A stretch of 64,000 bases of DNA from Methanofastidiosum sp. GTDB lineage: Archaea; Methanobacteriota_B; Thermococci; Methanofastidiosales; Methanofastidiosaceae. Below the pieces are notes generated by a model. It was not told the origin of the DNA. It searched no databases and saw only the letters and a list, made by a program, of their open reading frames with translations. Both the position numbers and the translations under genes were made by a program. Each line of letters starts with the position of its first letter. Within the stretch, counting starts at the first letter, position 1. Location of the stretch: positions 29,151 to 93,150 of the forward strand of contig DAOSDU010000006.1 of NCBI GenBank assembly GCA_035362715.1, given 5' to 3'. Positions 1 to 64,000 of this stretch are shown here, in pieces.

Positions 1-1
1 G

Positions 2-1225
2 ATAAGCTATCTAATGGATCAGGCTATGAAGGTTGGAGCTCCTGTGATCGGTATAAATGATTCCGGAGGCGCAAGGATACAAGAAGGTGTTGATTCCCTG
101 AAGGGGTATGGGGATATTTTCTACAGGAACACAATATCTTCTGGAGTTATACCTCAGATAACAGCTATTATGGGGCCTTGTGCTGGTGGTGCCGTTTATT
201 CTCCGGCAATAGGGGATTTTGTCTTCATGACCGATGTTACAAGTTATATGTTCATAACTGGGCCTCAAGTTGTAAAAACTGTGTTGCATCAGGATGTGAC
301 CTTTGAAGAACTTGGTGGGCCTCATGTCCACGAGACTAAAAGCGGAATGGCACATAGGGTTGGAAAAAATGACGAGGATACCTTAAATCTTATTAGAAAT
401 CTCTTCAGTTATTTGCCTTCAAACAACATGGAAGACCCTCCATCAATTGCACCAACAGATGACCCATTGAGGGAGACTCCTGAGCTTTATTCGATTATAC
501 CAGAAGATTCAAACAAAGGTTATCATGCAAGTCAAATTGTTAAAGCAGTTCTTGATAACAATGAATTCTATGAAATTCATCCTCTCTATGCACCAAATAT
601 CCTAGTTGGATTTGGGAGACTTGACGGAAAAGTCGTGGGCATAGTCGCAAACAATCCAAGCCATATTGCTGGAGTTTTAGATATTAACTCCTCTGACAAA
701 GCATCAAGATTTATCAGATTCTGTGATGCTTTTAACATTCCAATACTGACTTTTGTTGACACACCAGGTTATATGCCGGGATTAGACCAAGAGCATGGCG
801 GAATTATAAGACACGGTGCAAAGCTATTATATGCGTACTCTGAAGCTACTGTTCCTTTAATTACAGTTATTGTGAGAAAAGCTTACGGGGGGGCATATAT
901 AGCTATGGCTTCAAAACATCTACGGGCTGATGCAGTTTATGCGCTGCCAACAGCAGAGATTGCAGTTATGGGGCCAAAAGGCGCATGTGAAATAGTCTTT
1001 AGAAAAGAGATATCTGAAGCCTCTAATCCTACAAAGAAAACAGATGAACTAAGCGAAGACTACAAACAGAAATTTGCAAATCCCTACATGGCAGCTGCAC
1101 GTGGCTATGTTGATGATGTAGTTGACCCAAAAAATCTAAGAACGATACTAATCAATTCACTTAGGGTATACCAGTCAAAGAGAGAAGTACTACCCAAGAA
1201 AAAACATGGTATAATTCCATTCTAA
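2..1225 (+). CDS. Acyl-CoA carboxylase/decarboxylase carboxyltransferase subunit (PccB/MmdA 12S family), 5' partial (frame open to window start)
   Basis: Motifs [37 protein letters not shown]...[30 protein letters not shown] typical of carboxyltransferase 12S/PccB; ORF continues upstream of first Met to position 2. Confidence 0.85.
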
Positions 1226-1226
1226 G

Positions 1227-1571
1227 GTGGATATAATGGTAAACATGGATTATTTGACTTTAGGATTGACCTTAGTTATAGTTGGTATGGCTATAACTTT
1301 TTTGGTTTTGATTATTTTATCAGGAGTTATACATTATTTTGGTAAATTTATTAAAAATAGGGAAGAAAAGAAAAATAATAAAGAAGAAAAAATTAATCTA
1401 ACTGAAACTCAAACTGAAGATGAAGTAGGAATATCAAATGATGAATTAACTGCAATGATAACAGCAGCTTATTTCCATATATCTAAAGATGCAGTTTCAC
1501 TTATTAATTTGCATTCTAAGATAGATAACTGGAAATTATTAAGCAGACGAGAACAGATGGAGATGTTATAA
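1227..1571 (+). CDS. Small single-TM Lys/Glu-rich membrane protein, possible gamma/delta (OadG/MmdD-like) subunit of Na+-pumping decarboxylase
   Basis: N-terminal hydrophobic helix followed by charged KE-rich tail; position between carboxyltransferase and biotin carrier as in oad/mmd operons. Confidence 0.35.
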   Translation: MDIMVNMDYLTLGLTLVIVGMAITFLVLIILSGVIHYFGKFIKNREEKKNNKEEKINLTETQTEDEVGISNDELTAMITAAYFHISKDAVSLINLHSKIDNWKLLSRREQMEML

Positions 1572-2014
1572 TGGCTAAATACAAAGTTAATGTAGATGGA
1601 AAGGAGTACGAAGTAGAAGTTGAAAATATTGAAAGTGGAAATCTAGAGGTCAAGTTGGGTAATAAGAAGTCTACGGTTAATATCCAAGAGTTAATGGGAA
1701 CTGCTAGACAACAATCATCACCCAAACAAGTTTACCAAGCTCCATCCTATACTCCCCAAAGAGAAGCGCCTGCTCCAATTTCAAAACCGTCTTCAGGTAA
1801 AGGTGAGCCTGTAAAAGCCGTCATGTCAGGAACAGTTCTATCAATAAAAAAGAATCCAGGGGACAAAGTTTCAGTTGGGGACGTAGTATTGATACTCGAA
1901 GCAATGAAAATGGAAAATGAGATCTCCTCTCCATCAGATGGGGTAATAGGTAACATTTCAGTGAAACCAGGACAGACTATAAACACTGGTGATACCCTCT
2001 TCACAATAGGATAA
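1571..2014 (+). CDS. Biotin carboxyl carrier protein (biotinyl domain subunit)
   Basis: C-terminal biotinyl-lysine motif EAMKMENEI, Pro/Ala linker, hammerhead GDxV motifs. Confidence 0.75.
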   Translation: MAKYKVNVDGKEYEVEVENIESGNLEVKLGNKKSTVNIQELMGTARQQSSPKQVYQAPSYTPQREAPAPISKPSSGKGEPVKAVMSGTVLSIKKNPGDKVSVGDVVLILEAMKMENEISSPSDGVIGNISVKPGQTINTGDTLFTIG

Positions 2015-2022
2015 GTGATAAT

Positions 2023-3159
2023 ATGGTCGACTTAATATCGTCCTTTATTGAAATATTCAAAACAACAAGCGGGATTTTTGATTTATCTGCCGGTAATGTT
2101 GCGATGATAGTGGTAGGTTTCATACTTATATACCTCGCAATCTACAAGGGATTTGAGCCGCTATTGTTAGTGCCAATTGGTTTTGGGGCAATTCTTTCTA
2201 ATATACCATTAACTGGTATCTCTGACCCTAATGCAATTGGTGGGGTATTTGGTATTTTCTTAAAGTATCTGATAGCTAATGAAATTGTCCCTTGTCTAAT
2301 ATTCATGGGGATTGGTGCTCTGACAGATTTTGGGCCGTTGTTAGCAAATCCAAAAACATTCATACTTGGTGCTGCTGCTCAGATTGGAGTATTTATTGCG
2401 CTTGTAGGTTCAATTATACTTGGATTTACTCCACAACAAGCTGCCTCTATCGGAATAATCGGAGGAGCGGATGGACCAACTACAATTTATGTCACTACAG
2501 TTCTAGCTCCTGAATTATTAGGTGCTACTGCAGTAGCTGCATACTCCTACATGTCGTTAGTGCCGTTAATACTACCGCCTGCAATTATGCTTACAACTAC
2601 AAAAGCTGAAAGAAAAATTAAAATGGTACAGATGAGAGTAGTTTCACAGAAAGAAAAAGTTGCATTCCCAATCATAGCTGCAATTGTAACTGGATTATTA
2701 GTACCTAAGGCTATCCCATTAGTAGGACTTCTTTTTGTTGGAAATCTTTTCAGGGAGACAGGTGTTACACAAAGGCTTGCCAAAGGTGCTAGTGAGGAGC
2801 TTTTGAACATTGTGACAATTATCCTTGGACTTTCAGTTGGTAGTACTATGGATGCGGCCAACTTCCTTAATCTACAAACAATGAAGATCATGATTTTGGG
2901 AGTAGTGGCATTCTTTACTGCTGCATGTGGTGGAGTTATAGTTGCAAAGATAATGAATCTATTCCTAAAGGAGAAGATTAATCCTATGATAGGTGCTGCC
3001 GGTGTTTCAGCAGTTCCAATGTCTGCGAGGGTTGTACAGAAAATGGGATTAAAGGAAGACCCACAGAATCACCTTCTAATGCATGCAATGGGCCCTAATG
3101 TTGCAGGAGTCATCGGTACCGCTGTTGCCGCTGGAGTCTTGATAGCTTCTCTCGCTTGA
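2023..3159 (+). CDS. Na+-translocating decarboxylase beta subunit (OadB/MmdB/GcdB family integral membrane protein)
   Basis: Strong conservation with OadB: FEPLLLVPIGFGA, FMGIGALTDFGPLLANPKT, GIIGGADGPTTIY, LMHAMGPNVAGVIGTAVAAGV; multi-TM. Confidence 0.92.
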   Translation: MVDLISSFIEIFKTTSGIFDLSAGNVAMIVVGFILIYLAIYKGFEPLLLVPIGFGAILSNIPLTGISDPNAIGGVFGIFLKYLIANEIVPCLIFMGIGALTDFGPLLANPKTFILGAAAQIGVFIALVGSIILGFTPQQAASIGIIGGADGPTTIYVTTVLAPELLGATAVAAYSYMSLVPLILPPAIMLTTTKAERKIKMVQMRVVSQKEKVAFPIIAAIVTGLLVPKAIPLVGLLFVGNLFRETGVTQRLAKGASEELLNIVTIILGLSVGSTMDAANFLNLQTMKIMILGVVAFFTAACGGVIVAKIMNLFLKEKINPMIGAAGVSAVPMSARVVQKMGLKEDPQNHLLMHAMGPNVAGVIGTAVAAGVLIASLA

Positions 3160-3551
3160 TTTTCATGGATGAATTCAAAATAAAAGTTAATGATAAAGAA
3201 CATCAGATTAAATTGAAAAAAGTATCTGATGGAGAGTATCAGGTATTTTATGATGAATTCATCTATGAAATCTCTATTTTAAAGAAGATACAGAAAAAGA
3301 AAGATGATAGCCAATACAGAAAAGAAAATGATATTATTTATGTTGATTCGATAATAGGAGGTATTGTACTCAAATTATCGAAGAAAGCCGGAGAAAGGGT
3401 GGTAAAAGGAGACCCGATAATGACATTAATAGCAATGAAGATGGAGACAGAAATTTATGCTCCGGAGGCAGGGTTACTATCAAGGATACCAGTTTATGAA
3501 GGGATGATTGTTGAAAAGGGCGAACTTCTCTTTGTGATAGATACAAAATAA
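3156..3551 (+). CDS. Second small biotinyl-domain protein (biotin/lipoyl attachment)
   Basis: IAMKMETEI biotinyl-lysine motif near C-terminus; overlaps stop of upstream gene (translational coupling). Confidence 0.6.
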   Translation: MIFMDEFKIKVNDKEHQIKLKKVSDGEYQVFYDEFIYEISILKKIQKKKDDSQYRKENDIIYVDSIIGGIVLKLSKKAGERVVKGDPIMTLIAMKMETEIYAPEAGLLSRIPVYEGMIVEKGELLFVIDTK

Positions 3552-3705
3552 AATGGGAAAAGTTTATTAATATGGTAACTGATATCATAATAGACGAAAA
3601 AAAAGAAGAAAAGGACAAATGTCGCTCGATTGAGATAGATGGCAATCCATCTGTTGAGGAAATTGTTGTGATAATTTCATTATTTAATTTTAGTGAGGTG
3701 GATAA

Positions 3706-4902
3706 ATGAGGCCATTAGAAGGAGTAAAGATACTGGATTTAAGCCATGTGCTTGCGATGCCATACTGCACTATGATCTTAGGCGATCTAGGGGCTGAAAT
3801 TATAAAAATAGAAAAGAGTGACGGAGAAGATTCAAGAAAATTTGGACCATATAAAAATGGAGAAAGCGCTTATTTTATGAGCGTCAACAGAAACAAAAAA
3901 AGTGTCGTATTGAATCTTAAAGAAGAAAAAGGTAAGGAAATACTTAGAGAATTTATTAAAATATGTGACGTTGTAACGGAAAATTTCAGACCTGGGACAA
4001 TGGAAAAGCTTGGATTTTCATATGAAAATATCAAAAAAATAAATCCTAATATAATTTACGCTACAATCTCTCAATTTGGAAATGATTCTGTATACCCTGG
4101 AAGGCCTGGATATGACATTATAGCACAGGCTTATGGAGGATTGATGGGCATAACAGGTTTTCCAGATAATCCCCCTACAAGAGTGGGATCATCAATTGCA
4201 GATATAATGTCAGGCATGTTCTCCGCGATTGGAATTTTAGGGGCTTTAAGAGTTAAAGAGAAAACTGGACAAGCACAGTATATAGACACCGCTATGGTAG
4301 ATTGCATTATTGCAATTTTGGAAAATGCTGTAGTCAGATATACTGTTTCTGAAGAGATACCCCAGAGAATTGGATCAAGACATCCAAGTCTTACCCCTTT
4401 TGATGTATTCAAAGCTCTTGACGGGTACATTGTCATAGGTATAGGAAATGACCATTTGTGGGAGATGTTTTGCAGCAATATTCCGGAATTTAATCTCTTA
4501 ATTATGGCTGAAAGGTTCAAAAATAATGAGTTGAGGACCAAAAATGAGGCAGAATTAAAAAAGATAATTGAAGATTGGACACAAAATCATACAACTGAAG
4601 ATTTGGTAAGAATAATAAATGATGCGGGCGTTCCATGCGGACCTGTTAATACAGTTGACAAGGTCCTTAATGATCCAAATACAAAATATAGGAATATGCT
4701 TTTTGAATTTGACCATCCAATTGCAGGAAAGATGGTTACATCTAATTCTCCTTTGAGTTTGTCACTTACTCCATGTAAAAGTCATTTGCGCCCACCTGCA
4801 CTAGGAGAACATACTGACGAAGTATTAACTAATGTTTTGGGATACTCCAAGGAAAGGATAGAAGAATTGAAAAAGGATAAAATAATATGGGATAGGGGGT
4901 AG
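3706..4902 (+). CDS. CoA-transferase family III protein (CaiB/BaiF/formyl-CoA transferase-like)
   Basis: Length about 400 aa; N-terminal LEGVKILDLS..LAMPYCTMILGDLGAEIIKIE and conserved Asp region typical of family III CoA transferases. Confidence 0.75.
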   Translation: MRPLEGVKILDLSHVLAMPYCTMILGDLGAEIIKIEKSDGEDSRKFGPYKNGESAYFMSVNRNKKSVVLNLKEEKGKEILREFIKICDVVTENFRPGTMEKLGFSYENIKKINPNIIYATISQFGNDSVYPGRPGYDIIAQAYGGLMGITGFPDNPPTRVGSSIADIMSGMFSAIGILGALRVKEKTGQAQYIDTAMVDCIIAILENAVVRYTVSEEIPQRIGSRHPSLTPFDVFKALDGYIVIGIGNDHLWEMFCSNIPEFNLLIMAERFKNNELRTKNEAELKKIIEDWTQNHTTEDLVRIINDAGVPCGPVNTVDKVLNDPNTKYRNMLFEFDHPIAGKMVTSNSPLSLSLTPCKSHLRPPALGEHTDEVLTNVLGYSKERIEELKKDKIIWDRG

Positions 4903-5511
4903 ATATTTACGAAAAGGGGAGAGATAGAGAAAAAACTTAGAACTTTAGATGCTGCTTCTATCAATGATGCCCTGAGAAAAAGAGGTTCGGTTGATGAATC
5001 TATAAAGCCTATAAAACAAGGCGATTTCGTCTGTGGACCTGCCTTTACCGCAAAATGCTGTCCTGGCGATATGCTTACAGCTCTAAAGGCTCTTGAGGAT
5101 ATTTCAGAAGGGGAAGTTTTGGTGATTGATGGAGGAGGGATCACCAAATTTTCTCTTTTCGGTGATCTTATGGCAATGCAGGCCAAACTAAAAAAGGTAG
5201 CTGGCGTTGTTGTGGATGGAGCAATAAGAGATGTCAAGAGTATAAGGGGAGAAGGTCTACCCGTATTCTGCCGCGGGATAGTCACAAGAGCTGGTACTGC
5301 AACGAGACTTGGGGAAATTAATGCCCCAGTAGTCTGCGGTGGAGTCATAGTAAATCCAGGGGACTGGATAGTTGGGGACGACGATGGCGTCGTTGTTATT
5401 CCAAAAGATAAGATTGAAGAAATCATCCATATTGCTGAAGAAACTCTTAAAAGGGAGGCAATAATCAGGGAAGCTATAGAGCAAGGGAAATCAATCAGCA
5501 AACTGCTTTGA
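4903..5511 (+). CDS. RraA-family protein (RraA / 4-hydroxy-4-methyl-2-oxoglutarate aldolase-like); start codon uncertain (first ATG at 5071)
   Basis: VLVIDGGG...GDLMA...AGVVVDGAIRD...PVFCRG motifs of RraA fold; in-frame upstream codons encode RraA-like N-terminus (LRTLDAASINDAL) with no ATG/GTG/TTG. Confidence 0.55.
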   Translation: MFTKRGEIEKKLRTLDAASINDALRKRGSVDESIKPIKQGDFVCGPAFTAKCCPGDMLTALKALEDISEGEVLVIDGGGITKFSLFGDLMAMQAKLKKVAGVVVDGAIRDVKSIRGEGLPVFCRGIVTRAGTATRLGEINAPVVCGGVIVNPGDWIVGDDDGVVVIPKDKIEEIIHIAEETLKREAIIREAIEQGKSISKLL

Positions 5512-5533
5512 ATTTTTTAATCTGGGTGCAAAG

Positions 5534-6838
5534 ATGTTCGAACGCTTGAGGGGTACAAGGGACTTTCTTCCAAATGAAATGGCTGCAAGAAAGAAAGTAT
5601 TTTCATCGATAAAAAAAAGTGTCGAAGAATTTGGATTTTTTGAAACAGATACGCCAGCAATCGAACTATTTGATCTTTATTCCATAAAAAGCGGTGAAGA
5701 GATCATTGAAGAGCTTTATGCCTTTGAGGATAAAGGTGGCAGGATGATCTCTTTGCGCCCAGAGCTTACTCCTTCAGTTGTCAGGGTATTAGTATCTAGG
5801 GCAAAGGAGCTTTCATTTCCAGTGAAATGGTATTCAATACCAAGACTATGGAGGTATGAAAGGCCCCAGAGTGGTAGATTACGTGAGTTCTACCAGCTCA
5901 ATATTGATATATTCGGCTCTGAAGACCCAAGGGCTGACACTGAAGTTATATCGTGTGCCATAAAACTACTTTGCGACCTAGGTTTTGATGAATCAGACAT
6001 AGAAGTCAGGATATCGGACAGGCGCATGCTTCAGGAATTTCTATTAGATCTTGGAATAAAAAATTACCATGATGTTCTTAAAATTATTGACAAGAGAGAA
6101 AAGATAACTGAAAGAGACTTTAAGGAAATGCTCTTGGGTATCGGTTTAGATGATAATCAGATAAAAGAAATAGAAGTTTTTCTTAATTCAAAGGGGGGCT
6201 TGCTTAAATCTATTGAAGGTCTATCTGGGGCCTACCAAGGAGAAGGTATATCCAAGGTCATTGATTCGCTAAAGAAGATCGCTCAAAATCTAAATGATAG
6301 AGGCTATGAAAAATTTATTACCTTTGACCCATCAATTGTGAGAGGGCTTGACTACTACACAGGCATGGTTTTTGAGGTCCACGATAGGAAAAGGGAATTT
6401 AGAGCACTCTTTGGTGGCGGCCGATATGACAATCTTGCAGAACTTTTTGGAGGAGAACATATATCTGCCGTTGGATTTGGGATGGGCGATGCTGTCCTAG
6501 AACTCATGATGAGGAGAAAAAACATATGGCCAGAAGAAAAGGTTGAGATTGATCTCTTCATTGCAACTATTGGTGATGTTGAAAAGGAAGTTTCAAAGGC
6601 ATTAACCAGTTTGAGAAATAATGGATTTAAAGTTGATTTTGACATCATGGGTAGAAATCTTTCAAATCAGATGAAGTTTGCAAACAAATTAGGTGCAAAA
6701 TCTCTTTTGATTATAGGTGAAAGGGATCTAAAAGAGGGCAATGTAACGTTGCGCGACTTAAAATCCGGGGAAGAGAGCAAAGTTTCGTTGAAAGAGTTCA
6801 TTTCTTCGCCATCAAAGTATTTAACGAAAGTTTTATAA
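5534..6838 (+). CDS. hisS: Histidyl-tRNA synthetase
   Basis: Class II aaRS motifs (RGTRDFLP, RLWRYERPQSGRLREFYQ, GGGRYD) and C-terminal anticodon-binding domain; 434 aa. Confidence 0.85.
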   Translation: MFERLRGTRDFLPNEMAARKKVFSSIKKSVEEFGFFETDTPAIELFDLYSIKSGEEIIEELYAFEDKGGRMISLRPELTPSVVRVLVSRAKELSFPVKWYSIPRLWRYERPQSGRLREFYQLNIDIFGSEDPRADTEVISCAIKLLCDLGFDESDIEVRISDRRMLQEFLLDLGIKNYHDVLKIIDKREKITERDFKEMLLGIGLDDNQIKEIEVFLNSKGGLLKSIEGLSGAYQGEGISKVIDSLKKIAQNLNDRGYEKFITFDPSIVRGLDYYTGMVFEVHDRKREFRALFGGGRYDNLAELFGGEHISAVGFGMGDAVLELMMRRKNIWPEEKVEIDLFIATIGDVEKEVSKALTSLRNNGFKVDFDIMGRNLSNQMKFANKLGAKSLLIIGERDLKEGNVTLRDLKSGEESKVSLKEFISSPSKYLTKVL

Positions 6839-6863
6839 AATACTTAAAGGCTATTTTGATTAA

Positions 6864-6934
6864 GCCGGGGTTGTCGAGAGGCTCGGCCTCGGACTGCAGA
6901 TCCGATCACGAGGGTTCAACTCCCTCCCCCGGCT
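6864..6934 (+). tRNA. tRNA-Cys (GCA)
   Basis: Cloverleaf by eye: acceptor GCCGGGG/CCCCGGC, D stem GTCG/CGGC, anticodon stem TCGGA/TCCGA with loop CTGCAGA, T arm GAGGG-TTCAACT-CCCTC; no encoded CCA. Confidence 0.85.
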
Positions 6935-6941
6935 TCGCAAA

Positions 6942-7086
6942 GGGGACATGGTGTAATCAGGCCATCATCATGGACTCCAGAATCCTTTCCGGATGAAAGA
7001 GAATACTGATGGCGTAATGCCGATGAAGAAATTCTGGAGTTTGATGGGGAAATCCATGGATCAGGGTTCAAATCCCTGTGTCCCCA
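6942..7086 (+). tRNA. tRNA-Trp (CCA) with about 71-nt intron (approx 6981-7051) at canonical 37/38 position
   Basis: Acceptor GGGGACA/TGTCCCC, anticodon stem ATGGA...TCCAT with loop CTCCAG|A interrupted by intron, T arm CAGGG-TTCAAAT-CCCTG; archaeal tRNA-Trp characteristically carries an intron. Confidence 0.8.
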
Positions 7087-7102
7087 CTTTAAGGTTGATT
7101 TT

Positions 7103-7555
7103 ATGGGCACTTCAAATTTTACTACAATATCAAAACTTGTTAGACCTGAGAATTTGAATCATCACGGAACTCTTTTTGCCGGTGTGACTTCAATGTGGTT
7201 TGTTGAGGGGGCTTTTATCGAAGCTTCTAGAGTTTATGGGGATCCTACAAAAATTGTCTGTATCAAGGTCCATGGTATGAAATTTATTAGACCAGGAAAC
7301 AATGGAGATATCGTCCAGATTGAATCAGTTTTAGCGCATGTTGGAAAAACAAGCTTGACCATATACACAAAGATATACAAAAGACTCACAAAAGAGCAAC
7401 TTGTTGATGGATTTGTAACTTTTGTCACAGTTGATGAGAAAGGAAAGTCCATGCCACATGGAATTAACTATAAACCAAGTGGTGAAGAGGAACAAAAGCT
7501 CTGGAATGAAGTTGAGAGACTAAAACACTCTGATTCTCAAACAAAAATGATATAG
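7103..7555 (+). CDS. Hotdog-fold acyl-CoA thioesterase (YciA/acyl-CoA hydrolase-like)
   Basis: Pattern VRPENLNHHGTLFAGV...VHGMKFIRPGNNGDIVQIESVLAHVGKTSLTI matches 4HBT/hotdog thioesterases. Confidence 0.65.
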   Translation: MGTSNFTTISKLVRPENLNHHGTLFAGVTSMWFVEGAFIEASRVYGDPTKIVCIKVHGMKFIRPGNNGDIVQIESVLAHVGKTSLTIYTKIYKRLTKEQLVDGFVTFVTVDEKGKSMPHGINYKPSGEEEQKLWNEVERLKHSDSQTKMI

Positions 7556-7558
7556 TAA

Positions 7559-7643
7559 GGAGGGATTGCCGAGCTTGGCCAAAGGCGCAGGATTCAGAGT
7601 CCTGTCATGTAGGTGTTCGTGGGTTCGAATCCCACTCCCTCCA
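7559..7643 (+). tRNA. tRNA-Leu (CAG), type II with long variable arm
   Basis: Acceptor GGAGGGA/TCCCTCC, anticodon stem CAGGA/TCCTG with loop TTCAGAG, long variable arm, T arm GTGGG-TTCGAAT-CCCAC. Confidence 0.85.
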
Positions 7644-7667
7644 CTTATTCTAAAAAATAAAAATTTT

Positions 7668-8036
7668 TTAAAAAATTGCTAGATTTGAAAATATAGCTGC
7701 AAGTACCATAAAGGCTATGTATGCAAGTATTAGTGCTAAAAAGGCCTTTAACCACGATGTTTCGTAGATGGATTTTACGACCCATAGAGCTACAACGAAA
7801 CTAATAATTGTCCCGATAATCCCTAAAGATCCGAAAAATGATCCCAATATAGCGCTCAATGCTATTAATACAACAACACCGAGAATTGCTTTCCAGTATG
7901 AAGAATCGTCAATTCCTGCAAATTTAGCCCCTATCCAAAGGAACAGGGCGTCTAACAATACTAGAACAACTAAGCCTATTATGCCTACGTTCCACATTCC
8001 ACCTATTGCAAATGTGCCAAACATTTTTACACCCAC
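7668..8036 (-). CDS. Hypothetical integral membrane protein (4 TM)
   Basis: ORF with strongly hydrophobic helices; no recognizable family. Confidence 0.4.
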   Translation of the reverse strand: MGVKMFGTFAIGGMWNVGIIGLVVLVLLDALFLWIGAKFAGIDDSSYWKAILGVVVLIALSAILGSFFGSLGIIGTIISFVVALWVVKSIYETSWLKAFLALILAYIAFMVLAAIFSNLAIF

Positions 8037-8118
8037 ATTGTTGAGGATAACAATTATATATAGCTTAGTCTATTTGAATCCAAATATCTTCAAATAATCC
8101 CATCTTATATGAGAATTT

Positions 8119-8301
8119 TTATTCTTTTAATTTCTTTGACTCTTCTCGTCCTTTTGAGATAAAGTATATTCCAGCAACAAATGATAGAGCCAAAATTACT
8201 ATATCTAAAAATTCAAAATACAAAGCATTTGTAAATCTGTAATAAAGTGTAGATAAGCCTGATCCAATGCAAAGACATCCCAATAGTAGTTTGTAGTTCA
8301 T
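8119..8301 (-). CDS. Small hypothetical membrane protein
   Basis: 60-aa ORF with two hydrophobic helices. Confidence 0.3.
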   Translation of the reverse strand: MNYKLLLGCLCIGSGLSTLYYRFTNALYFEFLDIVILALSFVAGIYFISKGREESKKLKE

Positions 8302-8377
8302 ACTTTGAGTATAAATGAAAGACTTAAAATAGTTTCTATTAGGTTATTTCAGAATAACTTGAATTAGGGATCCAATT

Positions 8378-9112
8378 TTATTTTTTTAATATTAACTCGA
8401 TTTCTTCCTTTCCCATGCCGGGCCTTATACTTCCAGAGTATAATATCTCAATCATCTTTCTATCAATTTCAGAGTATCTCTGAGTTTGAGTCCACCCCTC
8501 GTAAAATATGCTGTCACGGTATTTCAAGGAATCCCTCATTAACCCTAGAGACTGAGTTAGTTCCTCTCTTATCATATGAGACCTTTCTTCCTGAAGGAGG
8601 GTATTCTCATTAGCAATGCAGATATCACATTCGTAAATCACATTATTCCTCCATTTACAGTTAAAATACCCATAGTTTCCAGGAGCTGCATTACAGATAG
8701 AAAAATCGGATAATGGAACAAAGTTAATATCGATATTTTGATTCGTGCTAACGATAGATAGGTTTATCTTATCACCAATAATTTCATTGATCTCTGATAC
8801 TACTTGATTCAAGGCCTGGATATCCATTTCATTTGGACTTCCATTGATTTTTATCCTTATATCAGAATCCCATTTTCTTATAACCTGTATATTGTTACCA
8901 TACTCAGTTCCTAGCGCAATTTCTTTGAAGTATTCAATCTCCTTGTCTGTGTAACTTGACTGAGAATTTCCATTTTCAACTGGGGCAGGTTTTGTTTCTT
9001 CTATGTATAAACAACAAGCAGAAACTAATAAAACAAGAAAAACTATTGGAAAGATAATTTTATTTCTGGTCACGAAAAATAATATCGGTTGTGATATATA
9101 ATGATTTCTCAT
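8378..9112 (-). CDS. Hypothetical exported/membrane-anchored protein
   Basis: N-terminal TM/signal anchor followed by Cys (lipobox-like); conserved-looking HMIREELTQSLGL segment but no confident family. Confidence 0.4.
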   Translation of the reverse strand: MRNHYISQPILFFVTRNKIIFPIVFLVLLVSACCLYIEETKPAPVENGNSQSSYTDKEIEYFKEIALGTEYGNNIQVIRKWDSDIRIKINGSPNEMDIQALNQVVSEINEIIGDKINLSIVSTNQNIDINFVPLSDFSICNAAPGNYGYFNCKWRNNVIYECDICIANENTLLQEERSHMIREELTQSLGLMRDSLKYRDSIFYEGWTQTQRYSEIDRKMIEILYSGSIRPGMGKEEIELILKK

Positions 9113-9160
9113 ATAGCCTAATCAAGACATAAGATTAATAAACTATTATTAGAATTAAGA

Positions 9161-9478
9161 TTGACTAATATGAATAAAGATATACCTCGCGACGCCATAA
9201 AGAATCTGCTTTTTGAGATTATATGCGCTATAGATTCATCAGAGTACCAGATCTCAATTAAGGAGATAGAAGATCAGATAGAAGCAGGAAAAATTATGGA
9301 GTTTCTAGGAAAACGTATATCCATCGTGCAACTTACAAGTAGCGAGTATGAATTGATTAATGAGGAGTTGAAAAACCTCTTAGATGTCGCAAGACCTAAT
9401 ATAGAGCGTTATTGGGGCATGAAGAATTCTGGATTGTGCTTTCTTGCATCACTTATAATAGAAGAGTTTTGGAATTAA
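9161..9478 (+). CDS. Hypothetical protein
   Basis: 105-aa ORF, acidic, no recognizable motif. Confidence 0.35.
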   Translation: MTNMNKDIPRDAIKNLLFEIICAIDSSEYQISIKEIEDQIEAGKIMEFLGKRISIVQLTSSEYELINEELKNLLDVARPNIERYWGMKNSGLCFLASLIIEEFWN

Positions 9479-9608
9479 ATCATCTCTGCTTTTTACCTTT
9501 CTTTTTATAAAAATAGATTATCCCGACAAATAGTACTATAGGTATTGATATCCTAAATACAAGTGCAATAATAAAAGTCTGAAGGGGTGTTAATTCCATA
9601 TTTGTCCC

Positions 9609-10460
9609 TCACATCTCTTTACTAAGGAAGTAAAAGAATAATGTTGCGCTCAATAGGTCTGCGGCGCCGCCTGGGCTAATATTTTTTTTGAGAAAATCCA
9701 TTTCAAGATCTAATATCTTTGACATCCCAGTAGTCGTTAAAACTCCGCCCACCTTTACTATTTCATCTGCTTTTTTCTGGATATCATAGTATGCTTCGAT
9801 GCCGTTTCTTGAGATAATGTTTGTGTCTTCAGCTTTTGACATTATGGCAATAAGTGCGTGAAGTGAAGACTTGTTTAAGTCTTGAGTTTTCTCATACACT
9901 TTTTTGAATTCGGGCAGGCCAAGTTCCATAACTGTTGGGAGTCCTTTTTCTACTTCCCCCCTAATACCTGCGATGCCATGTTTGACAAATGTATTTTCGC
10001 CCTTTGAAAGAGTTTTTTTACCTTTCTTGATTGATCCAAGTTCTTTTTCAGTTATTCCGGAAGTTATCTTTGAAACTGAAGATGAAACATTTTTTGGGGA
10101 GAGTCTCCTTTTGTTCAATAAATGGCCCGATGCGCCAAGTATCAGATAAAAAAGGAATATGAGGCCTTTTTGAGTGTTGACGCCGTTTGTTACTTCAAAC
10201 ATCCTCTCTTCAACTTCCAGCCCTAGTTTTCTTAAAGGTGGAAGCATCTTCTGTATATCCCCTTTATAATTATAACCAAAGTGGGATACCTCCTTAAAGC
10301 CCTGGCTCAGTACAGCTGTGCTCTTCAAGAAAAGTGTAAAGTCCATGTCCCTGTGAGCCCCTGACGAAAAAGGTGTAACAAGACCGGGTTTTGGGTGCGT
10401 AGATACCTCTAAAAGGATGCTCCTAGTTGCAAGTTCCCCCAGTAAGTCTACTTTTTTCAT
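9609..10460 (-). CDS. citG: Triphosphoribosyl-dephospho-CoA synthase (CitG/MdcB/MadG family)
   Basis: Motifs THPKPGLVTPFSSGAHRDMDFTLF and overall size match CitG/MdcB; sits in Mad/Mdc-like operon. Confidence 0.7.
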   Translation of the reverse strand: MKKVDLLGELATRSILLEVSTHPKPGLVTPFSSGAHRDMDFTLFLKSTAVLSQGFKEVSHFGYNYKGDIQKMLPPLRKLGLEVEERMFEVTNGVNTQKGLIFLFYLILGASGHLLNKRRLSPKNVSSSVSKITSGITEKELGSIKKGKKTLSKGENTFVKHGIAGIRGEVEKGLPTVMELGLPEFKKVYEKTQDLNKSSLHALIAIMSKAEDTNIISRNGIEAYYDIQKKADEIVKVGGVLTTTGMSKILDLEMDFLKKNISPGGAADLLSATLFFYFLSKEM

Positions 10461-11104
10461 AAATATGCCTCTATGCTCTCTCTATCTATCAATATAACGT
10501 CTCTTAATCCTTTCCCAAGCAGTGTATCGCTTTCAGATGCATACTCTTTAAGGTTTATGCCATAACCGGACCTAAGATGAATTTCAACATCAATCTTAAT
10601 CCTCATTTTAGACTCAATCTCGTTGCACAAAGCTAAGAGACCAATAAGCTCATCTGGAGCGCAGTTTTTTACAATTAGATCCAAGTCGGACTTGTCATGG
10701 GTGTAAGGTAATCCCGTGATAATTTCAAGGGATGTTGAACCCCAAACACCTACCTTAAATTCATTTTTTACGTGGTATAATGCGGACAGTGCAGGTGTTC
10801 TTGATTGAAATTTGAAATTTGTAATTTCATAGGGAGTTACTAGCTTTGTAATTTTATTTCCAGAAACAGATGATCCGAATCTAAGCCTTCTCCCATTTTC
10901 TGTATAGGGATAAACAAAGCCAATGAAGACCGTTTCTTTTTCAGAATAGTAGTTATCTCCTTGAGTGACATCAATCTCTTCTCGCCTTACAATTCCAGGG
11001 AGGATATTCTGAAGTATAAGTTTTTTAAACTCCTCATTTTGAATTGTTGAGGTATCTATCTGTTTCCAGTCGGAAAACACCAGATCATGCCTATGAAAAA
11101 TCAT
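10457..11104 (-). CDS. Phosphoribosyl-dephospho-CoA transferase / holo-ACP synthase (MdcG/CitX-like)
   Basis: GVWGSTSLEIITGLPYTHDKSDLDL motif resembling MdcG; adjacent and overlapping CitG homolog. Confidence 0.5.
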   Translation of the reverse strand: MIFHRHDLVFSDWKQIDTSTIQNEEFKKLILQNILPGIVRREEIDVTQGDNYYSEKETVFIGFVYPYTENGRRLRFGSSVSGNKITKLVTPYEITNFKFQSRTPALSALYHVKNEFKVGVWGSTSLEIITGLPYTHDKSDLDLIVKNCAPDELIGLLALCNEIESKMRIKIDVEIHLRSGYGINLKEYASESDTLLGKGLRDVILIDRESIEAYL

Positions 11105-11112
11105 GTTTGGAT

Positions 11113-12231
11113 TTACCTATCCTTGACCCAGCATGGATCCTTAACGCTTAAAGTTTGGTAGTCAAGCTGTGCCTGAACAAGTAGGTCAAACATCTTTGTC
11201 TTAACAGGCCCTTCTATGATTACTGGCTCGTTGTTCTCTTCATAACCTTTCGGGATTATTGAAGGTTTAAGTTCTAGGACTGTCCTATTGGAGTTTAAGA
11301 TAACATCCTCGGGGACTTTTGCTACCTTGGATTTTATTCTCAAAATGCTTCGGCATGCCCTTTCAATTGTTTGTTTCGCATTTAGTGTTGTTTCTCTAAC
11401 GTAAATTTCATAATCAGGTTGGGTTCTAGCTCTCATATAGGTGATTATCTTCCCATTTTTGTCAAGCGCATGACCAGATTCAACTACAGGAAAACTATCC
11501 CCTGTGGGAAGTCCGCCCACTACTGCTTCTTTGAAATCATGCCCCACATCAGATCTTACAAATGCAATGTCTTCCCTCACAGGATTTCCATTCATTGTTA
11601 TCCACCCAAATTCTTGGGTACCGTATATATCATTGACTCTGGCACCGAGAATGTCATGTATTAGATCAGCAGCCTCTAAATCCAAAGGTGTGCCTATGCA
11701 GTTTACTATATCCACTTTTGGGAGGTCTTCTGCAACATTTAATTTTATAGCGTCTTGTAATGAAGCTTTTAGAAATGATGATTCACCAAAAATTACATTT
11801 GGCTCCTTGTAATATAGATCCATTAGAAAAGAATCTCTGGATGATTTAGTGAGAAATGTCCATGTCACACCCAGCTCTTCCAATGCGTTTCTTGTTATTG
11901 CATTTAGTAGAGGTGGATAACAAAACATCGCTTTGTGGCCTTCTTTTACTCCTGCCATCTTTAATGCATTTTTACCTACATTTTTTCGGTATTCTTTTTC
12001 ATTTGGCGTTATGCCAACTAGATTCTGCCAAGCAGTTGTTCCTGTTGTGAAGGTTATGTATGCGTAGTTTAGAGGCGTATGTACCTCTTCTATAACGTGT
12101 GCTGCAGTTGGGCCATTTATGCCCTTATCAGCAAGAGTCCTATGTTTCATTTCATCAAAAGAAGGAACTGTAGAAAAAGTTTCAACACTATCTTTTAATT
12201 CCTCAAAATAAGGATTTGTTTTTTTTTCCAT
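11113..12231 (-). CDS. Adenylate-forming ligase-like protein, possible ACP-SH:acetate ligase (MadH/CitC functional analog)
   Basis: Weak adenylate-forming signatures (FTTGTTAWQ, YGTQEFGW); operon context between carboxyltransferase and MdcG-like genes. Confidence 0.3.
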   Translation of the reverse strand: MEKKTNPYFEELKDSVETFSTVPSFDEMKHRTLADKGINGPTAAHVIEEVHTPLNYAYITFTTGTTAWQNLVGITPNEKEYRKNVGKNALKMAGVKEGHKAMFCYPPLLNAITRNALEELGVTWTFLTKSSRDSFLMDLYYKEPNVIFGESSFLKASLQDAIKLNVAEDLPKVDIVNCIGTPLDLEAADLIHDILGARVNDIYGTQEFGWITMNGNPVREDIAFVRSDVGHDFKEAVVGGLPTGDSFPVVESGHALDKNGKIITYMRARTQPDYEIYVRETTLNAKQTIERACRSILRIKSKVAKVPEDVILNSNRTVLELKPSIIPKGYEENNEPVIIEGPVKTKMFDLLVQAQLDYQTLSVKDPCWVKDR

Positions 12232-12273
12232 TTTAATTCCTCAAAATAAAAAAATTTAAAATAAAGGAAATTA

Positions 12274-13149
12274 TTATAATAGCTCAGGTAGGAGCTTTTC
12301 GTATTCTTCTTGCATCTTCTTGATGGCTTCCATTCTTTTTGTTCTGCCGCCTCTCTGTGCACCGACTTCTCCTCTGTGCCAAATTCCAAGCTGGTCTTCC
12401 TTACCCTGCTTTTTAAGCTCTCTAATTTCCTTTACTGTCTTGATGATAGTAGCTCTCATGTCCTCAGGTTTCTTTACCATGTCGTCTATTCCACCAAGGT
12501 CATAGAAGAATTCAGCTCCTGAAGCAAATACTGGATTTGTCTTGACAAGCTCGTTTAGCCGCTCTAGGGGTATCTTTGTAATAACAGCTATACTTGTTGT
12601 AGGCATGACGTGAACAATTGTTCCATATTCTTTTGGGAGTGCAAGAATTCTGTCTGAAAGAAGTCCGTGACATAAGAATCCACCACTTACCGCTCTTCCT
12701 ATAATCATTCCAATTACAGGATGTCCTGCCAATCTTGCATCTTCAATAGCAAACTGGTAGGAAGCTGTTCCTTTTGTCATTCCGACAATTTCCTCTATTT
12801 TTCCTGGACTGTTTCCTGGAGTGTCTATTAATAGAATAATTGGCCTCTTCTTGTCTTTTGGCCTGTCCTTGTCTGCATTTATTGTAGCGTACATTGCCTG
12901 AGAGAATTTGTAAGCTTCTTCCATTCCTAAGATTCCGCTGTAAACAACTCTAAATCTGGGATTTGGTCTCCTTGAGTTATTTGCGAGAACTGAGCATACT
13001 TCTCCGTCTAGCATTGCCTGGCCCACCATTACTGGAGGTGCAAGCTCTGCATCTAGATGAGTAGTTCCAATAACATTTTCTTGGAATGAATCCTTGTCAA
13101 ATATCATCTGGATTGCTTCTTCTGTCTTTCCGATTAGTGATGTTACCAT
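12274..13149 (-). CDS. Carboxyltransferase subunit, AccA-like (MdcE/MadD-type gamma subunit)
   Basis: IDTPGNSPG...GRAVSGGFL pattern typical of AccA/MdcE carboxyltransferase alpha-type subunits. Confidence 0.7.
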   Translation of the reverse strand: MVTSLIGKTEEAIQMIFDKDSFQENVIGTTHLDAELAPPVMVGQAMLDGEVCSVLANNSRRPNPRFRVVYSGILGMEEAYKFSQAMYATINADKDRPKDKKRPIILLIDTPGNSPGKIEEIVGMTKGTASYQFAIEDARLAGHPVIGMIIGRAVSGGFLCHGLLSDRILALPKEYGTIVHVMPTTSIAVITKIPLERLNELVKTNPVFASGAEFFYDLGGIDDMVKKPEDMRATIIKTVKEIRELKKQGKEDQLGIWHRGEVGAQRGGRTKRMEAIKKMQEEYEKLLPELL

Positions 13150-14115
13150 TTAAATCCTCCTTGGCCTTCTTTTTACAACTGAAAGAAACTTTTCCTGGGG
13201 CATCTCTGGGATCTGGTCAACGTTTTCGTTTCCATAAATTTTCCAGAGGTCCTTTGAGTCCTTTATTTTCTTTTCAGCAGCTAGTTTCACTACTTCAAGA
13301 TTTTCTTCAACAAGCTGTGGTGAACCAACTTTTCTTGTCTTAGAAATCTTACTCATAGGTTCATCGACAATGTTGACAATTGTGTCTCTGAATGTACCAA
13401 TTGTATCTTTTATTAAGTAGTCAACATCTCCTAGGATGTATTTTGACCTTGCGCCCATTGTCCTCCATATGAGGGCTCTGTCGGATGCGTCAAATTCATC
13501 CTTTCCTACTTCCTGCTGGATAACTTCAGGACCAGTAAGTCCAATTCTTCCAAAGTCGTTTGCGATGACAACATCTGCACTTAAACAGACGAATCCCTGT
13601 GCACCATATGCACCTATTGTGCTGCCTGTTATTGCAATATAGGGTACCTTGTTTTGAAGTTCCCAAATTGTTTCCATTGATTCAGAGTGCATTAAAAGTC
13701 CAGCGTTTGCTTCGTGGAGTCTTACTCCTCCAGAGTCAAATGAGACTATGCATATTGGTTTTCTGTCGTCTGGTACTGAGCCGTATTTTTCCTTCATCTT
13801 TTCATAAGTCTTTAAGGCGAGTTTCATTGTGTAGGCCATCTTAGCTCCGTTAACTTCACCAAGTGCTCCACCAACGAACTTTCCTTCTTGGGATATTACA
13901 AATACTGGGTGTTTCTTTATCTTACCAACGCCCACAGTAATCCCATCGTCGAATTCAACAGCCTCTCCAAGAATCAATAAGTGTGGACTTGTCATTTTAT
14001 CTCTTGGACCTAGAAATTCCTTGAAAGTGTCTTTATCTACCATTCCGTAAGCTCTTTCCCTAGCGGTTGCTTGGTAAAAGCTCTTACTCTGAAGATCTTC
14101 CCAATTTATTTTCAT
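13150..14115 (-). CDS. Carboxyltransferase subunit, AccD-like (MdcD/MadC-type beta subunit)
   Basis: ITGSTIGAYGAQGFVCLSADVVIA, VSFDSGGVRLHEANAGL resembling AccD/MdcD; adjacent to AccA-like partner. Confidence 0.7.
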   Translation of the reverse strand: MKINWEDLQSKSFYQATARERAYGMVDKDTFKEFLGPRDKMTSPHLLILGEAVEFDDGITVGVGKIKKHPVFVISQEGKFVGGALGEVNGAKMAYTMKLALKTYEKMKEKYGSVPDDRKPICIVSFDSGGVRLHEANAGLLMHSESMETIWELQNKVPYIAITGSTIGAYGAQGFVCLSADVVIANDFGRIGLTGPEVIQQEVGKDEFDASDRALIWRTMGARSKYILGDVDYLIKDTIGTFRDTIVNIVDEPMSKISKTRKVGSPQLVEENLEVVKLAAEKKIKDSKDLWKIYGNENVDQIPEMPQEKFLSVVKRRPRRI

Positions 14116-14124
14116 AATATCACC

Positions 14125-14448
14125 TTATTGGAGACCTCCTCCATTATCTACTGCCTGCTGAAGTCTTCTAATAACTACTGCGGGGGTTGCTGCGTTGTCA
14201 TTTATGTTGACTTTGACTCCTGAGAGTCCAGTTTTATCAATGAATTTCTTAACGACTGTTTCCCAGACGTCATCAAAACCGACGACTGTTGTTAAAATGT
14301 GTATTTTAATTTTTCCTTTCAGAGCGTTTTCCTTTTCAATCAAGACTTCAAGATCTCCACTGGCTACAACACCAATGTGGGACCATTCGTCCTTTATTGT
14401 TTTAGGGGTTTCAGGCTTAAATTCATAGTTTAATTCAGTTAATGCCAT
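14125..14448 (-). CDS. Malonate decarboxylase-type acyl carrier protein (MdcC/MadE delta subunit; CitD-related)
   Basis: HIGVVASGDLEVLIE matches VGCVGSGDLEVLLE of MdcC; about 100 aa. Confidence 0.7.
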   Translation of the reverse strand: MALTELNYEFKPETPKTIKDEWSHIGVVASGDLEVLIEKENALKGKIKIHILTTVVGFDDVWETVVKKFIDKTGLSGVKVNINDNAATPAVVIRRLQQAVDNGGGLQ

Positions 14449-15828
14449 TTAGTCCCCTCCATTCTTTGACTTGTCCATGTGTTTTTCAATAAAGTCGGTG
14501 TGGAAAACTCCTCCTCTGAATATCTGGTTTTTCATGACTTTTTTGTGGAATGGAATTGTTGTTTTAATACCATCTACCATAAATTCGTCAAGTGCCCTGT
14601 ACATTCTGTCAATTGCCTCGTTTCTGTCTTCTCCCCATACAATCAATTTTGCGATAAGAGAGTCATAATATGGTGGTATCTGGTACCCTTGGTAACATGC
14701 TGTATCGACTCTAACAAAAGGCCCTCCCGGAAGGATAAGTTTTGAAATTTCACCAGGGGATGGAACGAATGTGTTTGGATCTTCAGCGTTAATTCTGCAT
14801 TCAATTGCATGACCTCTAATCTGAATGTCTTTCTGTGTGTATGGTAATTTTTCTCCAGCTGCTACTTTTATACCAGTCTTTACGATATCGATGTTTGTTA
14901 TCATTTCAGACACACAGTGTTCTACCTGGACCCTTGTGTTCATCTCCATGAAGTAGAAATCGTTTTCCTTATCGTTAAACAAAAATTCTACTGTTCCGGC
15001 ACCTTCATAGTTTGCAGCAAGTGCCGCCTTGACTGCTGCCTCCCCCATCTTCTTCCTTATTTCAGGGGATATAGCAGGTGAAGGTCCTTCTTCGACAAGT
15101 TTCTGATGTCTTCTCTGGATAGAGCAGTCCCTTTCTCCAAGGTATATTGCATTTCCATATTGGTCAGCAATAATCTGAATCTCAACGTGTCTTGGTTGTT
15201 CTATGTACTTTTCGATGTATACATCAGGGTTCCCAAAGGCTGCCTGTGCTTCGGCTTGACAAGATCTCAAAGCAGATTCTAGCTCTTTTTCGGACTTGAC
15301 AAGTCTCATTCCCTTTCCACCGCCGCCTGCTGAGGCTTTGCAGATTACAGGGACTCCGATCTTCTTTATGAGTTTATCGGCTTCCTCGATTGTTTTTATA
15401 ATTCCATCAGAACCGGGTGTTACTGGAACACCACCTTTCTTCATGGTATCTTTAGCTGTTGCTTTGTCTCCCATTGCGTCAATTGATTCTGCACTGGGGC
15501 CTATGAATTTAATTCCATTAGCTTTACAAAGCTTTGAAAATCTAGAGTTTTCTGCAAGAAATCCGTAACCTGGGTGAATACCTTCTGCGCCCGTGACAAT
15601 TGCGGCGTTAATGATATTCATCATGTTCAAGTAACTCTTAATTGATGCGGCAGGTCCAATATTGACTGCTTCATCTGCGAGTGTAACATGAAGAGCATCT
15701 TTATCAGCGTCAGAGTAAACAGCAACTGATTTTATTCCCATTTCCTTGCATGCCCTGATTATCCTTACAGCAATTTCTCCTCTATTTGCAACAAGAACTT
15801 TCTTAAACATATTAATCCTCCTTACCAA
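14449..15828 (-). CDS. accC: Biotin carboxylase (ATP-grasp)
   Basis: [46 protein letters not shown]: canonical AccC motifs; 459 aa. Confidence 0.92.
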
Positions 15829-17576
15829 TTTCTAAATTTGACTGGTGGTTCGTATAAACCTCCAGACCATTCTACAAGTTCACTCATGCTCTTTGCAGCA
15901 AGTTTTGATCTTTTAGCGTCATTAAATGATAGGTCTAAATCTTCAGGAAGCATAACTACTCCGGCCTTCCTTAATTTCTTAGTCTGTGAATCATCAGCTG
16001 CAAGTCCTAGAGGCGTGTATCCTGCTACTGCCTTAATTGCGTCCATTCTTTCCTTTAATGATTTACATTTGTGGATGTATGCGATTCCTTCTTCTGTAAC
16101 TATATGTGTTATATCGTCACCGTAAATCATGATAGGGGGTATCTCGAATTTGGCCTGGGCTTGTAGTTTGAACGCGTCTAGTTTTTCTAAGAATACTGGA
16201 GCCATTCCTTCTCCAAATGTTTCAACCATTTGGACTACTAGTTTTCTTCCTCTGTATATTGGCCCAATCAATGATTCTCTCATACCATCTTCTTTTGAAG
16301 CCATAAGCCATCCTTTTGACGGGTGTCTTCTACCGGGTGCGTTACATGCCATGTTAGGCGCCCCACCAAAACCTGGAATTCTTCCAGCAGTTGCAGCGGC
16401 ACTGTTACCAAATTGGTCAATTTGAAGAGTTGAACCAAAGAATGCATCTACAGCATAATGACCAGCGGCCTGGGACATTACTCTGTTTGATCTCATTGTT
16501 CCATCAGGACCTATTGGGAATATATCTGGTCTTGCCATAATATATTTCTCCATTCCAACTTCACTACCGAATGGCATGAAGGTTTCAGCCCATCCTGATT
16601 CTATAGCAGGTATCATTGTTGGGTGTGGATTTAATGCCCAGTGTGTACAAATCTTTCCTTTTAATCCCATCTCTTCCCCAAATGTTGGCAGTAAAAGTTC
16701 AACGGCTGCGGTGTTAAAACCTATACCGTGATTTAGAGTCTTAACTTCGTATTTTGCGTAGACTCCAACTAAAGCCATCATAGCTATGAATATCTGAGAT
16801 TCAGTAATTAATCTTGGATCTCGTGTAAAGAGAGGTTCAATATAATATGGGTCCTCAGTGGGTACAATAAAGTCAACCCAGCCACCAGGTATATCTACAC
16901 GAGGTACCTTGTTAACAATCTCATTGACCTGTACTATTACAATACCTTTTCTAAATTTGGTAGCTTCAATTATTGAATGGGTTTCTTCTGTGTTGAATCC
17001 TGTGTAAAGATTTCCTTCCTTGTCTGCAGCATTTGCGGCGACTAGACATACTCTTGGTGTGAGGTCAAGATAAGTTCTAGCAAACAATTCCATGTATGTG
17101 TGAATTGCACCAATTGTTATCTTCCCATTCATTACCATACTTGCAAGTCTTGTTGCTACAGGGCCTGAATAACAAAAATCAACTTTTGAGGCTATACCTT
17201 TTTCAAAAACATCTAAATGTTCTGGTAAAGCAAGTACTGATTGTACCATGTGAATATTATTTACTTTTGAAGGACTTACCTTTGCAAAAGCTTTTGCTAA
17301 AAAATTAGCCTGCTTCTGATTGTCCCCTTCTATTGCAACTCTGTCGCCTGGTTTAATGACAGTTTCCAAAAGAGCTACAGCATCGGCCGGATCAATGATT
17401 TTTGTACCTGATTTGACAAATCTCTTTGCTTCGGCAAGCCTTTTTTCTGTATCTTCTCCTTTTTTGTCCCATCCTTTTTTTGCTCTCTCTATTCTATCGT
17501 CATGGGGTATACCTGACACTTTGCCGGGTGTTTGGAATATATCCCTTAGGTAGTTTACATCTTCCATAAGTATCAC
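15822..17576 (-). CDS. MdcA/CitF-family alpha subunit (acetyl-S-ACP:malonate ACP-transferase / citrate-CoA transferase family)
   Basis: 584 aa, size and operon position of MdcA/MadA; CoA-transferase-family I-like segments; overlaps accC start. Confidence 0.55.
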
Positions 17577-17596
17577 CTTATTAGGTAGTACCCAGC

Positions 17597-18082
17597 TTAG
17601 AGAGGCTCAAGAAGCATTAGTACCTGTCCAACTTTGACAAGAGTTTCATTTGTTACTTTAATTTCTGCAATTCTTGCTTTTCTTGGTGCTGTTACTTCAT
17701 TAAACATCTTCATAGCTTCAACAAGTGCTACAACTTGTCCTGCTTCGACTATATCCCCTTCCTTTGGAAGTGGTTTCTTATCAATTGTAGTTCCGGGAGA
17801 TACATAAGATACTCCTGGTGTTGGGGCTGTAAGTTCTATCATGTTTGAAGATGCAGCTGCCTTTGGTGCTTCCTTTGCAACAGGTGCTGACGTTTCTTCA
17901 ACAGTTCCTGCAGACGTCATTGCAGCAGGGATAGAAATTTGAGGCTGAGCAGCATGAACAGCGGCACTTCCACCGGCAACAACAGTTCTAATCTCAACGG
18001 AATCCTTTCTGACTACCAACTCTGCGATATTGTTTTTTTTACAAGCTTCAAGAATTGATATTAAAGACTCTAAGTTCAACAT
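17597..18082 (-). CDS. Biotin carboxyl carrier protein (AccB/MadF-like)
   Basis: C-terminal EAMKMFNEV biotinylation motif, Ala/Pro-rich linker. Confidence 0.8.
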   Translation of the reverse strand: MLNLESLISILEACKKNNIAELVVRKDSVEIRTVVAGGSAAVHAAQPQISIPAAMTSAGTVEETSAPVAKEAPKAAASSNMIELTAPTPGVSYVSPGTTIDKKPLPKEGDIVEAGQVVALVEAMKMFNEVTAPRKARIAEIKVTNETLVKVGQVLMLLEPL

Positions 18083-18283
18083 TTATTTTCCTCCAAAATA
18101 TTCTCTTACCTCTATAGGGTAGTTGTTTTAAGAGATTAAAAACTGATTTAAAAATCTTTTGTTTGTTTTAAGTGCAAACTACAAAAAATAACATTAAAAT
18201 AAATAAAAAATAATATACTAAATAAATGATTTTGCATTTTATTGCCAAATTCAAGCCTTGATTTCTATTTTTAGGCCGAATTA
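18083..18283 (-). promoter_or_regulatory. AT-rich intergenic region upstream of the BCCP-led Mad-like operon; likely promoter (TATA/BRE)
   Basis: 200-bp very AT-rich spacer preceding nine tightly packed co-oriented genes. Confidence 0.3.
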
Positions 18284-19150
18284 TTATGTTATTTTTATGT
18301 ACTTGTATGTCATCATTTTGTATAGAAGTTTGCTTGCAACAAATTCAGAAACTGAAGACGATTCTTGAGGCGCAACTTCGACAATGTCCACAGCCACCAC
18401 ATTTCTCTTGAAAAATACTTCTTTTAAGAAGTCACATGCAAGGTACCATGAAAGGCCTCCGGGTTCAGGCGTCCCTGTTCCAGGAATAATTGATGGATCA
18501 AATGCATCGATATCGAAAGTTATGTAAACATTATCGGATAATTTTTCAATAGCTCTGTTAAACCAATTTTTGTTATCGTGTATATCTTTTGCATAGAAGA
18601 TATTGTAGTTCCCATCTTTAATTTTTTCATACTCTTCTTCTGAGAAGCTTCTTATGCCAACTTGAACAATTGGGGCATCTTCTTCCACCCTTGACATTAC
18701 CGAGGCGTGGCTATATTTATCCCCAAGGTATGCATCCCTTAGATCTAAATGTGCATCAAACTGTAAAACAGAGATATCTTTGTACATTCTTTTTGCAGCT
18801 TTTACTGGAGCTTGAGAAACTGAATGTTCCCCCCCGAGAACACAGAGAAATTTTTTATCTTTTAGAATCTTGAATGACTCTTCTTCAATTTCAAGCATCA
18901 CCTTTTCCATTGCTTGATTACAATTAACTTCATTTTTTGTGTGGATACCCATTGTACAGGGAGAAACAAAAAACTCTTCATCAAAGAGTTCCATGTTTTG
19001 ACTGGCATTGATTATTGCTTTAGGGCCTAAAGAAGTGCCGCCTTTATATGAAACTGTCTTTTCTAAAGGTACAGGTAAAACAGCGAAATATGAATCCTCA
19101 TACTTTGAGTAGTTCTCTTCAATCCCACCGTAGTTATCTGGTACATCCAT
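18284..19150 (-). CDS. speB: Agmatinase (ureohydrolase/arginase family)
   Basis: Mn-binding motifs GGEHSV, DAHLDLRD, ITFDIDAFDPSIIPGTGTPEPGGLS. Confidence 0.8.
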   Translation of the reverse strand: MDVPDNYGGIEENYSKYEDSYFAVLPVPLEKTVSYKGGTSLGPKAIINASQNMELFDEEFFVSPCTMGIHTKNEVNCNQAMEKVMLEIEEESFKILKDKKFLCVLGGEHSVSQAPVKAAKRMYKDISVLQFDAHLDLRDAYLGDKYSHASVMSRVEEDAPIVQVGIRSFSEEEYEKIKDGNYNIFYAKDIHDNKNWFNRAIEKLSDNVYITFDIDAFDPSIIPGTGTPEPGGLSWYLACDFLKEVFFKRNVVAVDIVEVAPQESSSVSEFVASKLLYKMMTYKYIKIT

Positions 19151-19152
19151 AG

Positions 19153-19644
19153 TTACTCAACTATATCAAAGCCTTTAAGACTTTTTAGGGTGTCTGCAAA
19201 TTTTCTAGCATAAATTCTGCATTGTTTTTCTGCTCTGTCATCTGGAGCACCTATTGCCACTGGACCATAATGGTCAGCGTTGTGAATTCCTACAATAACC
19301 ATTCCGTGAATCATCATTGCTTTGAGGATTGAGAGAAGTGTTGTTTCATTTCCCCCACCGATATATGCACTTGTAGTAAAGGCTCCTCCAAGTTTTCCAG
19401 AAAGCTCACCATGGTATTTTACACTTCTATCTATTAGTTCCTTCATCTCGGCTGCCATATCCCCATAGTAAGTTGGAGACCCAAGTATAATGCCATCGTA
19501 ATCTAGTAAATAATCTGGTGATGTTTCAAGCACATCTCTGACTTCAACATCTATTTTTTCATCTCTCAAAAATGTTGCTAGCATATTTGCCATTTCTTTG
19601 GTGTTGCCAGATTTAGAATAATAAACTATTAATGTAGATACCAT
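19153..19644 (-). CDS. Flavodoxin-like NAD(P)H-dependent FMN reductase / WrbA-like flavoprotein
   Basis: N-terminal LIVYYSKSGNTKEMA flavodoxin FMN-binding loop; 163 aa. Confidence 0.6.
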   Translation of the reverse strand: MVSTLIVYYSKSGNTKEMANMLATFLRDEKIDVEVRDVLETSPDYLLDYDGIILGSPTYYGDMAAEMKELIDRSVKYHGELSGKLGGAFTTSAYIGGGNETTLLSILKAMMIHGMVIVGIHNADHYGPVAIGAPDDRAEKQCRIYARKFADTLKSLKGFDIVE

Positions 19645-19917
19645 TTTAATCCTCTACTTCAATTTTTATTTTTCCTTTATGATAGCCTTTCAAAGGAGAA
19701 ATCATGCCTTTTACAATATTAGCTATTAATTCCTCGACAAAAGGATTCAAATCTATTTGTTTTCCATTAATACTCACTTCAACTTTCGACATTTTTATCC
19801 CCGTCTATATTAGTCTTGATTATTTATAAGTTTCTCTATTATTTAATAAGAATGTGCAAGAAAATTTTATTGATTAATTTTATATATGAATAAATCAATA
19901 ATTGTATTTGGGATACG

Positions 19918-20142
19918 TTGGTAACAGAAAAAATCCTCGAGAAAGCAAAGCAACATCAAAAAAAGGAGACTTTTGTTAGAGATATTTTTATTTCAAGAGA
20001 GGAAGTAGCTAATCTCAGGTATATTAGTTTGCCTTCTGGCGTTCATCTCGATATAAAAAAATTGAAGCAAGGTTTTGTAGCACGTTTTTCTGGAGATACT
20101 GAAAAGGTAATAATGGTTGTGAAAACACTTTTTGATGACTAA
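19918..20142 (+). CDS. Hypothetical small protein
   Basis: 74-aa ORF, no motif. Confidence 0.3.
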   Translation: MVTEKILEKAKQHQKKETFVRDIFISREEVANLRYISLPSGVHLDIKKLKQGFVARFSGDTEKVIMVVKTLFDD

Positions 20143-20143
20143 A

Positions 20144-21340
20144 CTATAAAAATCCATCTAAACTAGATTGATTATTCTTCTTTTTATTTAGATGCACCTT
20201 ACCGTACATCCCCCCTCCGCCTGGTTCTATATAGATATTGCCTTCTCTGAAATCAACTATTGCCTGAGCAACTTTTTCACCGGCGACTTTTTCTATTTCC
20301 TCTCTCGGGGTAACAATAAGAACATTTATCTCATTTTTGAATGACTGAACCAATATCTTCCAGAGATCTTGGACTTTTTTTGAATTTACTGAAGCAAGGC
20401 CAAGTGTCTGAACTAAAATTTCTGCGAGAGGAATAGTTTTGATGTATTTAGGTCTGTGTTCGGGATGAGTAACTTCTTGATCATGCAATTCTTTTATTCT
20501 ATCTGCAACGCCTTTTTTTATCAGACCTCCACAACTACACCTGTTCTTTATTTCGATTGCATTTTCAATTGTGTATTTTTTATAGCATCTTGTACATGCG
20601 GTCATGTGGTATTTTCCAAGATCAGGATCTATACCGACATTTAGAACAAATTCATTTCCTCCACGTCTTTTAATGGCCTTAATTATTTCATCGTAGTTAT
20701 TGTCCTTTACCTTTAGTCTGTTGAATTCTCTACCAATTCTATGCGGCCATGGCGAATGGGCATCTGAGTTGGTCATGAACGTGACATCTTTCAACTCCGA
20801 TATACAGTCAGCCATCTGAGCATCAGCAGAAAGGCCAAGTTCAAGGAAAGGTATATTTTTAGTCTTATAGCACTCTTCAAGGGAATCATATTCTTTGTAT
20901 ATTGAAGTCCATGGAGTAAAAGCATGAGATGGCCCAATTAATCCATCTATTTTGTTGACTATGTCTAAGAGCTGGTCTCCTCCCAGGTTTATATTGCATC
21001 TTCCATCAGTGTCTATATTTGGGGATTTATCTTTTATTATATTACGAAACTCTTCAACAGATGATAGAGAAGGGAATAAAATGACGTGGTGGACTCTCCT
21101 TTGATCTTCTACTTCTGTAGTCAGGATGAATCTCATCCCACTTTTATGCTCAAATGTACCATCATCTATTTTGGTTACTGAAGAAACAAAATGATTAAGC
21201 CAGTTCTTATTGAGGCAATCCCCAGACCCTATTGTGTTTAATCCCTTAAATTTTGACTGTTCTGCAATAACAGGGATTTCCATGTTATTGGAAGTACCTC
21301 CAGAATACATTGAATGAATATGAAAATCGACATTTATCAT
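20144..21340 (-). CDS. PHP-domain metal-dependent phosphoesterase family protein
   Basis: N-terminal VDFHIHSMYSGG characteristic of PHP domain; C-terminal Cys cluster. Confidence 0.55.
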   Translation of the reverse strand: MINVDFHIHSMYSGGTSNNMEIPVIAEQSKFKGLNTIGSGDCLNKNWLNHFVSSVTKIDDGTFEHKSGMRFILTTEVEDQRRVHHVILFPSLSSVEEFRNIIKDKSPNIDTDGRCNINLGGDQLLDIVNKIDGLIGPSHAFTPWTSIYKEYDSLEECYKTKNIPFLELGLSADAQMADCISELKDVTFMTNSDAHSPWPHRIGREFNRLKVKDNNYDEIIKAIKRRGGNEFVLNVGIDPDLGKYHMTACTRCYKKYTIENAIEIKNRCSCGGLIKKGVADRIKELHDQEVTHPEHRPKYIKTIPLAEILVQTLGLASVNSKKVQDLWKILVQSFKNEINVLIVTPREEIEKVAGEKVAQAIVDFREGNIYIEPGGGGMYGKVHLNKKKNNQSSLDGFL

Positions 21341-21432
21341 AAAATAATATTAATTATTGCTCTTATAACGTTTATTTATGTGGATTAAATACCACAGATA
21401 ATCTTAAAAGAATGCCTAAATCTTAGATTTAT

Positions 21433-22362
21433 ATGGACGTTTTTGATGTTGCTATTCTTGGAGGGGGGCCAGCTGGGATTTCAGCAGGCATTTATGCTGC
21501 AAGATTTAAATTAAATGCTGTTGTGATATCTAATTCTTTGGGCGGTACTGCACAGACTGCACATCTCATAGAAAATTATCCTGGTTTTGGAGTAATATCT
21601 GGTTTTGAATTGATGCAGAAATTTAAAGATCATCTAAAAAGTTTTGAGATCCCTGTGATAGAAAAACATGTTTATTCTGCAAGTAAAGAAAATGACATAT
21701 TCACAATAAAATTAACAGATGAAGAAGTAAAAGCAAAATGCATTCTTATTGCAACAGGTACTAAAAGAAGAAAGCTGGGAGTTCCTGGAGAAGCTCAGTT
21801 TTATGGAAAAGGGGTAAGCTACTGCGTTACATGTGACGCCTTTTTCTACAGGGATAAGACTGTGGCTGTTGTTGGAGGAAGTGATGCGGCAAATATGGCC
21901 GCTATACTTCTTGCTTCAATGGCAAAAAAAGTTTATGTTATTTATAGAAAAGAAAAGCTAAGAGGGGAATTAGTCTGGATTGAGAGAGTTATAACAAATC
22001 CAAAGATTGAAGTTTTGTACAATTCCAATGTTGTTGAGATAACAGGTAAAGAGTTTGTTGAGGGAGTAAAGTTGGAGGATGGAAGAGAAATTTCCGTAGA
22101 CGGTGTATTTGTTGAGATTGGTTCAATACCAGAATGTTGTTGTGCAAATGATCTTGGAATTGAAATAACTCAAAAAGGTTACATCCAAGTAGACGCTTCA
22201 CAGAAAACTAATGTGGATGGAGTTTATGCTGCTGGGGACGTGACATCTGGGTCTAATGGATTTCAGCAAATTGTTACTGCTGCAAGTGAAGGAGTAATTG
22301 CAATAAAAAGTATTTTTGATGATATGGAAAAGTCAAAGGTGACGCTATGGAAAAAAGAATAA
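21433..22362 (+). CDS. trxB: Thioredoxin reductase (FAD/NAD(P)-dependent)
   Basis: AILGGGPAG FAD motif, redox-active CVTCDA, second Rossmann GGSDAA; 309 aa. Confidence 0.85.
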   Translation: MDVFDVAILGGGPAGISAGIYAARFKLNAVVISNSLGGTAQTAHLIENYPGFGVISGFELMQKFKDHLKSFEIPVIEKHVYSASKENDIFTIKLTDEEVKAKCILIATGTKRRKLGVPGEAQFYGKGVSYCVTCDAFFYRDKTVAVVGGSDAANMAAILLASMAKKVYVIYRKEKLRGELVWIERVITNPKIEVLYNSNVVEITGKEFVEGVKLEDGREISVDGVFVEIGSIPECCCANDLGIEITQKGYIQVDASQKTNVDGVYAAGDVTSGSNGFQQIVTAASEGVIAIKSIFDDMEKSKVTLWKKE

Positions 22363-23069
22363 AAGTTATTATTATTAGTTTAATGCTAATCGGTACTTTG
22401 TTAATGGCAGGATGCAACGAAGCTAATCCCGATAAAGTACTTTCTGAATCAGATAAAACTGAAATAAAGAAAATGCTAGCTAATATGGACGGCAAAGTGG
22501 ACATCTTATTATTTACATCAGCATCAGGCTGTTTCAGTTGCTCTAAAACTGAAACACTTATGAAAGAGTTTGATCAGCTTTCTGATAAAATATCACTGAA
22601 AGTTTATGACACTGATAAAAATAAGGATATGGCTACAAAATATGATATTGAATTAGTTCCAGCAATAGTTGTAATTGGAAAAGAAGATTATGGAATTAAA
22701 CATTATGGATTCCCAGGAGGGAAGGAATTTAATCCACTCCTTGAAGCTATCATTAGCTCATCAATGGAGGGTCCAAAAGTATCCGAAGAAATTGGAAAAA
22801 AAATAAATACTATCAGTAATCCCGTTGAAGTAAAGATTTTTGTTACTCCAACTTGTCCTTCTTGCCCCGATATGGTAAGAGGTGCATATTACTATTCACT
22901 TGTTTCAGACAAAGTATCCACAGTTACGATTATGTCAAACGAGTTTGAAGAATACAGCAAAAATTATAAGATTAATGCAGTTCCAACAATAGTCTTTAAT
23001 GAAGGATTTAGTAAAGAGGGACCAATGGCAGAGGAAACATTTGTCAATTATCTTGTAGTGTCTTCTTAG
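22347..23069 (+). CDS. Exported lipoprotein with two thioredoxin-fold (glutaredoxin-like) domains
   Basis: Signal/lipobox LLMAGC; two CxxC motifs (CFSC, CPSC) in Trx-like context. Confidence 0.55.
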   Translation: MEKRIKVIIISLMLIGTLLMAGCNEANPDKVLSESDKTEIKKMLANMDGKVDILLFTSASGCFSCSKTETLMKEFDQLSDKISLKVYDTDKNKDMATKYDIELVPAIVVIGKEDYGIKHYGFPGGKEFNPLLEAIISSSMEGPKVSEEIGKKINTISNPVEVKIFVTPTCPSCPDMVRGAYYYSLVSDKVSTVTIMSNEFEEYSKNYKINAVPTIVFNEGFSKEGPMAEETFVNYLVVSS

Positions 23070-23076
23070 GTGGAGG

Positions 23077-23727
23077 ATGAATATGAAAAGAATATTAGTT
23101 ATAATTATAGGAATGCTAATATTATTTGCTGGCTGTACTTCTCAGCCAAACACGAACACAAATAATAATACGAACAATGATAATAATCAAACTAATGGAA
23201 CTCAGACAAAAACACTTTACGAACAAGTAGCAGAAGAAGCTATTTGCCCATGCAGCACGCTTTTTAATTTAAAAGACTGTAAACAATATTTCCCAGATTG
23301 CCAGTATACCCTAATCGTTGATGCTACTATAAATAACATGATTTCCGAGGGTAAAACAAAAGACCAGATACTGAAAGCTGTTGATCAATACAATACTGGG
23401 ATAATTGAAGGAAAATTAAACGAATTCAGAAGATCACAAGATGAAAATAGGGTAATAGTACTTTATTTCAAATCTTCACTTTGTGAAATATGCCATGAGA
23501 AAGAGCCAGTTTTAGATGAAATAAAGGAAAAATACAAGGAAAAGATTGATATTTACGAATTTGATAGGATAAATGACGGAGTAATATTCGACTATTTTGT
23601 TGTTGATAGAATCCCAAGTATAGTCTTTTTTGACGGAAAATCAAGACTTAATGAGGTTCCTTTTAACAACATCAGCGTTGATGGAATAAGTTCATTATTA
23701 GATTTTACATTAGATAAAAAGAAATGA
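23077..23727 (+). CDS. Exported lipoprotein with thioredoxin-like domain
   Basis: Lipobox LFAGC, Asn/Thr-rich linker, CEIC CxxC motif in Trx-like segment. Confidence 0.5.
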   Translation: MNMKRILVIIIGMLILFAGCTSQPNTNTNNNTNNDNNQTNGTQTKTLYEQVAEEAICPCSTLFNLKDCKQYFPDCQYTLIVDATINNMISEGKTKDQILKAVDQYNTGIIEGKLNEFRRSQDENRVIVLYFKSSLCEICHEKEPVLDEIKEKYKEKIDIYEFDRINDGVIFDYFVVDRIPSIVFFDGKSRLNEVPFNNISVDGISSLLDFTLDKKK

Positions 23728-23780
23728 GCAACAATGGTTGATACCCAAATACTTTTAAATATCACTATTGTTAATAGGAT

Positions 23781-24296
23781 GTGATAAAGATGAAGATAGT
23801 TAGTATTATCGCCTTTATAATGGCGTTTGTACTTCTTATTTCGGGTATCTATGGACTCAATATTGGGCCAGTTTCGCTTGAAGGTCGGCAGTATCAACAG
23901 GCAAATCAAATTGGGTCTTATATTTGTCTATCCTGTATTGGTCTGACGGGAAGCACGGTCAGCCATACATTAACTGATGATACCATTAATAGATTAAAAA
24001 AAATCGATTACCCTGTTAAAATATGGGTTTTTACATCAAACGATTGCCCAACTTGCCCTGATGCAAAGGCCATAATACTTAATTTCACTGTTGAAAATCC
24101 CAACATATCTTTTGAAGAGATTAAACTTGAAACTCAAGGCCAATTTTTTGATACATATGCCGTATCTGAACTTCCCTCAGTTATTTTCTTTAATAAAGAC
24201 GGTATTGTTCTAAGGAAAGATAATTTTGTACATAAGGTCGTAGGAATAGACAAATTGCAGGAGAGAGTAATAGAAGCAATTGAAATGGTGAGTTGA
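23781..24296 (+). CDS. Membrane-anchored thioredoxin-like protein
   Basis: N-terminal TM helix; CPTC CxxC motif in Trx-like context. Confidence 0.5.
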   Translation: MIKMKIVSIIAFIMAFVLLISGIYGLNIGPVSLEGRQYQQANQIGSYICLSCIGLTGSTVSHTLTDDTINRLKKIDYPVKIWVFTSNDCPTCPDAKAIILNFTVENPNISFEEIKLETQGQFFDTYAVSELPSVIFFNKDGIVLRKDNFVHKVVGIDKLQERVIEAIEMVS

Positions 24297-26377
24297 TGGG
24301 CAAAATAAAACGTATTAGGACTATTTCCCAATCACTTTCTTTGATTCTAATAAATCTTGGTTTCCTTGGGATTTTTTTAAAGCATCTTACAGTTCCAGCT
24401 TTCAATTGTTATGCTTGCCCCTGGGCCACAATAAGCTGCCCCATAGGATTATTGCAGAATTTTGTAATGAACGGACAAGTCCCGACATATGTTTTGGGAA
24501 CAATGGGTGCCGTATTTGTATTCGTTGGAAGTGCTTTCTGTGGATGGGTTTGCCCTTTTGGTTTTTTCCAAGACGCAATTGACTTTGTTAAAAATATATT
24601 TAAAAGGAAAGATAAAAAACCAAGAAAAAAGTCTCAAGCAAAGAATAATTCAAAAGATTTTTCTCTAATAAGTAGATTGATAGTTCTTGTAGCTACTTTA
24701 GTTCTTGCTATAAGATATGTTGATACCATATTCTGTAAATTATGCCCAATAGGAACAATAGAAGCAACTTTTCCATATCAGATTGCTAATGGATTTTCGT
24801 ATAATATCTGGCTAGGGGCCAGGATTGGTATACTTATATTCTTAATAATAATGTTCTTCCTTATTAGCAGATTCTGGTGCAGGTATCTATGCCCCATAGG
24901 TGCTCTGGCCGGACCTTCTAATAAGATAAGTCTTCTAAAGTTATATCACAACGGCGATAATTGTAATGGATGTAATATATGTAAAGATGTATGCCCCCTA
25001 GACATAGATGTTGTAAAAGACCTAAACTCGACAAGATGCACAAGATGTGCAGATTGTGTTGATAAATGTCCAAAGGGTCATCTGGCATTTGGTCTTGATA
25101 TATTTGGCCTTGTTGCAATTTCTCCTTTTAAAAAGAAAAAGCCAAAAGTAGTTGAAAAGAAACTTGTTACACCATCAACAGAAGGCATTCCTGGTGCAGA
25201 AACACCAAAAGACTCAGAAGCGATCCCGCCTGAAGAGGAAGTTGATGTACTAGATGAATTCAAATACAGAGAAAAGGGCACACTTGTTGAGAGGCCTGCA
25301 TATATGGGATTCAAAAAAGGGGAGAGAGTATATCTACCTTATGAAGAAGTAAAAAAGATAGGTGTTAGGCCACCTAAAACTTCATTGTCTGTTCTTTTGA
25401 AACAGTATTCCGAAGGGCGCCTAGCTGAAGATTACGATACTCCTGAAGCTTTTGTAGAAGAAAAGATAGAGGAAAAACTGAAAGATGTTCCTAAATCAAT
25501 TCCAAAGGAAGAAGTAGATAGAAAACATTTTGAAAAGTTTAGGATTCCAAAAAGAACAGAATTACATTTAGAGCATCTAAAATATTTACAAGAACTCGAT
25601 GTACCTATGGACGTAAAAGCGATAGCAAATAACAGCAATGAAGTTCCTGCCGTATTACTTGCTATTGTTGATGCGTCTGATAAGATTAACTTCGAGTATA
25701 TCAATGCAAGAGACAAAAGAGCAGAATGGTACTATCAGGATAATCTACCTTCTGTCTATATCAATGGAAAATATTACAATGGATCATTTTCTGAAGATGA
25801 ATTAATTTACAAGATAAAAACTGAAAGATATATAATTGAAAATGTCAGCCTGATAATTGATTATACAAAATGTATTGGATGCAATGCTCAGAGCTGTAAA
25901 AAATCATGTGATATTTTCAAGAAGATTCCAATATTGGACGAAGGGTATGGGGTATACCCCCTTTCAAACATTGGGTGCTCTCTTTGTGGGAAGTGCATCA
26001 TAGAATGTGATAGAGGCGGAGTTTCTTTTATCTTTGGAGAAAAACTTGTAACAGATCCCAACTTCAGTATCGAAATGATTAAGAAAAATAATGAACTAAT
26101 TTCAACAATCTACCCTGAAACAGTTTTGCTGTTCCTTGAAAAGAATAAGAAGCATTCAAATAGGGCACTTAATTTCACAATTGCATTATCATACCTTTCA
26201 CATGGTAAACTTTCATATCAAATAGTTGACGTTGCTAAAAATCAGGAAGCAGTTTTAAAGCGAAAGATTGGAGCAATACCGTGCTTTTGGGTATCAGACA
26301 ACGTGCAAATTGCAGGTATGGTTTCTGAAGCATCAATATTAGCATTTATACGAAAGATCTCAAAGTGGAAAGGATGA
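24293..26377 (+). CDS. NapH/MauN-family polyferredoxin integral membrane protein with additional C-terminal Fe-S and thioredoxin-like domains
   Basis: Repeated CxxCP motifs in TM context (CYACPW, CGWVCPFG, CRYLCPIG), ferredoxin CxxCxxCxxxCP motifs (CNGCNICKDVCP, CTRCADCVDKCP, CIGCNAQSCKKSCD, CSLCGKCIIECD). Confidence 0.65.
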   Translation: MMGKIKRIRTISQSLSLILINLGFLGIFLKHLTVPAFNCYACPWATISCPIGLLQNFVMNGQVPTYVLGTMGAVFVFVGSAFCGWVCPFGFFQDAIDFVKNIFKRKDKKPRKKSQAKNNSKDFSLISRLIVLVATLVLAIRYVDTIFCKLCPIGTIEATFPYQIANGFSYNIWLGARIGILIFLIIMFFLISRFWCRYLCPIGALAGPSNKISLLKLYHNGDNCNGCNICKDVCPLDIDVVKDLNSTRCTRCADCVDKCPKGHLAFGLDIFGLVAISPFKKKKPKVVEKKLVTPSTEGIPGAETPKDSEAIPPEEEVDVLDEFKYREKGTLVERPAYMGFKKGERVYLPYEEVKKIGVRPPKTSLSVLLKQYSEGRLAEDYDTPEAFVEEKIEEKLKDVPKSIPKEEVDRKHFEKFRIPKRTELHLEHLKYLQELDVPMDVKAIANNSNEVPAVLLAIVDASDKINFEYINARDKRAEWYYQDNLPSVYINGKYYNGSFSEDELIYKIKTERYIIENVSLIIDYTKCIGCNAQSCKKSCDIFKKIPILDEGYGVYPLSNIGCSLCGKCIIECDRGGVSFIFGEKLVTDPNFSIEMIKKNNELISTIYPETVLLFLEKNKKHSNRALNFTIALSYLSHGKLSYQIVDVAKNQEAVLKRKIGAIPCFWVSDNVQIAGMVSEASILAFIRKISKWKG

Positions 26378-27141
26378 ATCTAGTTGAGTTGTTGATAGTT
26401 GGGGCTATTCAGGGATTTTTAGAATTTTTACCTGTTTCAAGTTCAGGAAATGTATCTTTAATACTCATGAATTTCTTAAAACTTACACCTTCTGAAAGTT
26501 TTTCTTTATCTATATTCCTCCATCTGGGCACTCTTCTTGCAGTATTAGTCTATTTTAGAAATGACATCATAAATATTTTAAAAAACATCAAGACTGATAA
26601 AACATCACATTTTTTGATAGTTTCTACTATTCTTACCGGAGTAGTGGGTGTTCCAATATACATCGTATTAAAATCTATTTTTGAAAACATTCAGCTAGAT
26701 ATTGGAAATATAATTATCGGCCTATTTCTTATTGCGACGGGGATTATCTTGAAGTATAGGTCAAAATCAGGATTTAAAAAGGTGGAAGATTCAAACATTT
26801 GGGATATGATAGTTGCCGGGGTGGCTCAGGGTATCTCTATAATACCTGGAATATCAAGATCCGGTTTTACTCTTGCAGCTTTGTTAGGGCGAGATTTTGA
26901 TAAAGAAGAGGCTTTAAGAATCTCTTTTTTAATGTCAATGCCAGCAATTATTGGTGGGATTATCTTAGAAGCAAATGACATTACATTAGTAGCAAATACT
27001 TATCCCGCATTAATTAGCGCATTTATTACATCTATTATAGTAATCAAGTTATTGTTAGAGTTTGCAAAAAGATTAAATTTTTCTTATTTTTGTATTGGGC
27101 TTGGGGCAATAACAGTGGTTATATCCTTACTTATTCTTTAA
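26365..27141 (+). CDS. uppP: Undecaprenyl-diphosphatase
   Basis: Motifs FLPVSSSG and PGISRSG; 8 TM; 258 aa. Confidence 0.85.
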   Translation: MERMNLVELLIVGAIQGFLEFLPVSSSGNVSLILMNFLKLTPSESFSLSIFLHLGTLLAVLVYFRNDIINILKNIKTDKTSHFLIVSTILTGVVGVPIYIVLKSIFENIQLDIGNIIIGLFLIATGIILKYRSKSGFKKVEDSNIWDMIVAGVAQGISIIPGISRSGFTLAALLGRDFDKEEALRISFLMSMPAIIGGIILEANDITLVANTYPALISAFITSIIVIKLLLEFAKRLNFSYFCIGLGAITVVISLLIL

Positions 27142-27882
27142 AATTAGATATATAATATCTCCAGATTTGAGGTTCAACATAGAGTTTGCATCTCCAAGAT
27201 ATTTTGATATTTCAAGATGACCTGATGAAGAGTATAAAGCAAGCAACTCTAGATTTTTTCCTTCTTCATAGTGAGTAAGAACTGGAATTCTAATATTGGA
27301 TAGCTCAATTTCTTTTATGTTTGCATCTTCTTTTTTCATATTTAGGATAATGTTCCCAAATGAATCCACGTACAAAACAGTTAGCAATGCGCAGTCTTTG
27401 CTAATTTCCTTCTTAAAAGGAAGACAAGTTATTTGATCTTTCTTTTCCAGAAAATCCGTATCGCCAATATCTATAAATGCGGCAGTTGGGGCAAATATAT
27501 CTCTGCCGTGAAAAGTATTAGAATAATTAGTAATTCCATATTCAAGTAATCTTTGATTCAGTTTGTTAACATTTATTTTGAAGACTTCGCCTTTTAGTAG
27601 GGAAAAAATACCATTGTCGGGCCCGACAAATGTATGGCCATCACAATTTAATACTATAGATTCTCTTTGACTTCCAACACCTGGATCAACTACAACAATA
27701 TGGATTGTTCCTTTGGGAAAATATGAATATGAACTAGATATCACAAATGCAGCGTCATATATCGACTGCCTTTTTATCTTATGAGTGATATCAATAATTT
27801 TAGCCTTGGGATTAATTTTGTAGATTGGGCCTTTGATTTGGCCGGCGTAAAAATCATCGAAATCAGTAGTCAATGAAATCAT
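27127..27882 (-). CDS. SAM hydroxide adenosyltransferase family protein (DUF62; fluorinase/chlorinase-like)
   Basis: N-terminal ISLTTDFDDFYAGQIKG, VVVDPGVGS, YVDSFGNIILN conserved motifs. Confidence 0.8.
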   Translation of the reverse strand: MISLTTDFDDFYAGQIKGPIYKINPKAKIIDITHKIKRQSIYDAAFVISSSYSYFPKGTIHIVVVDPGVGSQRESIVLNCDGHTFVGPDNGIFSLLKGEVFKINVNKLNQRLLEYGITNYSNTFHGRDIFAPTAAFIDIGDTDFLEKKDQITCLPFKKEISKDCALLTVLYVDSFGNIILNMKKEDANIKEIELSNIRIPVLTHYEEGKNLELLALYSSSGHLEISKYLGDANSMLNLKSGDIIYLILKNK

Positions 27883-28003
27883 GAATAAAATTATCTCCTG
27901 TACCTATTAAATTTATGTATATAAAAAAAGAATCTCGACCATTGTATAATCTAATTGCGAAACATTTAAATAAGTTAACTAATAGTTAAGTTATAGTGAA
28001 AGA

Positions 28004-28657
28004 ATGGCAACGACAGAAGAAATATTTGATATTCTAGGGAATCAAACAAGGAGAATGATACTTGAGATGCTAGCTACATCCCCTTGTTATACGACAGAGA
28101 TAGCTGAGAGGCTAGAAATCGGTCAAAAGGCCATTAATGAACATCTTAAGATAATGCAAGATCTAGGGCTAATAGATCTGTTTGTTTTAAAACAGAAAAG
28201 AGGAAGCCCCAGGAAATACTTTAAGATAAAAGACAATATAAGAATGGAGCTTTTTGTTGCACCAAGAGTGTTTGATGCATCTTTTAAAACTGAAGAAATT
28301 GATATGGAATCGATTTTTGAAAGATATCCAGAATACAAGTCCTTTTATGAAGAAATTAAGTTTGATTCGGAGATTAGAATAATTGGTAGGTTGAAAGAAA
28401 ATCTTGATTACCTCAAAAATGAATTAGTTGAAATTGATAATGCAAAAGCATTCATAGAAAGGTCTATTTCTGAAGTAAAGGAGACTATTTTAAAAACTAT
28501 AGAAGACCTTAATCTTAGAGAAAAAGAGAAAAAAGTTCTTATTGAGATTGTATTAAAAGAATCTTATTCTCCTCAAGGTATTGCTGATAGCTTAAACTTA
28601 GAATTAGAAGAAGTAGTTGATTCTATTAAAATACTTAGAGAAAAGGGAGTTTTATAG
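28004..28657 (+). CDS. Winged-helix (ArsR-like) transcriptional regulator with C-terminal coiled coil
   Basis: N-terminal ILGNQTRRMILEMLATSPCYTTEIAERLEIGQKAINEHLKIMQDLGLI HTH; heptad-rich C-terminus. Confidence 0.5.
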   Translation: MATTEEIFDILGNQTRRMILEMLATSPCYTTEIAERLEIGQKAINEHLKIMQDLGLIDLFVLKQKRGSPRKYFKIKDNIRMELFVAPRVFDASFKTEEIDMESIFERYPEYKSFYEEIKFDSEIRIIGRLKENLDYLKNELVEIDNAKAFIERSISEVKETILKTIEDLNLREKEKKVLIEIVLKESYSPQGIADSLNLELEEVVDSIKILREKGVL

Positions 28658-28703
28658 GATAATTTTTTATATTATCTTAATATAACTCCAGCAGGTGCTA
28701 TGA

Positions 28704-30143
28704 ATGGCCGAAGATCTTGGAGTTACCATTTCTAGAGATGAGGATTTTTCTGAATGGTACAATCAAATTGTTGTAAAAGCAGGTCTTGCTGATTATTCTC
28801 CCATTAAGGGATGTATGGTAATAAAACCATACGGTTATGCAATATGGGAAAGTATTAAGGATTTTCTTGACAAGAGAATAAAGAATACAGGTCATGAAAA
28901 TGCATATTTTCCCTTATTTATTCCTGAAGAATTTTTTGAGATGGAAAAAGAGCATGTTGAAGGATTCACACCTGAAGTTGCATGGGTGACTCATGGTGGG
29001 GACACACCTCTTGAAAGAAAACTTGCTATAAGGCCAACTTCTGAAACTATTATGTACTCAATGTATGCCAAATGGATAAGAAGCTGGCGCGACCTTCCTT
29101 TATTGATAAATCAATGGGCTAATGTAGTTAGATGGGAAACAAAAATGACGAAACTTTTCATAAGAACTAGGGAATTCTTATGGCAAGAGGGACACACTGC
29201 CCACGCTACAAAGGAAGAAGCTGAGGAAGAAGTAAAAAAAATGCTTGGTATTTATAGGGAAGTAATGGAAGATTTACTTGCAATCCCAACAATACCAGGG
29301 TATAAAACTGACAATGAAAAGTTTGCAGGTGCAGTCTACACTATGACTGTTGAATCCTTGATGGCGGATAAAAAGGCGATGCAGGCAGGTACGTCTCACC
29401 TTTTAGGCCAGCATTTCTCTAAAGCCTTTGGTATTATGTTTGAAGACAAGGATAAAGAAAAGAAGTACGTCTGGCAAACTTCGTGGGGAATGACCACTAG
29501 AACAGTAGGTACTCTTGTAATGGTCCACAGTGACAATAAAGGCCTTATATTACCGCCAAGAGCAGCCCCAATCAAGATCGTTATTGTGCCAATTATATTT
29601 AAAGATGGTAAAGAAGAAGTGATTGCACGATGCAAGGAAGTTCAAGAGTTACTTGGAAAGAAATACAAAGTAAAGTTAGACGACAGAGAAGGGTATACTG
29701 CAGGCTTTAAATTCAATGAATGGGAATTAAAAGGAATCCCAATTAGGATAGAGATAGGGCCACGAGATGTAAAAGAGAATAAAGTAGTTGTCGTAAGACG
29801 TGACAACGCCCAAAAAATCTTTTTGCATATGGACAATCTTGGCCAAGAAATAGACAGGATCCTTGAAGATATCCAGAACACTCTTTTCACAAATGCTAAA
29901 GAGTTTTTAGAAAAAAATACATTTTTACCTAAAGACTACAATGAATTATCGGATATACTAAACAATCAAAAAGGAATGGCAAAGATTAGCTGGTGCGAAA
30001 GGGGATGTTGCGAAGAAAAGATAAAAGACGAAACAGGCGCAACTTCTTGTTGCATACCTCTAGACCAGAATGGATTAGAGAAAAAATGCATTGTGTGCGG
30101 CCAAGAAGCAAAGAAAGTTATCCTGTTTGCCAAGCATTATTGA
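28704..30143 (+). CDS. proS: Prolyl-tRNA synthetase (archaeal/eukaryotic type)
   Basis: Class II core and C-terminal Zn-binding domain (CIVCG); 479 aa; conserved YxxxxRWE, GTSH motifs. Confidence 0.9.
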   Translation: MAEDLGVTISRDEDFSEWYNQIVVKAGLADYSPIKGCMVIKPYGYAIWESIKDFLDKRIKNTGHENAYFPLFIPEEFFEMEKEHVEGFTPEVAWVTHGGDTPLERKLAIRPTSETIMYSMYAKWIRSWRDLPLLINQWANVVRWETKMTKLFIRTREFLWQEGHTAHATKEEAEEEVKKMLGIYREVMEDLLAIPTIPGYKTDNEKFAGAVYTMTVESLMADKKAMQAGTSHLLGQHFSKAFGIMFEDKDKEKKYVWQTSWGMTTRTVGTLVMVHSDNKGLILPPRAAPIKIVIVPIIFKDGKEEVIARCKEVQELLGKKYKVKLDDREGYTAGFKFNEWELKGIPIRIEIGPRDVKENKVVVVRRDNAQKIFLHMDNLGQEIDRILEDIQNTLFTNAKEFLEKNTFLPKDYNELSDILNNQKGMAKISWCERGCCEEKIKDETGATSCCIPLDQNGLEKKCIVCGQEAKKVILFAKHY

Positions 30144-31846
30144 AGGATCTTTGACATATAAGGCCCTTCTTTTTTATATTTAAATTTTCTATAGTATTCT
30201 CTTGCTCCAATGCCAGAAATTATTACCATCTTGTTTAAATCCAAATCTTCTTTTGCAATTCTTTCTGCTTCAAGCAATAATTTTCTTCCGTATCCCTGAT
30301 GCTGCCAACCAGATTCCTTTTTATCGCCTATACTGATAAGGCCACCATAGACGTGAAGCTCTCTTATTAATCCAGTTGAAACTTTGGATATCTCTTTTCT
30401 ATGTGCAAATTCTGAAGGTTTTCTTAATCTAGCATATCCAATCAAGATGTCCCTCTTGACATCTTCAAAACTGATAAAGTACTCTACCCCTTCTGAAGCC
30501 TCATAGCTTTCAGTCAGTAACTTAATGTTTTGAAGCTCTGGATAAATTCCTTCTTTGTGCGCTTTTCTTCCGACTTCCCTGCATCTGACACATTTGCACT
30601 GTATATTTCTTATTTTCAATTCTTCTTCAATCATCTGCCCGAGGTTAGAGCGTTTCACTCCAGCTTGGACAAGTGTAGATGGTATATCCCTCTGTATCCT
30701 CATGGTTCTTACCCATTTTGGCATGAACTCCTTGATCTTCAGTATAAGCTCCATTGCTTCTTCTGTAGTGTAAGGTACATATTCACCTTTTTTCCACATG
30801 TCGTATAATTCCGTTCCTTCTAGAACAAGACATGAATAGAACTTCACCATATCAGGCATGAATAATTTGTTAGAGAATATTGTTCTAAAAGTATCTATGT
30901 CTTTTTCAAATGAAGACCCAGGTAATCCAGGCATCATATGATAGTTTATCTTAAATCCAGAGTCCTTTAGGATTCTTGTAGCTTGAACGACATCGTTAAC
31001 TGTGTGGCCTCGATTAACTTTTTGGTATATTTCCTCAGAGATAATTTGAACGCCTAGTTCAACTCTAGTGCCACCATAAGAGAGCATCCTATCACAGTGA
31101 ACTTCCTTTGCCCAGTCAGGCCTTGTTTCAAAGGTCATCCCAATGCATCTTATTTTTGATTTTTCATTAATTTTTTGAGCTTTGTCCAGAGTTAGTGGTT
31201 CATCTGCTAGGATATAAGATGCAAAATCATTAGAACTATTTTTTTGGCCAAATCTATTCTCTAGAGAAGTAATAACATAATTAACATCAAACATATTGTC
31301 TAAACTTGTTTCATCTGCATCAGGGTCAAAATAATTCATTGCATTTAGGCATTCTCTAATGAAATATTCTTGATAATCAAAAGATTGTGAGGGAAAGGTT
31401 CCTCCCATTATAATTAGTTCAACTTTATCTATTTCATGGCCTGTGTTATACAGCTGTTTTAATCTATGAAATGTTTGAAGAAATGGGTGAAATTTAAAAT
31501 TAATGGCCCTCATTGTTGCAGGTTCTTTCCCAGTATAGCTTTGAGGCGTATTAACAGCGTCCCCTGGACAGTATATGCATCTCCCATGCGGACATTTGCT
31601 AGGTAAAGGCATTACTGCTATGACTGCTACCCCTGACATAGTCCTTATTGGCCTTTTAATTAGAATCTTCACAAACTCTTCTTGCCTATCTTTAAGATAT
31701 TCTAAAATGTCTGAATTTCTAGGGGTTCTATCCAAGTTAAAGGCACTTGAAATTTCTGATTTCTTTAGCTCAAGTTCTCTGGAATTCTTTATTTTTCCTT
31801 CTAAGAACTCTTCAGATAGCTTCTTACATGCCCCTTTATAGTTCAT
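30137..31846 (-). CDS. elp3: Elp3-family radical SAM/GNAT protein (tRNA U34 carboxymethyl-modification acetyltransferase)
   Basis: Radical SAM CPHGRCIYCPG, central Elp3 region, C-terminal GNAT QHQGYGRKLLLEAERIA. Confidence 0.9.
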   Translation of the reverse strand: MNYKGACKKLSEEFLEGKIKNSRELELKKSEISSAFNLDRTPRNSDILEYLKDRQEEFVKILIKRPIRTMSGVAVIAVMPLPSKCPHGRCIYCPGDAVNTPQSYTGKEPATMRAINFKFHPFLQTFHRLKQLYNTGHEIDKVELIIMGGTFPSQSFDYQEYFIRECLNAMNYFDPDADETSLDNMFDVNYVITSLENRFGQKNSSNDFASYILADEPLTLDKAQKINEKSKIRCIGMTFETRPDWAKEVHCDRMLSYGGTRVELGVQIISEEIYQKVNRGHTVNDVVQATRILKDSGFKINYHMMPGLPGSSFEKDIDTFRTIFSNKLFMPDMVKFYSCLVLEGTELYDMWKKGEYVPYTTEEAMELILKIKEFMPKWVRTMRIQRDIPSTLVQAGVKRSNLGQMIEEELKIRNIQCKCVRCREVGRKAHKEGIYPELQNIKLLTESYEASEGVEYFISFEDVKRDILIGYARLRKPSEFAHRKEISKVSTGLIRELHVYGGLISIGDKKESGWQHQGYGRKLLLEAERIAKEDLDLNKMVIISGIGAREYYRKFKYKKEGPYMSKILQ

Positions 31847-31934
31847 AATATTTATTTTCTAGTTAGATTATTAAAATTGACTGTTTCATTTTCTGAAACT
31901 TTCGATAAAACCGTTTCAAGATAATGCTTTTATA

Positions 31935-32837
31935 TTGTTTCAAACAAGTATATGTGTGGTAAAAATGAATAAAACAATGAAAATATCTTTGCTAATCTTA
32001 ATACCAGCGTTACTAATAATGGCTCTACCCATTGGAATACTTTCTGAAGACTACGAAACTGCCACAACTTCTGCGATTTCATATCTAGAAAGGATAGATC
32101 CAGAAAATCCATACCTCCCCCTTGCAAAAGATACCGCAATTACCAACCCAAAGATGTCAATCAATTTTGCATTGAAGGGTATCATAGAAAGTGAGAAGGG
32201 GAATAAAGAGGATAATTTGAACAAGGCTCTGGAAATAATGAGCTCTCTTAAACTTATACCTGAAGATAGAAGAGACATGTTCAATGTTTTAATTCTAGAA
32301 TACAATCTTACACGCTCACAGAAATACATAGAGGATTCCGCCAAGACTTCAAATCTTAGATACTTGGCGAATTCAGAAGAATATTTAAAACAAGCAAATG
32401 ATGATCTTAATGAAATTAGTGGGAATGGTTTGGGAGAAACAGAAACAAAACTTAAAAAAATAGCAGAGACTTATATGAATCGGTCTTCAAATTATTCAAA
32501 TTTATATAAAGAAATGGCGTTAATATCTTATGATGAGAACAGATACCTTGCAACGACACTTTTCTCAATATATGCTAAAAATGACAATCAAAGTTTTGAT
32601 GAACCTTTAGATGTTATTTTAACAAGATTTGAAGAAAAGTGGAACTCTTTCTTTGGTTCAGGCGCATACAAAGATTCACCTTTTAGTCCTGATTCTCTAA
32701 AAGAGCTTCAGAGAAAAGCAATTAATTATAGAGGAGAAGGAAACGAAGATTTTGCAAATGTCATATCAGACTACATAAAGTTCCAGGCAATATCTTATAC
32801 AGAATTTATTAATGCTATTGAGGAGGGAGGACTTTAA
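31935..32837 (+). CDS. Hypothetical exported protein (true start possibly at internal MNKTMK, about 31965)
   Basis: Signal-anchor LLILIPALLIMALPIGIL; no family recognized. Confidence 0.4.
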   Translation: MFQTSICVVKMNKTMKISLLILIPALLIMALPIGILSEDYETATTSAISYLERIDPENPYLPLAKDTAITNPKMSINFALKGIIESEKGNKEDNLNKALEIMSSLKLIPEDRRDMFNVLILEYNLTRSQKYIEDSAKTSNLRYLANSEEYLKQANDDLNEISGNGLGETETKLKKIAETYMNRSSNYSNLYKEMALISYDENRYLATTLFSIYAKNDNQSFDEPLDVILTRFEEKWNSFFGSGAYKDSPFSPDSLKELQRKAINYRGEGNEDFANVISDYIKFQAISYTEFINAIEEGGL

Positions 32838-33634
32838 TGGCAGAAGAAGCAAAATGGAAAAAAAATTCCAGAAGATGGGAAAAGAAGGCTAAAGATTACA
32901 AACTAAAAAAGGAAGAACTAGAATCCAAATACAATACCATCAATCAGGAAAATGAAAATCTTAAGAAAGAATTAATATCTACAAGAGAAGAAAGAGATAA
33001 AATTAAAGAAACTGAGAAGAAGGGCGAATTTGGCACAGTTGCCATTGCAGTCATTCTAATTCTTGGTATTCTTTTTGCAGGTTCAGTTGCAGGTTTGGCA
33101 TTTCTATATAACTCAAATCAAGCATTAACTTCGGCTAACTCAGACCTTACTGTGGAAACATCTTCATTGAGGGGTCAGATATCAAAGCTTCAATACGAAA
33201 AGAGCGTGCTTGAAGCAGAGAAAAGTAGCTATCAAAGCGAAGTAACAGACATTGAAAAAGAATTAGAAAAGGTCAAGGGAGACAGCGATGCTACCATAAG
33301 GCTTCTACAGAGGGAAGTTTTGTCTTTAACATCGAAAGTGTCAAGACTAGAATCAGACATCAAAGCAAAAGACATATCGATAGCATCCCTACAGAATCAG
33401 CTTGCAGAGTGTGAATATCGTAACAGGTGTTTTACCGTTAGTATTACACCAACTTCACGAACTGCATCTACAGGTTCAGATCACTCTTTAAGCTACACAA
33501 TGTATGTAAATTTCTCAGGATACGGATGTGGAAGAAGGATTGAAATCCCAATAACACTCAATTATGACTTCAACAATTCAGGCATCGATACCTTTGGACT
33601 TCAAGCCTCATCAGGGAACTGGTGTTGCAACTAG
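32837..33634 (+). CDS. Hypothetical coiled-coil membrane protein
   Basis: Charged N-terminus, central TM helix, long heptad coiled coil, Cys-containing C-terminus. Confidence 0.4.
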   Translation: MAEEAKWKKNSRRWEKKAKDYKLKKEELESKYNTINQENENLKKELISTREERDKIKETEKKGEFGTVAIAVILILGILFAGSVAGLAFLYNSNQALTSANSDLTVETSSLRGQISKLQYEKSVLEAEKSSYQSEVTDIEKELEKVKGDSDATIRLLQREVLSLTSKVSRLESDIKAKDISIASLQNQLAECEYRNRCFTVSITPTSRTASTGSDHSLSYTMYVNFSGYGCGRRIEIPITLNYDFNNSGIDTFGLQASSGNWCCN

Positions 33635-33635
33635 A

Positions 33636-33926
33636 TTATCTGATATATCTATCTCTTTTTTCACTTATTTTTTTACCATAATAAATAGGATATTTTTCTA
33701 TTTCTTTTTCTTTACCTTCTAATCTTCTAGAATAACCAACATGCCCTATTGTATAGACCAATACAAAAAAGAGGATAAACAAAATAGAGTTAATTAAAAG
33801 AAGCTCTGTAATTTTTTCAGGATATGTTCCCCTAATAATTTCTCTAATAGAAACTCCGATGAAAGAAACTAGATAGGTAAAAGTAGGAATCTCAACAGAA
33901 ATCAATAGAGCTTTTATTTTATCCAT
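33636..33926 (-). CDS. Small hypothetical membrane protein
   Basis: 96-aa ORF with two TM helices. Confidence 0.3.
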   Translation of the reverse strand: MDKIKALLISVEIPTFTYLVSFIGVSIREIIRGTYPEKITELLLINSILFILFFVLVYTIGHVGYSRRLEGKEKEIEKYPIYYGKKISEKRDRYIR

Positions 33927-33989
33927 ATCATCTAAACAATAATAATTTTGATAAATATAAATATTGGGGTATAAATTAAAAAAAGAAGT

Positions 33990-34655
33990 TTAATCAATAA
34001 AGCTAATTGAGGTATCCTTTATTTCAGGTATATAGGAAGAAATATCTGATTTGATAAATTCCTCAAGAGAGCTTCTGTAAGGTGGATTAATCCCTTTAAG
34101 TTCTATATTGACCTTTTCCCCTTCAACGTTAACTACTTGTGAAGAAACATCAATACCTGGGGCTCTGACCTTTAAAATAGCATTAATCTTTTCAGTCAGG
34201 TCCTCAATTTTCTTTAGAAGTGTTACTTCGTATAAGAGTGTTTTTCCAGATAATGGATGATTGAAGTCAAGCTTTACCCTTCCACTTGAAACACTTCTTA
34301 CAGTCGCCCAGTGGCCGTTAATTTCTATTTTTAATCCAGCCCTTGGAAATATACCATGCTTCTTAAAATCGTTCAAATGCATTATTTGTAATAGAGAAGA
34401 ATCTCTCTTTCCAAACCCTTTTTCAGGAGTTATATCAAAAGTTTTTGTTTCGCCAACTTCTATATCTAAAAGGGACTCGTCCAATCCTTTAATGACATGT
34501 CCGGCACCTACGACTACCTGTATAGGCTCGTATTTATTCCCTTCGTTATATACGTTAGCTTGTTTTGCTTTTGTTTCATCAGTTACATCAAAGATTTTAC
34601 CCGTTTCTTTGATTTTCCCAACATATTGTATCTCAACAAAATCTCCGTCTTTCAA
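33990..34655 (-). CDS. FKBP-type peptidyl-prolyl cis-trans isomerase (long archaeal type with IF insert)
   Basis: GDFVEIQYVGK...GKIFD...NVYNEG..VGAGHVIKGLDESLL..GETK FKBP signature; 221 aa. Confidence 0.8.
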   Translation of the reverse strand: MKDGDFVEIQYVGKIKETGKIFDVTDETKAKQANVYNEGNKYEPIQVVVGAGHVIKGLDESLLDIEVGETKTFDITPEKGFGKRDSSLLQIMHLNDFKKHGIFPRAGLKIEINGHWATVRSVSSGRVKLDFNHPLSGKTLLYEVTLLKKIEDLTEKINAILKVRAPGIDVSSQVVNVEGEKVNIELKGINPPYRSSLEEFIKSDISSYIPEIKDTSISFID

Positions 34656-34663
34656 TGAATCAC

Positions 34664-35611
34664 CTATTTGTCTTCGATTCCATTTTCAGTTACAAAGAAT
34701 ATTGCTTCTCCCTCTGGTAAGTTTGGAGAGTCAACGAGTCTTGCTATTCTTTGTCCGCCTTTTGCTTTTCTTAAATATAATCTAAGTGTAGATGAGTGAC
34801 CAAGGATATGTCCCCCTATAGGCCTTGTCGGATCGCCAAAAAAAGCATCAGGTTTTGCTGAAACTTGATTAGTAACAAATACACAGACATCTTGATTAGA
34901 TGCAATGCTATGTAGCGTCCTTAAATGCCTTGCGAGTTTTTGCTGTCTTTCAGCCAAAGTCCCTCTTCCAACATACTCCGATCTAAATGAAGAAGTAAGA
35001 GAATCAACTACAAGTAATTTAATATTTTCTGCTTCGATTAAATCTACAGTTTTTTCAGTAAGTAACATCTGATGGTCAGAATTAAAAGCTCTTGCAACTC
35101 TGATCTTGCCCAACACTTCTGTTGGATCCATGCCCACTCCCTTGGCCATCTGAATAATCCTTTCTGGCCTAAATGTACTTTCCGTATCTATGAATATAGC
35201 ACCGGCGTCAAGTCCACCTTTTTCAATTGGTAACTGCACATTTACACAAAGCTGATGACCAATCTGACTTTTTCCTGAGCCGAATTCTCCAAAAGCTTCA
35301 ATTATTGCTTGTGTCTCGAATCCTCCAGCTATTAATTCATCAAGCCTTTTGCTTCCAGAAGTAATTCTGCCGATAAATTTTCTTTTTTCTAAAAGTTCAT
35401 TTGCTGTTAAAAATCCACCTACGTCAGCGGCTTCTCTGGCAGCTTCAATTATCTTGGAGGCAGAACTTTCACCGATTTCAGCAATTTCAAACAATTCCTT
35501 TGGTGAAGCTACAGCTATTGACTCCACAGTTCTAAATCCGGCCTCTCTTAGCTTTTCCGCAGTCTTAGGGCCTATTCCTGGAAGACCTTCAAGGTCTTTT
35601 ATTTTTTCCAT
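34664..35611 (-). CDS. radA: DNA repair and recombination protein RadA
   Basis: N-terminal HhH ([12 protein letters not shown]), Walker [10 protein letters not shown], RecA/Rad51 core; 315 aa. Confidence 0.95.
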
Positions 35612-37317
35612 TAAATCACCATAAATATATCTCTAGCCTTGGAGGCAGGATTTATTTCTTTAATCTCATACCCATAAAACTCTTTCAAGTTATTATTTTC
35701 ATAAATTCTGGCTTTAATATCGTATTCCTTCCAAGGTTGTACTTCCTTTTTAATCTTACCTCTAATATTGCCATAACCGTCGTCACAAATAACAATAAAG
35801 CCATCTCCTTCGCTTACAATATGCTTTATCAAAGGAGAGATAATACAATAATCGTTGTTTGATACTTCATCTATAGTTTTGGAGGGAGGGTTTTTGATAG
35901 ATTCGAGGCTAGGAATGCTATATTCGCCCTTTTGAATAGAGCTTGCTTTAATAAACAAAACATCAGAATCCTTTTCAACCGTTCCAACTACTTTAACAGC
36001 ATCACCGATGTTAAAATTTTTATTTGTTATCTGACTCAAAGAGATAGGGATACTACCGGATTCATCAATAACAATTAAGAAATCCCCTTCAATTCCATTG
36101 ACTCTTGCTAGGATATTGACGGTGTCAGATAAACTGTAATCTGCTATCTTCTTTTCTTCTGGCTTTTCTTCAGCTTTAGAAGATTGTATCCTTGAACCGA
36201 GACCAAGGTGTGCTTCAAGACCATTATTGAATTTTATGTTACAGGATTCGATCCTTACTTTGGTGCTAGGTACTAAAGTTGCCAATAAATCTGCTTTATC
36301 GTCCCACAGGACTACTTTAAGATCGTGCGTACCATCGCTAAGTAAAAATCTGCCAACTTTTCCAGTTCCACTTTCTCTTGTGAAAGTTCTAATATCATAT
36401 ACTTCTTTAACATACCCTTCAATGTTTATGCCCTTCATATTTTCATTGAGGTCAGGTATAGAAACTGTGAGAGATTCAGATTTTGGGATGTCTTCCCTTT
36501 CAGTCTTTTCAGGTATTATATTTGATGAAGATCCAAGATTTATTTCAACAGAGTTTAATCCCATCTTGGAGTAAGCATTTTCAATGGTAATAATATCATT
36601 TTTTGCAAAGGTGTTTAATAATTCAGCTTTTTTATCCCACAGAGTCACCCTTATCTCCCCTGTGTCATCCATTATCATGAAGTTACCAACTTTTCCAACA
36701 GAACCGTCTTTTTTAGTAAATTCCCTTACGCCATAGATTACAGAAATTCTGCCTGTGACATCAATGTTATTCATCTTATCTTCAATATCCCTGATTTTTA
36801 GTTTAACATAATTTATAGGAGGGTAATCGGCGCTGTCTTGACCGCCAGAAATAACGCCATCTTTGCCAAGACTAACCTCAAATTCGTTGTTAAACCCTTT
36901 CCTTAGATATCCATTTCTAACTGTGACGACGTCGCCTCTCTTAAATTGCTTAAGTTTTTCTATCTGATCGTCCCAAAAAACAATTCTAATACTTCCTGTT
37001 TTGTCGGCAATTACGATATTCTGAACCCTACCCTCTGTGCCTGTCTTTCTTTGGAAAGTATTAAAATCAAAAATTCTCATAATCCTGCCACTGATGTCAA
37101 CGTGTTGCATGCCTTCATTAATGTCTGAAATAAAAAAGTGTTTTTTCTCTTTAGGAATTTCTTCAAAAGATACACCTAGCTCTCCAGCTATCAGGAGCAA
37201 TGCCCCTTCTTCTGATAACAATCCCCCCACAGATTGAATCTTCTTATCAATTCTTTCTTTTAGTTCGTTTTCAGAAATTGTTTCTAATAATCTTTCATAA
37301 AGAGCTTCCGCTGTCAT
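35611..37317 (-). CDS. Replication factor A (RPA-like ssDNA-binding protein with multiple OB folds)
   Basis: Four repeated OB-fold units (e.g. [42 protein letters not shown]); stop overlaps radA start. Confidence 0.65.
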
Positions 37318-37460
37318 AGGTTACCAGAAAGATTAATTTTTTGGTGTTTATAAAATTTGGGGTATGTTTATAGATAATTAAAAATACACTTTCAAATACT
37401 GAAAACTGAAAATTATAAATTTATACAATTATAAGATAATCTTTTAAACTATGATGGGTT

Positions 37461-38300
37461 ATGATGTTTATGAATATCAATAAAAAGTGGATATTCATAG
37501 TAATTGCAGTAGTTTTAATAATTGGAATTCTATATCTTGGTCAAGATACTTTCTTCAATTTTAAGAAGAATCCTAAAATATCGGCCAGTGTTGATGTTTT
37601 GGCAACTAAGATGCTAATAACAAATGAAGAAACTGGAATTCTAAATTTAGAAAATACAGGGAAAAGCAATGCTATAGAAATAGAAGTAACGGAAGTTTCA
37701 CCATTTACTGTTACCCTAGAATCCACACCTCCATTATTGTTGGAAAAAGGAAAGACTTCTACCATAAAATTAAAAATAGTTGCAGAAAAAGAGGTACTAA
37801 AACTTTCTGAAACAAGGAAAAATATACCTCTTGAATTCACAATTAAATATAAGAATAATGAAGGCATTCAAATGAATGCTGTTACAGCTAAAACAACTGT
37901 TCAGGTTTATAGACCAAAATTTGATATTAAAAAAATAGACCTAGGCGGGCTTCTTAAAACAGAGTTATCCCTTAAACACGACCAAAATGGACTTTTAATG
38001 ATGGACATTGAATCTGATCAAGTGTTTAAAGAAGGAGAGTACTGGATAGAATTTACATCGGATTACTCTGATTTAGAGGTGGAGTCTGTTGATAAATATC
38101 CATCTGAGAAGATATATGGTGGCTACAAATTCACTTTTCAAGACCTCCTCCCTGGAAATAAAAGAATATCAAAATCATTTCTACTCAAATCAAAGGTTTC
38201 TGCTGGGAGTTATGAGACTAGATTCATTGTAAATACTAAAGTATTTTGGAGAGGGATTTTACTTGATCAAGAAAATATCAATGTAGTCGTATCAGAATAA
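37461..38300 (+). CDS. Hypothetical membrane-anchored extracytoplasmic protein
   Basis: N-terminal TM; beta-rich repeats; no family. Confidence 0.4.
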   Translation: MMFMNINKKWIFIVIAVVLIIGILYLGQDTFFNFKKNPKISASVDVLATKMLITNEETGILNLENTGKSNAIEIEVTEVSPFTVTLESTPPLLLEKGKTSTIKLKIVAEKEVLKLSETRKNIPLEFTIKYKNNEGIQMNAVTAKTTVQVYRPKFDIKKIDLGGLLKTELSLKHDQNGLLMMDIESDQVFKEGEYWIEFTSDYSDLEVESVDKYPSEKIYGGYKFTFQDLLPGNKRISKSFLLKSKVSAGSYETRFIVNTKVFWRGILLDQENINVVVSE

Positions 38301-38441
38301 TAAAATCCTCCTATTTTATGTTAAATTTCATTAATTAAGCGAATAAATCTATATTTTTAAGCAATTGTGAAATAACCAAAAAGTATATAAATAGGCAACG
38401 AAACTTTTTCATGCTAGTTCTCTAGCGTTTTTCAATGAGCG

Positions 38442-38705
38442 TTGATAGAGGGAGATATTATGGATGTACTCGTAGGAAAGAAAAAGGCAATGGCGTATGT
38501 TCTTGCTATAGTCACTGGATTTAATGCAGGTGAGAATGAGATAACCATAAAAGCTAGGGGAAGAAGTATATCTACTGCTGTGGATACTGCAGAAATCGTA
38601 AAAAGCAGATTTGTTCCCGATGCTAAAATTACCGATATAAAGATTGGAACAGAGCAGGTAGAACAGAGAGCAGTTAGTACTATTGAAATAACGATGAAAA
38701 AATAA
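38442..38705 (+). CDS. albA: Chromatin protein Alba
   Basis: 87 aa, [22 protein letters not shown]...[19 protein letters not shown] is near-canonical Alba. Confidence 0.9.
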
Positions 38706-38723
38706 AAATCATTGAGGGATATA

Positions 38724-38825
38724 ATGGGCAAAAGGCCACGAAAATGGAAAAAGAAAGGCAGAATGCGCTGGAGACACGTTAAGAAGAAAATGAGAAGAAT
38801 GAAAAGAAAAGCTAGAAAGCAATAA
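38724..38825 (+). CDS. rpl41e: Ribosomal protein eL41 (33 aa; below ORF-track cutoff)
   Basis: MGKRPRKWKKKGRMRWRHVKKKMRRMKRKARKQ closely resembles archaeal L41e (MKRRPRKWKKKGRMRWKW...). Confidence 0.7.
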   Translation: MGKRPRKWKKKGRMRWRHVKKKMRRMKRKARKQ

Positions 38826-38885
38826 ATTCATTCTTTTGCCCCAGTTTTTTAGATACTTTTTTAATATACTTTATTTATTTCTTTT

Positions 38886-39326
38886 ATGAAAAGAAAAGAG
38901 ATTGTTACTTCATTTTTATTTAAGGATGGGAAGGTCCTCCTTCTTAAAAGAAGCGATAAGGTTGGCACTTTTAGAGGCAAATGGGCAGGTGTTTCTGGAT
39001 TCATTGAAGAAGAAAACAGCCTTGATGCCGCTTTAAGAGAGATAAAAGAGGAAACAGGTGTTGATAAAAAACACTTAGAACTCCTAAAGAGTGGAACTCC
39101 TTTCGATGTCAATGATGTTGTAAATGATACCATATGGTCGATTAATCCATTCCTCTTCCTATTTAAGGGAAAAGAAATAAACATAGACTGGGAACACGAC
39201 GCTTTTGAATGGATCTATCCAAAAGAAATGGAAAATTATGATACAGTTACAAATCTTAAAAAGACCTTATTTGATCTTATTAAAAATTCTGATGCAGAAC
39301 AAATGATTGAAAACCTTAAATTCTAA
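38886..39326 (+). CDS. NUDIX hydrolase
   Basis: Nudix box GKWAGVSGFIEEENSLDAALREIKEETGV. Confidence 0.8.
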   Translation: MKRKEIVTSFLFKDGKVLLLKRSDKVGTFRGKWAGVSGFIEEENSLDAALREIKEETGVDKKHLELLKSGTPFDVNDVVNDTIWSINPFLFLFKGKEINIDWEHDAFEWIYPKEMENYDTVTNLKKTLFDLIKNSDAEQMIENLKF

Positions 39327-39343
39327 TAAATGGTAGTATAATT

Positions 39344-39940
39344 ATGAGAAAAGTTGAAGCTCTGCCTTATACAGTTGAAGAAGGAATTAAGAAGGTACTT
39401 ATGACCCTAAATAAGGTAGATATCGAATATTATACTGCTGGTAGAGAAATTTACATCAATGAAGATCTCCTATTGAATCAAGATTTAGAGGGAAATGATA
39501 GGTCGTTTATTAAAAAAATCAAGGATTACTTGAGAAATGAGATTGAAGCAGATTATGCAATACTATCATTTGATACTGCCCCAGATGGATCCTATATGGT
39601 CATCGAATATAATAATTATGCAACTTTTTCAGCACTTGCCAAAATTTTAAGTTTGAAACCCGAAGATGAAGTGAGTGAAGAGAAACATTTGCCTGGAATC
39701 AAGGATACAAAACTAGAAAGAGAGTTGGATATAATAAACAGAGAAATTTCAGGTGAAGATGTCAAGTTTGATGATAAAGAAGACGATGAGGAATACGACT
39801 ATATCAACTTTGGAGAAAGAAATTGCAAAGTTTGTGGATCTGTAATAAGAAGAGTTACAGTCCATGACAAAGATGGCAAAATGAGAGACGGCTACAAATG
39901 CGTCAACACGAACTGCCTAAAGATTTATATTATCAGGTAA
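39344..39940 (+). CDS. Hypothetical protein with C-terminal Zn-ribbon
   Basis: CKVCGS...CVNTNC four-Cys motif; acidic middle. Confidence 0.4.
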   Translation: MRKVEALPYTVEEGIKKVLMTLNKVDIEYYTAGREIYINEDLLLNQDLEGNDRSFIKKIKDYLRNEIEADYAILSFDTAPDGSYMVIEYNNYATFSALAKILSLKPEDEVSEEKHLPGIKDTKLERELDIINREISGEDVKFDDKEDDEEYDYINFGERNCKVCGSVIRRVTVHDKDGKMRDGYKCVNTNCLKIYIIR

Positions 39941-39973
39941 TTTTATAAGAGATAGGCTTAGATATTTTTCTAG

Positions 39974-40058
39974 GCGGGGGTTGCCGAGCATGGTCTAAGG
40001 CGCCGGACTTAAGATCCGGTGACGCAGGTCTTCGAGGGTTCGAATCCCTTCCCCCGCA
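39974..40058 (+). tRNA. tRNA-Leu (TAA), type II
   Basis: Acceptor GCGGGGG/CCCCCGC, anticodon stem CCGGA/TCCGG with loop CTTAAGA, long variable arm, T loop TTCGAAT. Confidence 0.85.
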
Positions 40059-40214
40059 CTTTTTACTAAAATTAATGCGGTATTGTTTCTCTCCTAATTT
40101 TAATATATTAAATCTAGAAAGCTTAAAATTAAAAATAATTAATTATGTAAATGATAATGTAAAACTTGTGAATAGATGCTAAAGAGTTTTAAACGGGAAT
40201 GAAAGAGGGATTTA

Positions 40215-40346
40215 ATGGGAAAATGTCCAATCTGCGGAAAGGAAACTATCAGGGGCAACGTGCTCTGCACAGATTGCTACATGAATAATAGGGCTCTGGA
40301 TAAAGCCAGTCAGCGAACTCTGGATCATCCAGAAGAGTCAGAATAA
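40215..40346 (+). CDS. Small Zn-ribbon protein (43 aa)
   Basis: MGKCPICGKE...CTDCY four-Cys ribbon; immediately downstream of tRNA-Leu. Confidence 0.35.
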   Translation: MGKCPICGKETIRGNVLCTDCYMNNRALDKASQRTLDHPEESE

Positions 40347-40975
40347 GATTATTGTAGGATTAAATATAATATTTTTTTATAAAAATACAAAAAAAAAGTT
40401 CCTAAATAGTTCACTAAAATAAAACGACATTATATCCCTTTACAGGAAGAATTCCGAATAAAATATAGATTACTCCTGTTATATCAATAGAATGTAATCT
40501 ATAAGCTTATTATACTGAATAAGTGTCTAAAGACAATACAGCCATATAATATCTATTTCATATATTTTAAATATAAATAAATATCTTGTACATAATAAAT
40601 AACCGAAAGAGTTATATAAGCTAAAAAGTATTGTAATATTACACAGGTCGAAACTTCACTAGCCTAATGCTGAAGTAATTCCTTATTAGGTTACTTGGCC
40701 TCTATATAACAGGCGTCAAAACTTGTTATCTATGCTTTGTGTCCATTAAGGCCTACGCTCTGGTCATGGTCAAATCTTTAATCAAACACCATGTTTGAAG
40801 GAATGAAAAGAAAGCTATTTTCTTTTCATTTGTCTCCTTGGATTTGATTGTTTCGTTAAGTCTAAACAAGCCCGAGTCTTCACATAATCTAGATAAGCGA
40901 CAAACTGTGTAATTTTCTTTTTTGATTAATTTATTAAGTTAGAATGAATGTTTTTTCTAAATTAAAAAAATAAAA

Positions 40976-41191
40976 TTAATTATTGTTTAGAATTTTTTTA
41001 GCTGAAACTATTATCGTCATTGCCATGGCCTTGATATAAGGATCTCCTATAATGCACATCTCTTCCAAGAACTCCTTGTTTTCCAAATAAAATCTTACAG
41101 CCCTCATCTTTGACTCAGGAATGTTATTTTCCATGTTTTCTCCTCTAACAAATTTCTCCCATAAAGAAATTCTCTTTTCTCTTCTTTTCAT
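40976..41191 (-). CDS. Hypothetical protein
   Basis: 71-aa ORF in island. Confidence 0.3.
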   Translation of the reverse strand: MKRREKRISLWEKFVRGENMENNIPESKMRAVRFYLENKEFLEEMCIIGDPYIKAMAMTIIVSAKKILNNN

Positions 41192-41453
41192 TGACCTTGA
41201 ACCGGTAGACGTCCTTGACCAGAAACAGGTAGTCCTCCAATCCTTTCATGATCGTCTTGGCTTTATCCGATGATCCTTCATTGCCAAAACACAAAAGCAA
41301 GAATCTGTACCCCTCGGTGTAGCTAATAGCATGCTCAATGGACATGATCATCTCTGAAAGCTCGATGATACTAAATGTGTACAGCTCCTCCCTTGTAAGC
41401 ATGGGCAGTGTATCTTCATGCCCCTTTTCTAAAACATCGATACTTTTTGCCAA
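41145..41453 (-). CDS. Hypothetical protein
   Basis: 102-aa ORF, overlaps downstream gene start. Confidence 0.35.
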   Translation of the reverse strand: MAKSIDVLEKGHEDTLPMLTREELYTFSIIELSEMIMSIEHAISYTEGYRFLLLCFGNEGSSDKAKTIMKGLEDYLFLVKDVYRFKVNEKKRKENFFMGEIC

Positions 41454-41465
41454 AATTTTTCCTCC

Positions 41466-41520
41466 TTACTTACTACTTACTTACTACTATACTACATACT
41501 ACACTACACTACACTACACC
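41466..41520. repeat. Low-complexity tandem repeat (TTAC/TAC then ACTAC units)
   Basis: ttacttactacttacttactactatactacatactacactacactacactacacc read directly. Confidence 0.7.
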
Positions 41521-42003
41521 CGCTTCAGTGCAGATCTTTTCTTTTAGTTCTCCAGTGGAAATACAAAGACCATTTGAGAAGTTGTCCAAGACTCTCTGAT
41601 CGTTTAGGACATTATCAATTCCGGCCTCGGATATCTTCTTCTTGATTATAGGCCATACTGTAAATTCCCAGAGTTTCTGTTTCTCTATTTCAGATAATTG
41701 CTTTTCTTCAGTCTTATTTTTAGGGACAATCTCTTTATCAATCTCTTTTTTTGTTTCTTTTAGATTTTTCTTTGTCAATTCATCAATTTCTGCTTTTAAT
41801 CTTGTTGCTTCCAAAATAGCGCTTTCATATTTGTCTTTAGCCAATTCAAGCTCTGATTTGTTCATTTCTATATACTGTTTTAAGGCCTCAGTTATTGTAT
41901 CTGTAAATCCCTTCGATGAAACAGCGTAAGCCTTTTCCAAAAGATCTTCAGGGAGCCATGCTTGTATGAGCCGTTTTCCGTACCTTAACTGGCTTTTTCC
42001 CAT
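41509..42003 (-). CDS. Ribbon-helix-helix (CopG/Arc/omega-like) DNA-binding protein with C-terminal coiled coil
   Basis: N-terminal KRLIQAWLPEDLLEKAYAVSSKGFTDTITEALKQYIE fits RHH beta-alpha-alpha; iteron array lies directly upstream. Confidence 0.45.
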   Translation of the reverse strand: MGKSQLRYGKRLIQAWLPEDLLEKAYAVSSKGFTDTITEALKQYIEMNKSELELAKDKYESAILEATRLKAEIDELTKKNLKETKKEIDKEIVPKNKTEEKQLSEIEKQKLWEFTVWPIIKKKISEAGIDNVLNDQRVLDNFSNGLCISTGELKEKICTEAGVV

Positions 42004-42031
42004 ACTACACCCCCCTTATTTTCATTTTTTT

Positions 42032-42191
42032 TGTAAGTAAAACTGGCCCTAAAAATGGCACTTTGTAAGTAACCTGTAAGTAAAAAAGGCCAAAAAAGGG
42101 GGGTCTTGTAAGTGTCGCTGTAAGTAATTTTTGTATTGATTTACTTACAAAAGTGCAAAAGTGTAAGTAAATTCGCTCTTTCTGTAAGTAT
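42032..42191. repeat. Iteron array: 8 copies of TGTAAGTA(A) (7 direct, 1 inverted) within 160 bp
   Basis: Copies at 42032, 42064, 42075, 42107, 42119, 42141 (inverted TTACTTACA), 42162, 42183. Confidence 0.85.
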
Positions 42192-42195
42192 GAAA

Positions 42196-42657
42196 TCAAG
42201 GCACCACCCTGCATTTCACGATCTTTTCTATTGGCAGAAGTTCTGAGACCTTGATCACAAAGGTGTCGCAGGAGTAGGTGAAGTTCCCCTGCCTCTCCTT
42301 TTCCCCTTCTCTTTTGAGAACTGCCTTCTTCAGATATTCCTCCCTTGGCAAAGCTCCTGCAATTGTGAATCTTCGCTTTTTCTCATTGTAGAATACAAAG
42401 GCGTAGATATCGTTTTCAAGTGAAGCCTGGGCACTAGAAAGGTCCACGTTATAGTCGCTGCTGATTGGAAAGCACGTCCTCATAGTCTTGACGTCTACCC
42501 TCATGCCCTGGACGGTGACATCCCAGCGCTGCATCCTGTTTCTTGTTAGCCTTGCTTTCAACCCCTTATCCTTGCAGTGCTGCATGAAGGCCATCTCACC
42601 CTTTACTCCTACTAGCCTAGCCTGACGGCTGGGCGGGAAAATTGATGGTACAGACAC
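42196..42657 (-). CDS. Hypothetical protein, possible PD-(D/E)XK nuclease fold
   Basis: GEMAF...WDVTVQGMRVDVKT gives E...D...DxK arrangement reminiscent of Hjc/restriction-endonuclease-like fold; weak. Confidence 0.3.
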   Translation of the reverse strand: MSVPSIFPPSRQARLVGVKGEMAFMQHCKDKGLKARLTRNRMQRWDVTVQGMRVDVKTMRTCFPISSDYNVDLSSAQASLENDIYAFVFYNEKKRRFTIAGALPREEYLKKAVLKREGEKERQGNFTYSCDTFVIKVSELLPIEKIVKCRVVP

Positions 42658-43544
42658 TACGCATCAGCGCCTACAGGTTCTGCCTCAATCTTCATTTCTG
42701 TATACTCTTCTGATGAAACGAGGAACTCTGATTCAGGCCCGGTAGATAGATTGATATAGCCCTTCCTGTTGCGCCCCGTCTCTATGTTGGTCACTGTGAC
42801 TGTTAGCCCTACCAGCGGAGACTTGCTTTCCAAAGTCCTTATGCGCTCTAGCATTGGATTTGCTGGAACAACTTTTCCTGAATCAGTTTTATACATCGAA
42901 GTGTCGTAGCAGTTTAGCCAGATGCTGAATTTACCGTCGGTGAGCTCCACGCCTCTGGACTTAGCCCTATACTTATGCTCCCAAGAATAAGGCCTTTCGG
43001 TACTCAATTTATTGACCCTTGCAGTGAGCCTTTCTATTCGACCGTTTCTGATCTTTTGAGCCAATGACTTCTCCGAAAGATTGTCAAGCTCCTGCCACAA
43101 ATTGCCATCGGAATTTTCCCCATCAGGCTTCCAACCGTAAGACATTGCCGCAAGCCTAATAGCATCCTCTTCTTCGATGCCGTATCTTCCGCCCTTGTAC
43201 TCCTTTTCTATCGCCTTCTTGTACCAATCCGGATCATCCGGATGATGCTTCTTAGCGTAATCTACAAGATACTCCTCAGCATTTACGCTGTCTACAAAGG
43301 ACTGGCTGGGCTTTTTTAGAATAGAATTTTTCTTTTCTAGATCTAGTTTTACTAGAACTAATGCACTTTCTTCTGTCACCCCCTTTTCATCTTTTTTTAG
43401 GTCAACAAGACGGGAGAGCTCGTTAATCGAGATCCCGTGCTTGCTGCATATTTCCTGTTTTATTTCCTCATAGGCCATGTATGATGCACCTTTTAGAAGG
43501 GGCGTAAAGACTTTGACAATATCAGCTATACGCCTCCATAACAA
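42657..43544 (-). CDS. Hypothetical protein (295 aa)
   Basis: Stop overlaps start of downstream gene (coupled); no family recognized. Confidence 0.4.
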   Translation of the reverse strand: MLWRRIADIVKVFTPLLKGASYMAYEEIKQEICSKHGISINELSRLVDLKKDEKGVTEESALVLVKLDLEKKNSILKKPSQSFVDSVNAEEYLVDYAKKHHPDDPDWYKKAIEKEYKGGRYGIEEEDAIRLAAMSYGWKPDGENSDGNLWQELDNLSEKSLAQKIRNGRIERLTARVNKLSTERPYSWEHKYRAKSRGVELTDGKFSIWLNCYDTSMYKTDSGKVVPANPMLERIRTLESKSPLVGLTVTVTNIETGRNRKGYINLSTGPESEFLVSSEEYTEMKIEAEPVGADA

Positions 43545-43722
43545 TTTGGTAACTTATGATTAAAGGCATTTACAAGGCATTTTATGGTATTAAGATTTCA
43601 GTGCAATTATTATTTTGAAGATAATTATCTTTTTTGGAAACAGAACTGAATTAATTTTAATTAGAGCATTTGCAATAAGAAAAGATTGAAAGGGAAATCA
43701 AGAGGGTTAATTTAATTCTTTT

Positions 43723-44010
43723 TCAATCGTACATGAGATCTTTAGTATGATCATATTCAAAATTAGTAGACTTGCAGTTGGGACACCTTGGGGGAGCATC
43801 CATAGTATAGTTTCCTCCACACTCGCATTTTCCAGCATACTCTTCGAATGATCTGTATTTTGAGGGGGCTTCACGTAGTTCATAAAAGTACACGGTTTTT
43901 CCCTTGCCGCATTTGTCGCAGTGCAGGTCATGATTAGTGAATCCACCGCCTGTTTGAATTGAATATCTTGTGCCACAGTCCTTGCATATAGCTTCAGAAA
44001 TGCACCCCAT
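43723..44010 (-). CDS. Zn-ribbon protein with four CxxC pairs
   Basis: CKDCG...CDKCG...CECGG...CPNCK. Confidence 0.45.
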   Translation of the reverse strand: MGCISEAICKDCGTRYSIQTGGGFTNHDLHCDKCGKGKTVYFYELREAPSKYRSFEEYAGKCECGGNYTMDAPPRCPNCKSTNFEYDHTKDLMYD

Positions 44011-44128
44011 GCATAATTTGAAATGTTAATACTATTTATTGTTAACTGAAAAAATATCTTCAATAGGGTTATATAATTGTAAGATAAAAAATTATAAATA
44101 TTAATATAGACAATAAACAGGGATTAAA

Positions 44129-44377
44129 ATGAATGCGATGGTAGAAATTTGTCTTTATTGTAAGCATAGAAATAAAGATTGTGAGTTTGGGGAAAATATA
44201 CCAGATTTAATTTTAGTTGGCAGGTTTAATCATAAAATACCTATTTGGAAGGAAAAAATATTATTTGAATTTGACGATGATATTTCAGATGAGAAAAAAG
44301 AATATATAAATTTTGATTTTGTGGATAAAGAAAGGGCTACCAAAATTTTAAAAAATTTAAAAGGAAAGATTATTTAA
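44129..44377 (+). CDS. Hypothetical small protein with N-terminal CxxC
   Basis: 82-aa ORF, CLYCKHRNKDC. Confidence 0.3.
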   Translation: MNAMVEICLYCKHRNKDCEFGENIPDLILVGRFNHKIPIWKEKILFEFDDDISDEKKEYINFDFVDKERATKILKNLKGKII

Positions 44378-44670
44378 TAGGATAGTAATTACTGAAGCAC
44401 TTTTTTGGAGAACGGATTATTCTTCCATACGTATCATAGCAATTGGCAAATTAAACTAAAGACAATTAAGTATGCAATAAGAAAGAGTGAAAGAAAATTA
44501 GTTGGGATAATACTATTTATTGTTAACTGAAAAATAAAAGGCCCAGGTAAGGGGTATATAGGAGTGTGTGTAGCCATAATCCCGGACCTAATCAATTCTG
44601 GGCTTGGCAATATTAAGGGCTAATCCTAGGGAATTTGTATTTATCATTATAATGACTAAAGATGCTCACC

Positions 44671-45417
44671 CTACATGTTTTCATCGGACCATTTCTCGGT
44701 ATCAAAACTTGAGAATATTGCTGCGTCAAGAACGCATGGTGATATACCGCATGCATTACATATTTGTTGAAATCCTTCAGAAACAAAGTTAAAATAATTC
44801 CTGTCTGCCAATGTTGCAGCCGATAATGCTATTGGAAAACCAAATTCCTTAAGCCACTTTGTAATTCTGCTGTCTATGGGCACTTCATATCTTGTCAATC
44901 CAAGACCTAGAAGCAGATTTCGTGATTGCTTCGGCCCAAAGCCCCTCAAATTATCTATCAAGACATCGACGCATTCAAGTTCTGTTTCCTTTGAAGGCCT
45001 TTTTTTTAAGTCTCCAATAATTCTAAATATCTCTTCCCATCCACCGTTATTAAGCCAGTTATAGTTAAGCGATGCTTCCTCCGAAATTGATTTACCCCGG
45101 CGGATACCCCCAAAATCAGTAATTGTTTTTTCAATGAACCTTTTTAGGTCATGCTGGTGGCTACATATTGAATAATCCAAGAGAAAAGGTTTGGTGCAAA
45201 CGAATTTTGTAATTGGGCTACTTGGGCCAGATCTTTGCTGAGTTGATAGAAGACATGTGATCATTTCCTTCCAAAATATCTCTTTCGTGACTTCAGGGAT
45301 ATTTCCATTAATATTCCTTTTAATTCGATTTAACACTAAAGGATTATCTTTATGCATTTCGTAAAATGCCTTAACTTTTGAAATATCTGAATCTGTGACA
45401 ATCCAATCGATTTTCAT
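44671..45417 (-). CDS. HhH-GPD superfamily DNA glycosylase/AP-lyase-like protein (Ogg/AGOG/EndoIII-like)
   Basis: Helix-hairpin-helix LRGFGPKQSRNLLLGLGL followed about 19 aa later by PIDSRI (Lys...Asp spacing as in bifunctional HhH-GPD glycosylases); 248 aa. Confidence 0.45.
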   Translation of the reverse strand: MKIDWIVTDSDISKVKAFYEMHKDNPLVLNRIKRNINGNIPEVTKEIFWKEMITCLLSTQQRSGPSSPITKFVCTKPFLLDYSICSHQHDLKRFIEKTITDFGGIRRGKSISEEASLNYNWLNNGGWEEIFRIIGDLKKRPSKETELECVDVLIDNLRGFGPKQSRNLLLGLGLTRYEVPIDSRITKWLKEFGFPIALSAATLADRNYFNFVSEGFQQICNACGISPCVLDAAIFSSFDTEKWSDENM

Positions 45418-45425
45418 CTTAACAC

Positions 45426-45845
45426 CTAGTCCATCTCATCCCTTATTTCCTTTAATCTTTTTAATATGTCAAGGACTAATCCATTCTCAATTGAGGCGGC
45501 AATAAAGCCCCCGCCCATAGTAAGCCTATCTCCTGCTAAGATCTTTTTGAATAAAGCCCTAATGTCCAGTATATTAGCTTCTGACAAGGGAATCGCTCTA
45601 TTAAGTAATAAAGATATATGATTCCCATCTCTACGCTCTCCTTTACGGCCTACATAACTGGTGGTAAAATTTTCCTTGTAGAGCGTATGCAGAAAATTGA
45701 TAACTTCTGCTGAATCCTCCACCCAGCAATCCACTACAGTAAAGAATATATTGTCTTTGTTTTCAAAATACGGCATGAACTCTAAGACCTTGTCTATGTT
45801 TTCCTTTGTTATTGGGATTGAGTTTTCTATTAGGTGCATTTTCAC
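45426..45845 (-). CDS. Hypothetical protein (139 aa) in operon between nuclease and glycosylase
   Basis: Tight spacing (8-9 bp) to both neighbours. Confidence 0.4.
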   Translation of the reverse strand: MKMHLIENSIPITKENIDKVLEFMPYFENKDNIFFTVVDCWVEDSAEVINFLHTLYKENFTTSYVGRKGERRDGNHISLLLNRAIPLSEANILDIRALFKKILAGDRLTMGGGFIAASIENGLVLDILKRLKEIRDEMD

Positions 45846-45903
45846 CAGAACATATCTTAACTTTACCTCTATAATGATTTAGGATTTATTAAATAAAGAA
45901 AAT

Positions 45904-46938
45904 TCAGTATTTGTCTTTTATTTTGAAATCCACCACATAGTATTTTAATTCTACCAGGTTATTTATCGCATCCACAGCATACTGAAGTCTTTCATCTGGC
46001 TCGTTTACTATTATTATTCCCCTCACTTTAGAGCCATAATTTTTCTTCACCCAGCCTATATACCTTAATATCTGGCCCACCACTTCATCGTTTTTCCGGC
46101 CTTTCTTGAGCTCAATTACGACTTGATTTCCCCTGTTGTCCTTGCAAAGGAGGTCTATCCTCCCAACTTCTTTTGTATCGTACTCTTTCCTTACGTCAGT
46201 GAATCCTTTCTCAATGGCCGAAGGATTCATTGACAGGAAATCCCTTAAATCATTTTCAATTGAAATTGAGCCATAAGCTTTTAATGCTTCTTCTGGGCCA
46301 CCGTCTTCTTCATCATAACCATACCAAAGAATATCAGACAACAGGTAATAATTTTCTAAGTTCAATAGTTCTTTAGCTGATTGAAAAATAATAAAATCTC
46401 TCAAATACTCTATTGTTCTGTCAAAATACTTATTATCCGCGGAAACATTAAACATACTTAAGGCATCTTCTCTCGCTGCCTCATCTTGTTCGGAACTTAT
46501 ATTCATTGCTTCTTTATTTTGTGCCGTAATAATTGGATATTTGAAGTTGTCAGAAGCAGTTAAAAAATGTGATAATGTGTGGACCCCCATGCCTTTCAAT
46601 CTAAGGAAATTATCTATCCTTTCAGGGAATAATTGTTCATCCCCGTGTATTAAATATCTAAGATGTGAATTGAACTCTTTTATATTGTCTCGGTACAATA
46701 GATTTGACAAATTCCTGTTAGAAACTAGAATCCTCATTTTTTTAAATAGATGAAAGAAAGTATCCGAGTCCATATCTTTTTCATTGATGAATTCTATGTC
46801 ATGCAAAATCTTTTTGCATTCATTTTGCGCTTCATCTTGTATAGGTCTCAAATTTTTGACTTTTTCTGTATTAAGACTATTATTTTTATAAGATTGTAGA
46901 ATTTCTATTTGCTCAGGTGTAAATTCAAATTTAGACAT
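45904..46938 (-). CDS. Protein with C-terminal YhcG/DUF1016-like PD-(D/E)XK nuclease domain and unknown N-terminal domain
   Basis: GRIDLLCKDNRGNQVVIELKKGRKNDEVVGQILRYIGW matches DUF1016 core (IDLL..D..VVIELK.G....D..GQL..Y). Confidence 0.5.
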   Translation of the reverse strand: MSKFEFTPEQIEILQSYKNNSLNTEKVKNLRPIQDEAQNECKKILHDIEFINEKDMDSDTFFHLFKKMRILVSNRNLSNLLYRDNIKEFNSHLRYLIHGDEQLFPERIDNFLRLKGMGVHTLSHFLTASDNFKYPIITAQNKEAMNISSEQDEAAREDALSMFNVSADNKYFDRTIEYLRDFIIFQSAKELLNLENYYLLSDILWYGYDEEDGGPEEALKAYGSISIENDLRDFLSMNPSAIEKGFTDVRKEYDTKEVGRIDLLCKDNRGNQVVIELKKGRKNDEVVGQILRYIGWVKKNYGSKVRGIIIVNEPDERLQYAVDAINNLVELKYYVVDFKIKDKY

Positions 46939-47261
46939 GCATTATAATATAATATTCAATATAAATATTTATTGTCTAGTTAATTAATATGATAATATTT
47001 TCTTTAGTAGAATTAAATAAGTTATAAAGTAATTTACTATTTTCATGGGGGGGCCAAAAATAATTTTTGTACCCATTGAGAAATTATTCTAATTGGCTCC
47101 CACATTAGATTATATGGTACATTTAAATAAGTATAGTTCTCCCGATTTATGGAATCATTTATAGTTAAAATTAAAATAGATTTTCGATATAGAGACATAG
47201 TAGACTAGGATATACTTATATTCATATTACTCCCATCCACTTATTAAGAGAATGATTTAAT

Positions 47262-47792
47262 ATGTCTGATATTTTAGGAAAGCAATGCCCAAGCTGCGGG
47301 ATTAAATTTGTCATGGAACTTGAAAAATGCCCTATATGTAATGTTTATTTAGATCTTATAAGTGATACAAAAGTTTTTGATAGCAGTGGCTTCACTAAAG
47401 ACGGCTTTGACAAGTATGGCTATGATGAAAAAGGCTACGATAAACATGGATTTGATAGAGACGGTTATAACAAAGCAGGATACTCCAAAGCGGGTTTTGA
47501 TAGAAATGGATTCAATAAACAAGGCATCCATAGATACACAGGCAGAAAATTTAACTTTCAAAATATTGATCAAAATGGCTACGATGACAAGGGATTTGAT
47601 AAAGAAGGGTATAACAGAAATGGCTTTGATAGGTTTGGCAGGGATAAAGACGGCTTTGACAAGGACGGGTACGACAAAAAAGGATTTGACAGAAACGGCC
47701 TTCACAGAAACGGGACAAGATATGGATATAACGGCTTTGACAAGGATGGCTATGATAAGGAAGGATACGATAATAAAGGAATTAAAAAATAA
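47262..47792 (+). CDS. Zn-ribbon protein with about 25 tandem 5-residue repeats G-[FY]-[DN]-[KR]-x
   Basis: CPSCG..CPICN then GFDKDGYDKKGFDRNGF... ; other frames of same repeats give low-complexity ORFs. Confidence 0.4.
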   Translation: MSDILGKQCPSCGIKFVMELEKCPICNVYLDLISDTKVFDSSGFTKDGFDKYGYDEKGYDKHGFDRDGYNKAGYSKAGFDRNGFNKQGIHRYTGRKFNFQNIDQNGYDDKGFDKEGYNRNGFDRFGRDKDGFDKDGYDKKGFDRNGLHRNGTRYGYNGFDKDGYDKEGYDNKGIKK

Positions 47793-47809
47793 AATCAAAT
47801 ATATAAAAT

Positions 47810-48424
47810 TTATAATTGAACAATCATTTTATTAGATGATTGCCATAGGTACCAAACAGCAATAGTACTATATGGGCCCCATTTTGAAGTTATACTATAA
47901 ATTTGTTCTTTAGATATATTTTTTATCCCATATGATCTCTCCAAGGCTCTAAGAAATCCTATATCATCCAAGGGTAAAACATCAAGCCTATTCATTGAAA
48001 AAATTAAAAACATCTCGGCTGACCACCTACCCAATCCTTTTATTTTTGTCAAGTATTCAATGATCTCTTGATTCGATAAATTATTAAAAAATTCGTCATC
48101 GACTCTATACGTTAAGAAGTGCATAGACAATCCGAGTATGTACTCAATTTTTCTTTCAGATATTCCAGCTTCTTTGAATCGATCTATTGAAATCTCCAAT
48201 ATGGCCTCTGGGGAGGGATTATTATTAATTACTTCCAAAAACCTTTTGTATATTGTATTTGCAACCCTTATAGATAGTTGCTGATGGATTATTATCCTTA
48301 CCAAAGAACTAAAATAGTTATTATTCTTTGAGAGTAAACATTCCCCTATGTCATCAATTATCTTTGATAAGACTGGATCCCTTGATTTTAAGTGATCAAT
48401 GGATTCTTTATACTCAGTTTTCAT
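47810..48424 (-). CDS. AlkA-like 3-methyladenine DNA glycosylase (HhH-GPD)
   Basis: IKGLGRWSAEMFLIFSMNRLDVLPLDDIGFLRAL matches AlkA HhH-GPD catalytic region. Confidence 0.65.
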   Translation of the reverse strand: MKTEYKESIDHLKSRDPVLSKIIDDIGECLLSKNNNYFSSLVRIIIHQQLSIRVANTIYKRFLEVINNNPSPEAILEISIDRFKEAGISERKIEYILGLSMHFLTYRVDDEFFNNLSNQEIIEYLTKIKGLGRWSAEMFLIFSMNRLDVLPLDDIGFLRALERSYGIKNISKEQIYSITSKWGPYSTIAVWYLWQSSNKMIVQL

Positions 48425-48519
48425 GATTGCCCCTATGAGTAATAAAAAATTAATATGTCTTTCTATTATCAGGATTTTTTGAGTAAACTTCTTAAATAAG
48501 GAATAATTAAATAGTTCGG

Positions 48520-49677
48520 ATGGAAGAATACGAGTATATTTCTCTTAAATTGCTTGAAGCTGCTATTAATCAAGAAATAAATACTTTTCTAGAGGAAGTG
48601 AAAAAATATAATTTTGATGAATTATTGAGATTTGTTTCTAAACAGGAAACGGGAAGAGGCGGATCTAAAGAAGAGGGAGAAAATAAAAACTTCGAGTATA
48701 AGACCCACGAAGTAGTTAGATATTACCAAAAACTTAGACTTGGCAAAGACGTCTCTAAATATTCTAGCGAAGCTGATAGATTAAAATATGAACTTAGATG
48801 GAAAATTGCAAGTGCTCCTTTTTTTTCAAAAGCCACAGAACACCTTGTCTACGATAGCATAACTAAATACTTGCTTAAAAACAATATTGGATATAAACAC
48901 TATTACTCCCCAAATGCATCAGATTTTGCCATAATTATAGAAAAAGAAGATATTCTAAAATTAATAAAACTACTAGATCTTGATATTACTTTGCCAGATT
49001 CAGATTATAATGGCATTGTGATGCATGTCGATGCTAAAAGTGTATCCGCTTTACTTAATCTTAATGATAGGCTTGTAAAGGCCGAAGCTTCAGGTAGGGA
49101 AAAAAGAGAATTAGGTCAATGCACTGCCAACTGGAATCAAATATCCTACATACCTAAAAAGTTGGAAGATGCTTTGAGAAAATATGATGATGAATTCAAA
49201 CATAAAAAACATGAAGTTTTGCCCCAATTTATATCAATCAATAGTTCAAAATATTATACTGTTACTAATTTTGTTAGTTGCCTGTCTTACCTACCCAAAG
49301 GCTCCACTTTTTTTAAAGATGATCTTGATACCCTAGATACCAGTTACTTTTCATTTGTTTTTTGCGTGATTTCAGTGCCAAACGGAATATTAAAAGATCG
49401 ATTCTATGATGAATTCTTTGGAGGGGTCAAAAATGGGTACGATAAGACCCTTGATCAAAAATATCCTTTTGATTCTAGGATATACATTAAAAGTTCAAAA
49501 GAAGAATATTTAGTATTCAAAAATTTAGAGGAAATGCCTAAAAGATTTTTCTATATGCCAGAAACGGAAAATGAATTTCAAGTAATGGTACTCACTAAAG
49601 GAGAAGTTATGACAAAAAAATTTATTTTAAATAAATCAACATCAAATAATTATAAACTAGATAAGTTTATTGGGTGA
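48520..49677 (+). CDS. Hypothetical protein, paralog 1 of three (degenerate PD-(D/E)XK-like core plus shared C-terminal module)
   Basis: About 40% identity to 50492..51550 along most of length; SPNASDFAIIIEKE segment; shared (I/V)(S/N)(I/V)PNG C-module. Confidence 0.5.
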   Translation: MEEYEYISLKLLEAAINQEINTFLEEVKKYNFDELLRFVSKQETGRGGSKEEGENKNFEYKTHEVVRYYQKLRLGKDVSKYSSEADRLKYELRWKIASAPFFSKATEHLVYDSITKYLLKNNIGYKHYYSPNASDFAIIIEKEDILKLIKLLDLDITLPDSDYNGIVMHVDAKSVSALLNLNDRLVKAEASGREKRELGQCTANWNQISYIPKKLEDALRKYDDEFKHKKHEVLPQFISINSSKYYTVTNFVSCLSYLPKGSTFFKDDLDTLDTSYFSFVFCVISVPNGILKDRFYDEFFGGVKNGYDKTLDQKYPFDSRIYIKSSKEEYLVFKNLEEMPKRFFYMPETENEFQVMVLTKGEVMTKKFILNKSTSNNYKLDKFIG

Positions 49678-50446
49678 TTTTATTTTTATATCTGATTTAG
49701 ACTTAGAAAGATTGGAAGAAAAATATTTGAATATTATTTATAATCAATTATATATAAACATAAATCCAGTAATTAAAGGGATTATGTCACGAGACAAAAT
49801 AACAATATATTGGAAAGAGAAATTTGCTAATCAATCAGAACAGAAAATAACTTCAGACATTGCAAAAGGCGCCGAAAGAATTTTTTCACATTATATGGTA
49901 GAAGAATGGGAACCAAATTCTTGCCCTATTGGGTCTGACTTATTCTATAAGACAAATAATGCATATGTGCATATTGAAATTAAAACGGCAAGAGTAAATA
50001 GCAGAACTCAAGATTATAAAGGTTTATGTCCTGTTAGCAAAAACCAGACTAGCTATTGTGCAACTGAATCCTACACAAAAAGAACTATGATTAAAACAAT
50101 TCCAAATTTACCTTATTCTTATTTTGAATATCCTTGTCTAACTTATGCCATACAAACGATATATGATCCAGATAATAATTATTCTACTTTAGCTGTACTT
50201 TTAATTAGTATTCCAAATGGCCAATTATTCAATATTTATGGTAATAATATAGCAAAAGCTGGAAAGTTGAAAAATGAATCTTTTAGATATGTATATTCAA
50301 GGAATCCGTATTTTGAAAAAATAAAAAAATGTACCCCATGTTCACCTCACCGAGTTAAATTCATTTATTTTAACGAAGGATATATTTTAGACAATGAAAG
50401 TCCCATTACAAAAGAATTTATTACTGGTCGCAATGATATACTTTAG
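49670..50446 (+). CDS. Putative PD-(D/E)XK restriction endonuclease-like protein sharing C-terminal module with flanking paralogs
   Basis: CPIGSD(x13)HIEIK: classic PD...ExK; C-terminal ISIPNG module shared with neighbours. Confidence 0.45.
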   Translation: MGDFIFISDLDLERLEEKYLNIIYNQLYININPVIKGIMSRDKITIYWKEKFANQSEQKITSDIAKGAERIFSHYMVEEWEPNSCPIGSDLFYKTNNAYVHIEIKTARVNSRTQDYKGLCPVSKNQTSYCATESYTKRTMIKTIPNLPYSYFEYPCLTYAIQTIYDPDNNYSTLAVLLISIPNGQLFNIYGNNIAKAGKLKNESFRYVYSRNPYFEKIKKCTPCSPHRVKFIYFNEGYILDNESPITKEFITGRNDIL

Positions 50447-50491
50447 TTTTATACCGATAACTCTATATTCTTTTGTCAGTTCGATAAATCG

Positions 50492-51550
50492 GTGTACCAA
50501 ATGGAACAGTACGAATATATCTCATTTAAACTAGTTGAGAAAGTTTTAGGGAATAAATATAATGAGTTCACAAAAAATATCAAAAATATTCATTTTGATG
50601 AAATGTTTCAGTTTCTTTCAAGGCAGGGAAGTGGCAGGGCACGGACCTTATATGATTATGATTTGAGAGATGTTCTTGAATCTTGCATCAATTCTTCATT
50701 GGATCGAGAAAAAGAAAAGGAATTAAGATGGAGACTCGCCTCCTCACCATTATATAAAGTAGCTATCGAAAGATTTGTCAATGAAAATATGACTAAATGG
50801 TTTGTTGAGAATGAAATTGAATATAGTATATACTATTCTCCAAATTCCTCAGATTATGCGGTCGTACTAACTAATAATTCTTATACTAAAATAGCTGAGA
50901 TCTTAGATCTAGACTTTGAGATTAATGAGAACTATGACGGCGGATTATTACTTGTCGATTCTAAGAGTTTGAATGCCTTAGGAAATCTTGGAGATTCTTT
51001 AGTAGAGGACGAAGTAGGGCTATTTGAAGCAAAATGGAATCAAATATCATATGAACCCCCATTGCTAAAAAAAGCAAAAACTGAGCATCCAGATCCTCTA
51101 ATGGCTAAAAAACATAGTGTGTTACCTCAGATTACATTAATAGAAAATAAGAAGTATGTAACTGTTACCTGTTTTGCAGTAGGATTAAATTATTTGGCAT
51201 ATCCTTCCCCTTTTTTCACTGATCCCTTGAATACTCTCAGCAGCAAATACTTTGATATAATCTTATATATAGTAAATGTTCCAAATGGAGTTCAAGGCAA
51301 TAAATTCGACAGATTCTTTTTTAATGGTAAAGGGGGATATGATGAATCAAATCCAAATTACCCTGTTGACTGCAGAATTGGTATCAAGAATAATGGTATA
51401 TATCTAAGGTTTGAGGATATAGAAGGTAACCCTAAAAGATTTTCTCATTTTCCATCAACGCCACGATTTTATAATATTTCATTATTCAAAAATAGAGGGA
51501 TAATAGGAAAAAGAGTAAAAGTTGGAGAGGTCATAAGACCTCTTTGTTAA
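50492..51550 (+). CDS. Hypothetical protein, paralog 2
   Basis: Homologous to 48520..49677 (MEQYEYISFKL..., ELRWRLASSP..., EAKWNQISYEP...). Confidence 0.5.
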   Translation: MYQMEQYEYISFKLVEKVLGNKYNEFTKNIKNIHFDEMFQFLSRQGSGRARTLYDYDLRDVLESCINSSLDREKEKELRWRLASSPLYKVAIERFVNENMTKWFVENEIEYSIYYSPNSSDYAVVLTNNSYTKIAEILDLDFEINENYDGGLLLVDSKSLNALGNLGDSLVEDEVGLFEAKWNQISYEPPLLKKAKTEHPDPLMAKKHSVLPQITLIENKKYVTVTCFAVGLNYLAYPSPFFTDPLNTLSSKYFDIILYIVNVPNGVQGNKFDRFFFNGKGGYDESNPNYPVDCRIGIKNNGIYLRFEDIEGNPKRFSHFPSTPRFYNISLFKNRGIIGKRVKVGEVIRPLC

Positions 51551-51620
51551 TACAATAACACTTAGGACAACCTTTAAATCTTATATATTTTTAATACTGA
51601 TACCCAATAATCAAAAGGTA

Positions 51621-53702
51621 ATGCTTATGCCAGAGGATACAATCTTACATGGAGATGTTTATGCATGTCTAACTTCTCTTGAGGATAATTCAATTGCAGT
51701 TGCTATAACTTCACCACCCTATTGGGCCCAAAGAGATTATGAATTTGAGGGCCAAATTGGTTCAGAAAAGACTTCAGAGGAATATATTGGGAAGCTAGTT
51801 TCAGTTTTTAGCAAACTAAGAGAGAAACTAAGAGATGACGGTATATTTTTCTTAAATGTTGGCGACAAATATTTTAACAAGTATGGAAAGTCGAACTTAC
51901 TTTTAATACCTTATAGACTTGCTTATCACATGCAAAAAGATGGTTGGATAGTTGAAGATATTATTATGTGGTATAAACCAAATCATATGCCCTCATCTGT
52001 GAAGGACAGATTTGCAAATACTTATGAGCCTGTAATAGTTCTATCCAAGAATAAACATAATATCTATAAAAAAGAAAATAATGTTCTTAGTATTCCATTA
52101 CAGCCTTCCAAATGGAAACACACCGCAGTATTCCCAGAGAAACTAGTTGATGAATTATTAAAAAAAATTAATCTAAAAAAGGAGGATATTGTACTAGATC
52201 CTTTCGGAGGTACTGGAACTACTGCTTATGCTGTTAAAAAGTTGAGAAACAACAATCTTAATCCTTTAGAAATATATTCTATAATGATCGAAATGAGTGA
52301 AGAATTTGTCAAGATTATCCAAGAGCGGGTTGATATACAAAAAATTGTTCCAGTAAACCATATAGAATATAAATGGAAATCCCTCACAAATGACTATCCT
52401 TCTTATACTGAAATTAATGAGATAATCAACAATATTTATGGAGAAGTATTCATTGCAAATACTTCAAAAGAATTAATTGCTGCATTTAATGGCATTACAG
52501 GTGACAATTTCAAGAAATACCACCGAAAGGACGCCCTATACTTTTTTGGTGTTAAGAATTGGGATCTAGAAGCCCTGTATTATGCCAACAGGATATATGG
52601 GTATAACTATGTTTTAAGAAATATGATTATTATTTCCAATAACTTCAAATGGTATCCTATTTTTGTATTTGCTAATGATAGCACCATAGTTCCGTATAAA
52701 TTTTATATTGATAGGATAAGAGTTGATCCTTTAATGAAAAATGAATTTGACTGGGATAAAATTAAATTTATTGGAATGAAGGTCAAAAGTAGTTTTTCTA
52801 AAGAAACTAAAGAGGGAACTATTGTTGAAATACTAAAAAATTATGAAGACGGGTTCCCTAAAATAGTATGTGTTCAATGGAATGGAAAAGCTTCTATAGA
52901 ATTTGTGATACACCCAGGGGAAGACGAATTTTTAATGGAAGGTTTGAAATTCTTATGTCCTTTTTGCCATACTACTCTAAAAGAAATATTTAATCCTATT
53001 TCAAAGACAAAATGCCCAAATTGTAAAAAGGAACTATTGAATGGCAAGGACTCTATACCAACGATTATAGAGCCAGAACAAATTGAGATAGAATTAGAAA
53101 ATCTAAAATCTATATATAGCCCCATTGGAAAAATTATTGAAATAAATTCATTTGAGAATAAGAAAAAAACGTCAAGTAAATTTGCAGATGTAAAAAGGGT
53201 TAACTGGGGCGCTTCTCCAGGTGCTAGAAAAATCATGGAAGGCGACTATTTTGCTAAAATGAGATTATATAGGATGGATCAACCAACAATTGCGAAAATA
53301 CTATCGATAATACGAGAGAGTAAAGACTTTAAAATTAAGGATTTATTGGAAGTTTTTCCTGATAATTATCTCCACACAGTAGGCCATTGGTTTAGAACTG
53401 ATTTTGGAGGTTCAGTTCCGAAAAATGAAGATGCAGAGAAACTAGAAGAGGTAATAGGTAATGGAGAAAAAATATGGGAAATTTTAAAACGTACAGCATT
53501 GAAATTTCAAACTGTTAAATCATCAATAAAAGGAAAAAATCCAGGCGATTTTATTTTTGATTTATCAGATGAAGAACTAATTAATTATTTGAGACTATTG
53601 TTTATGACACCAAATGATTATATAAACTCTCTAACAAATAAAGATAATATAAATATTAAAAATCATCAATCTGACTTAGATTCTTTCATGAAAAATGAAT
53701 AG
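51621..53702 (+). CDS. DNA amino-methyltransferase (beta class, N4-cytosine or N6-adenine) with about 450-aa C-terminal extension containing Zn ribbon
   Basis: Motif IV TSPPYW near N-terminus followed by motif I VLDPFGGTGTT (beta-class order); C-terminal CPFC...CPNC. Confidence 0.8.
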   Translation: MLMPEDTILHGDVYACLTSLEDNSIAVAITSPPYWAQRDYEFEGQIGSEKTSEEYIGKLVSVFSKLREKLRDDGIFFLNVGDKYFNKYGKSNLLLIPYRLAYHMQKDGWIVEDIIMWYKPNHMPSSVKDRFANTYEPVIVLSKNKHNIYKKENNVLSIPLQPSKWKHTAVFPEKLVDELLKKINLKKEDIVLDPFGGTGTTAYAVKKLRNNNLNPLEIYSIMIEMSEEFVKIIQERVDIQKIVPVNHIEYKWKSLTNDYPSYTEINEIINNIYGEVFIANTSKELIAAFNGITGDNFKKYHRKDALYFFGVKNWDLEALYYANRIYGYNYVLRNMIIISNNFKWYPIFVFANDSTIVPYKFYIDRIRVDPLMKNEFDWDKIKFIGMKVKSSFSKETKEGTIVEILKNYEDGFPKIVCVQWNGKASIEFVIHPGEDEFLMEGLKFLCPFCHTTLKEIFNPISKTKCPNCKKELLNGKDSIPTIIEPEQIEIELENLKSIYSPIGKIIEINSFENKKKTSSKFADVKRVNWGASPGARKIMEGDYFAKMRLYRMDQPTIAKILSIIRESKDFKIKDLLEVFPDNYLHTVGHWFRTDFGGSVPKNEDAEKLEEVIGNGEKIWEILKRTALKFQTVKSSIKGKNPGDFIFDLSDEELINYLRLLFMTPNDYINSLTNKDNINIKNHQSDLDSFMKNE

Positions 53703-53736
53703 TAATCTTTTTTAAGAGTAACAATTTTTTTTATTT

Positions 53737-53934
53737 ATGTCGCAACGTTTTTGCTACGAGTACATAAAAAACAACGCTTCAAATGAAAAACCTCTAACTG
53801 CAAAGAATATATCAAAAAATTGTCCAGGACTTGGAGAAAGAGCCATTGTAAAATCCTTGAAATTATTAAGAGAAAATAAGGAAGTAAAATATATCTATAA
53901 AAATGGAACTTATTTTTATACTGGCATATATTAG
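53737..53934 (+). CDS. Small hypothetical protein (possible wHTH controller)
   Basis: 65-aa ORF at 3' end of MTase operon; LGERAIVKSLKLLRE helix-like. Confidence 0.25.
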   Translation: MSQRFCYEYIKNNASNEKPLTAKNISKNCPGLGERAIVKSLKLLRENKEVKYIYKNGTYFYTGIY

Positions 53935-53982
53935 TTAATTTTGATAATAATTTTTATAAAGGTAAAATAATAATTAGCTATT

Positions 53983-54025
53983 GTCCAGGGCGCCATTACT
54001 TTCTTTTGGCAGAACAGCCCTGGAC
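53983..54025. other. GC-rich 9-bp hairpin (GTCCAGGGC...GCCCTGGAC, 25-nt loop) in AT-rich intergenic region
   Basis: Inverted repeat read directly; second IR GCCTAGG...CCTAGGC at 54070-54106. Confidence 0.5.
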
Positions 54026-54285
54026 TATTCAACAATTAAATTTATAAATCGAAATTAAGCGGGTAGATTGCCTAGGTGGTCAAATAGTCTGTAATTCAGC
54101 CTAGGCGAAATACTATTTCTAATTATCTAACAAGCTAAATTTAAGGTAGATTCTTCTCTTATTATAATTAATATATCATATTTATGCTATTTTTAGTTAG
54201 TTTTAAATAGTATTTATTTTTAATAGCTCTGATTAAGATTTGGTAATTTGGGGGGTTTATTATAAAAGAACCCGAAGATCTTGCT

Positions 54286-54486
54286 TTGGCTGCAGTTGGG
54301 AGATTGATTAGGGGAGAGGGGATAGAGAGAGTTTCTGAAGATGCATGCATAGCTTTGGCCTTGGCACTTGAAGAATATGCAAGGCAGATAACAAGAAAGG
54401 CAAAAGACTATTCGACTCATGCTAAAAGAAAAACAATAAAACTTGATGATATTGAGCTTGCACTGAAAGATTTTAAGATTAAATAG
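54286..54486 (+). CDS. Archaeal histone (HMf-like histone fold), TTG start
   Basis: AAVGRLIRGEGIERVSEDACIALALALEEYARQITRKAKDYSTHAKRKTIKLDDIELALKDFKIK matches archaeal histone consensus. Confidence 0.8.
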   Translation: MAAVGRLIRGEGIERVSEDACIALALALEEYARQITRKAKDYSTHAKRKTIKLDDIELALKDFKIK

Positions 54487-54653
54487 ACTATATATAAAAA
54501 TAGTAATAAATTACCAGATAACCCTGTCTCTCTTTCTCTTGCACTTCTTACAAACTAAAAAAGTTCCCTCGGTCTTCTGATCATAGCAATAGCTAGCAGT
54601 CCTCTCAATCGGCCTTGCCAAAACTACCCCGCATCTAACACAATAATATTCTC

Positions 54654-55322
54654 TCATGCTTTCATAATCCATGCCACTTCATAATATTTTGGCCTAATAT
54701 CAATTGTAAATCCTGCAACTCTTGTGGTGGTGTCCCCTGCAAAAGTCCAAGACCCTGCTACAGTCTTTGTATGGCTACCGCCAGTTGTCCCAGGATTTGT
54801 TGAAGAAGTCGTTATGCCCTGAAGGAAGCGGTCAATTAGATTAGGCGTCCCGTTGTTTCCATCGCAAAGAAGCCATCCTGATGGGATGCTTGTTAATACC
54901 CCACTCCAAGCCACAATAACTCCAGGCGGTACAAACGAGGGTAATCCCGAAATAACGTTTGTAATTGAAGAGATTGAACTAGCCCCCGCAACAACTGTCG
55001 CAAGTAGCATCGCATCATCCGGCAAAGTTACGGAAGTTGAGATTGTGAGCCAGTTAGCGCCGTTGTCAGAATGCAGATAAACATAGTTTGTGCTATTTGC
55101 TGTTGCTGTCAAAGATTCTGCAGCATCTGAAACAACTTGAAACATGCCCCCGGCCGCATCCTTTACATATGCAGTTCCAGCAGAAACGCTAAGATTAAGG
55201 CCACTGTCAACTGAAACTGTAAATCCTGTCTTTTTGCCTTCAGGAAAGAAATCCCCGAAATACTGCCTGAAATCAGCCGAGGTGATTTTTGCCCCTGCCG
55301 ATACCTTTTTTGTAAATGTCAT
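54654..55322 (-). CDS. Phage tail fiber protein with tail-collar domain
   Basis: GVIVAWSGVLTSIPSGWLLCDGNNGTPNLIDRFLQG...GGSHT matches Phage_tail_collar domain. Confidence 0.75.
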   Translation of the reverse strand: MTFTKKVSAGAKITSADFRQYFGDFFPEGKKTGFTVSVDSGLNLSVSAGTAYVKDAAGGMFQVVSDAAESLTATANSTNYVYLHSDNGANWLTISTSVTLPDDAMLLATVVAGASSISSITNVISGLPSFVPPGVIVAWSGVLTSIPSGWLLCDGNNGTPNLIDRFLQGITTSSTNPGTTGGSHTKTVAGSWTFAGDTTTRVAGFTIDIRPKYYEVAWIMKA

Positions 55323-55332
55323 GAATATACCT

Positions 55333-55836
55333 TTAAAATTCTATAACGTAATAAACAGTCATTGTTTTTGTGTTGCTGAAAGTTTTTGTTGGAGAGATCA
55401 ATGAGTGAGTAAGAAGGTCTGTCTGATTGGCAGCATAAAGTCCAAGCTCCGCCCATGTGCCATAATAATCAGCTTCCGTGTAATCAAAATAATAAGTTGC
55501 CTCAGATTTATTTGAATAGGTATTGTTATGCAAGCTCCCGGGGACATAAGATTTTAATGATCCTAACTGTGTTGTTAGGGCCAGATCTGTTGCTGCAACT
55601 GCCGAGCTTCCAGTACCCACCGCTAACTTTCCTAGAACATGTTTATTTGCATCATAATCTCCTGTCAGCACATCTGCAAGTGCAGCTTTTAGTTTGTTTG
55701 TGATCAGATTCTTCTGCCATGACCCTCCAATGACCTTGTCTCTTTCAAGATCATATTCTACAATCTTGAATTTTCCAAGGTAAGGATTTTTATCCCCCCT
55801 CACTAGTTCTATTATGTCCAATCGCTCACGTCCCAT
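55333..55836 (-). CDS. Putative virion structural protein, paralog of 60787..61176
   Basis: LAVGTGSSAVAATDLALTTQLG vs ALGSGTTAEANDQTALVTEI shared pattern. Confidence 0.4.
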   Translation of the reverse strand: MGRERLDIIELVRGDKNPYLGKFKIVEYDLERDKVIGGSWQKNLITNKLKAALADVLTGDYDANKHVLGKLAVGTGSSAVAATDLALTTQLGSLKSYVPGSLHNNTYSNKSEATYYFDYTEADYYGTWAELGLYAANQTDLLTHSLISPTKTFSNTKTMTVYYVIEF

Positions 55837-58800
55837 CTCGCTTCATTGTCATCATATTCGGTCTCATAATCTGTTGCCGTCTCAAAAATATTTTCTGATA
55901 ATACGACTGCAGGTGTTTCAGTTGTCTCTTTATAATCTGTTGTCTGCTCCTGTGATTCCAGGATATTTTTGACTTTCAGCCTTCTAAGCTCGGAAAACAA
56001 GTTTGCAAATGCGGAGTAAAAGTCATCTGCAGCTGTGCATGTCAAGGTGACTGTTGAAATCTGCCGCTCTTTTATCTCGTAAGTTACCGACAGTATTGTT
56101 TGATCTTCAAGCGTTGGCATTCCAGGAAGGGAAGTAAACTCAATAACCTGGCCCGCCTTCAATCTTTTCCCGGGGGGATTTATCACGAGTCGGGATGCAT
56201 TTTTTAGCGCATATTCTATTGCCTTTTGCTGCGCCAAAGTCAATGCAGTGTCTGCCTCCTGGATGGTCAGATCTATAATTGGGATATCTGTATGGTATTC
56301 AAACATCATTGTTTCTGTTGTGGCGCTTTTTACAATCTGCACCCCATAGTAAGTCTTGAAGGCCAGCTTCCCAGTTGCTGCGGTCCATGATCCAGCAAGA
56401 GTTTTGTATTTATGGCCGCTTGTCGTTGTGTTATTATGCACAACTTTGTAAGTGTCTGTTGCCGTGCCAATAATATTGAAAACGATCCAGTTTGTTTTTG
56501 ATATGTCAAGCTGACAATCAACAAGCGTTGTTTTTACCCAGCCGCCGTCAGTGGAAATATCTTCTTGAGGGATTGATCCAAAGCCGATAATGCTTCCAGT
56601 TGGATTTCCGCCGTTATCTTCTACGATTGTGAAGATCATATCATCAAGAGGATTTCCTACCTTTTTGACATAAACGTCCAGGAACAGTATATTTGATTTT
56701 GAGGGCGTAAATGTCGAGGCATAGGATTTATCGTGCAGAGAAACTTCTGTTGTAGTTGTGGACTGGCTGAAATCCAAAAATCCCTGTTTGCCGCCGACAA
56801 CATACACCCTGTCAAAGTATTTCATTGCATCTCGCTTGATCTTAGCGCTTATGATTTCCCCACTTGATATAACGTGGTCTGCTGATAGATCCGCCGCATC
56901 GTAGAAGTTCAAATCGTCATTTTCATCAATGTAAAAGTCAGCACCCACAAGGCTAGCAACTTTATCAATTGCCTGGCCAACATACTCCCATGCAAAGGTC
57001 ATGGATGGAATTGCTTCCGCAAAAGTTTCAAGATTAGTTGTTGTTATTTCAGGGCAATACCTAGAAATAATATCTGAAACTATTTCATCGGCAGTTTTGT
57101 TGTTATAAGTTTCGGCGCCTGATATAGTTGTTTGGCCGGCCCTAATTGACCCATAGTCTTCGCCAGAAAGTATTATGCGATTGCTCCTGTACTCGTCCAG
57201 CTCAAACTCAACTGAGGTGATAAGGCCATGGAAGATCTTTGTGACCGGCGGATCATTTTCATCGACATAGAAGAATACTTCATTCCCCACCTCAAATGTT
57301 TCGGATAACGCCCCGTTATCATTGTATAAACTGATTTCAAAGTAATCCGATCTTTTTCCTTTCTCGTCAGTGAATCTTGCATATTCAATTATGTTTAAGG
57401 CTGAAAGATCTATTTCAACATCGCCAGCCTGTCCCACAATTATGGCCCAAAAAAGTGGTGTCGCTCCGGATGTTTCAGATTTTATTGATAAGGCGCCATA
57501 AGAAGAATAATTTATTGATTCAACCTCAGTGAACTGAAATGCTCCTTTGGATTCAAAAGTGAGTATCTCAATATCTGTATCAACATCCTGGATAATTATG
57601 GAACTATGAGAATCTACTTCTATTAATGAGTGATAGACGCATGCAGTTGCAACTTCCATGGTACTGGCGCCAGCTGCTTCGTTTTCCCCCACAAATGAAG
57701 TATTCAATTGAATATCCATTTGCGCATCACTTGTTATTGCTTCACTGATGATATATGAGGTGATGCCGTTGAATGTAAGATCCCCTATCCCGATAATGTT
57801 TAGTGTTTTTTTGAAATCTGTTTTTATCTCTGCTGTGATTGATCCCATGCCGGCAATCTCTATCAGGTCAGTGTCTGAATCGATGTCCTGGAGCAAAAGA
57901 GATCCATTTGCAGCATATGTAGCGCTTATTATGTAATCTGTGTTTGCGGCTAACTCTAGGGAACCGGCACCGAGCATTATAATATCGGGAGGGGTCCATA
58001 AAGTATAAACAATTATTTTAGCTTTTGAGATATAATCTATTAGCTCAAGATCCTGGATCTGGATTAATCCATGGCCAGAGAAAAGGATTAGTTCGATATC
58101 ATAATCAATGTCCTGAATTGTAACTGAGGAAGCTGCACTCAATAAAGCGCTATAAGTATAATCTGTTGTCGTGATTATCTCTACTGCAGCTTGAGAAGAA
58201 ACTTCAAGAAGATCATACTTATTCATATGCCCTGTTAAGGTGACAAAGGACAATCCTGTCGTGATTATATTAGAAAAATAATTCCCGATTGCAGATAGTT
58301 CAACTGAAGATGCCGCATTCAAAAAGGCGCTATAAGTATAATCTGTTGTCCGGCTTATTTCAACTGACCCGGCACCGATAAAAGTGATAAGTTCAATATC
58401 AGTGTCTATATCATTTGTGACTATTGAAGCGGTGCTTGTGTAATTGATACCATAAATATAATCCGTGACTGTTGTAATTTCAATTGCTGCATTGCTTTGG
58501 TATTCTACCACTGCCGTGGACCCCGAATAATCCCATACTCCAAATGCACCGGCACTGGTAAATGTGATCAGTTCAATATCAGTCTCTACGTCATAAGCGA
58601 CTATTGAAGCAATGCTTGTGTAGTTTACGAGAGATGAGTAATTTGTGGCTGCTGCGATTTGTATTTCACTTTGGGCCCCAAATGATATTATCTCAAGATC
58701 AATGTCAATATCTTGTATTGTAACTGATCCAGCGCCGCCAAATGCGACTTCAACTACTTTCCCTAAGATTGCGCCTATTTCAAAAGTTGCTGCGCCGGTG

Positions 58801-60713
58801 ATGTTTGAAATACTGACCAACTGTTTATGCCCTAAAGCTTCAGTTGTTCCGGCCCCATCAAAAGTTACAGATAAGGCCAAGCTGGAAATTGCAGAAACGG
58901 CAGATGATCCATAACCTGAAAATGTGATAAGTTCAATATCAGTGTCTTTGTCCTGGGAAACGACAGCGCCCAAGCTGGTATAGTTAATATTACAAATATA
59001 ATCAGTAACAGTTGCAACTTCAACTGCCGCATAGCTTTGGTAAGTGATTGTTTGGCTGTATGCTGCTGTTGCCGCAATTGTTACTGCACCTGTCCCTGTA
59101 AGTTCAGCTAATGAATTATACCCCACTTGTTCTTCACAAGAAACACTGCCTTTGCTGGCGATAAGTATTGTTTCAATATCGGTATCAATATCTTGTATAA
59201 CTATTGATCCATATCCTGTGAGAGCTATAGTCTCAGAATATATCAAGCCATAAGTGCAAGAAACTGCACCGTTTGAAGTATAAGTTATTGTTGCTGCTCG
59301 AGCTACTCCGGCTGCGGTCACCGCAACTGCAGCATTTCCAGTATAAGTAACTGTTTCTTCATATTCCTCTCCAGAAGCCTCGGTATATTCTATCACAAGC
59401 TTTGGGTCATAGCTTGTCCCAGAATACTCAGACGAATAGATATATCCGGTATAAGCAGTAGTCAGGCTGGGCGGACTATCTGCATAATCATAGGTGTATT
59501 CCATCAAGCAGTATTTTGTTGTGCCTGTTGTTGAAACGTCTGATTTGCCAGTTGCGTCAAGGTCGATTGTTTTGTAGCCGTTGGTGCTTGTAGCTATAGT
59601 GCCATAAGAGCTCCCGCTATACGCTGTGAAATCGCTTGTTGTAAGTGAAGCTGCCTGTGTCCCTTTCAATGCGCAAAGCGTGGCACCATTGCTAGTTGAA
59701 TAGACATAAACAGAAAGAGCGGCTGTATCGATTGTTGCGCCGTCTGGGATATCTGAAGTATCAAAGTATAGAAATCCCCTTCTTATCGTGTATGCATAGC
59801 CTAGAAGCTGCTTATCAAAGGATTTGCTCGTGCTGACAACTATGGCTGTGGCGGTGTCATAAACTGTGGCACCACTTGTGCGTGCCGTGCTCCAAGACGT
59901 GCTGTATGTTCCTTTTATATCCCCGTCTGCAGAAGTGGAATAATAAGTTGTAGAATCGATATATATTGTTTTTTTGCCTTTCAGTTTTTCATTGCCGGGA
60001 CCGAGAAGGCCGTATTTTTGGACCATCCACGCCCAATTTTTGGCCTTATCATCAAAGTACTTGACATAGAAAATTCTGCCTTCTTTTTTTACGATCTTGT
60101 GCTTCAAAGGTTGCGAGAAGTAATCAAGATTTTCTACCCACATCCTGGGCCTGGGTATCCAGATTTTTTCTTTTGTATCCAGTTCAAAAGTAAATGTTTC
60201 TGCCTTTTTCCCCTTCGGATGGAGTCCCTTCAGATGCAGCTCATACCAGACTTCAACATCTTTCAAATGGATCTTTTCGGTATCCACCACAATAGATTCC
60301 TGGACATAGCGCTCATGGACCCTGTTGTGGATCCAGATGCCATCAGAAATGACGTGCTTCAGTTCGTAATCATTTACCCGCACAATTTTGGTAAATCTAT
60401 CAAAAGTAACTTCTTCCCCATTCAGTATGATCTTAGCGATACTTGCTTCGTATTGCTGATCATACCCTTTTCGGAAGCCAAAATATTTTTCTTTCTTTCT
60501 GTCTTTTCTAAATCCAACAGAAAATTTGTGCTTGTCCATTATGAATTTGTCTTTTTCTTCACGGATCGTTATATCAATAGTTCTTAGATTGTGATTGTCA
60601 TCTTCATAATGGATGGGCTTTTCGTGATAGATCTTTCTGAACTTTCCTGGCGCAATTTGAAATGTTTTTGAAGTAAGAGTCCTTTTTTCAATTACCTCTT
60701 GCTTTTTATTCAC
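55812..60713 (-). CDS. Giant (1633 aa) tail/baseplate protein with central tandem repeats of about 55 aa and C-terminal distal-tail/tail-lysin-like region
   Basis: At least 8 repeats with core IQDIDTDIELITF..G.GS; located immediately after tape measure and small protein as Dit/Tal are in siphoviruses. Confidence 0.55.
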   Translation of the reverse strand: MNKKQEVIEKRTLTSKTFQIAPGKFRKIYHEKPIHYEDDNHNLRTIDITIREEKDKFIMDKHKFSVGFRKDRKKEKYFGFRKGYDQQYEASIAKIILNGEEVTFDRFTKIVRVNDYELKHVISDGIWIHNRVHERYVQESIVVDTEKIHLKDVEVWYELHLKGLHPKGKKAETFTFELDTKEKIWIPRPRMWVENLDYFSQPLKHKIVKKEGRIFYVKYFDDKAKNWAWMVQKYGLLGPGNEKLKGKKTIYIDSTTYYSTSADGDIKGTYSTSWSTARTSGATVYDTATAIVVSTSKSFDKQLLGYAYTIRRGFLYFDTSDIPDGATIDTAALSVYVYSTSNGATLCALKGTQAASLTTSDFTAYSGSSYGTIATSTNGYKTIDLDATGKSDVSTTGTTKYCLMEYTYDYADSPPSLTTAYTGYIYSSEYSGTSYDPKLVIEYTEASGEEYEETVTYTGNAAVAVTAAGVARAATITYTSNGAVSCTYGLIYSETIALTGYGSIVIQDIDTDIETILIASKGSVSCEEQVGYNSLAELTGTGAVTIAATAAYSQTITYQSYAAVEVATVTDYICNINYTSLGAVVSQDKDTDIELITFSGYGSSAVSAISSLALSVTFDGAGTTEALGHKQLVSISNITGAATFEIGAILGKVVEVAFGGAGSVTIQDIDIDLEIISFGAQSEIQIAAATNYSSLVNYTSIASIVAYDVETDIELITFTSAGAFGVWDYSGSTAVVEYQSNAAIEITTVTDYIYGINYTSTASIVTNDIDTDIELITFIGAGSVEISRTTDYTYSAFLNAASSVELSAIGNYFSNIITTGLSFVTLTGHMNKYDLLEVSSQAAVEIITTTDYTYSALLSAASSVTIQDIDYDIELILFSGHGLIQIQDLELIDYISKAKIIVYTLWTPPDIIMLGAGSLELAANTDYIISATYAANGSLLLQDIDSDTDLIEIAGMGSITAEIKTDFKKTLNIIGIGDLTFNGITSYIISEAITSDAQMDIQLNTSFVGENEAAGASTMEVATACVYHSLIEVDSHSSIIIQDVDTDIEILTFESKGAFQFTEVESINYSSYGALSIKSETSGATPLFWAIIVGQAGDVEIDLSALNIIEYARFTDEKGKRSDYFEISLYNDNGALSETFEVGNEVFFYVDENDPPVTKIFHGLITSVEFELDEYRSNRIILSGEDYGSIRAGQTTISGAETYNNKTADEIVSDIISRYCPEITTTNLETFAEAIPSMTFAWEYVGQAIDKVASLVGADFYIDENDDLNFYDAADLSADHVISSGEIISAKIKRDAMKYFDRVYVVGGKQGFLDFSQSTTTTEVSLHDKSYASTFTPSKSNILFLDVYVKKVGNPLDDMIFTIVEDNGGNPTGSIIGFGSIPQEDISTDGGWVKTTLVDCQLDISKTNWIVFNIIGTATDTYKVVHNNTTTSGHKYKTLAGSWTAATGKLAFKTYYGVQIVKSATTETMMFEYHTDIPIIDLTIQEADTALTLAQQKAIEYALKNASRLVINPPGKRLKAGQVIEFTSLPGMPTLEDQTILSVTYEIKERQISTVTLTCTAADDFYSAFANLFSELRRLKVKNILESQEQTTDYKETTETPAVVLSENIFETATDYETEYDDNEARWDVSDWT

Positions 60714-60786
60714 ACCTGAAAAACTGTAGTCGTATCCGGCCAGTCTATCACTTTACCCAATTTTAAAAAAATAAAAAAAAATAGAT

Positions 60787-61176
60787 TTATGCCCTGGATT
60801 CAGTCTCTTTGATAATGATCTGCAGAGAGTCGCCGCCTTCAACAGCCTTTGTCGCTGAGAACTTGTGCCTCATCAGCATGTCCCCTGCAGGATCCCCGTC
60901 ATCGTTGAAAATTCCAACTTCGTTGACGGATAAGCTTCCTGTAAAGGAAAAGGTCTTTGTCCACTTTGCCTTGTAGTCAGCCTCATATTCGCAAGTGGCA
61001 GCCGCCCTTGCTCCGCCGTTAGTTGTAATTTCTGTGACTAATGCTGTTTGGTCGTTTGCCTCTGCTGTTGTTCCAGAGCCTAGTGCGATATATGTGAATG
61101 GGGCAGTAGATACACCATTCAAGAGTTTGGCCTTCATTTCAAGGCCTTTGTTCACGAGTGTTGCCATAAGATTCAA
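60787..61176 (-). CDS. Putative virion structural protein (129 aa)
   Basis: Paralogous to 55333..55836; between TMP and giant protein. Confidence 0.4.
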   Translation of the reverse strand: MNLMATLVNKGLEMKAKLLNGVSTAPFTYIALGSGTTAEANDQTALVTEITTNGGARAAATCEYEADYKAKWTKTFSFTGSLSVNEVGIFNDDGDPAGDMLMRHKFSATKAVEGGDSLQIIIKETESRA

Positions 61177-61287
61177 CTCTCCGTTTTTTCTATTTTCGGG
61201 TAGTCATTTCCCATCTCTTTTATGTTGCCGTCTTTATCTCTGACTACCCATGTCACGAGATATTCCGTCTTGCTTTTTGCTTCCATT

Positions 61288-63150
61288 CTAGAATCCCACC
61301 CTGGTGATTCTATTGATTCGCTTCAGGATTTCATCGGCGATCTTGTCTGGGTCGCCACTTCCTGAAATATTGAAGGTATTGTTCACGACCATGCTTTTTC
61401 CCTGGAGCTTTGATCCATCCTTGAACGCCAGAATATTGTCATCCTTGTGGAACTGCACAACTTCGCCTTTTTTTGTAATCAAAGCATCGTTTACTCTTTT
61501 TGAGATTTCTCCAGTTGCTGTGTTCATGTAACCGACGAGAGCACCACCGGAGCTATTGCGGATTGTCTCGTAAGTTACGCCGCCGCTTGAAAAAGAATTT
61601 GTAACGACTGCATTCCCCCTTTCGGGGCCTTCATAGACTATATCGCTTCCAGCTTGAACTCTTTCAGAAGATCCAAAAGTCCTGCAGCCGCTGCCGCCCC
61701 CTCCGGAAGGATTCAACATCTGCCTGACAATGTTCATTGCGCTGTTCATGTAGTTGACTGCACCGCCAGCAGTTTGGCCCAACTGATCAACTTCCCCTGC
61801 AGTTTTGCTTGTGCTGCCCCTCAAAATAGCCAGATATTCATTTGCAAGCTGCACCGCATTTGTGTTGTTTGTGATTTCAAGACTGTTTTGCTTTGTCTTT
61901 TCCTTGTTTTCATTTTCAGCACGCTCTATCTCTCGCAAGCGTCCCAATGCATCTGCGGCATTTTCTGATTCTATTGGAAGTGTGTTTGGACTTACAGCCC
62001 CAGGGCTAACCCACTGCCCCCTAGCAGCCGCCTCATAAGAGGTATAAGCTCCGGCCTTTTCATACTGCACTTGTTGTCCCGCATAATCCCAAATGGCCAT
62101 GCCCCCGGGATTTGTTGCCCTAAGTCCAAGATCTATAATCTTGTCAAGGTGTAAATCCTTGATAATGACACTTATCCTGGAAAGCGCATCTTCAATTATG
62201 CCCAAAATATATGATACCCTGTCAAAAGCATCGGCCAGTTTTGTGATCGCCTCTTCAGAAGAAGTAACGCCAGCGAGCTTCATGATAATGTTGCCAAGTT
62301 CAGAACCAAAGCTTATCGAATGTTCTAAAAGATTCCCAAACGCATCTACAAGCGGTTGGATTTCCCCGGAGTTTATCATCTCTGAAATCTTGTTTGCAAT
62401 GTTTTCTAATGTTGGCGCTATTGCCCCGGTCAGCTCATCTCCAAAAAGCGTCTTTAGATTTTGGACCTGATTTTGAAAATTGGCAAATATCCCTGCAGTT
62501 GAGTTCCTGAGCGCCTCTGCACTTCCGCCAAAAGATTTTTCCATCTGCTTTGCCAGGTAGTCCATCTTTTGTGCTGCCGACATTGATTTCATGCTGACTG
62601 AATCAAGGACGACACCGTTCTGTTCGAGCGTTGATGTGCTCCCACTAAGAGCCATTGCAACTTGCTTTGTTGCAGTCTCTAGATCCATACCCTCTGCTGC
62701 TGCATAGTCTTCCGCTGCTAACAAGAGCTTTAGCGACCGGTCATAATCCTTTGTTACGGCTATCAGATTGTTGAAGCTTTTCCGAATTGAGATGTCGTCG
62801 ATGGATGTCAGTTCAGAATGCTGGCCTATCACCTTTTCAATCTGCTTTGAGTAGGACTGTATTCCTGCATTTTTCAAAAGATTTCCTGTCTGTGACTGAA
62901 ACTTTGATTGCTCTAAAGAGAGCTTTACCATCTCACGATTCAAGTTTTGTACTGCGGCAATGCCGTAGGTCGTTATGGCAGTTGCCATCGTTCCCACAGC
63001 TACCTCTGCCGCATGGCCCAAAGAATACATTGCCCCGCCGGCTTTGGATGTGCCCTTCTCAAGGCCGCCAAGCGCCGACTCAACATTTTTTATAGGGCCT
63101 GATGCCCTGTCTTCAGCAGTTACAGTTATCTTGACATTTTGCTCTTGCAT
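61288..63150 (-). CDS. Tail tape measure protein
   Basis: 620 aa, helical/low-complexity, Gly-rich tracts, ETATKQVAMALSG-type segment; follows two small overlapping chaperone-like ORFs. Confidence 0.6.
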   Translation of the reverse strand: MQEQNVKITVTAEDRASGPIKNVESALGGLEKGTSKAGGAMYSLGHAAEVAVGTMATAITTYGIAAVQNLNREMVKLSLEQSKFQSQTGNLLKNAGIQSYSKQIEKVIGQHSELTSIDDISIRKSFNNLIAVTKDYDRSLKLLLAAEDYAAAEGMDLETATKQVAMALSGSTSTLEQNGVVLDSVSMKSMSAAQKMDYLAKQMEKSFGGSAEALRNSTAGIFANFQNQVQNLKTLFGDELTGAIAPTLENIANKISEMINSGEIQPLVDAFGNLLEHSISFGSELGNIIMKLAGVTSSEEAITKLADAFDRVSYILGIIEDALSRISVIIKDLHLDKIIDLGLRATNPGGMAIWDYAGQQVQYEKAGAYTSYEAAARGQWVSPGAVSPNTLPIESENAADALGRLREIERAENENKEKTKQNSLEITNNTNAVQLANEYLAILRGSTSKTAGEVDQLGQTAGGAVNYMNSAMNIVRQMLNPSGGGGSGCRTFGSSERVQAGSDIVYEGPERGNAVVTNSFSSGGVTYETIRNSSGGALVGYMNTATGEISKRVNDALITKKGEVVQFHKDDNILAFKDGSKLQGKSMVVNNTFNISGSGDPDKIADEILKRINRITRVGF

Positions 63151-63310
63151 GCTCTTTTCTCTTTTTGATAAGCTCTTCGGCCTGAATTCTCTTTTCTTCC
63201 TGGGTGTCTTCCGGATTCTGGTACAAAATATAGCCCCTCACAAGCCTCCTTTTTTCAAGGATTGTGAGTCTTGGTATTTCCCAAACCTTATATCCAAGCT
63301 GGTGCAGCAC
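63113..63310 (-). CDS. Tail assembly chaperone, downstream (T-like) ORF, probably expressed as frameshift extension of 63318..63638
   Basis: Its frame is open upstream to 63364, overlapping last 15 codons of upstream ORF; overlaps TMP start. Confidence 0.4.
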   Translation of the reverse strand: MLHQLGYKVWEIPRLTILEKRRLVRGYILYQNPEDTQEEKRIQAEELIKKRKEHARAKCQDNCNC

Positions 63311-63317
63311 CTGCTCC

Positions 63318-63638
63318 TCAAGGAGCCTTGCCTTTGTTTCCAGGCTCAGAACGAAAGGATTCTTTTATGTCACTGATATCAAGGAGCTTTTGGACTAGTT
63401 GCGCAATTGCCTTTGTCTTCCCAAACTTTTTGATTTCATCAGAGGAAAGCTTTGGCTCAACAATATGTGCTGATAGAATATCGTATCCTTTTTGAGGATC
63501 TGACAAAAGTGCTATTTCGCCCTCAGGGATTGGTATGACCTTGGCATCCTTGCCATGCTCAATCTCGATAATGATTGCTTTCAGCTCCCCTTTTTCATCC
63601 CGCTCATGCAGAAAGTATGATTTTTCAACTATCGCCAT
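63318..63638 (-). CDS. Tail assembly chaperone (G-like)
   Basis: 106-aa acidic ORF between major-tail-like gene and TMP. Confidence 0.4.
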   Translation of the reverse strand: MAIVEKSYFLHERDEKGELKAIIIEIEHGKDAKVIPIPEGEIALLSDPQKGYDILSAHIVEPKLSSDEIKKFGKTKAIAQLVQKLLDISDIKESFRSEPGNKGKAP

Positions 63639-63647
63639 ATGATCGCC

Positions 63648-64000
63648 TCACCAGTTGGTCTTTGCAAAAGGTGCCTCCCAAAAAACTTCTGCGGATGTGC
63701 CAGAGAATGAAAACTTGTAGCTCATCTTTGTGTCAAGGGGGAATACTGCGCTGTAGTCTGAAAAGATGCAGTTTGAAAGAGTTATCTTTAGAGAATCTGA
63801 TGCCTCGTCTGCATAGCCCTTGTCAATTACAATATCCTTTGCAGCAAGTGCTTCATTTGTAGAGGTCCCGCCAAGCACCAGCTGCTCTATTTCGTTTGCA
63901 GTTATTGAGTCTGGGATGTAAGCTGTTATTGATCCATTTATTGCCTCAAACTTTCCGGAGTATGCTGTCGAGGGGGATCTTGCAGCAAGGCCGTGTCCTA
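63648..64000 (-). CDS. Putative major tail protein, C-terminal part (ORF open through window end)
   Basis: No stop in frame between 63879 and 64000; position upstream of chaperones/TMP. Confidence 0.35.
   Translation of the reverse strand, partial: GHGLAARSPSTAYSGKFEAINGSITAYIPDSITANEIEQLVLGGTSTNEALAAKDIVIDKGYADEASDSLKITLSNCIFSDYSAVFPLDTKMSYKFSFSGTSAEVFWEAPFAKTNW

Follow-up and report, generated by a model that had tools for sequence, protein, structure and literature searches.

In a tailed provirus of an archaeal Methanofastidiosum genome, the long tail assembly chaperone is probably made through +1 ribosomal frameshifting. The likely site is UCC_UUU_CGU rather than the CCU-UGA junction proposed in a preliminary description of the same DNA. 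The comparative evidence indicates that this archaeal virus uses the exact nine-nucleotide signal of influenza PA-X. The case is a strong one of its kind: it draws on 37 unique sequences, on selection that differs between frames, on how seldom the A-site codon is used and on how other viral genes avoid the motif. In Archaea, the sole experimentally shown programmed frameshift is a -1 event in fucA1, and +1 events have merely been suggested (2021 review, PMC8211752). We regard the candidate site as a well-supported further case of an already predicted kind of signal, in a second, unrelated lineage beside the earlier HF1-group halovirus proposal.

The window (the whole 64,000-nucleotide stretch of DNA that was analyzed) carries the entire locus on its minus strand. 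Both here and in all longer homologous loci, the genes run in the order tube (PF18906), G, T and tape measure. The features are as follows:

63648..64000, minus strand: 3' part of the tail tube gene, whose coding continues past the window end
63318..63638, minus strand: G-like tail assembly chaperone ORF, 106 aa, its ATG preceded by a GGTGAGG Shine-Dalgarno-like motif
63365..63367, minus strand: +1-frame TAA that bounds the permitted shift interval on its 5' side, at the same position in 22/35 unique homologues
63351..63362, minus strand: candidate +1 shift signal GAA_UCC_UUU_CGU, invariant wherever G identity is 60% or more (57 loci, 37 unique)
63318..63323, minus strand: CCT TGA, in this window merely the end of G
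63113..63364, minus strand: +1-frame (T-like) ORF, 83 codons, with its stop at 63115-63113
63308..63310, minus strand: GTG, assigned mechanically as the "start" of T but not conserved in that role
61288..63150, minus strand: tape measure protein gene, 620 aa, weakly matching phrog_991 (tail length tape measure protein)

The complete tube product, as seen in the identical loci L001-L004, is 326 aa long, belongs to PF18906 (Phage_tube_2) and ends 10 nt before G. On the other side, the tape measure protein is NCBI HOI77063.1 of Methanofastidiosum sp., and its gene and the end of the T ORF overlap by 38 nt. Two overlapping ORFs thus occupy the place between the major tail (tube) and tape measure genes where a tail-chaperone G/GT pair is expected, and T lies in a different frame, overlaps the 3' end of G and lacks a conserved start codon. 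Fold comparison of the G-like product suggested matches to HK97 TAC and YqbN. Scans of G, T and the fusion against Pfam and PHROG gave no significant family, the region had no blastn match among 50,697 phage records, and an Rfam scan of the region found no family. The locus is most likely, judging from its sequence, the tail-assembly-chaperone pair of an integrated tailed provirus. The earlier view of a G/T pair that needs a +1 shift for its long product is thereby supported by the tube/tape-measure position, by the suggested fold matches and by the fact that T has no conserved start codon.

The reading frames are largely as first described. G ends in ...AAA GGC AAG GCT CCT TGA (stop at 63320-63318), and the overlap contains no X_XXY_YYZ heptamer. 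The T frame is open upstream of its GTG, although for 18 codons, back to the TAA at 63367-63365, and not for 15 as had been counted. The apparent +1 relationship also holds; a -1 mechanism was rejected, the -1 frame being closed by stops and T not being encoded there. In the homologue comparison, the +1 ORF was kept, always in +1 relative to G, in 57/57 loci of sufficient length whose G identity was 60% or more. Because of this conservation, together with purifying selection in the +1 frame, the overlapping arrangement is more than chance.

In the proposed mechanism, most ribosomes would translate G (106 aa) and stop at the TGA, while a minority would shift +1 at UCC_UUU_CGU (63359-63351) and resume decoding at GUU 63352-63350. 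The predicted product is a 174-aa GT fusion comprising G residues 1-95 (...DIKESF) followed by VLSLETKARLLEEQVLHQLGYK..., and a +1 event on UUU_C would leave the tryptic junction peptide ESFVLSLETK. We infer a ribosomal event of low efficiency on UUU_C, in the +1 and not the -2 direction. For the two domains we likewise infer roles like those in phage lambda: the G domain would attach to the tape measure protein, and the T domain would bring in the tube protein.

In an effort to place the shift, pN/pS was estimated per frame over the 37 unique homologues of the G/T region, with segments defined in relative (rel) coordinates. The body of G is constrained in frame 0 (pN/pS 0.21), and the T domain is constrained in the +1 frame (0.31, as compared to 1.45 in frame 0). 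Between them lies a linker with constraint in neither frame; after the predicted shift it reads VLSLET and is variable, and the conserved T domain begins with KARLLEEQ (63334 onward). The last five codons 5' of the G stop (rel 25..40) have a pN/pS of 0.18 in +1 versus 9.7 in frame 0, and for rel 31..40 the +1 value is 0.19 with a frame-0 pS of 0. The +1 codons R-L-L just upstream of the stop illustrate this pattern, as their changes (AGG/AGA; CTC/CTG/CTT/CTA; CTT/CTG) are synonymous in +1 and non-synonymous in frame 0 (A/T/N/V; P/A/S/T/D; stop/G). This constraint in +1 and laxity in frame 0 just upstream of the stop argue that the switch to +1 has taken place before the ribosome arrives at the end of G, and frame-specific selection shows that the predicted shift lies upstream of 63334. 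The permitted interval is bounded 5' by the +1 TAA two codons before CCU_UUC (22/35) and 3' by the onset of +1 constraint. The coding signal moves from frame 0 to +1 on the 3' side of UCC_UUU_CGN, as at PA-X-type sites.

GAA_TCC_TTT_CG (63362-63352) comprises the only invariant nucleotides within this interval. GAA occupies 63362-63360, followed by UCC at 63359-63357 as the proposed E-site codon, UUU at 63356-63354 as the proposed P-site codon and CGU at 63353-63351 as the proposed A-site codon; UUU would re-pair as UUC at 63355-63353. The motif lies 12 codons 5' of the G stop. Among 45 conserved degenerate codon columns, synonymous variation is absent only in K6, E93, S94 and F95. TTT, in frame 0 of G and followed by C 63353, is present in 37/37 unique sequences, as re-pairing of tRNA-Phe on UUU_C demands. 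TCC is likewise found in 37/37, despite being a minor Ser codon (6.1 per 1000 in the host) with five synonymous alternatives. The R96 codon is always CGN (CGT in 23, CGC in 13 and CGA in 1 of the 37) and never AGR. The overlap thus does hold a conserved shift-prone sequence, a +1 motif instead of the usual -1 heptamer. When invariance was re-tested without motif-based selection of sequences, the signal was present in every locus with at least 60% G identity; as it holds without the motif filter, the invariance is not circular.

The proposed A-site codon is rare, again as at PA-X-type sites. The uncultured host uses no sense codons less often than CGT, CGC, CGA and CGG, at 0.4-1.1 per 1000 compared to 25 for AGA, where host usage was taken from the single 64-kb window and tRNA-Arg abundance is estimated from codon usage alone. 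CGT is the rarest codon in the provirus, and CGN is rare in all related viruses too. Across 168 other ORFs of related viruses (63,441 codons; these ORFs are mutually related and not independent), in-frame TTT_CGN was observed 0 times versus 7.1 expected. Control pairs in the same 168 ORFs were not depleted, with 12 TTC_CGN (6.2 expected) and 26 TTT_AGR (29.5 expected). A search for stimulatory RNA structure 3' of the site gave no convincing candidate, in line with PA-X: RNAalifold returned a consensus of -7.1 kcal/mol (covariation term -0.9), and the single-sequence MFE had a z of -0.86. One helix recurs, pairing CCUUU with AAAGG; it has no covariation and takes in the shift site itself.

Several other routes to the T domain were weighed against UCC_UUU_CGU. 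The preliminary description had a stop-stimulated tRNA-Pro shifting +1 at CCU_UGA (63323-63318), a placement that we consider highly improbable. CCT TGA is present and a +1 shift there would reach the T frame, yielding the junction ...GKAP-EEQVLHQ... just as described and the junction peptide APEEQVLHQLGYK. Stop-adjacent +1 sites are also known elsewhere (prfB CUU_UGA; Listeria phage tsh, (AAA)CCC_UGA; PMC5009743), and the distant relative L083 has a real AAA_CCC_TGA with T in +1. Nonetheless, neither the site nor its junction is supported, the +1 frame being selected already upstream of CCU_UGA in contradiction to the model. A comparison of homologues, as had been proposed, finds the overlap kept (57/57 loci) but not the CCU_UGA site. 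The TGA is GGA in 6/35 unique homologues, where G is 10 codons longer, and the last sense codon varies (CCT 23, GCT 6, TCT 3, ACT 2, GAT 1), with none of these re-pairing well in +1; the CCU to CUU slip itself re-pairs poorly. A stop-adjacent +1 site should have a conserved, re-pairable P-site codon and a new frame untranslated upstream of the site, neither of which is found here. The CCU-UGA idea is reasonable given L083, yet inapplicable to this window. A +1 shift of tRNA-Lys at AAA_G (AAC_AAA_GGC, AAA 63335-63333), giving ...PGNK-ARLLEEQ..., is unlikely, although AAA re-pairs well as AAG, lies inside the permitted interval directly 5' of the constrained +1 codons and is found in 33/35 unique sequences, and the distant L048 has candidates of the AAA_G type only. 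Such a fusion would read ...SEPGNK, AR, LLEEQVLHQLGYK, without ESFVLSLETK. Two lineages retain TCC_TTT_CGN and lack AAA_G (AAG_GGC in L015/16/62; CAA_AGC in L035/36), the following A-site codon GGC is not rare, and AAA is nearly invariant because K (AAG) is encoded there in the +1 frame. A shift at AAA_G would also leave unexplained the synonymous invariance of GAA_TCC_TTT, the restriction of R96 to CGN and the avoidance of TTT_CGN elsewhere. We also discarded a shift at a further AAA_G, that of K92 (63365-63363), as the codon is AAG in 10/36 sequences.

Production of T without any frameshift, either from GTG 63310 alone or by termination-reinitiation after G, is very unlikely. GAGGAG, an SD-like motif, precedes this GTG, the distant L079/L080 have a clear separate T whose ATG overlaps the G stop (GTGATGG), and a clade at 50% identity has a TTG with GGAGGT 9 nt upstream. 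Independent initiation had been named as grounds for rejecting a fusion, and a search of the homologues found no conserved T start. GTG is the first possible start in only 18/35 unique close homologues, 2 of the 35 have no ATG, GTG or TTG anywhere in the +1 ORF, and in others the first possible start falls deep within the conserved T domain. Furthermore, the conserved +1 residues KARLLEEQ are encoded 5' of the GTG and are under purifying selection, and a mere 3 nt separate the SD-like motif from the GTG, with GAAGAG in its place in 14/35. There is also scarcely any likelihood that a -2 shift, other recoding at or near UCC_UUU_CGU, or transcriptional slippage leads to the same frame. A -2 shift and a +1 shift end in the same frame, are indistinguishable in direction by sequence alone and differ in the expected junction peptide (ESFFVLSLETK for -2), and phage Mu gpGT is made by a -2 shift (PMC3498833). 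From UUU, however, a -2 shift would place the tRNA on CCU, which does not pair with tRNA-Phe, and mass spectrometry of the identical PA-X sequence gave only the +1 peptide (PMC3498833). Transcriptional slippage was rejected; the interval has no long homopolymer, with A4 and T3 as its longest runs.

The +1 frameshift at UCC_UUU_CGU has its closest counterpart in influenza A PA-X, reportedly described by Jagger in 2012 and covered by Firth in the same year (PMC3498833). That site, also UCC_UUU_CGU, has been proven by mass spectrometry and combines a P-site slip on UUU_C, a rare A-site CGN and a stimulatory E-site UCC (PMC3498833); UUU_CGN is also the motif of amalgaviruses, fijiviruses and chronic bee paralysis virus (PMC5052127). 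The nine-nucleotide core is identical in PA-X and the provirus. Both have a +1 ORF that becomes open a short way 5' of the signal, an exceptional level of synonymous-site conservation in UCC and UUU, an A-site CGN codon that the host seldom uses, and no need for 3' RNA structure. A low-efficiency product of the PA-X type would suit the need for a minor protein species in the provirus. The settings differ, with a tail chaperone fusion in a dsDNA tailed provirus of an archaeal host here and a eukaryotic RNA virus there. In the provirus family the Arg codon varies at its third base, as does the codon after it (CGT/CGC/CGA, then NCY), and an extra upstream GAA is invariant. The shift is proven in influenza, whereas ours is predicted from sequences.

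Among archaeal viruses, a +1 shift at TTT-CGC between the chaperone CDS was predicted for the HF1-group haloarchaeal myoviruses HF1, HF2, Serpecor1 and Hardycor2 (Dyall-Smith 2020, PMC7230728). On re-examination, the HF2 sequence does contain GAG AAG TTT CGC AGA TAG. Like the provirus, the HF1-group viruses are tailed and archaeal, carry a pair of chaperone ORFs flanked by the tube and tape-measure genes, with the downstream ORF in +1, and have TTT_CGN in a perfectly conserved stretch; both predictions are purely bioinformatic. HF2 differs in having AAG rather than UCC in the E site and its motif two codons before the stop rather than 12. It is also a myovirus of a high-GC haloarchaeal host in which the rare codon is TTT, not CGC. 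Neither BLASTP (E 0.62) nor hhalign (probability 0.2%) detected homology of provirus G to the HF2 chaperone.

The tail-chaperone frameshift, that of lambda gpG/gpGT being the example used here, is said to be conserved among dsDNA phages (work attributed to Levin in 1993 and to Xu, Hendrix and Duda in 2004). As in the provirus, the lambda pair lies between the major tail and tape-measure genes, its short G and longer GT share a common N-terminus, T has no start of its own, and the presumed role is a fixed G:GT ratio. In lambda and the majority of phages the shift is -1, on X_XXY_YYZ, in contrast to the +1 P-site slip with a hungry codon predicted here. Closer in direction are the tail genes of other tailed viruses, namely tsh of Listeria PSA, A118 and A500 and the major tail protein gene of Bacillus SPP1, which shift +1 at (AAA)CCC_UGA. 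The AAA_CCC_TGA of L083 is a positional equivalent of this Listeria-phage type. Unlike at the Listeria, SPP1 and prfB sites, the stop in the window varies among homologues and lies away from the predicted shift position, where UUU would occupy the P site.

More distant relatives of the chaperone family were also compared. TCC_TTT_CGT or TCC_TTT_CGG is found at the G/T junction of L074, L075 and L078, always with T in +1, and L077 has AAC_TTT_CGA, also with T in +1 and with AAC instead of TCC in the E site; these distant UUU_CGN carriers were chosen for C-termini reading FR and are a biased sample. The signal is not universal in the family, being absent from two related clades (L039-47/69/70 at ~50% identity and L048 at ~36%). 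Alternatives within the same family are CCC_UGA (+1; L083), A_AAA_AAA (-1; L081 and L082) and a separate start (L079/L080). The T domain shares the motif LH..GY..[FW].[IM]..LT..E with distant relatives. We see an even balance for and against a broader proposal, in which UCC_UUU_CGN would be a domain-spanning +1 signal, read by archaeal and eukaryotic ribosomes and present in both Methanofastidiosum and haloarchaeal (HF1-group) viruses, with the chaperone site swapped repeatedly. If true, a positionally equivalent site would have been repeatedly exchanged among +1 UCC_UUU_CGN, +1 CCC_UGA, -1 A_AAA_AAA and a separate start, and the absence of TTT_CGN from other viral genes would mean that the motif is intrinsically shift-prone in the hosts. 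It would also provide a simple and easily transferred means of testing +1 frameshifting in Archaea, a process with no demonstrated case there so far; the 12-nt signal is directly usable in reporter assays. The occurrence of several interchangeable recoding solutions in one chaperone family should help the annotation of archaeal and metagenomic viruses. In every homologous locus, gene callers missed the T ORF or gave it the wrong frame.

The 3′ end of G (AAG GCT CCT TGA) and the T-like ORF in its +1 frame were confirmed on the sequence. Since the −1 frame relative to G is closed and tube and tape-measure genes flank the pair, the preliminary description is correct as an observation. The 5′ neighbor of G is the 3′ part of a gene whose 326-aa Phage_tube_2 product is encoded on identical metagenomic contigs, and T is followed by the gene for a 620-aa product whose match to tape-measure proteins is weak. 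The first ATG, GTG or TTG of the +1 ORF is the GTG at 63310; the frame is open upstream of it as described, but for 18 codons and not 15. All relevant genes lie on the minus strand.

63638-63318, minus strand: G-like ORF of 106 codons, ending AAA GGC AAG GCT CCT TGA
63367-63365 to 63115-63113, minus strand: +1-frame ORF (T), open after the TAA at the first position, with its stop at the second
63359-63351, minus strand: candidate shift signal UCC_UUU_CGU (E, P and A sites)

Homologous loci were collected (n = 72), and a core set was defined as the 57 loci that were long enough and reached 60% G identity or more, representing 37 unique sequences. T lies in the +1 frame in 57/57 of these, and the reading of the two ORFs as a chaperone pair with a +1 relationship holds. 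Independent initiation of T, the alternative named in the preliminary description, is not, judging from these alignments, the conserved way to make T, because only 18/35 unique sequences have the GTG as their first possible start codon, two sequences contain no ATG, GTG or TTG across the whole 82–85-codon +1 ORF, and in others the first start codon falls deep within the conserved T domain. Gene callers called T in none of the homologous loci.

Nei-Gojobori pN/pS values were calculated per frame for the 37 unique sequences, with relative coordinates counted from the T of TCC (window 63359).

Frame-specific pN/pS along the G/T overlap
G body: frame 0, 0.21; frame +1, 1.40
Linker (rel 9..25): frame 0, 0.78; frame +1, 0.87
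Last five codons before the G stop (rel 25..40): frame 0, 9.7; frame +1, 0.18
T domain: frame 0, 1.45; frame +1, 0.31

The +1 codons R-L-L vary synonymously (AGG/AGA; CTC/CTG/CTT/CTA; CTT/CTG), and the same changes read in frame 0 give A/T/N/V, P/A/S/T/D and stop/G. Constraint before the G stop is thus in the +1 frame and not in frame 0, which by this comparative evidence means that the ribosome is reading the +1 frame already upstream of CCU_UGA. The CCU_UGA shift proposed earlier is therefore in the wrong place, its junction (...GKAP-EEQ...) is ruled out as the functional one, and tRNA-Pro does not hold as the slipping tRNA. Nor is the site conserved: TGA is replaced by GGA in 6/35 unique sequences, where G is ten codons longer, and the last sense codon before the G stop is variable among homologues. 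The permitted shift interval spans about ten codons, from a +1-frame TAA two codons 5′ of CCU_UUC in 22/35 sequences to the onset of +1 constraint.

The only invariant stretch within this interval is GAA_TCC_TTT_CG. Among 45 conserved degenerate codon columns, only K6, E93, S94 and F95 (93–95 being consecutive) lack synonymous variation, and R96 is encoded by CGT (23), CGC (13) or CGA (1) and never by AGR. The motif's invariance is not an artefact of sequence choice, because all loci at or above 60% G identity have it when tested without motif-based selection. No sense codons are rarer in host ORFs than the four CGT, CGC, CGA and CGG (0.4–1.1 per 1000; AGA, 25); CGT is the rarest codon of the provirus ORFs, and all related viruses use CGN rarely.

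Taken together, a +1 frameshift at 63359-63351 of the type used by influenza A PA-X, whose signal is identical to UCC_UUU_CGU, is the best explanation of the sequence data and, in our judgment, a likely one. By analogy and from the conservation pattern, we infer a ribosomal event on UUU_C, +1 and not −2. A shift there would yield a 174-aa GT comprising G residues 1–95 (...DIKESF) followed by VLSLETKARLLEEQVLHQLGYK... In lambda the chaperone pair is made at about 30:1, and by that ratio a low-efficiency site would suit such a pair. The +1 shift of PA-X was demonstrated by mass spectrometry; in the favored model, P-site tRNA-Phe re-pairs from UUU to UUC during a pause at the rare CGU in the A site. 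Overall efficiency is about 1%, and mutation of the E-site UCC lowers efficiency by 40–70% (PMC3498833). The amalgavirus motif is UUU_CGN (PMC5052127), and in bacteria UUU_Y is prone to +1 shifts (PMC5009743).

Codon pairs were also counted across 168 further unique ORFs, each 200 aa or longer (63,441 codons in all), from the related loci L001–L072 and window 54001-64000. In-frame TTT_CGN was observed 0 times versus 7.1 expected; the controls TTC_CGN (12 versus 6.2) and TTT_AGR (26 versus 29.5) were not depleted, suggesting that TTT_CGN is intrinsically prone to shifting and is selected against. The only other in-frame TTT_CGN among the window's long ORFs is a GAG_TTT_CGT at about 21049-21044 (minus strand), codons 98–99 of a 398-aa host ORF (20144-21340). 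A search for conserved RNA structure 3′ of the shift site found none. CCUUU (63358-63354) can form 5 bp with an invariant AAAGG (63335-63331) 18 nt downstream on the minus strand, but each position is intact in at least 27/28 sequences with no compensatory changes, making the pairing uninformative, and a ribosome sitting at the shift site would unwind it.

Only one programmed frameshift, the −1 shift of fucA1, has been reported in Archaea (PMC8211752), and a +1 event is only apparently present in virus HSTV-2 (PMC8211752; PMC5009743). For HF1-group haloviruses, Dyall-Smith and colleagues had suggested that the tail-chaperone pair uses a TTT-CGC (+1, TTT-CGn) site (PMC7230728), and we confirmed GAG AAG TTT CGC AGA TAG in one of these, HF2. 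Because the HF2 chaperone has no detectable homology to G and its E-site codon is AAG instead of UCC, the present locus is, on sequence grounds, a new member of a kind known from prediction, independent of the earlier case and better supported. The mechanism class had thus already been proposed for archaeal viruses; what this locus adds is comparative evidence of unusual clarity and a signal open to direct test. A local pattern, GK[ST]..IA..LDIS...FR, lies just 5′ of TTT_CGN in both G (GKTKAIAQLVQKLLDISDIKESFR; 63389-63330, minus strand) and the HF2 chaperone (GKSIEIAERVLDISSNAEDAEKFR; L073:31341-31420). Its E value of 0.62 is not significant, and the pattern is at most suggestive of very remote common ancestry.

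DNA of eight distant family members was compared. Those with a C-terminal FR were picked deliberately, which biases any estimate of how common they are; each of them encodes F as TTT and R as a CGN codon, with TCC for the Ser wherever one precedes the Phe.

G/T junctions in distant family members
L074: TCC_TTT_CGT_TGA_TGA, T in +1, UCC_UUU_CGN
L075: TCC_TTT_CGG, T in +1, UCC_UUU_CGN
L078 (60% GC): GAC_TCC_TTT_CGT, T in +1, UCC_UUU_CGN
L077: AAC_TTT_CGA, T in +1, UUU_CGN
L083 (1501-2005): AGA AAA_CCC_TGA, T in +1, (AAA)CCC_UGA
L081 (1412-1930) and L082 (346-900): TTA_AAA_AAA_AAT/C_TAA, T in −1, classical −1 site
L079 (1157-1701) and L080 (495-1039; identical protein): GTGATGG, T in −1, separate T with its ATG overlapping the G stop

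The L083 site is of the type found in Listeria phage tsh genes, which the preliminary description had in mind; it is positionally equivalent to UCC_UUU_CGU here, as NP.. is what the +1 frame encodes in each. The A9 or A10 run of L081 and L082 could, by its length, also permit transcriptional slippage. In L079 and L080 the −1 frame is closed three codons upstream, and the sequence points to translational coupling rather than frameshifting. A clade with 50% G identity (L039–L047, L069, L070; e.g. L040:4001-4400) lacks TTT_CGN with T still in +1. Its G ends in tandem stops, GAA TCC AGA TGA TAA, at the position of GAA TCC TTT CGT in the main clade, and its +1 frame has a TTG with GGAGGT 9 nt upstream; T may therefore be started independently there or reached by a stop-adjacent shift without re-pairing. 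No clear shift site was found in this clade or in the related locus L048.

Genes in the window include those for an archaeal replication factor A, a ProRS of archaeal type and a tRNA that probably contains an intron, and exact-sequence look-up placed ProRS (HOI77028.1), RPA (HOI77034.1) and the tape measure protein (HOI77063.1) in one Methanofastidiosum sp. MAG. The host is a methanogen-related archaeon of anaerobic digesters, and the element integrated in it is a tailed provirus. GC content is 36.5% for the whole window and about 44–48% for related viral loci. Near-identical viral contigs (L050, L051, L053) occur in MAGs labeled Cloacimonadota, Prolixibacteraceae and Rikenella, and also 'Thermococci archaeon'; the bacterial labels are probably binning errors, because the window shows integration beside Methanofastidiosum genes.

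In the tail region, a Gp80-like fibre protein (60787-61176; Pfam PF23140, E 1.9e-6) precedes a 1633-aa protein (55812-60713, minus strand) with long, loosely repetitive Thr/Ser/Ala/Ile-rich segments, presumably the host-recognition fibre. A 145-nt Rfam tRNA match directly after tRNA-Cys (6942-7086, plus strand), missed by ARAGORN, is probably an intron-containing archaeal tRNA. The host flank (14-3159 and 14449-17576) encodes methylmalonyl-CoA decarboxylase alpha-like and Na+-translocating decarboxylase beta subunits, a malonate decarboxylase alpha subunit (mdcA) and biotin carboxylase, a Methanofastidiosum decarboxylase cluster that may merit attention.
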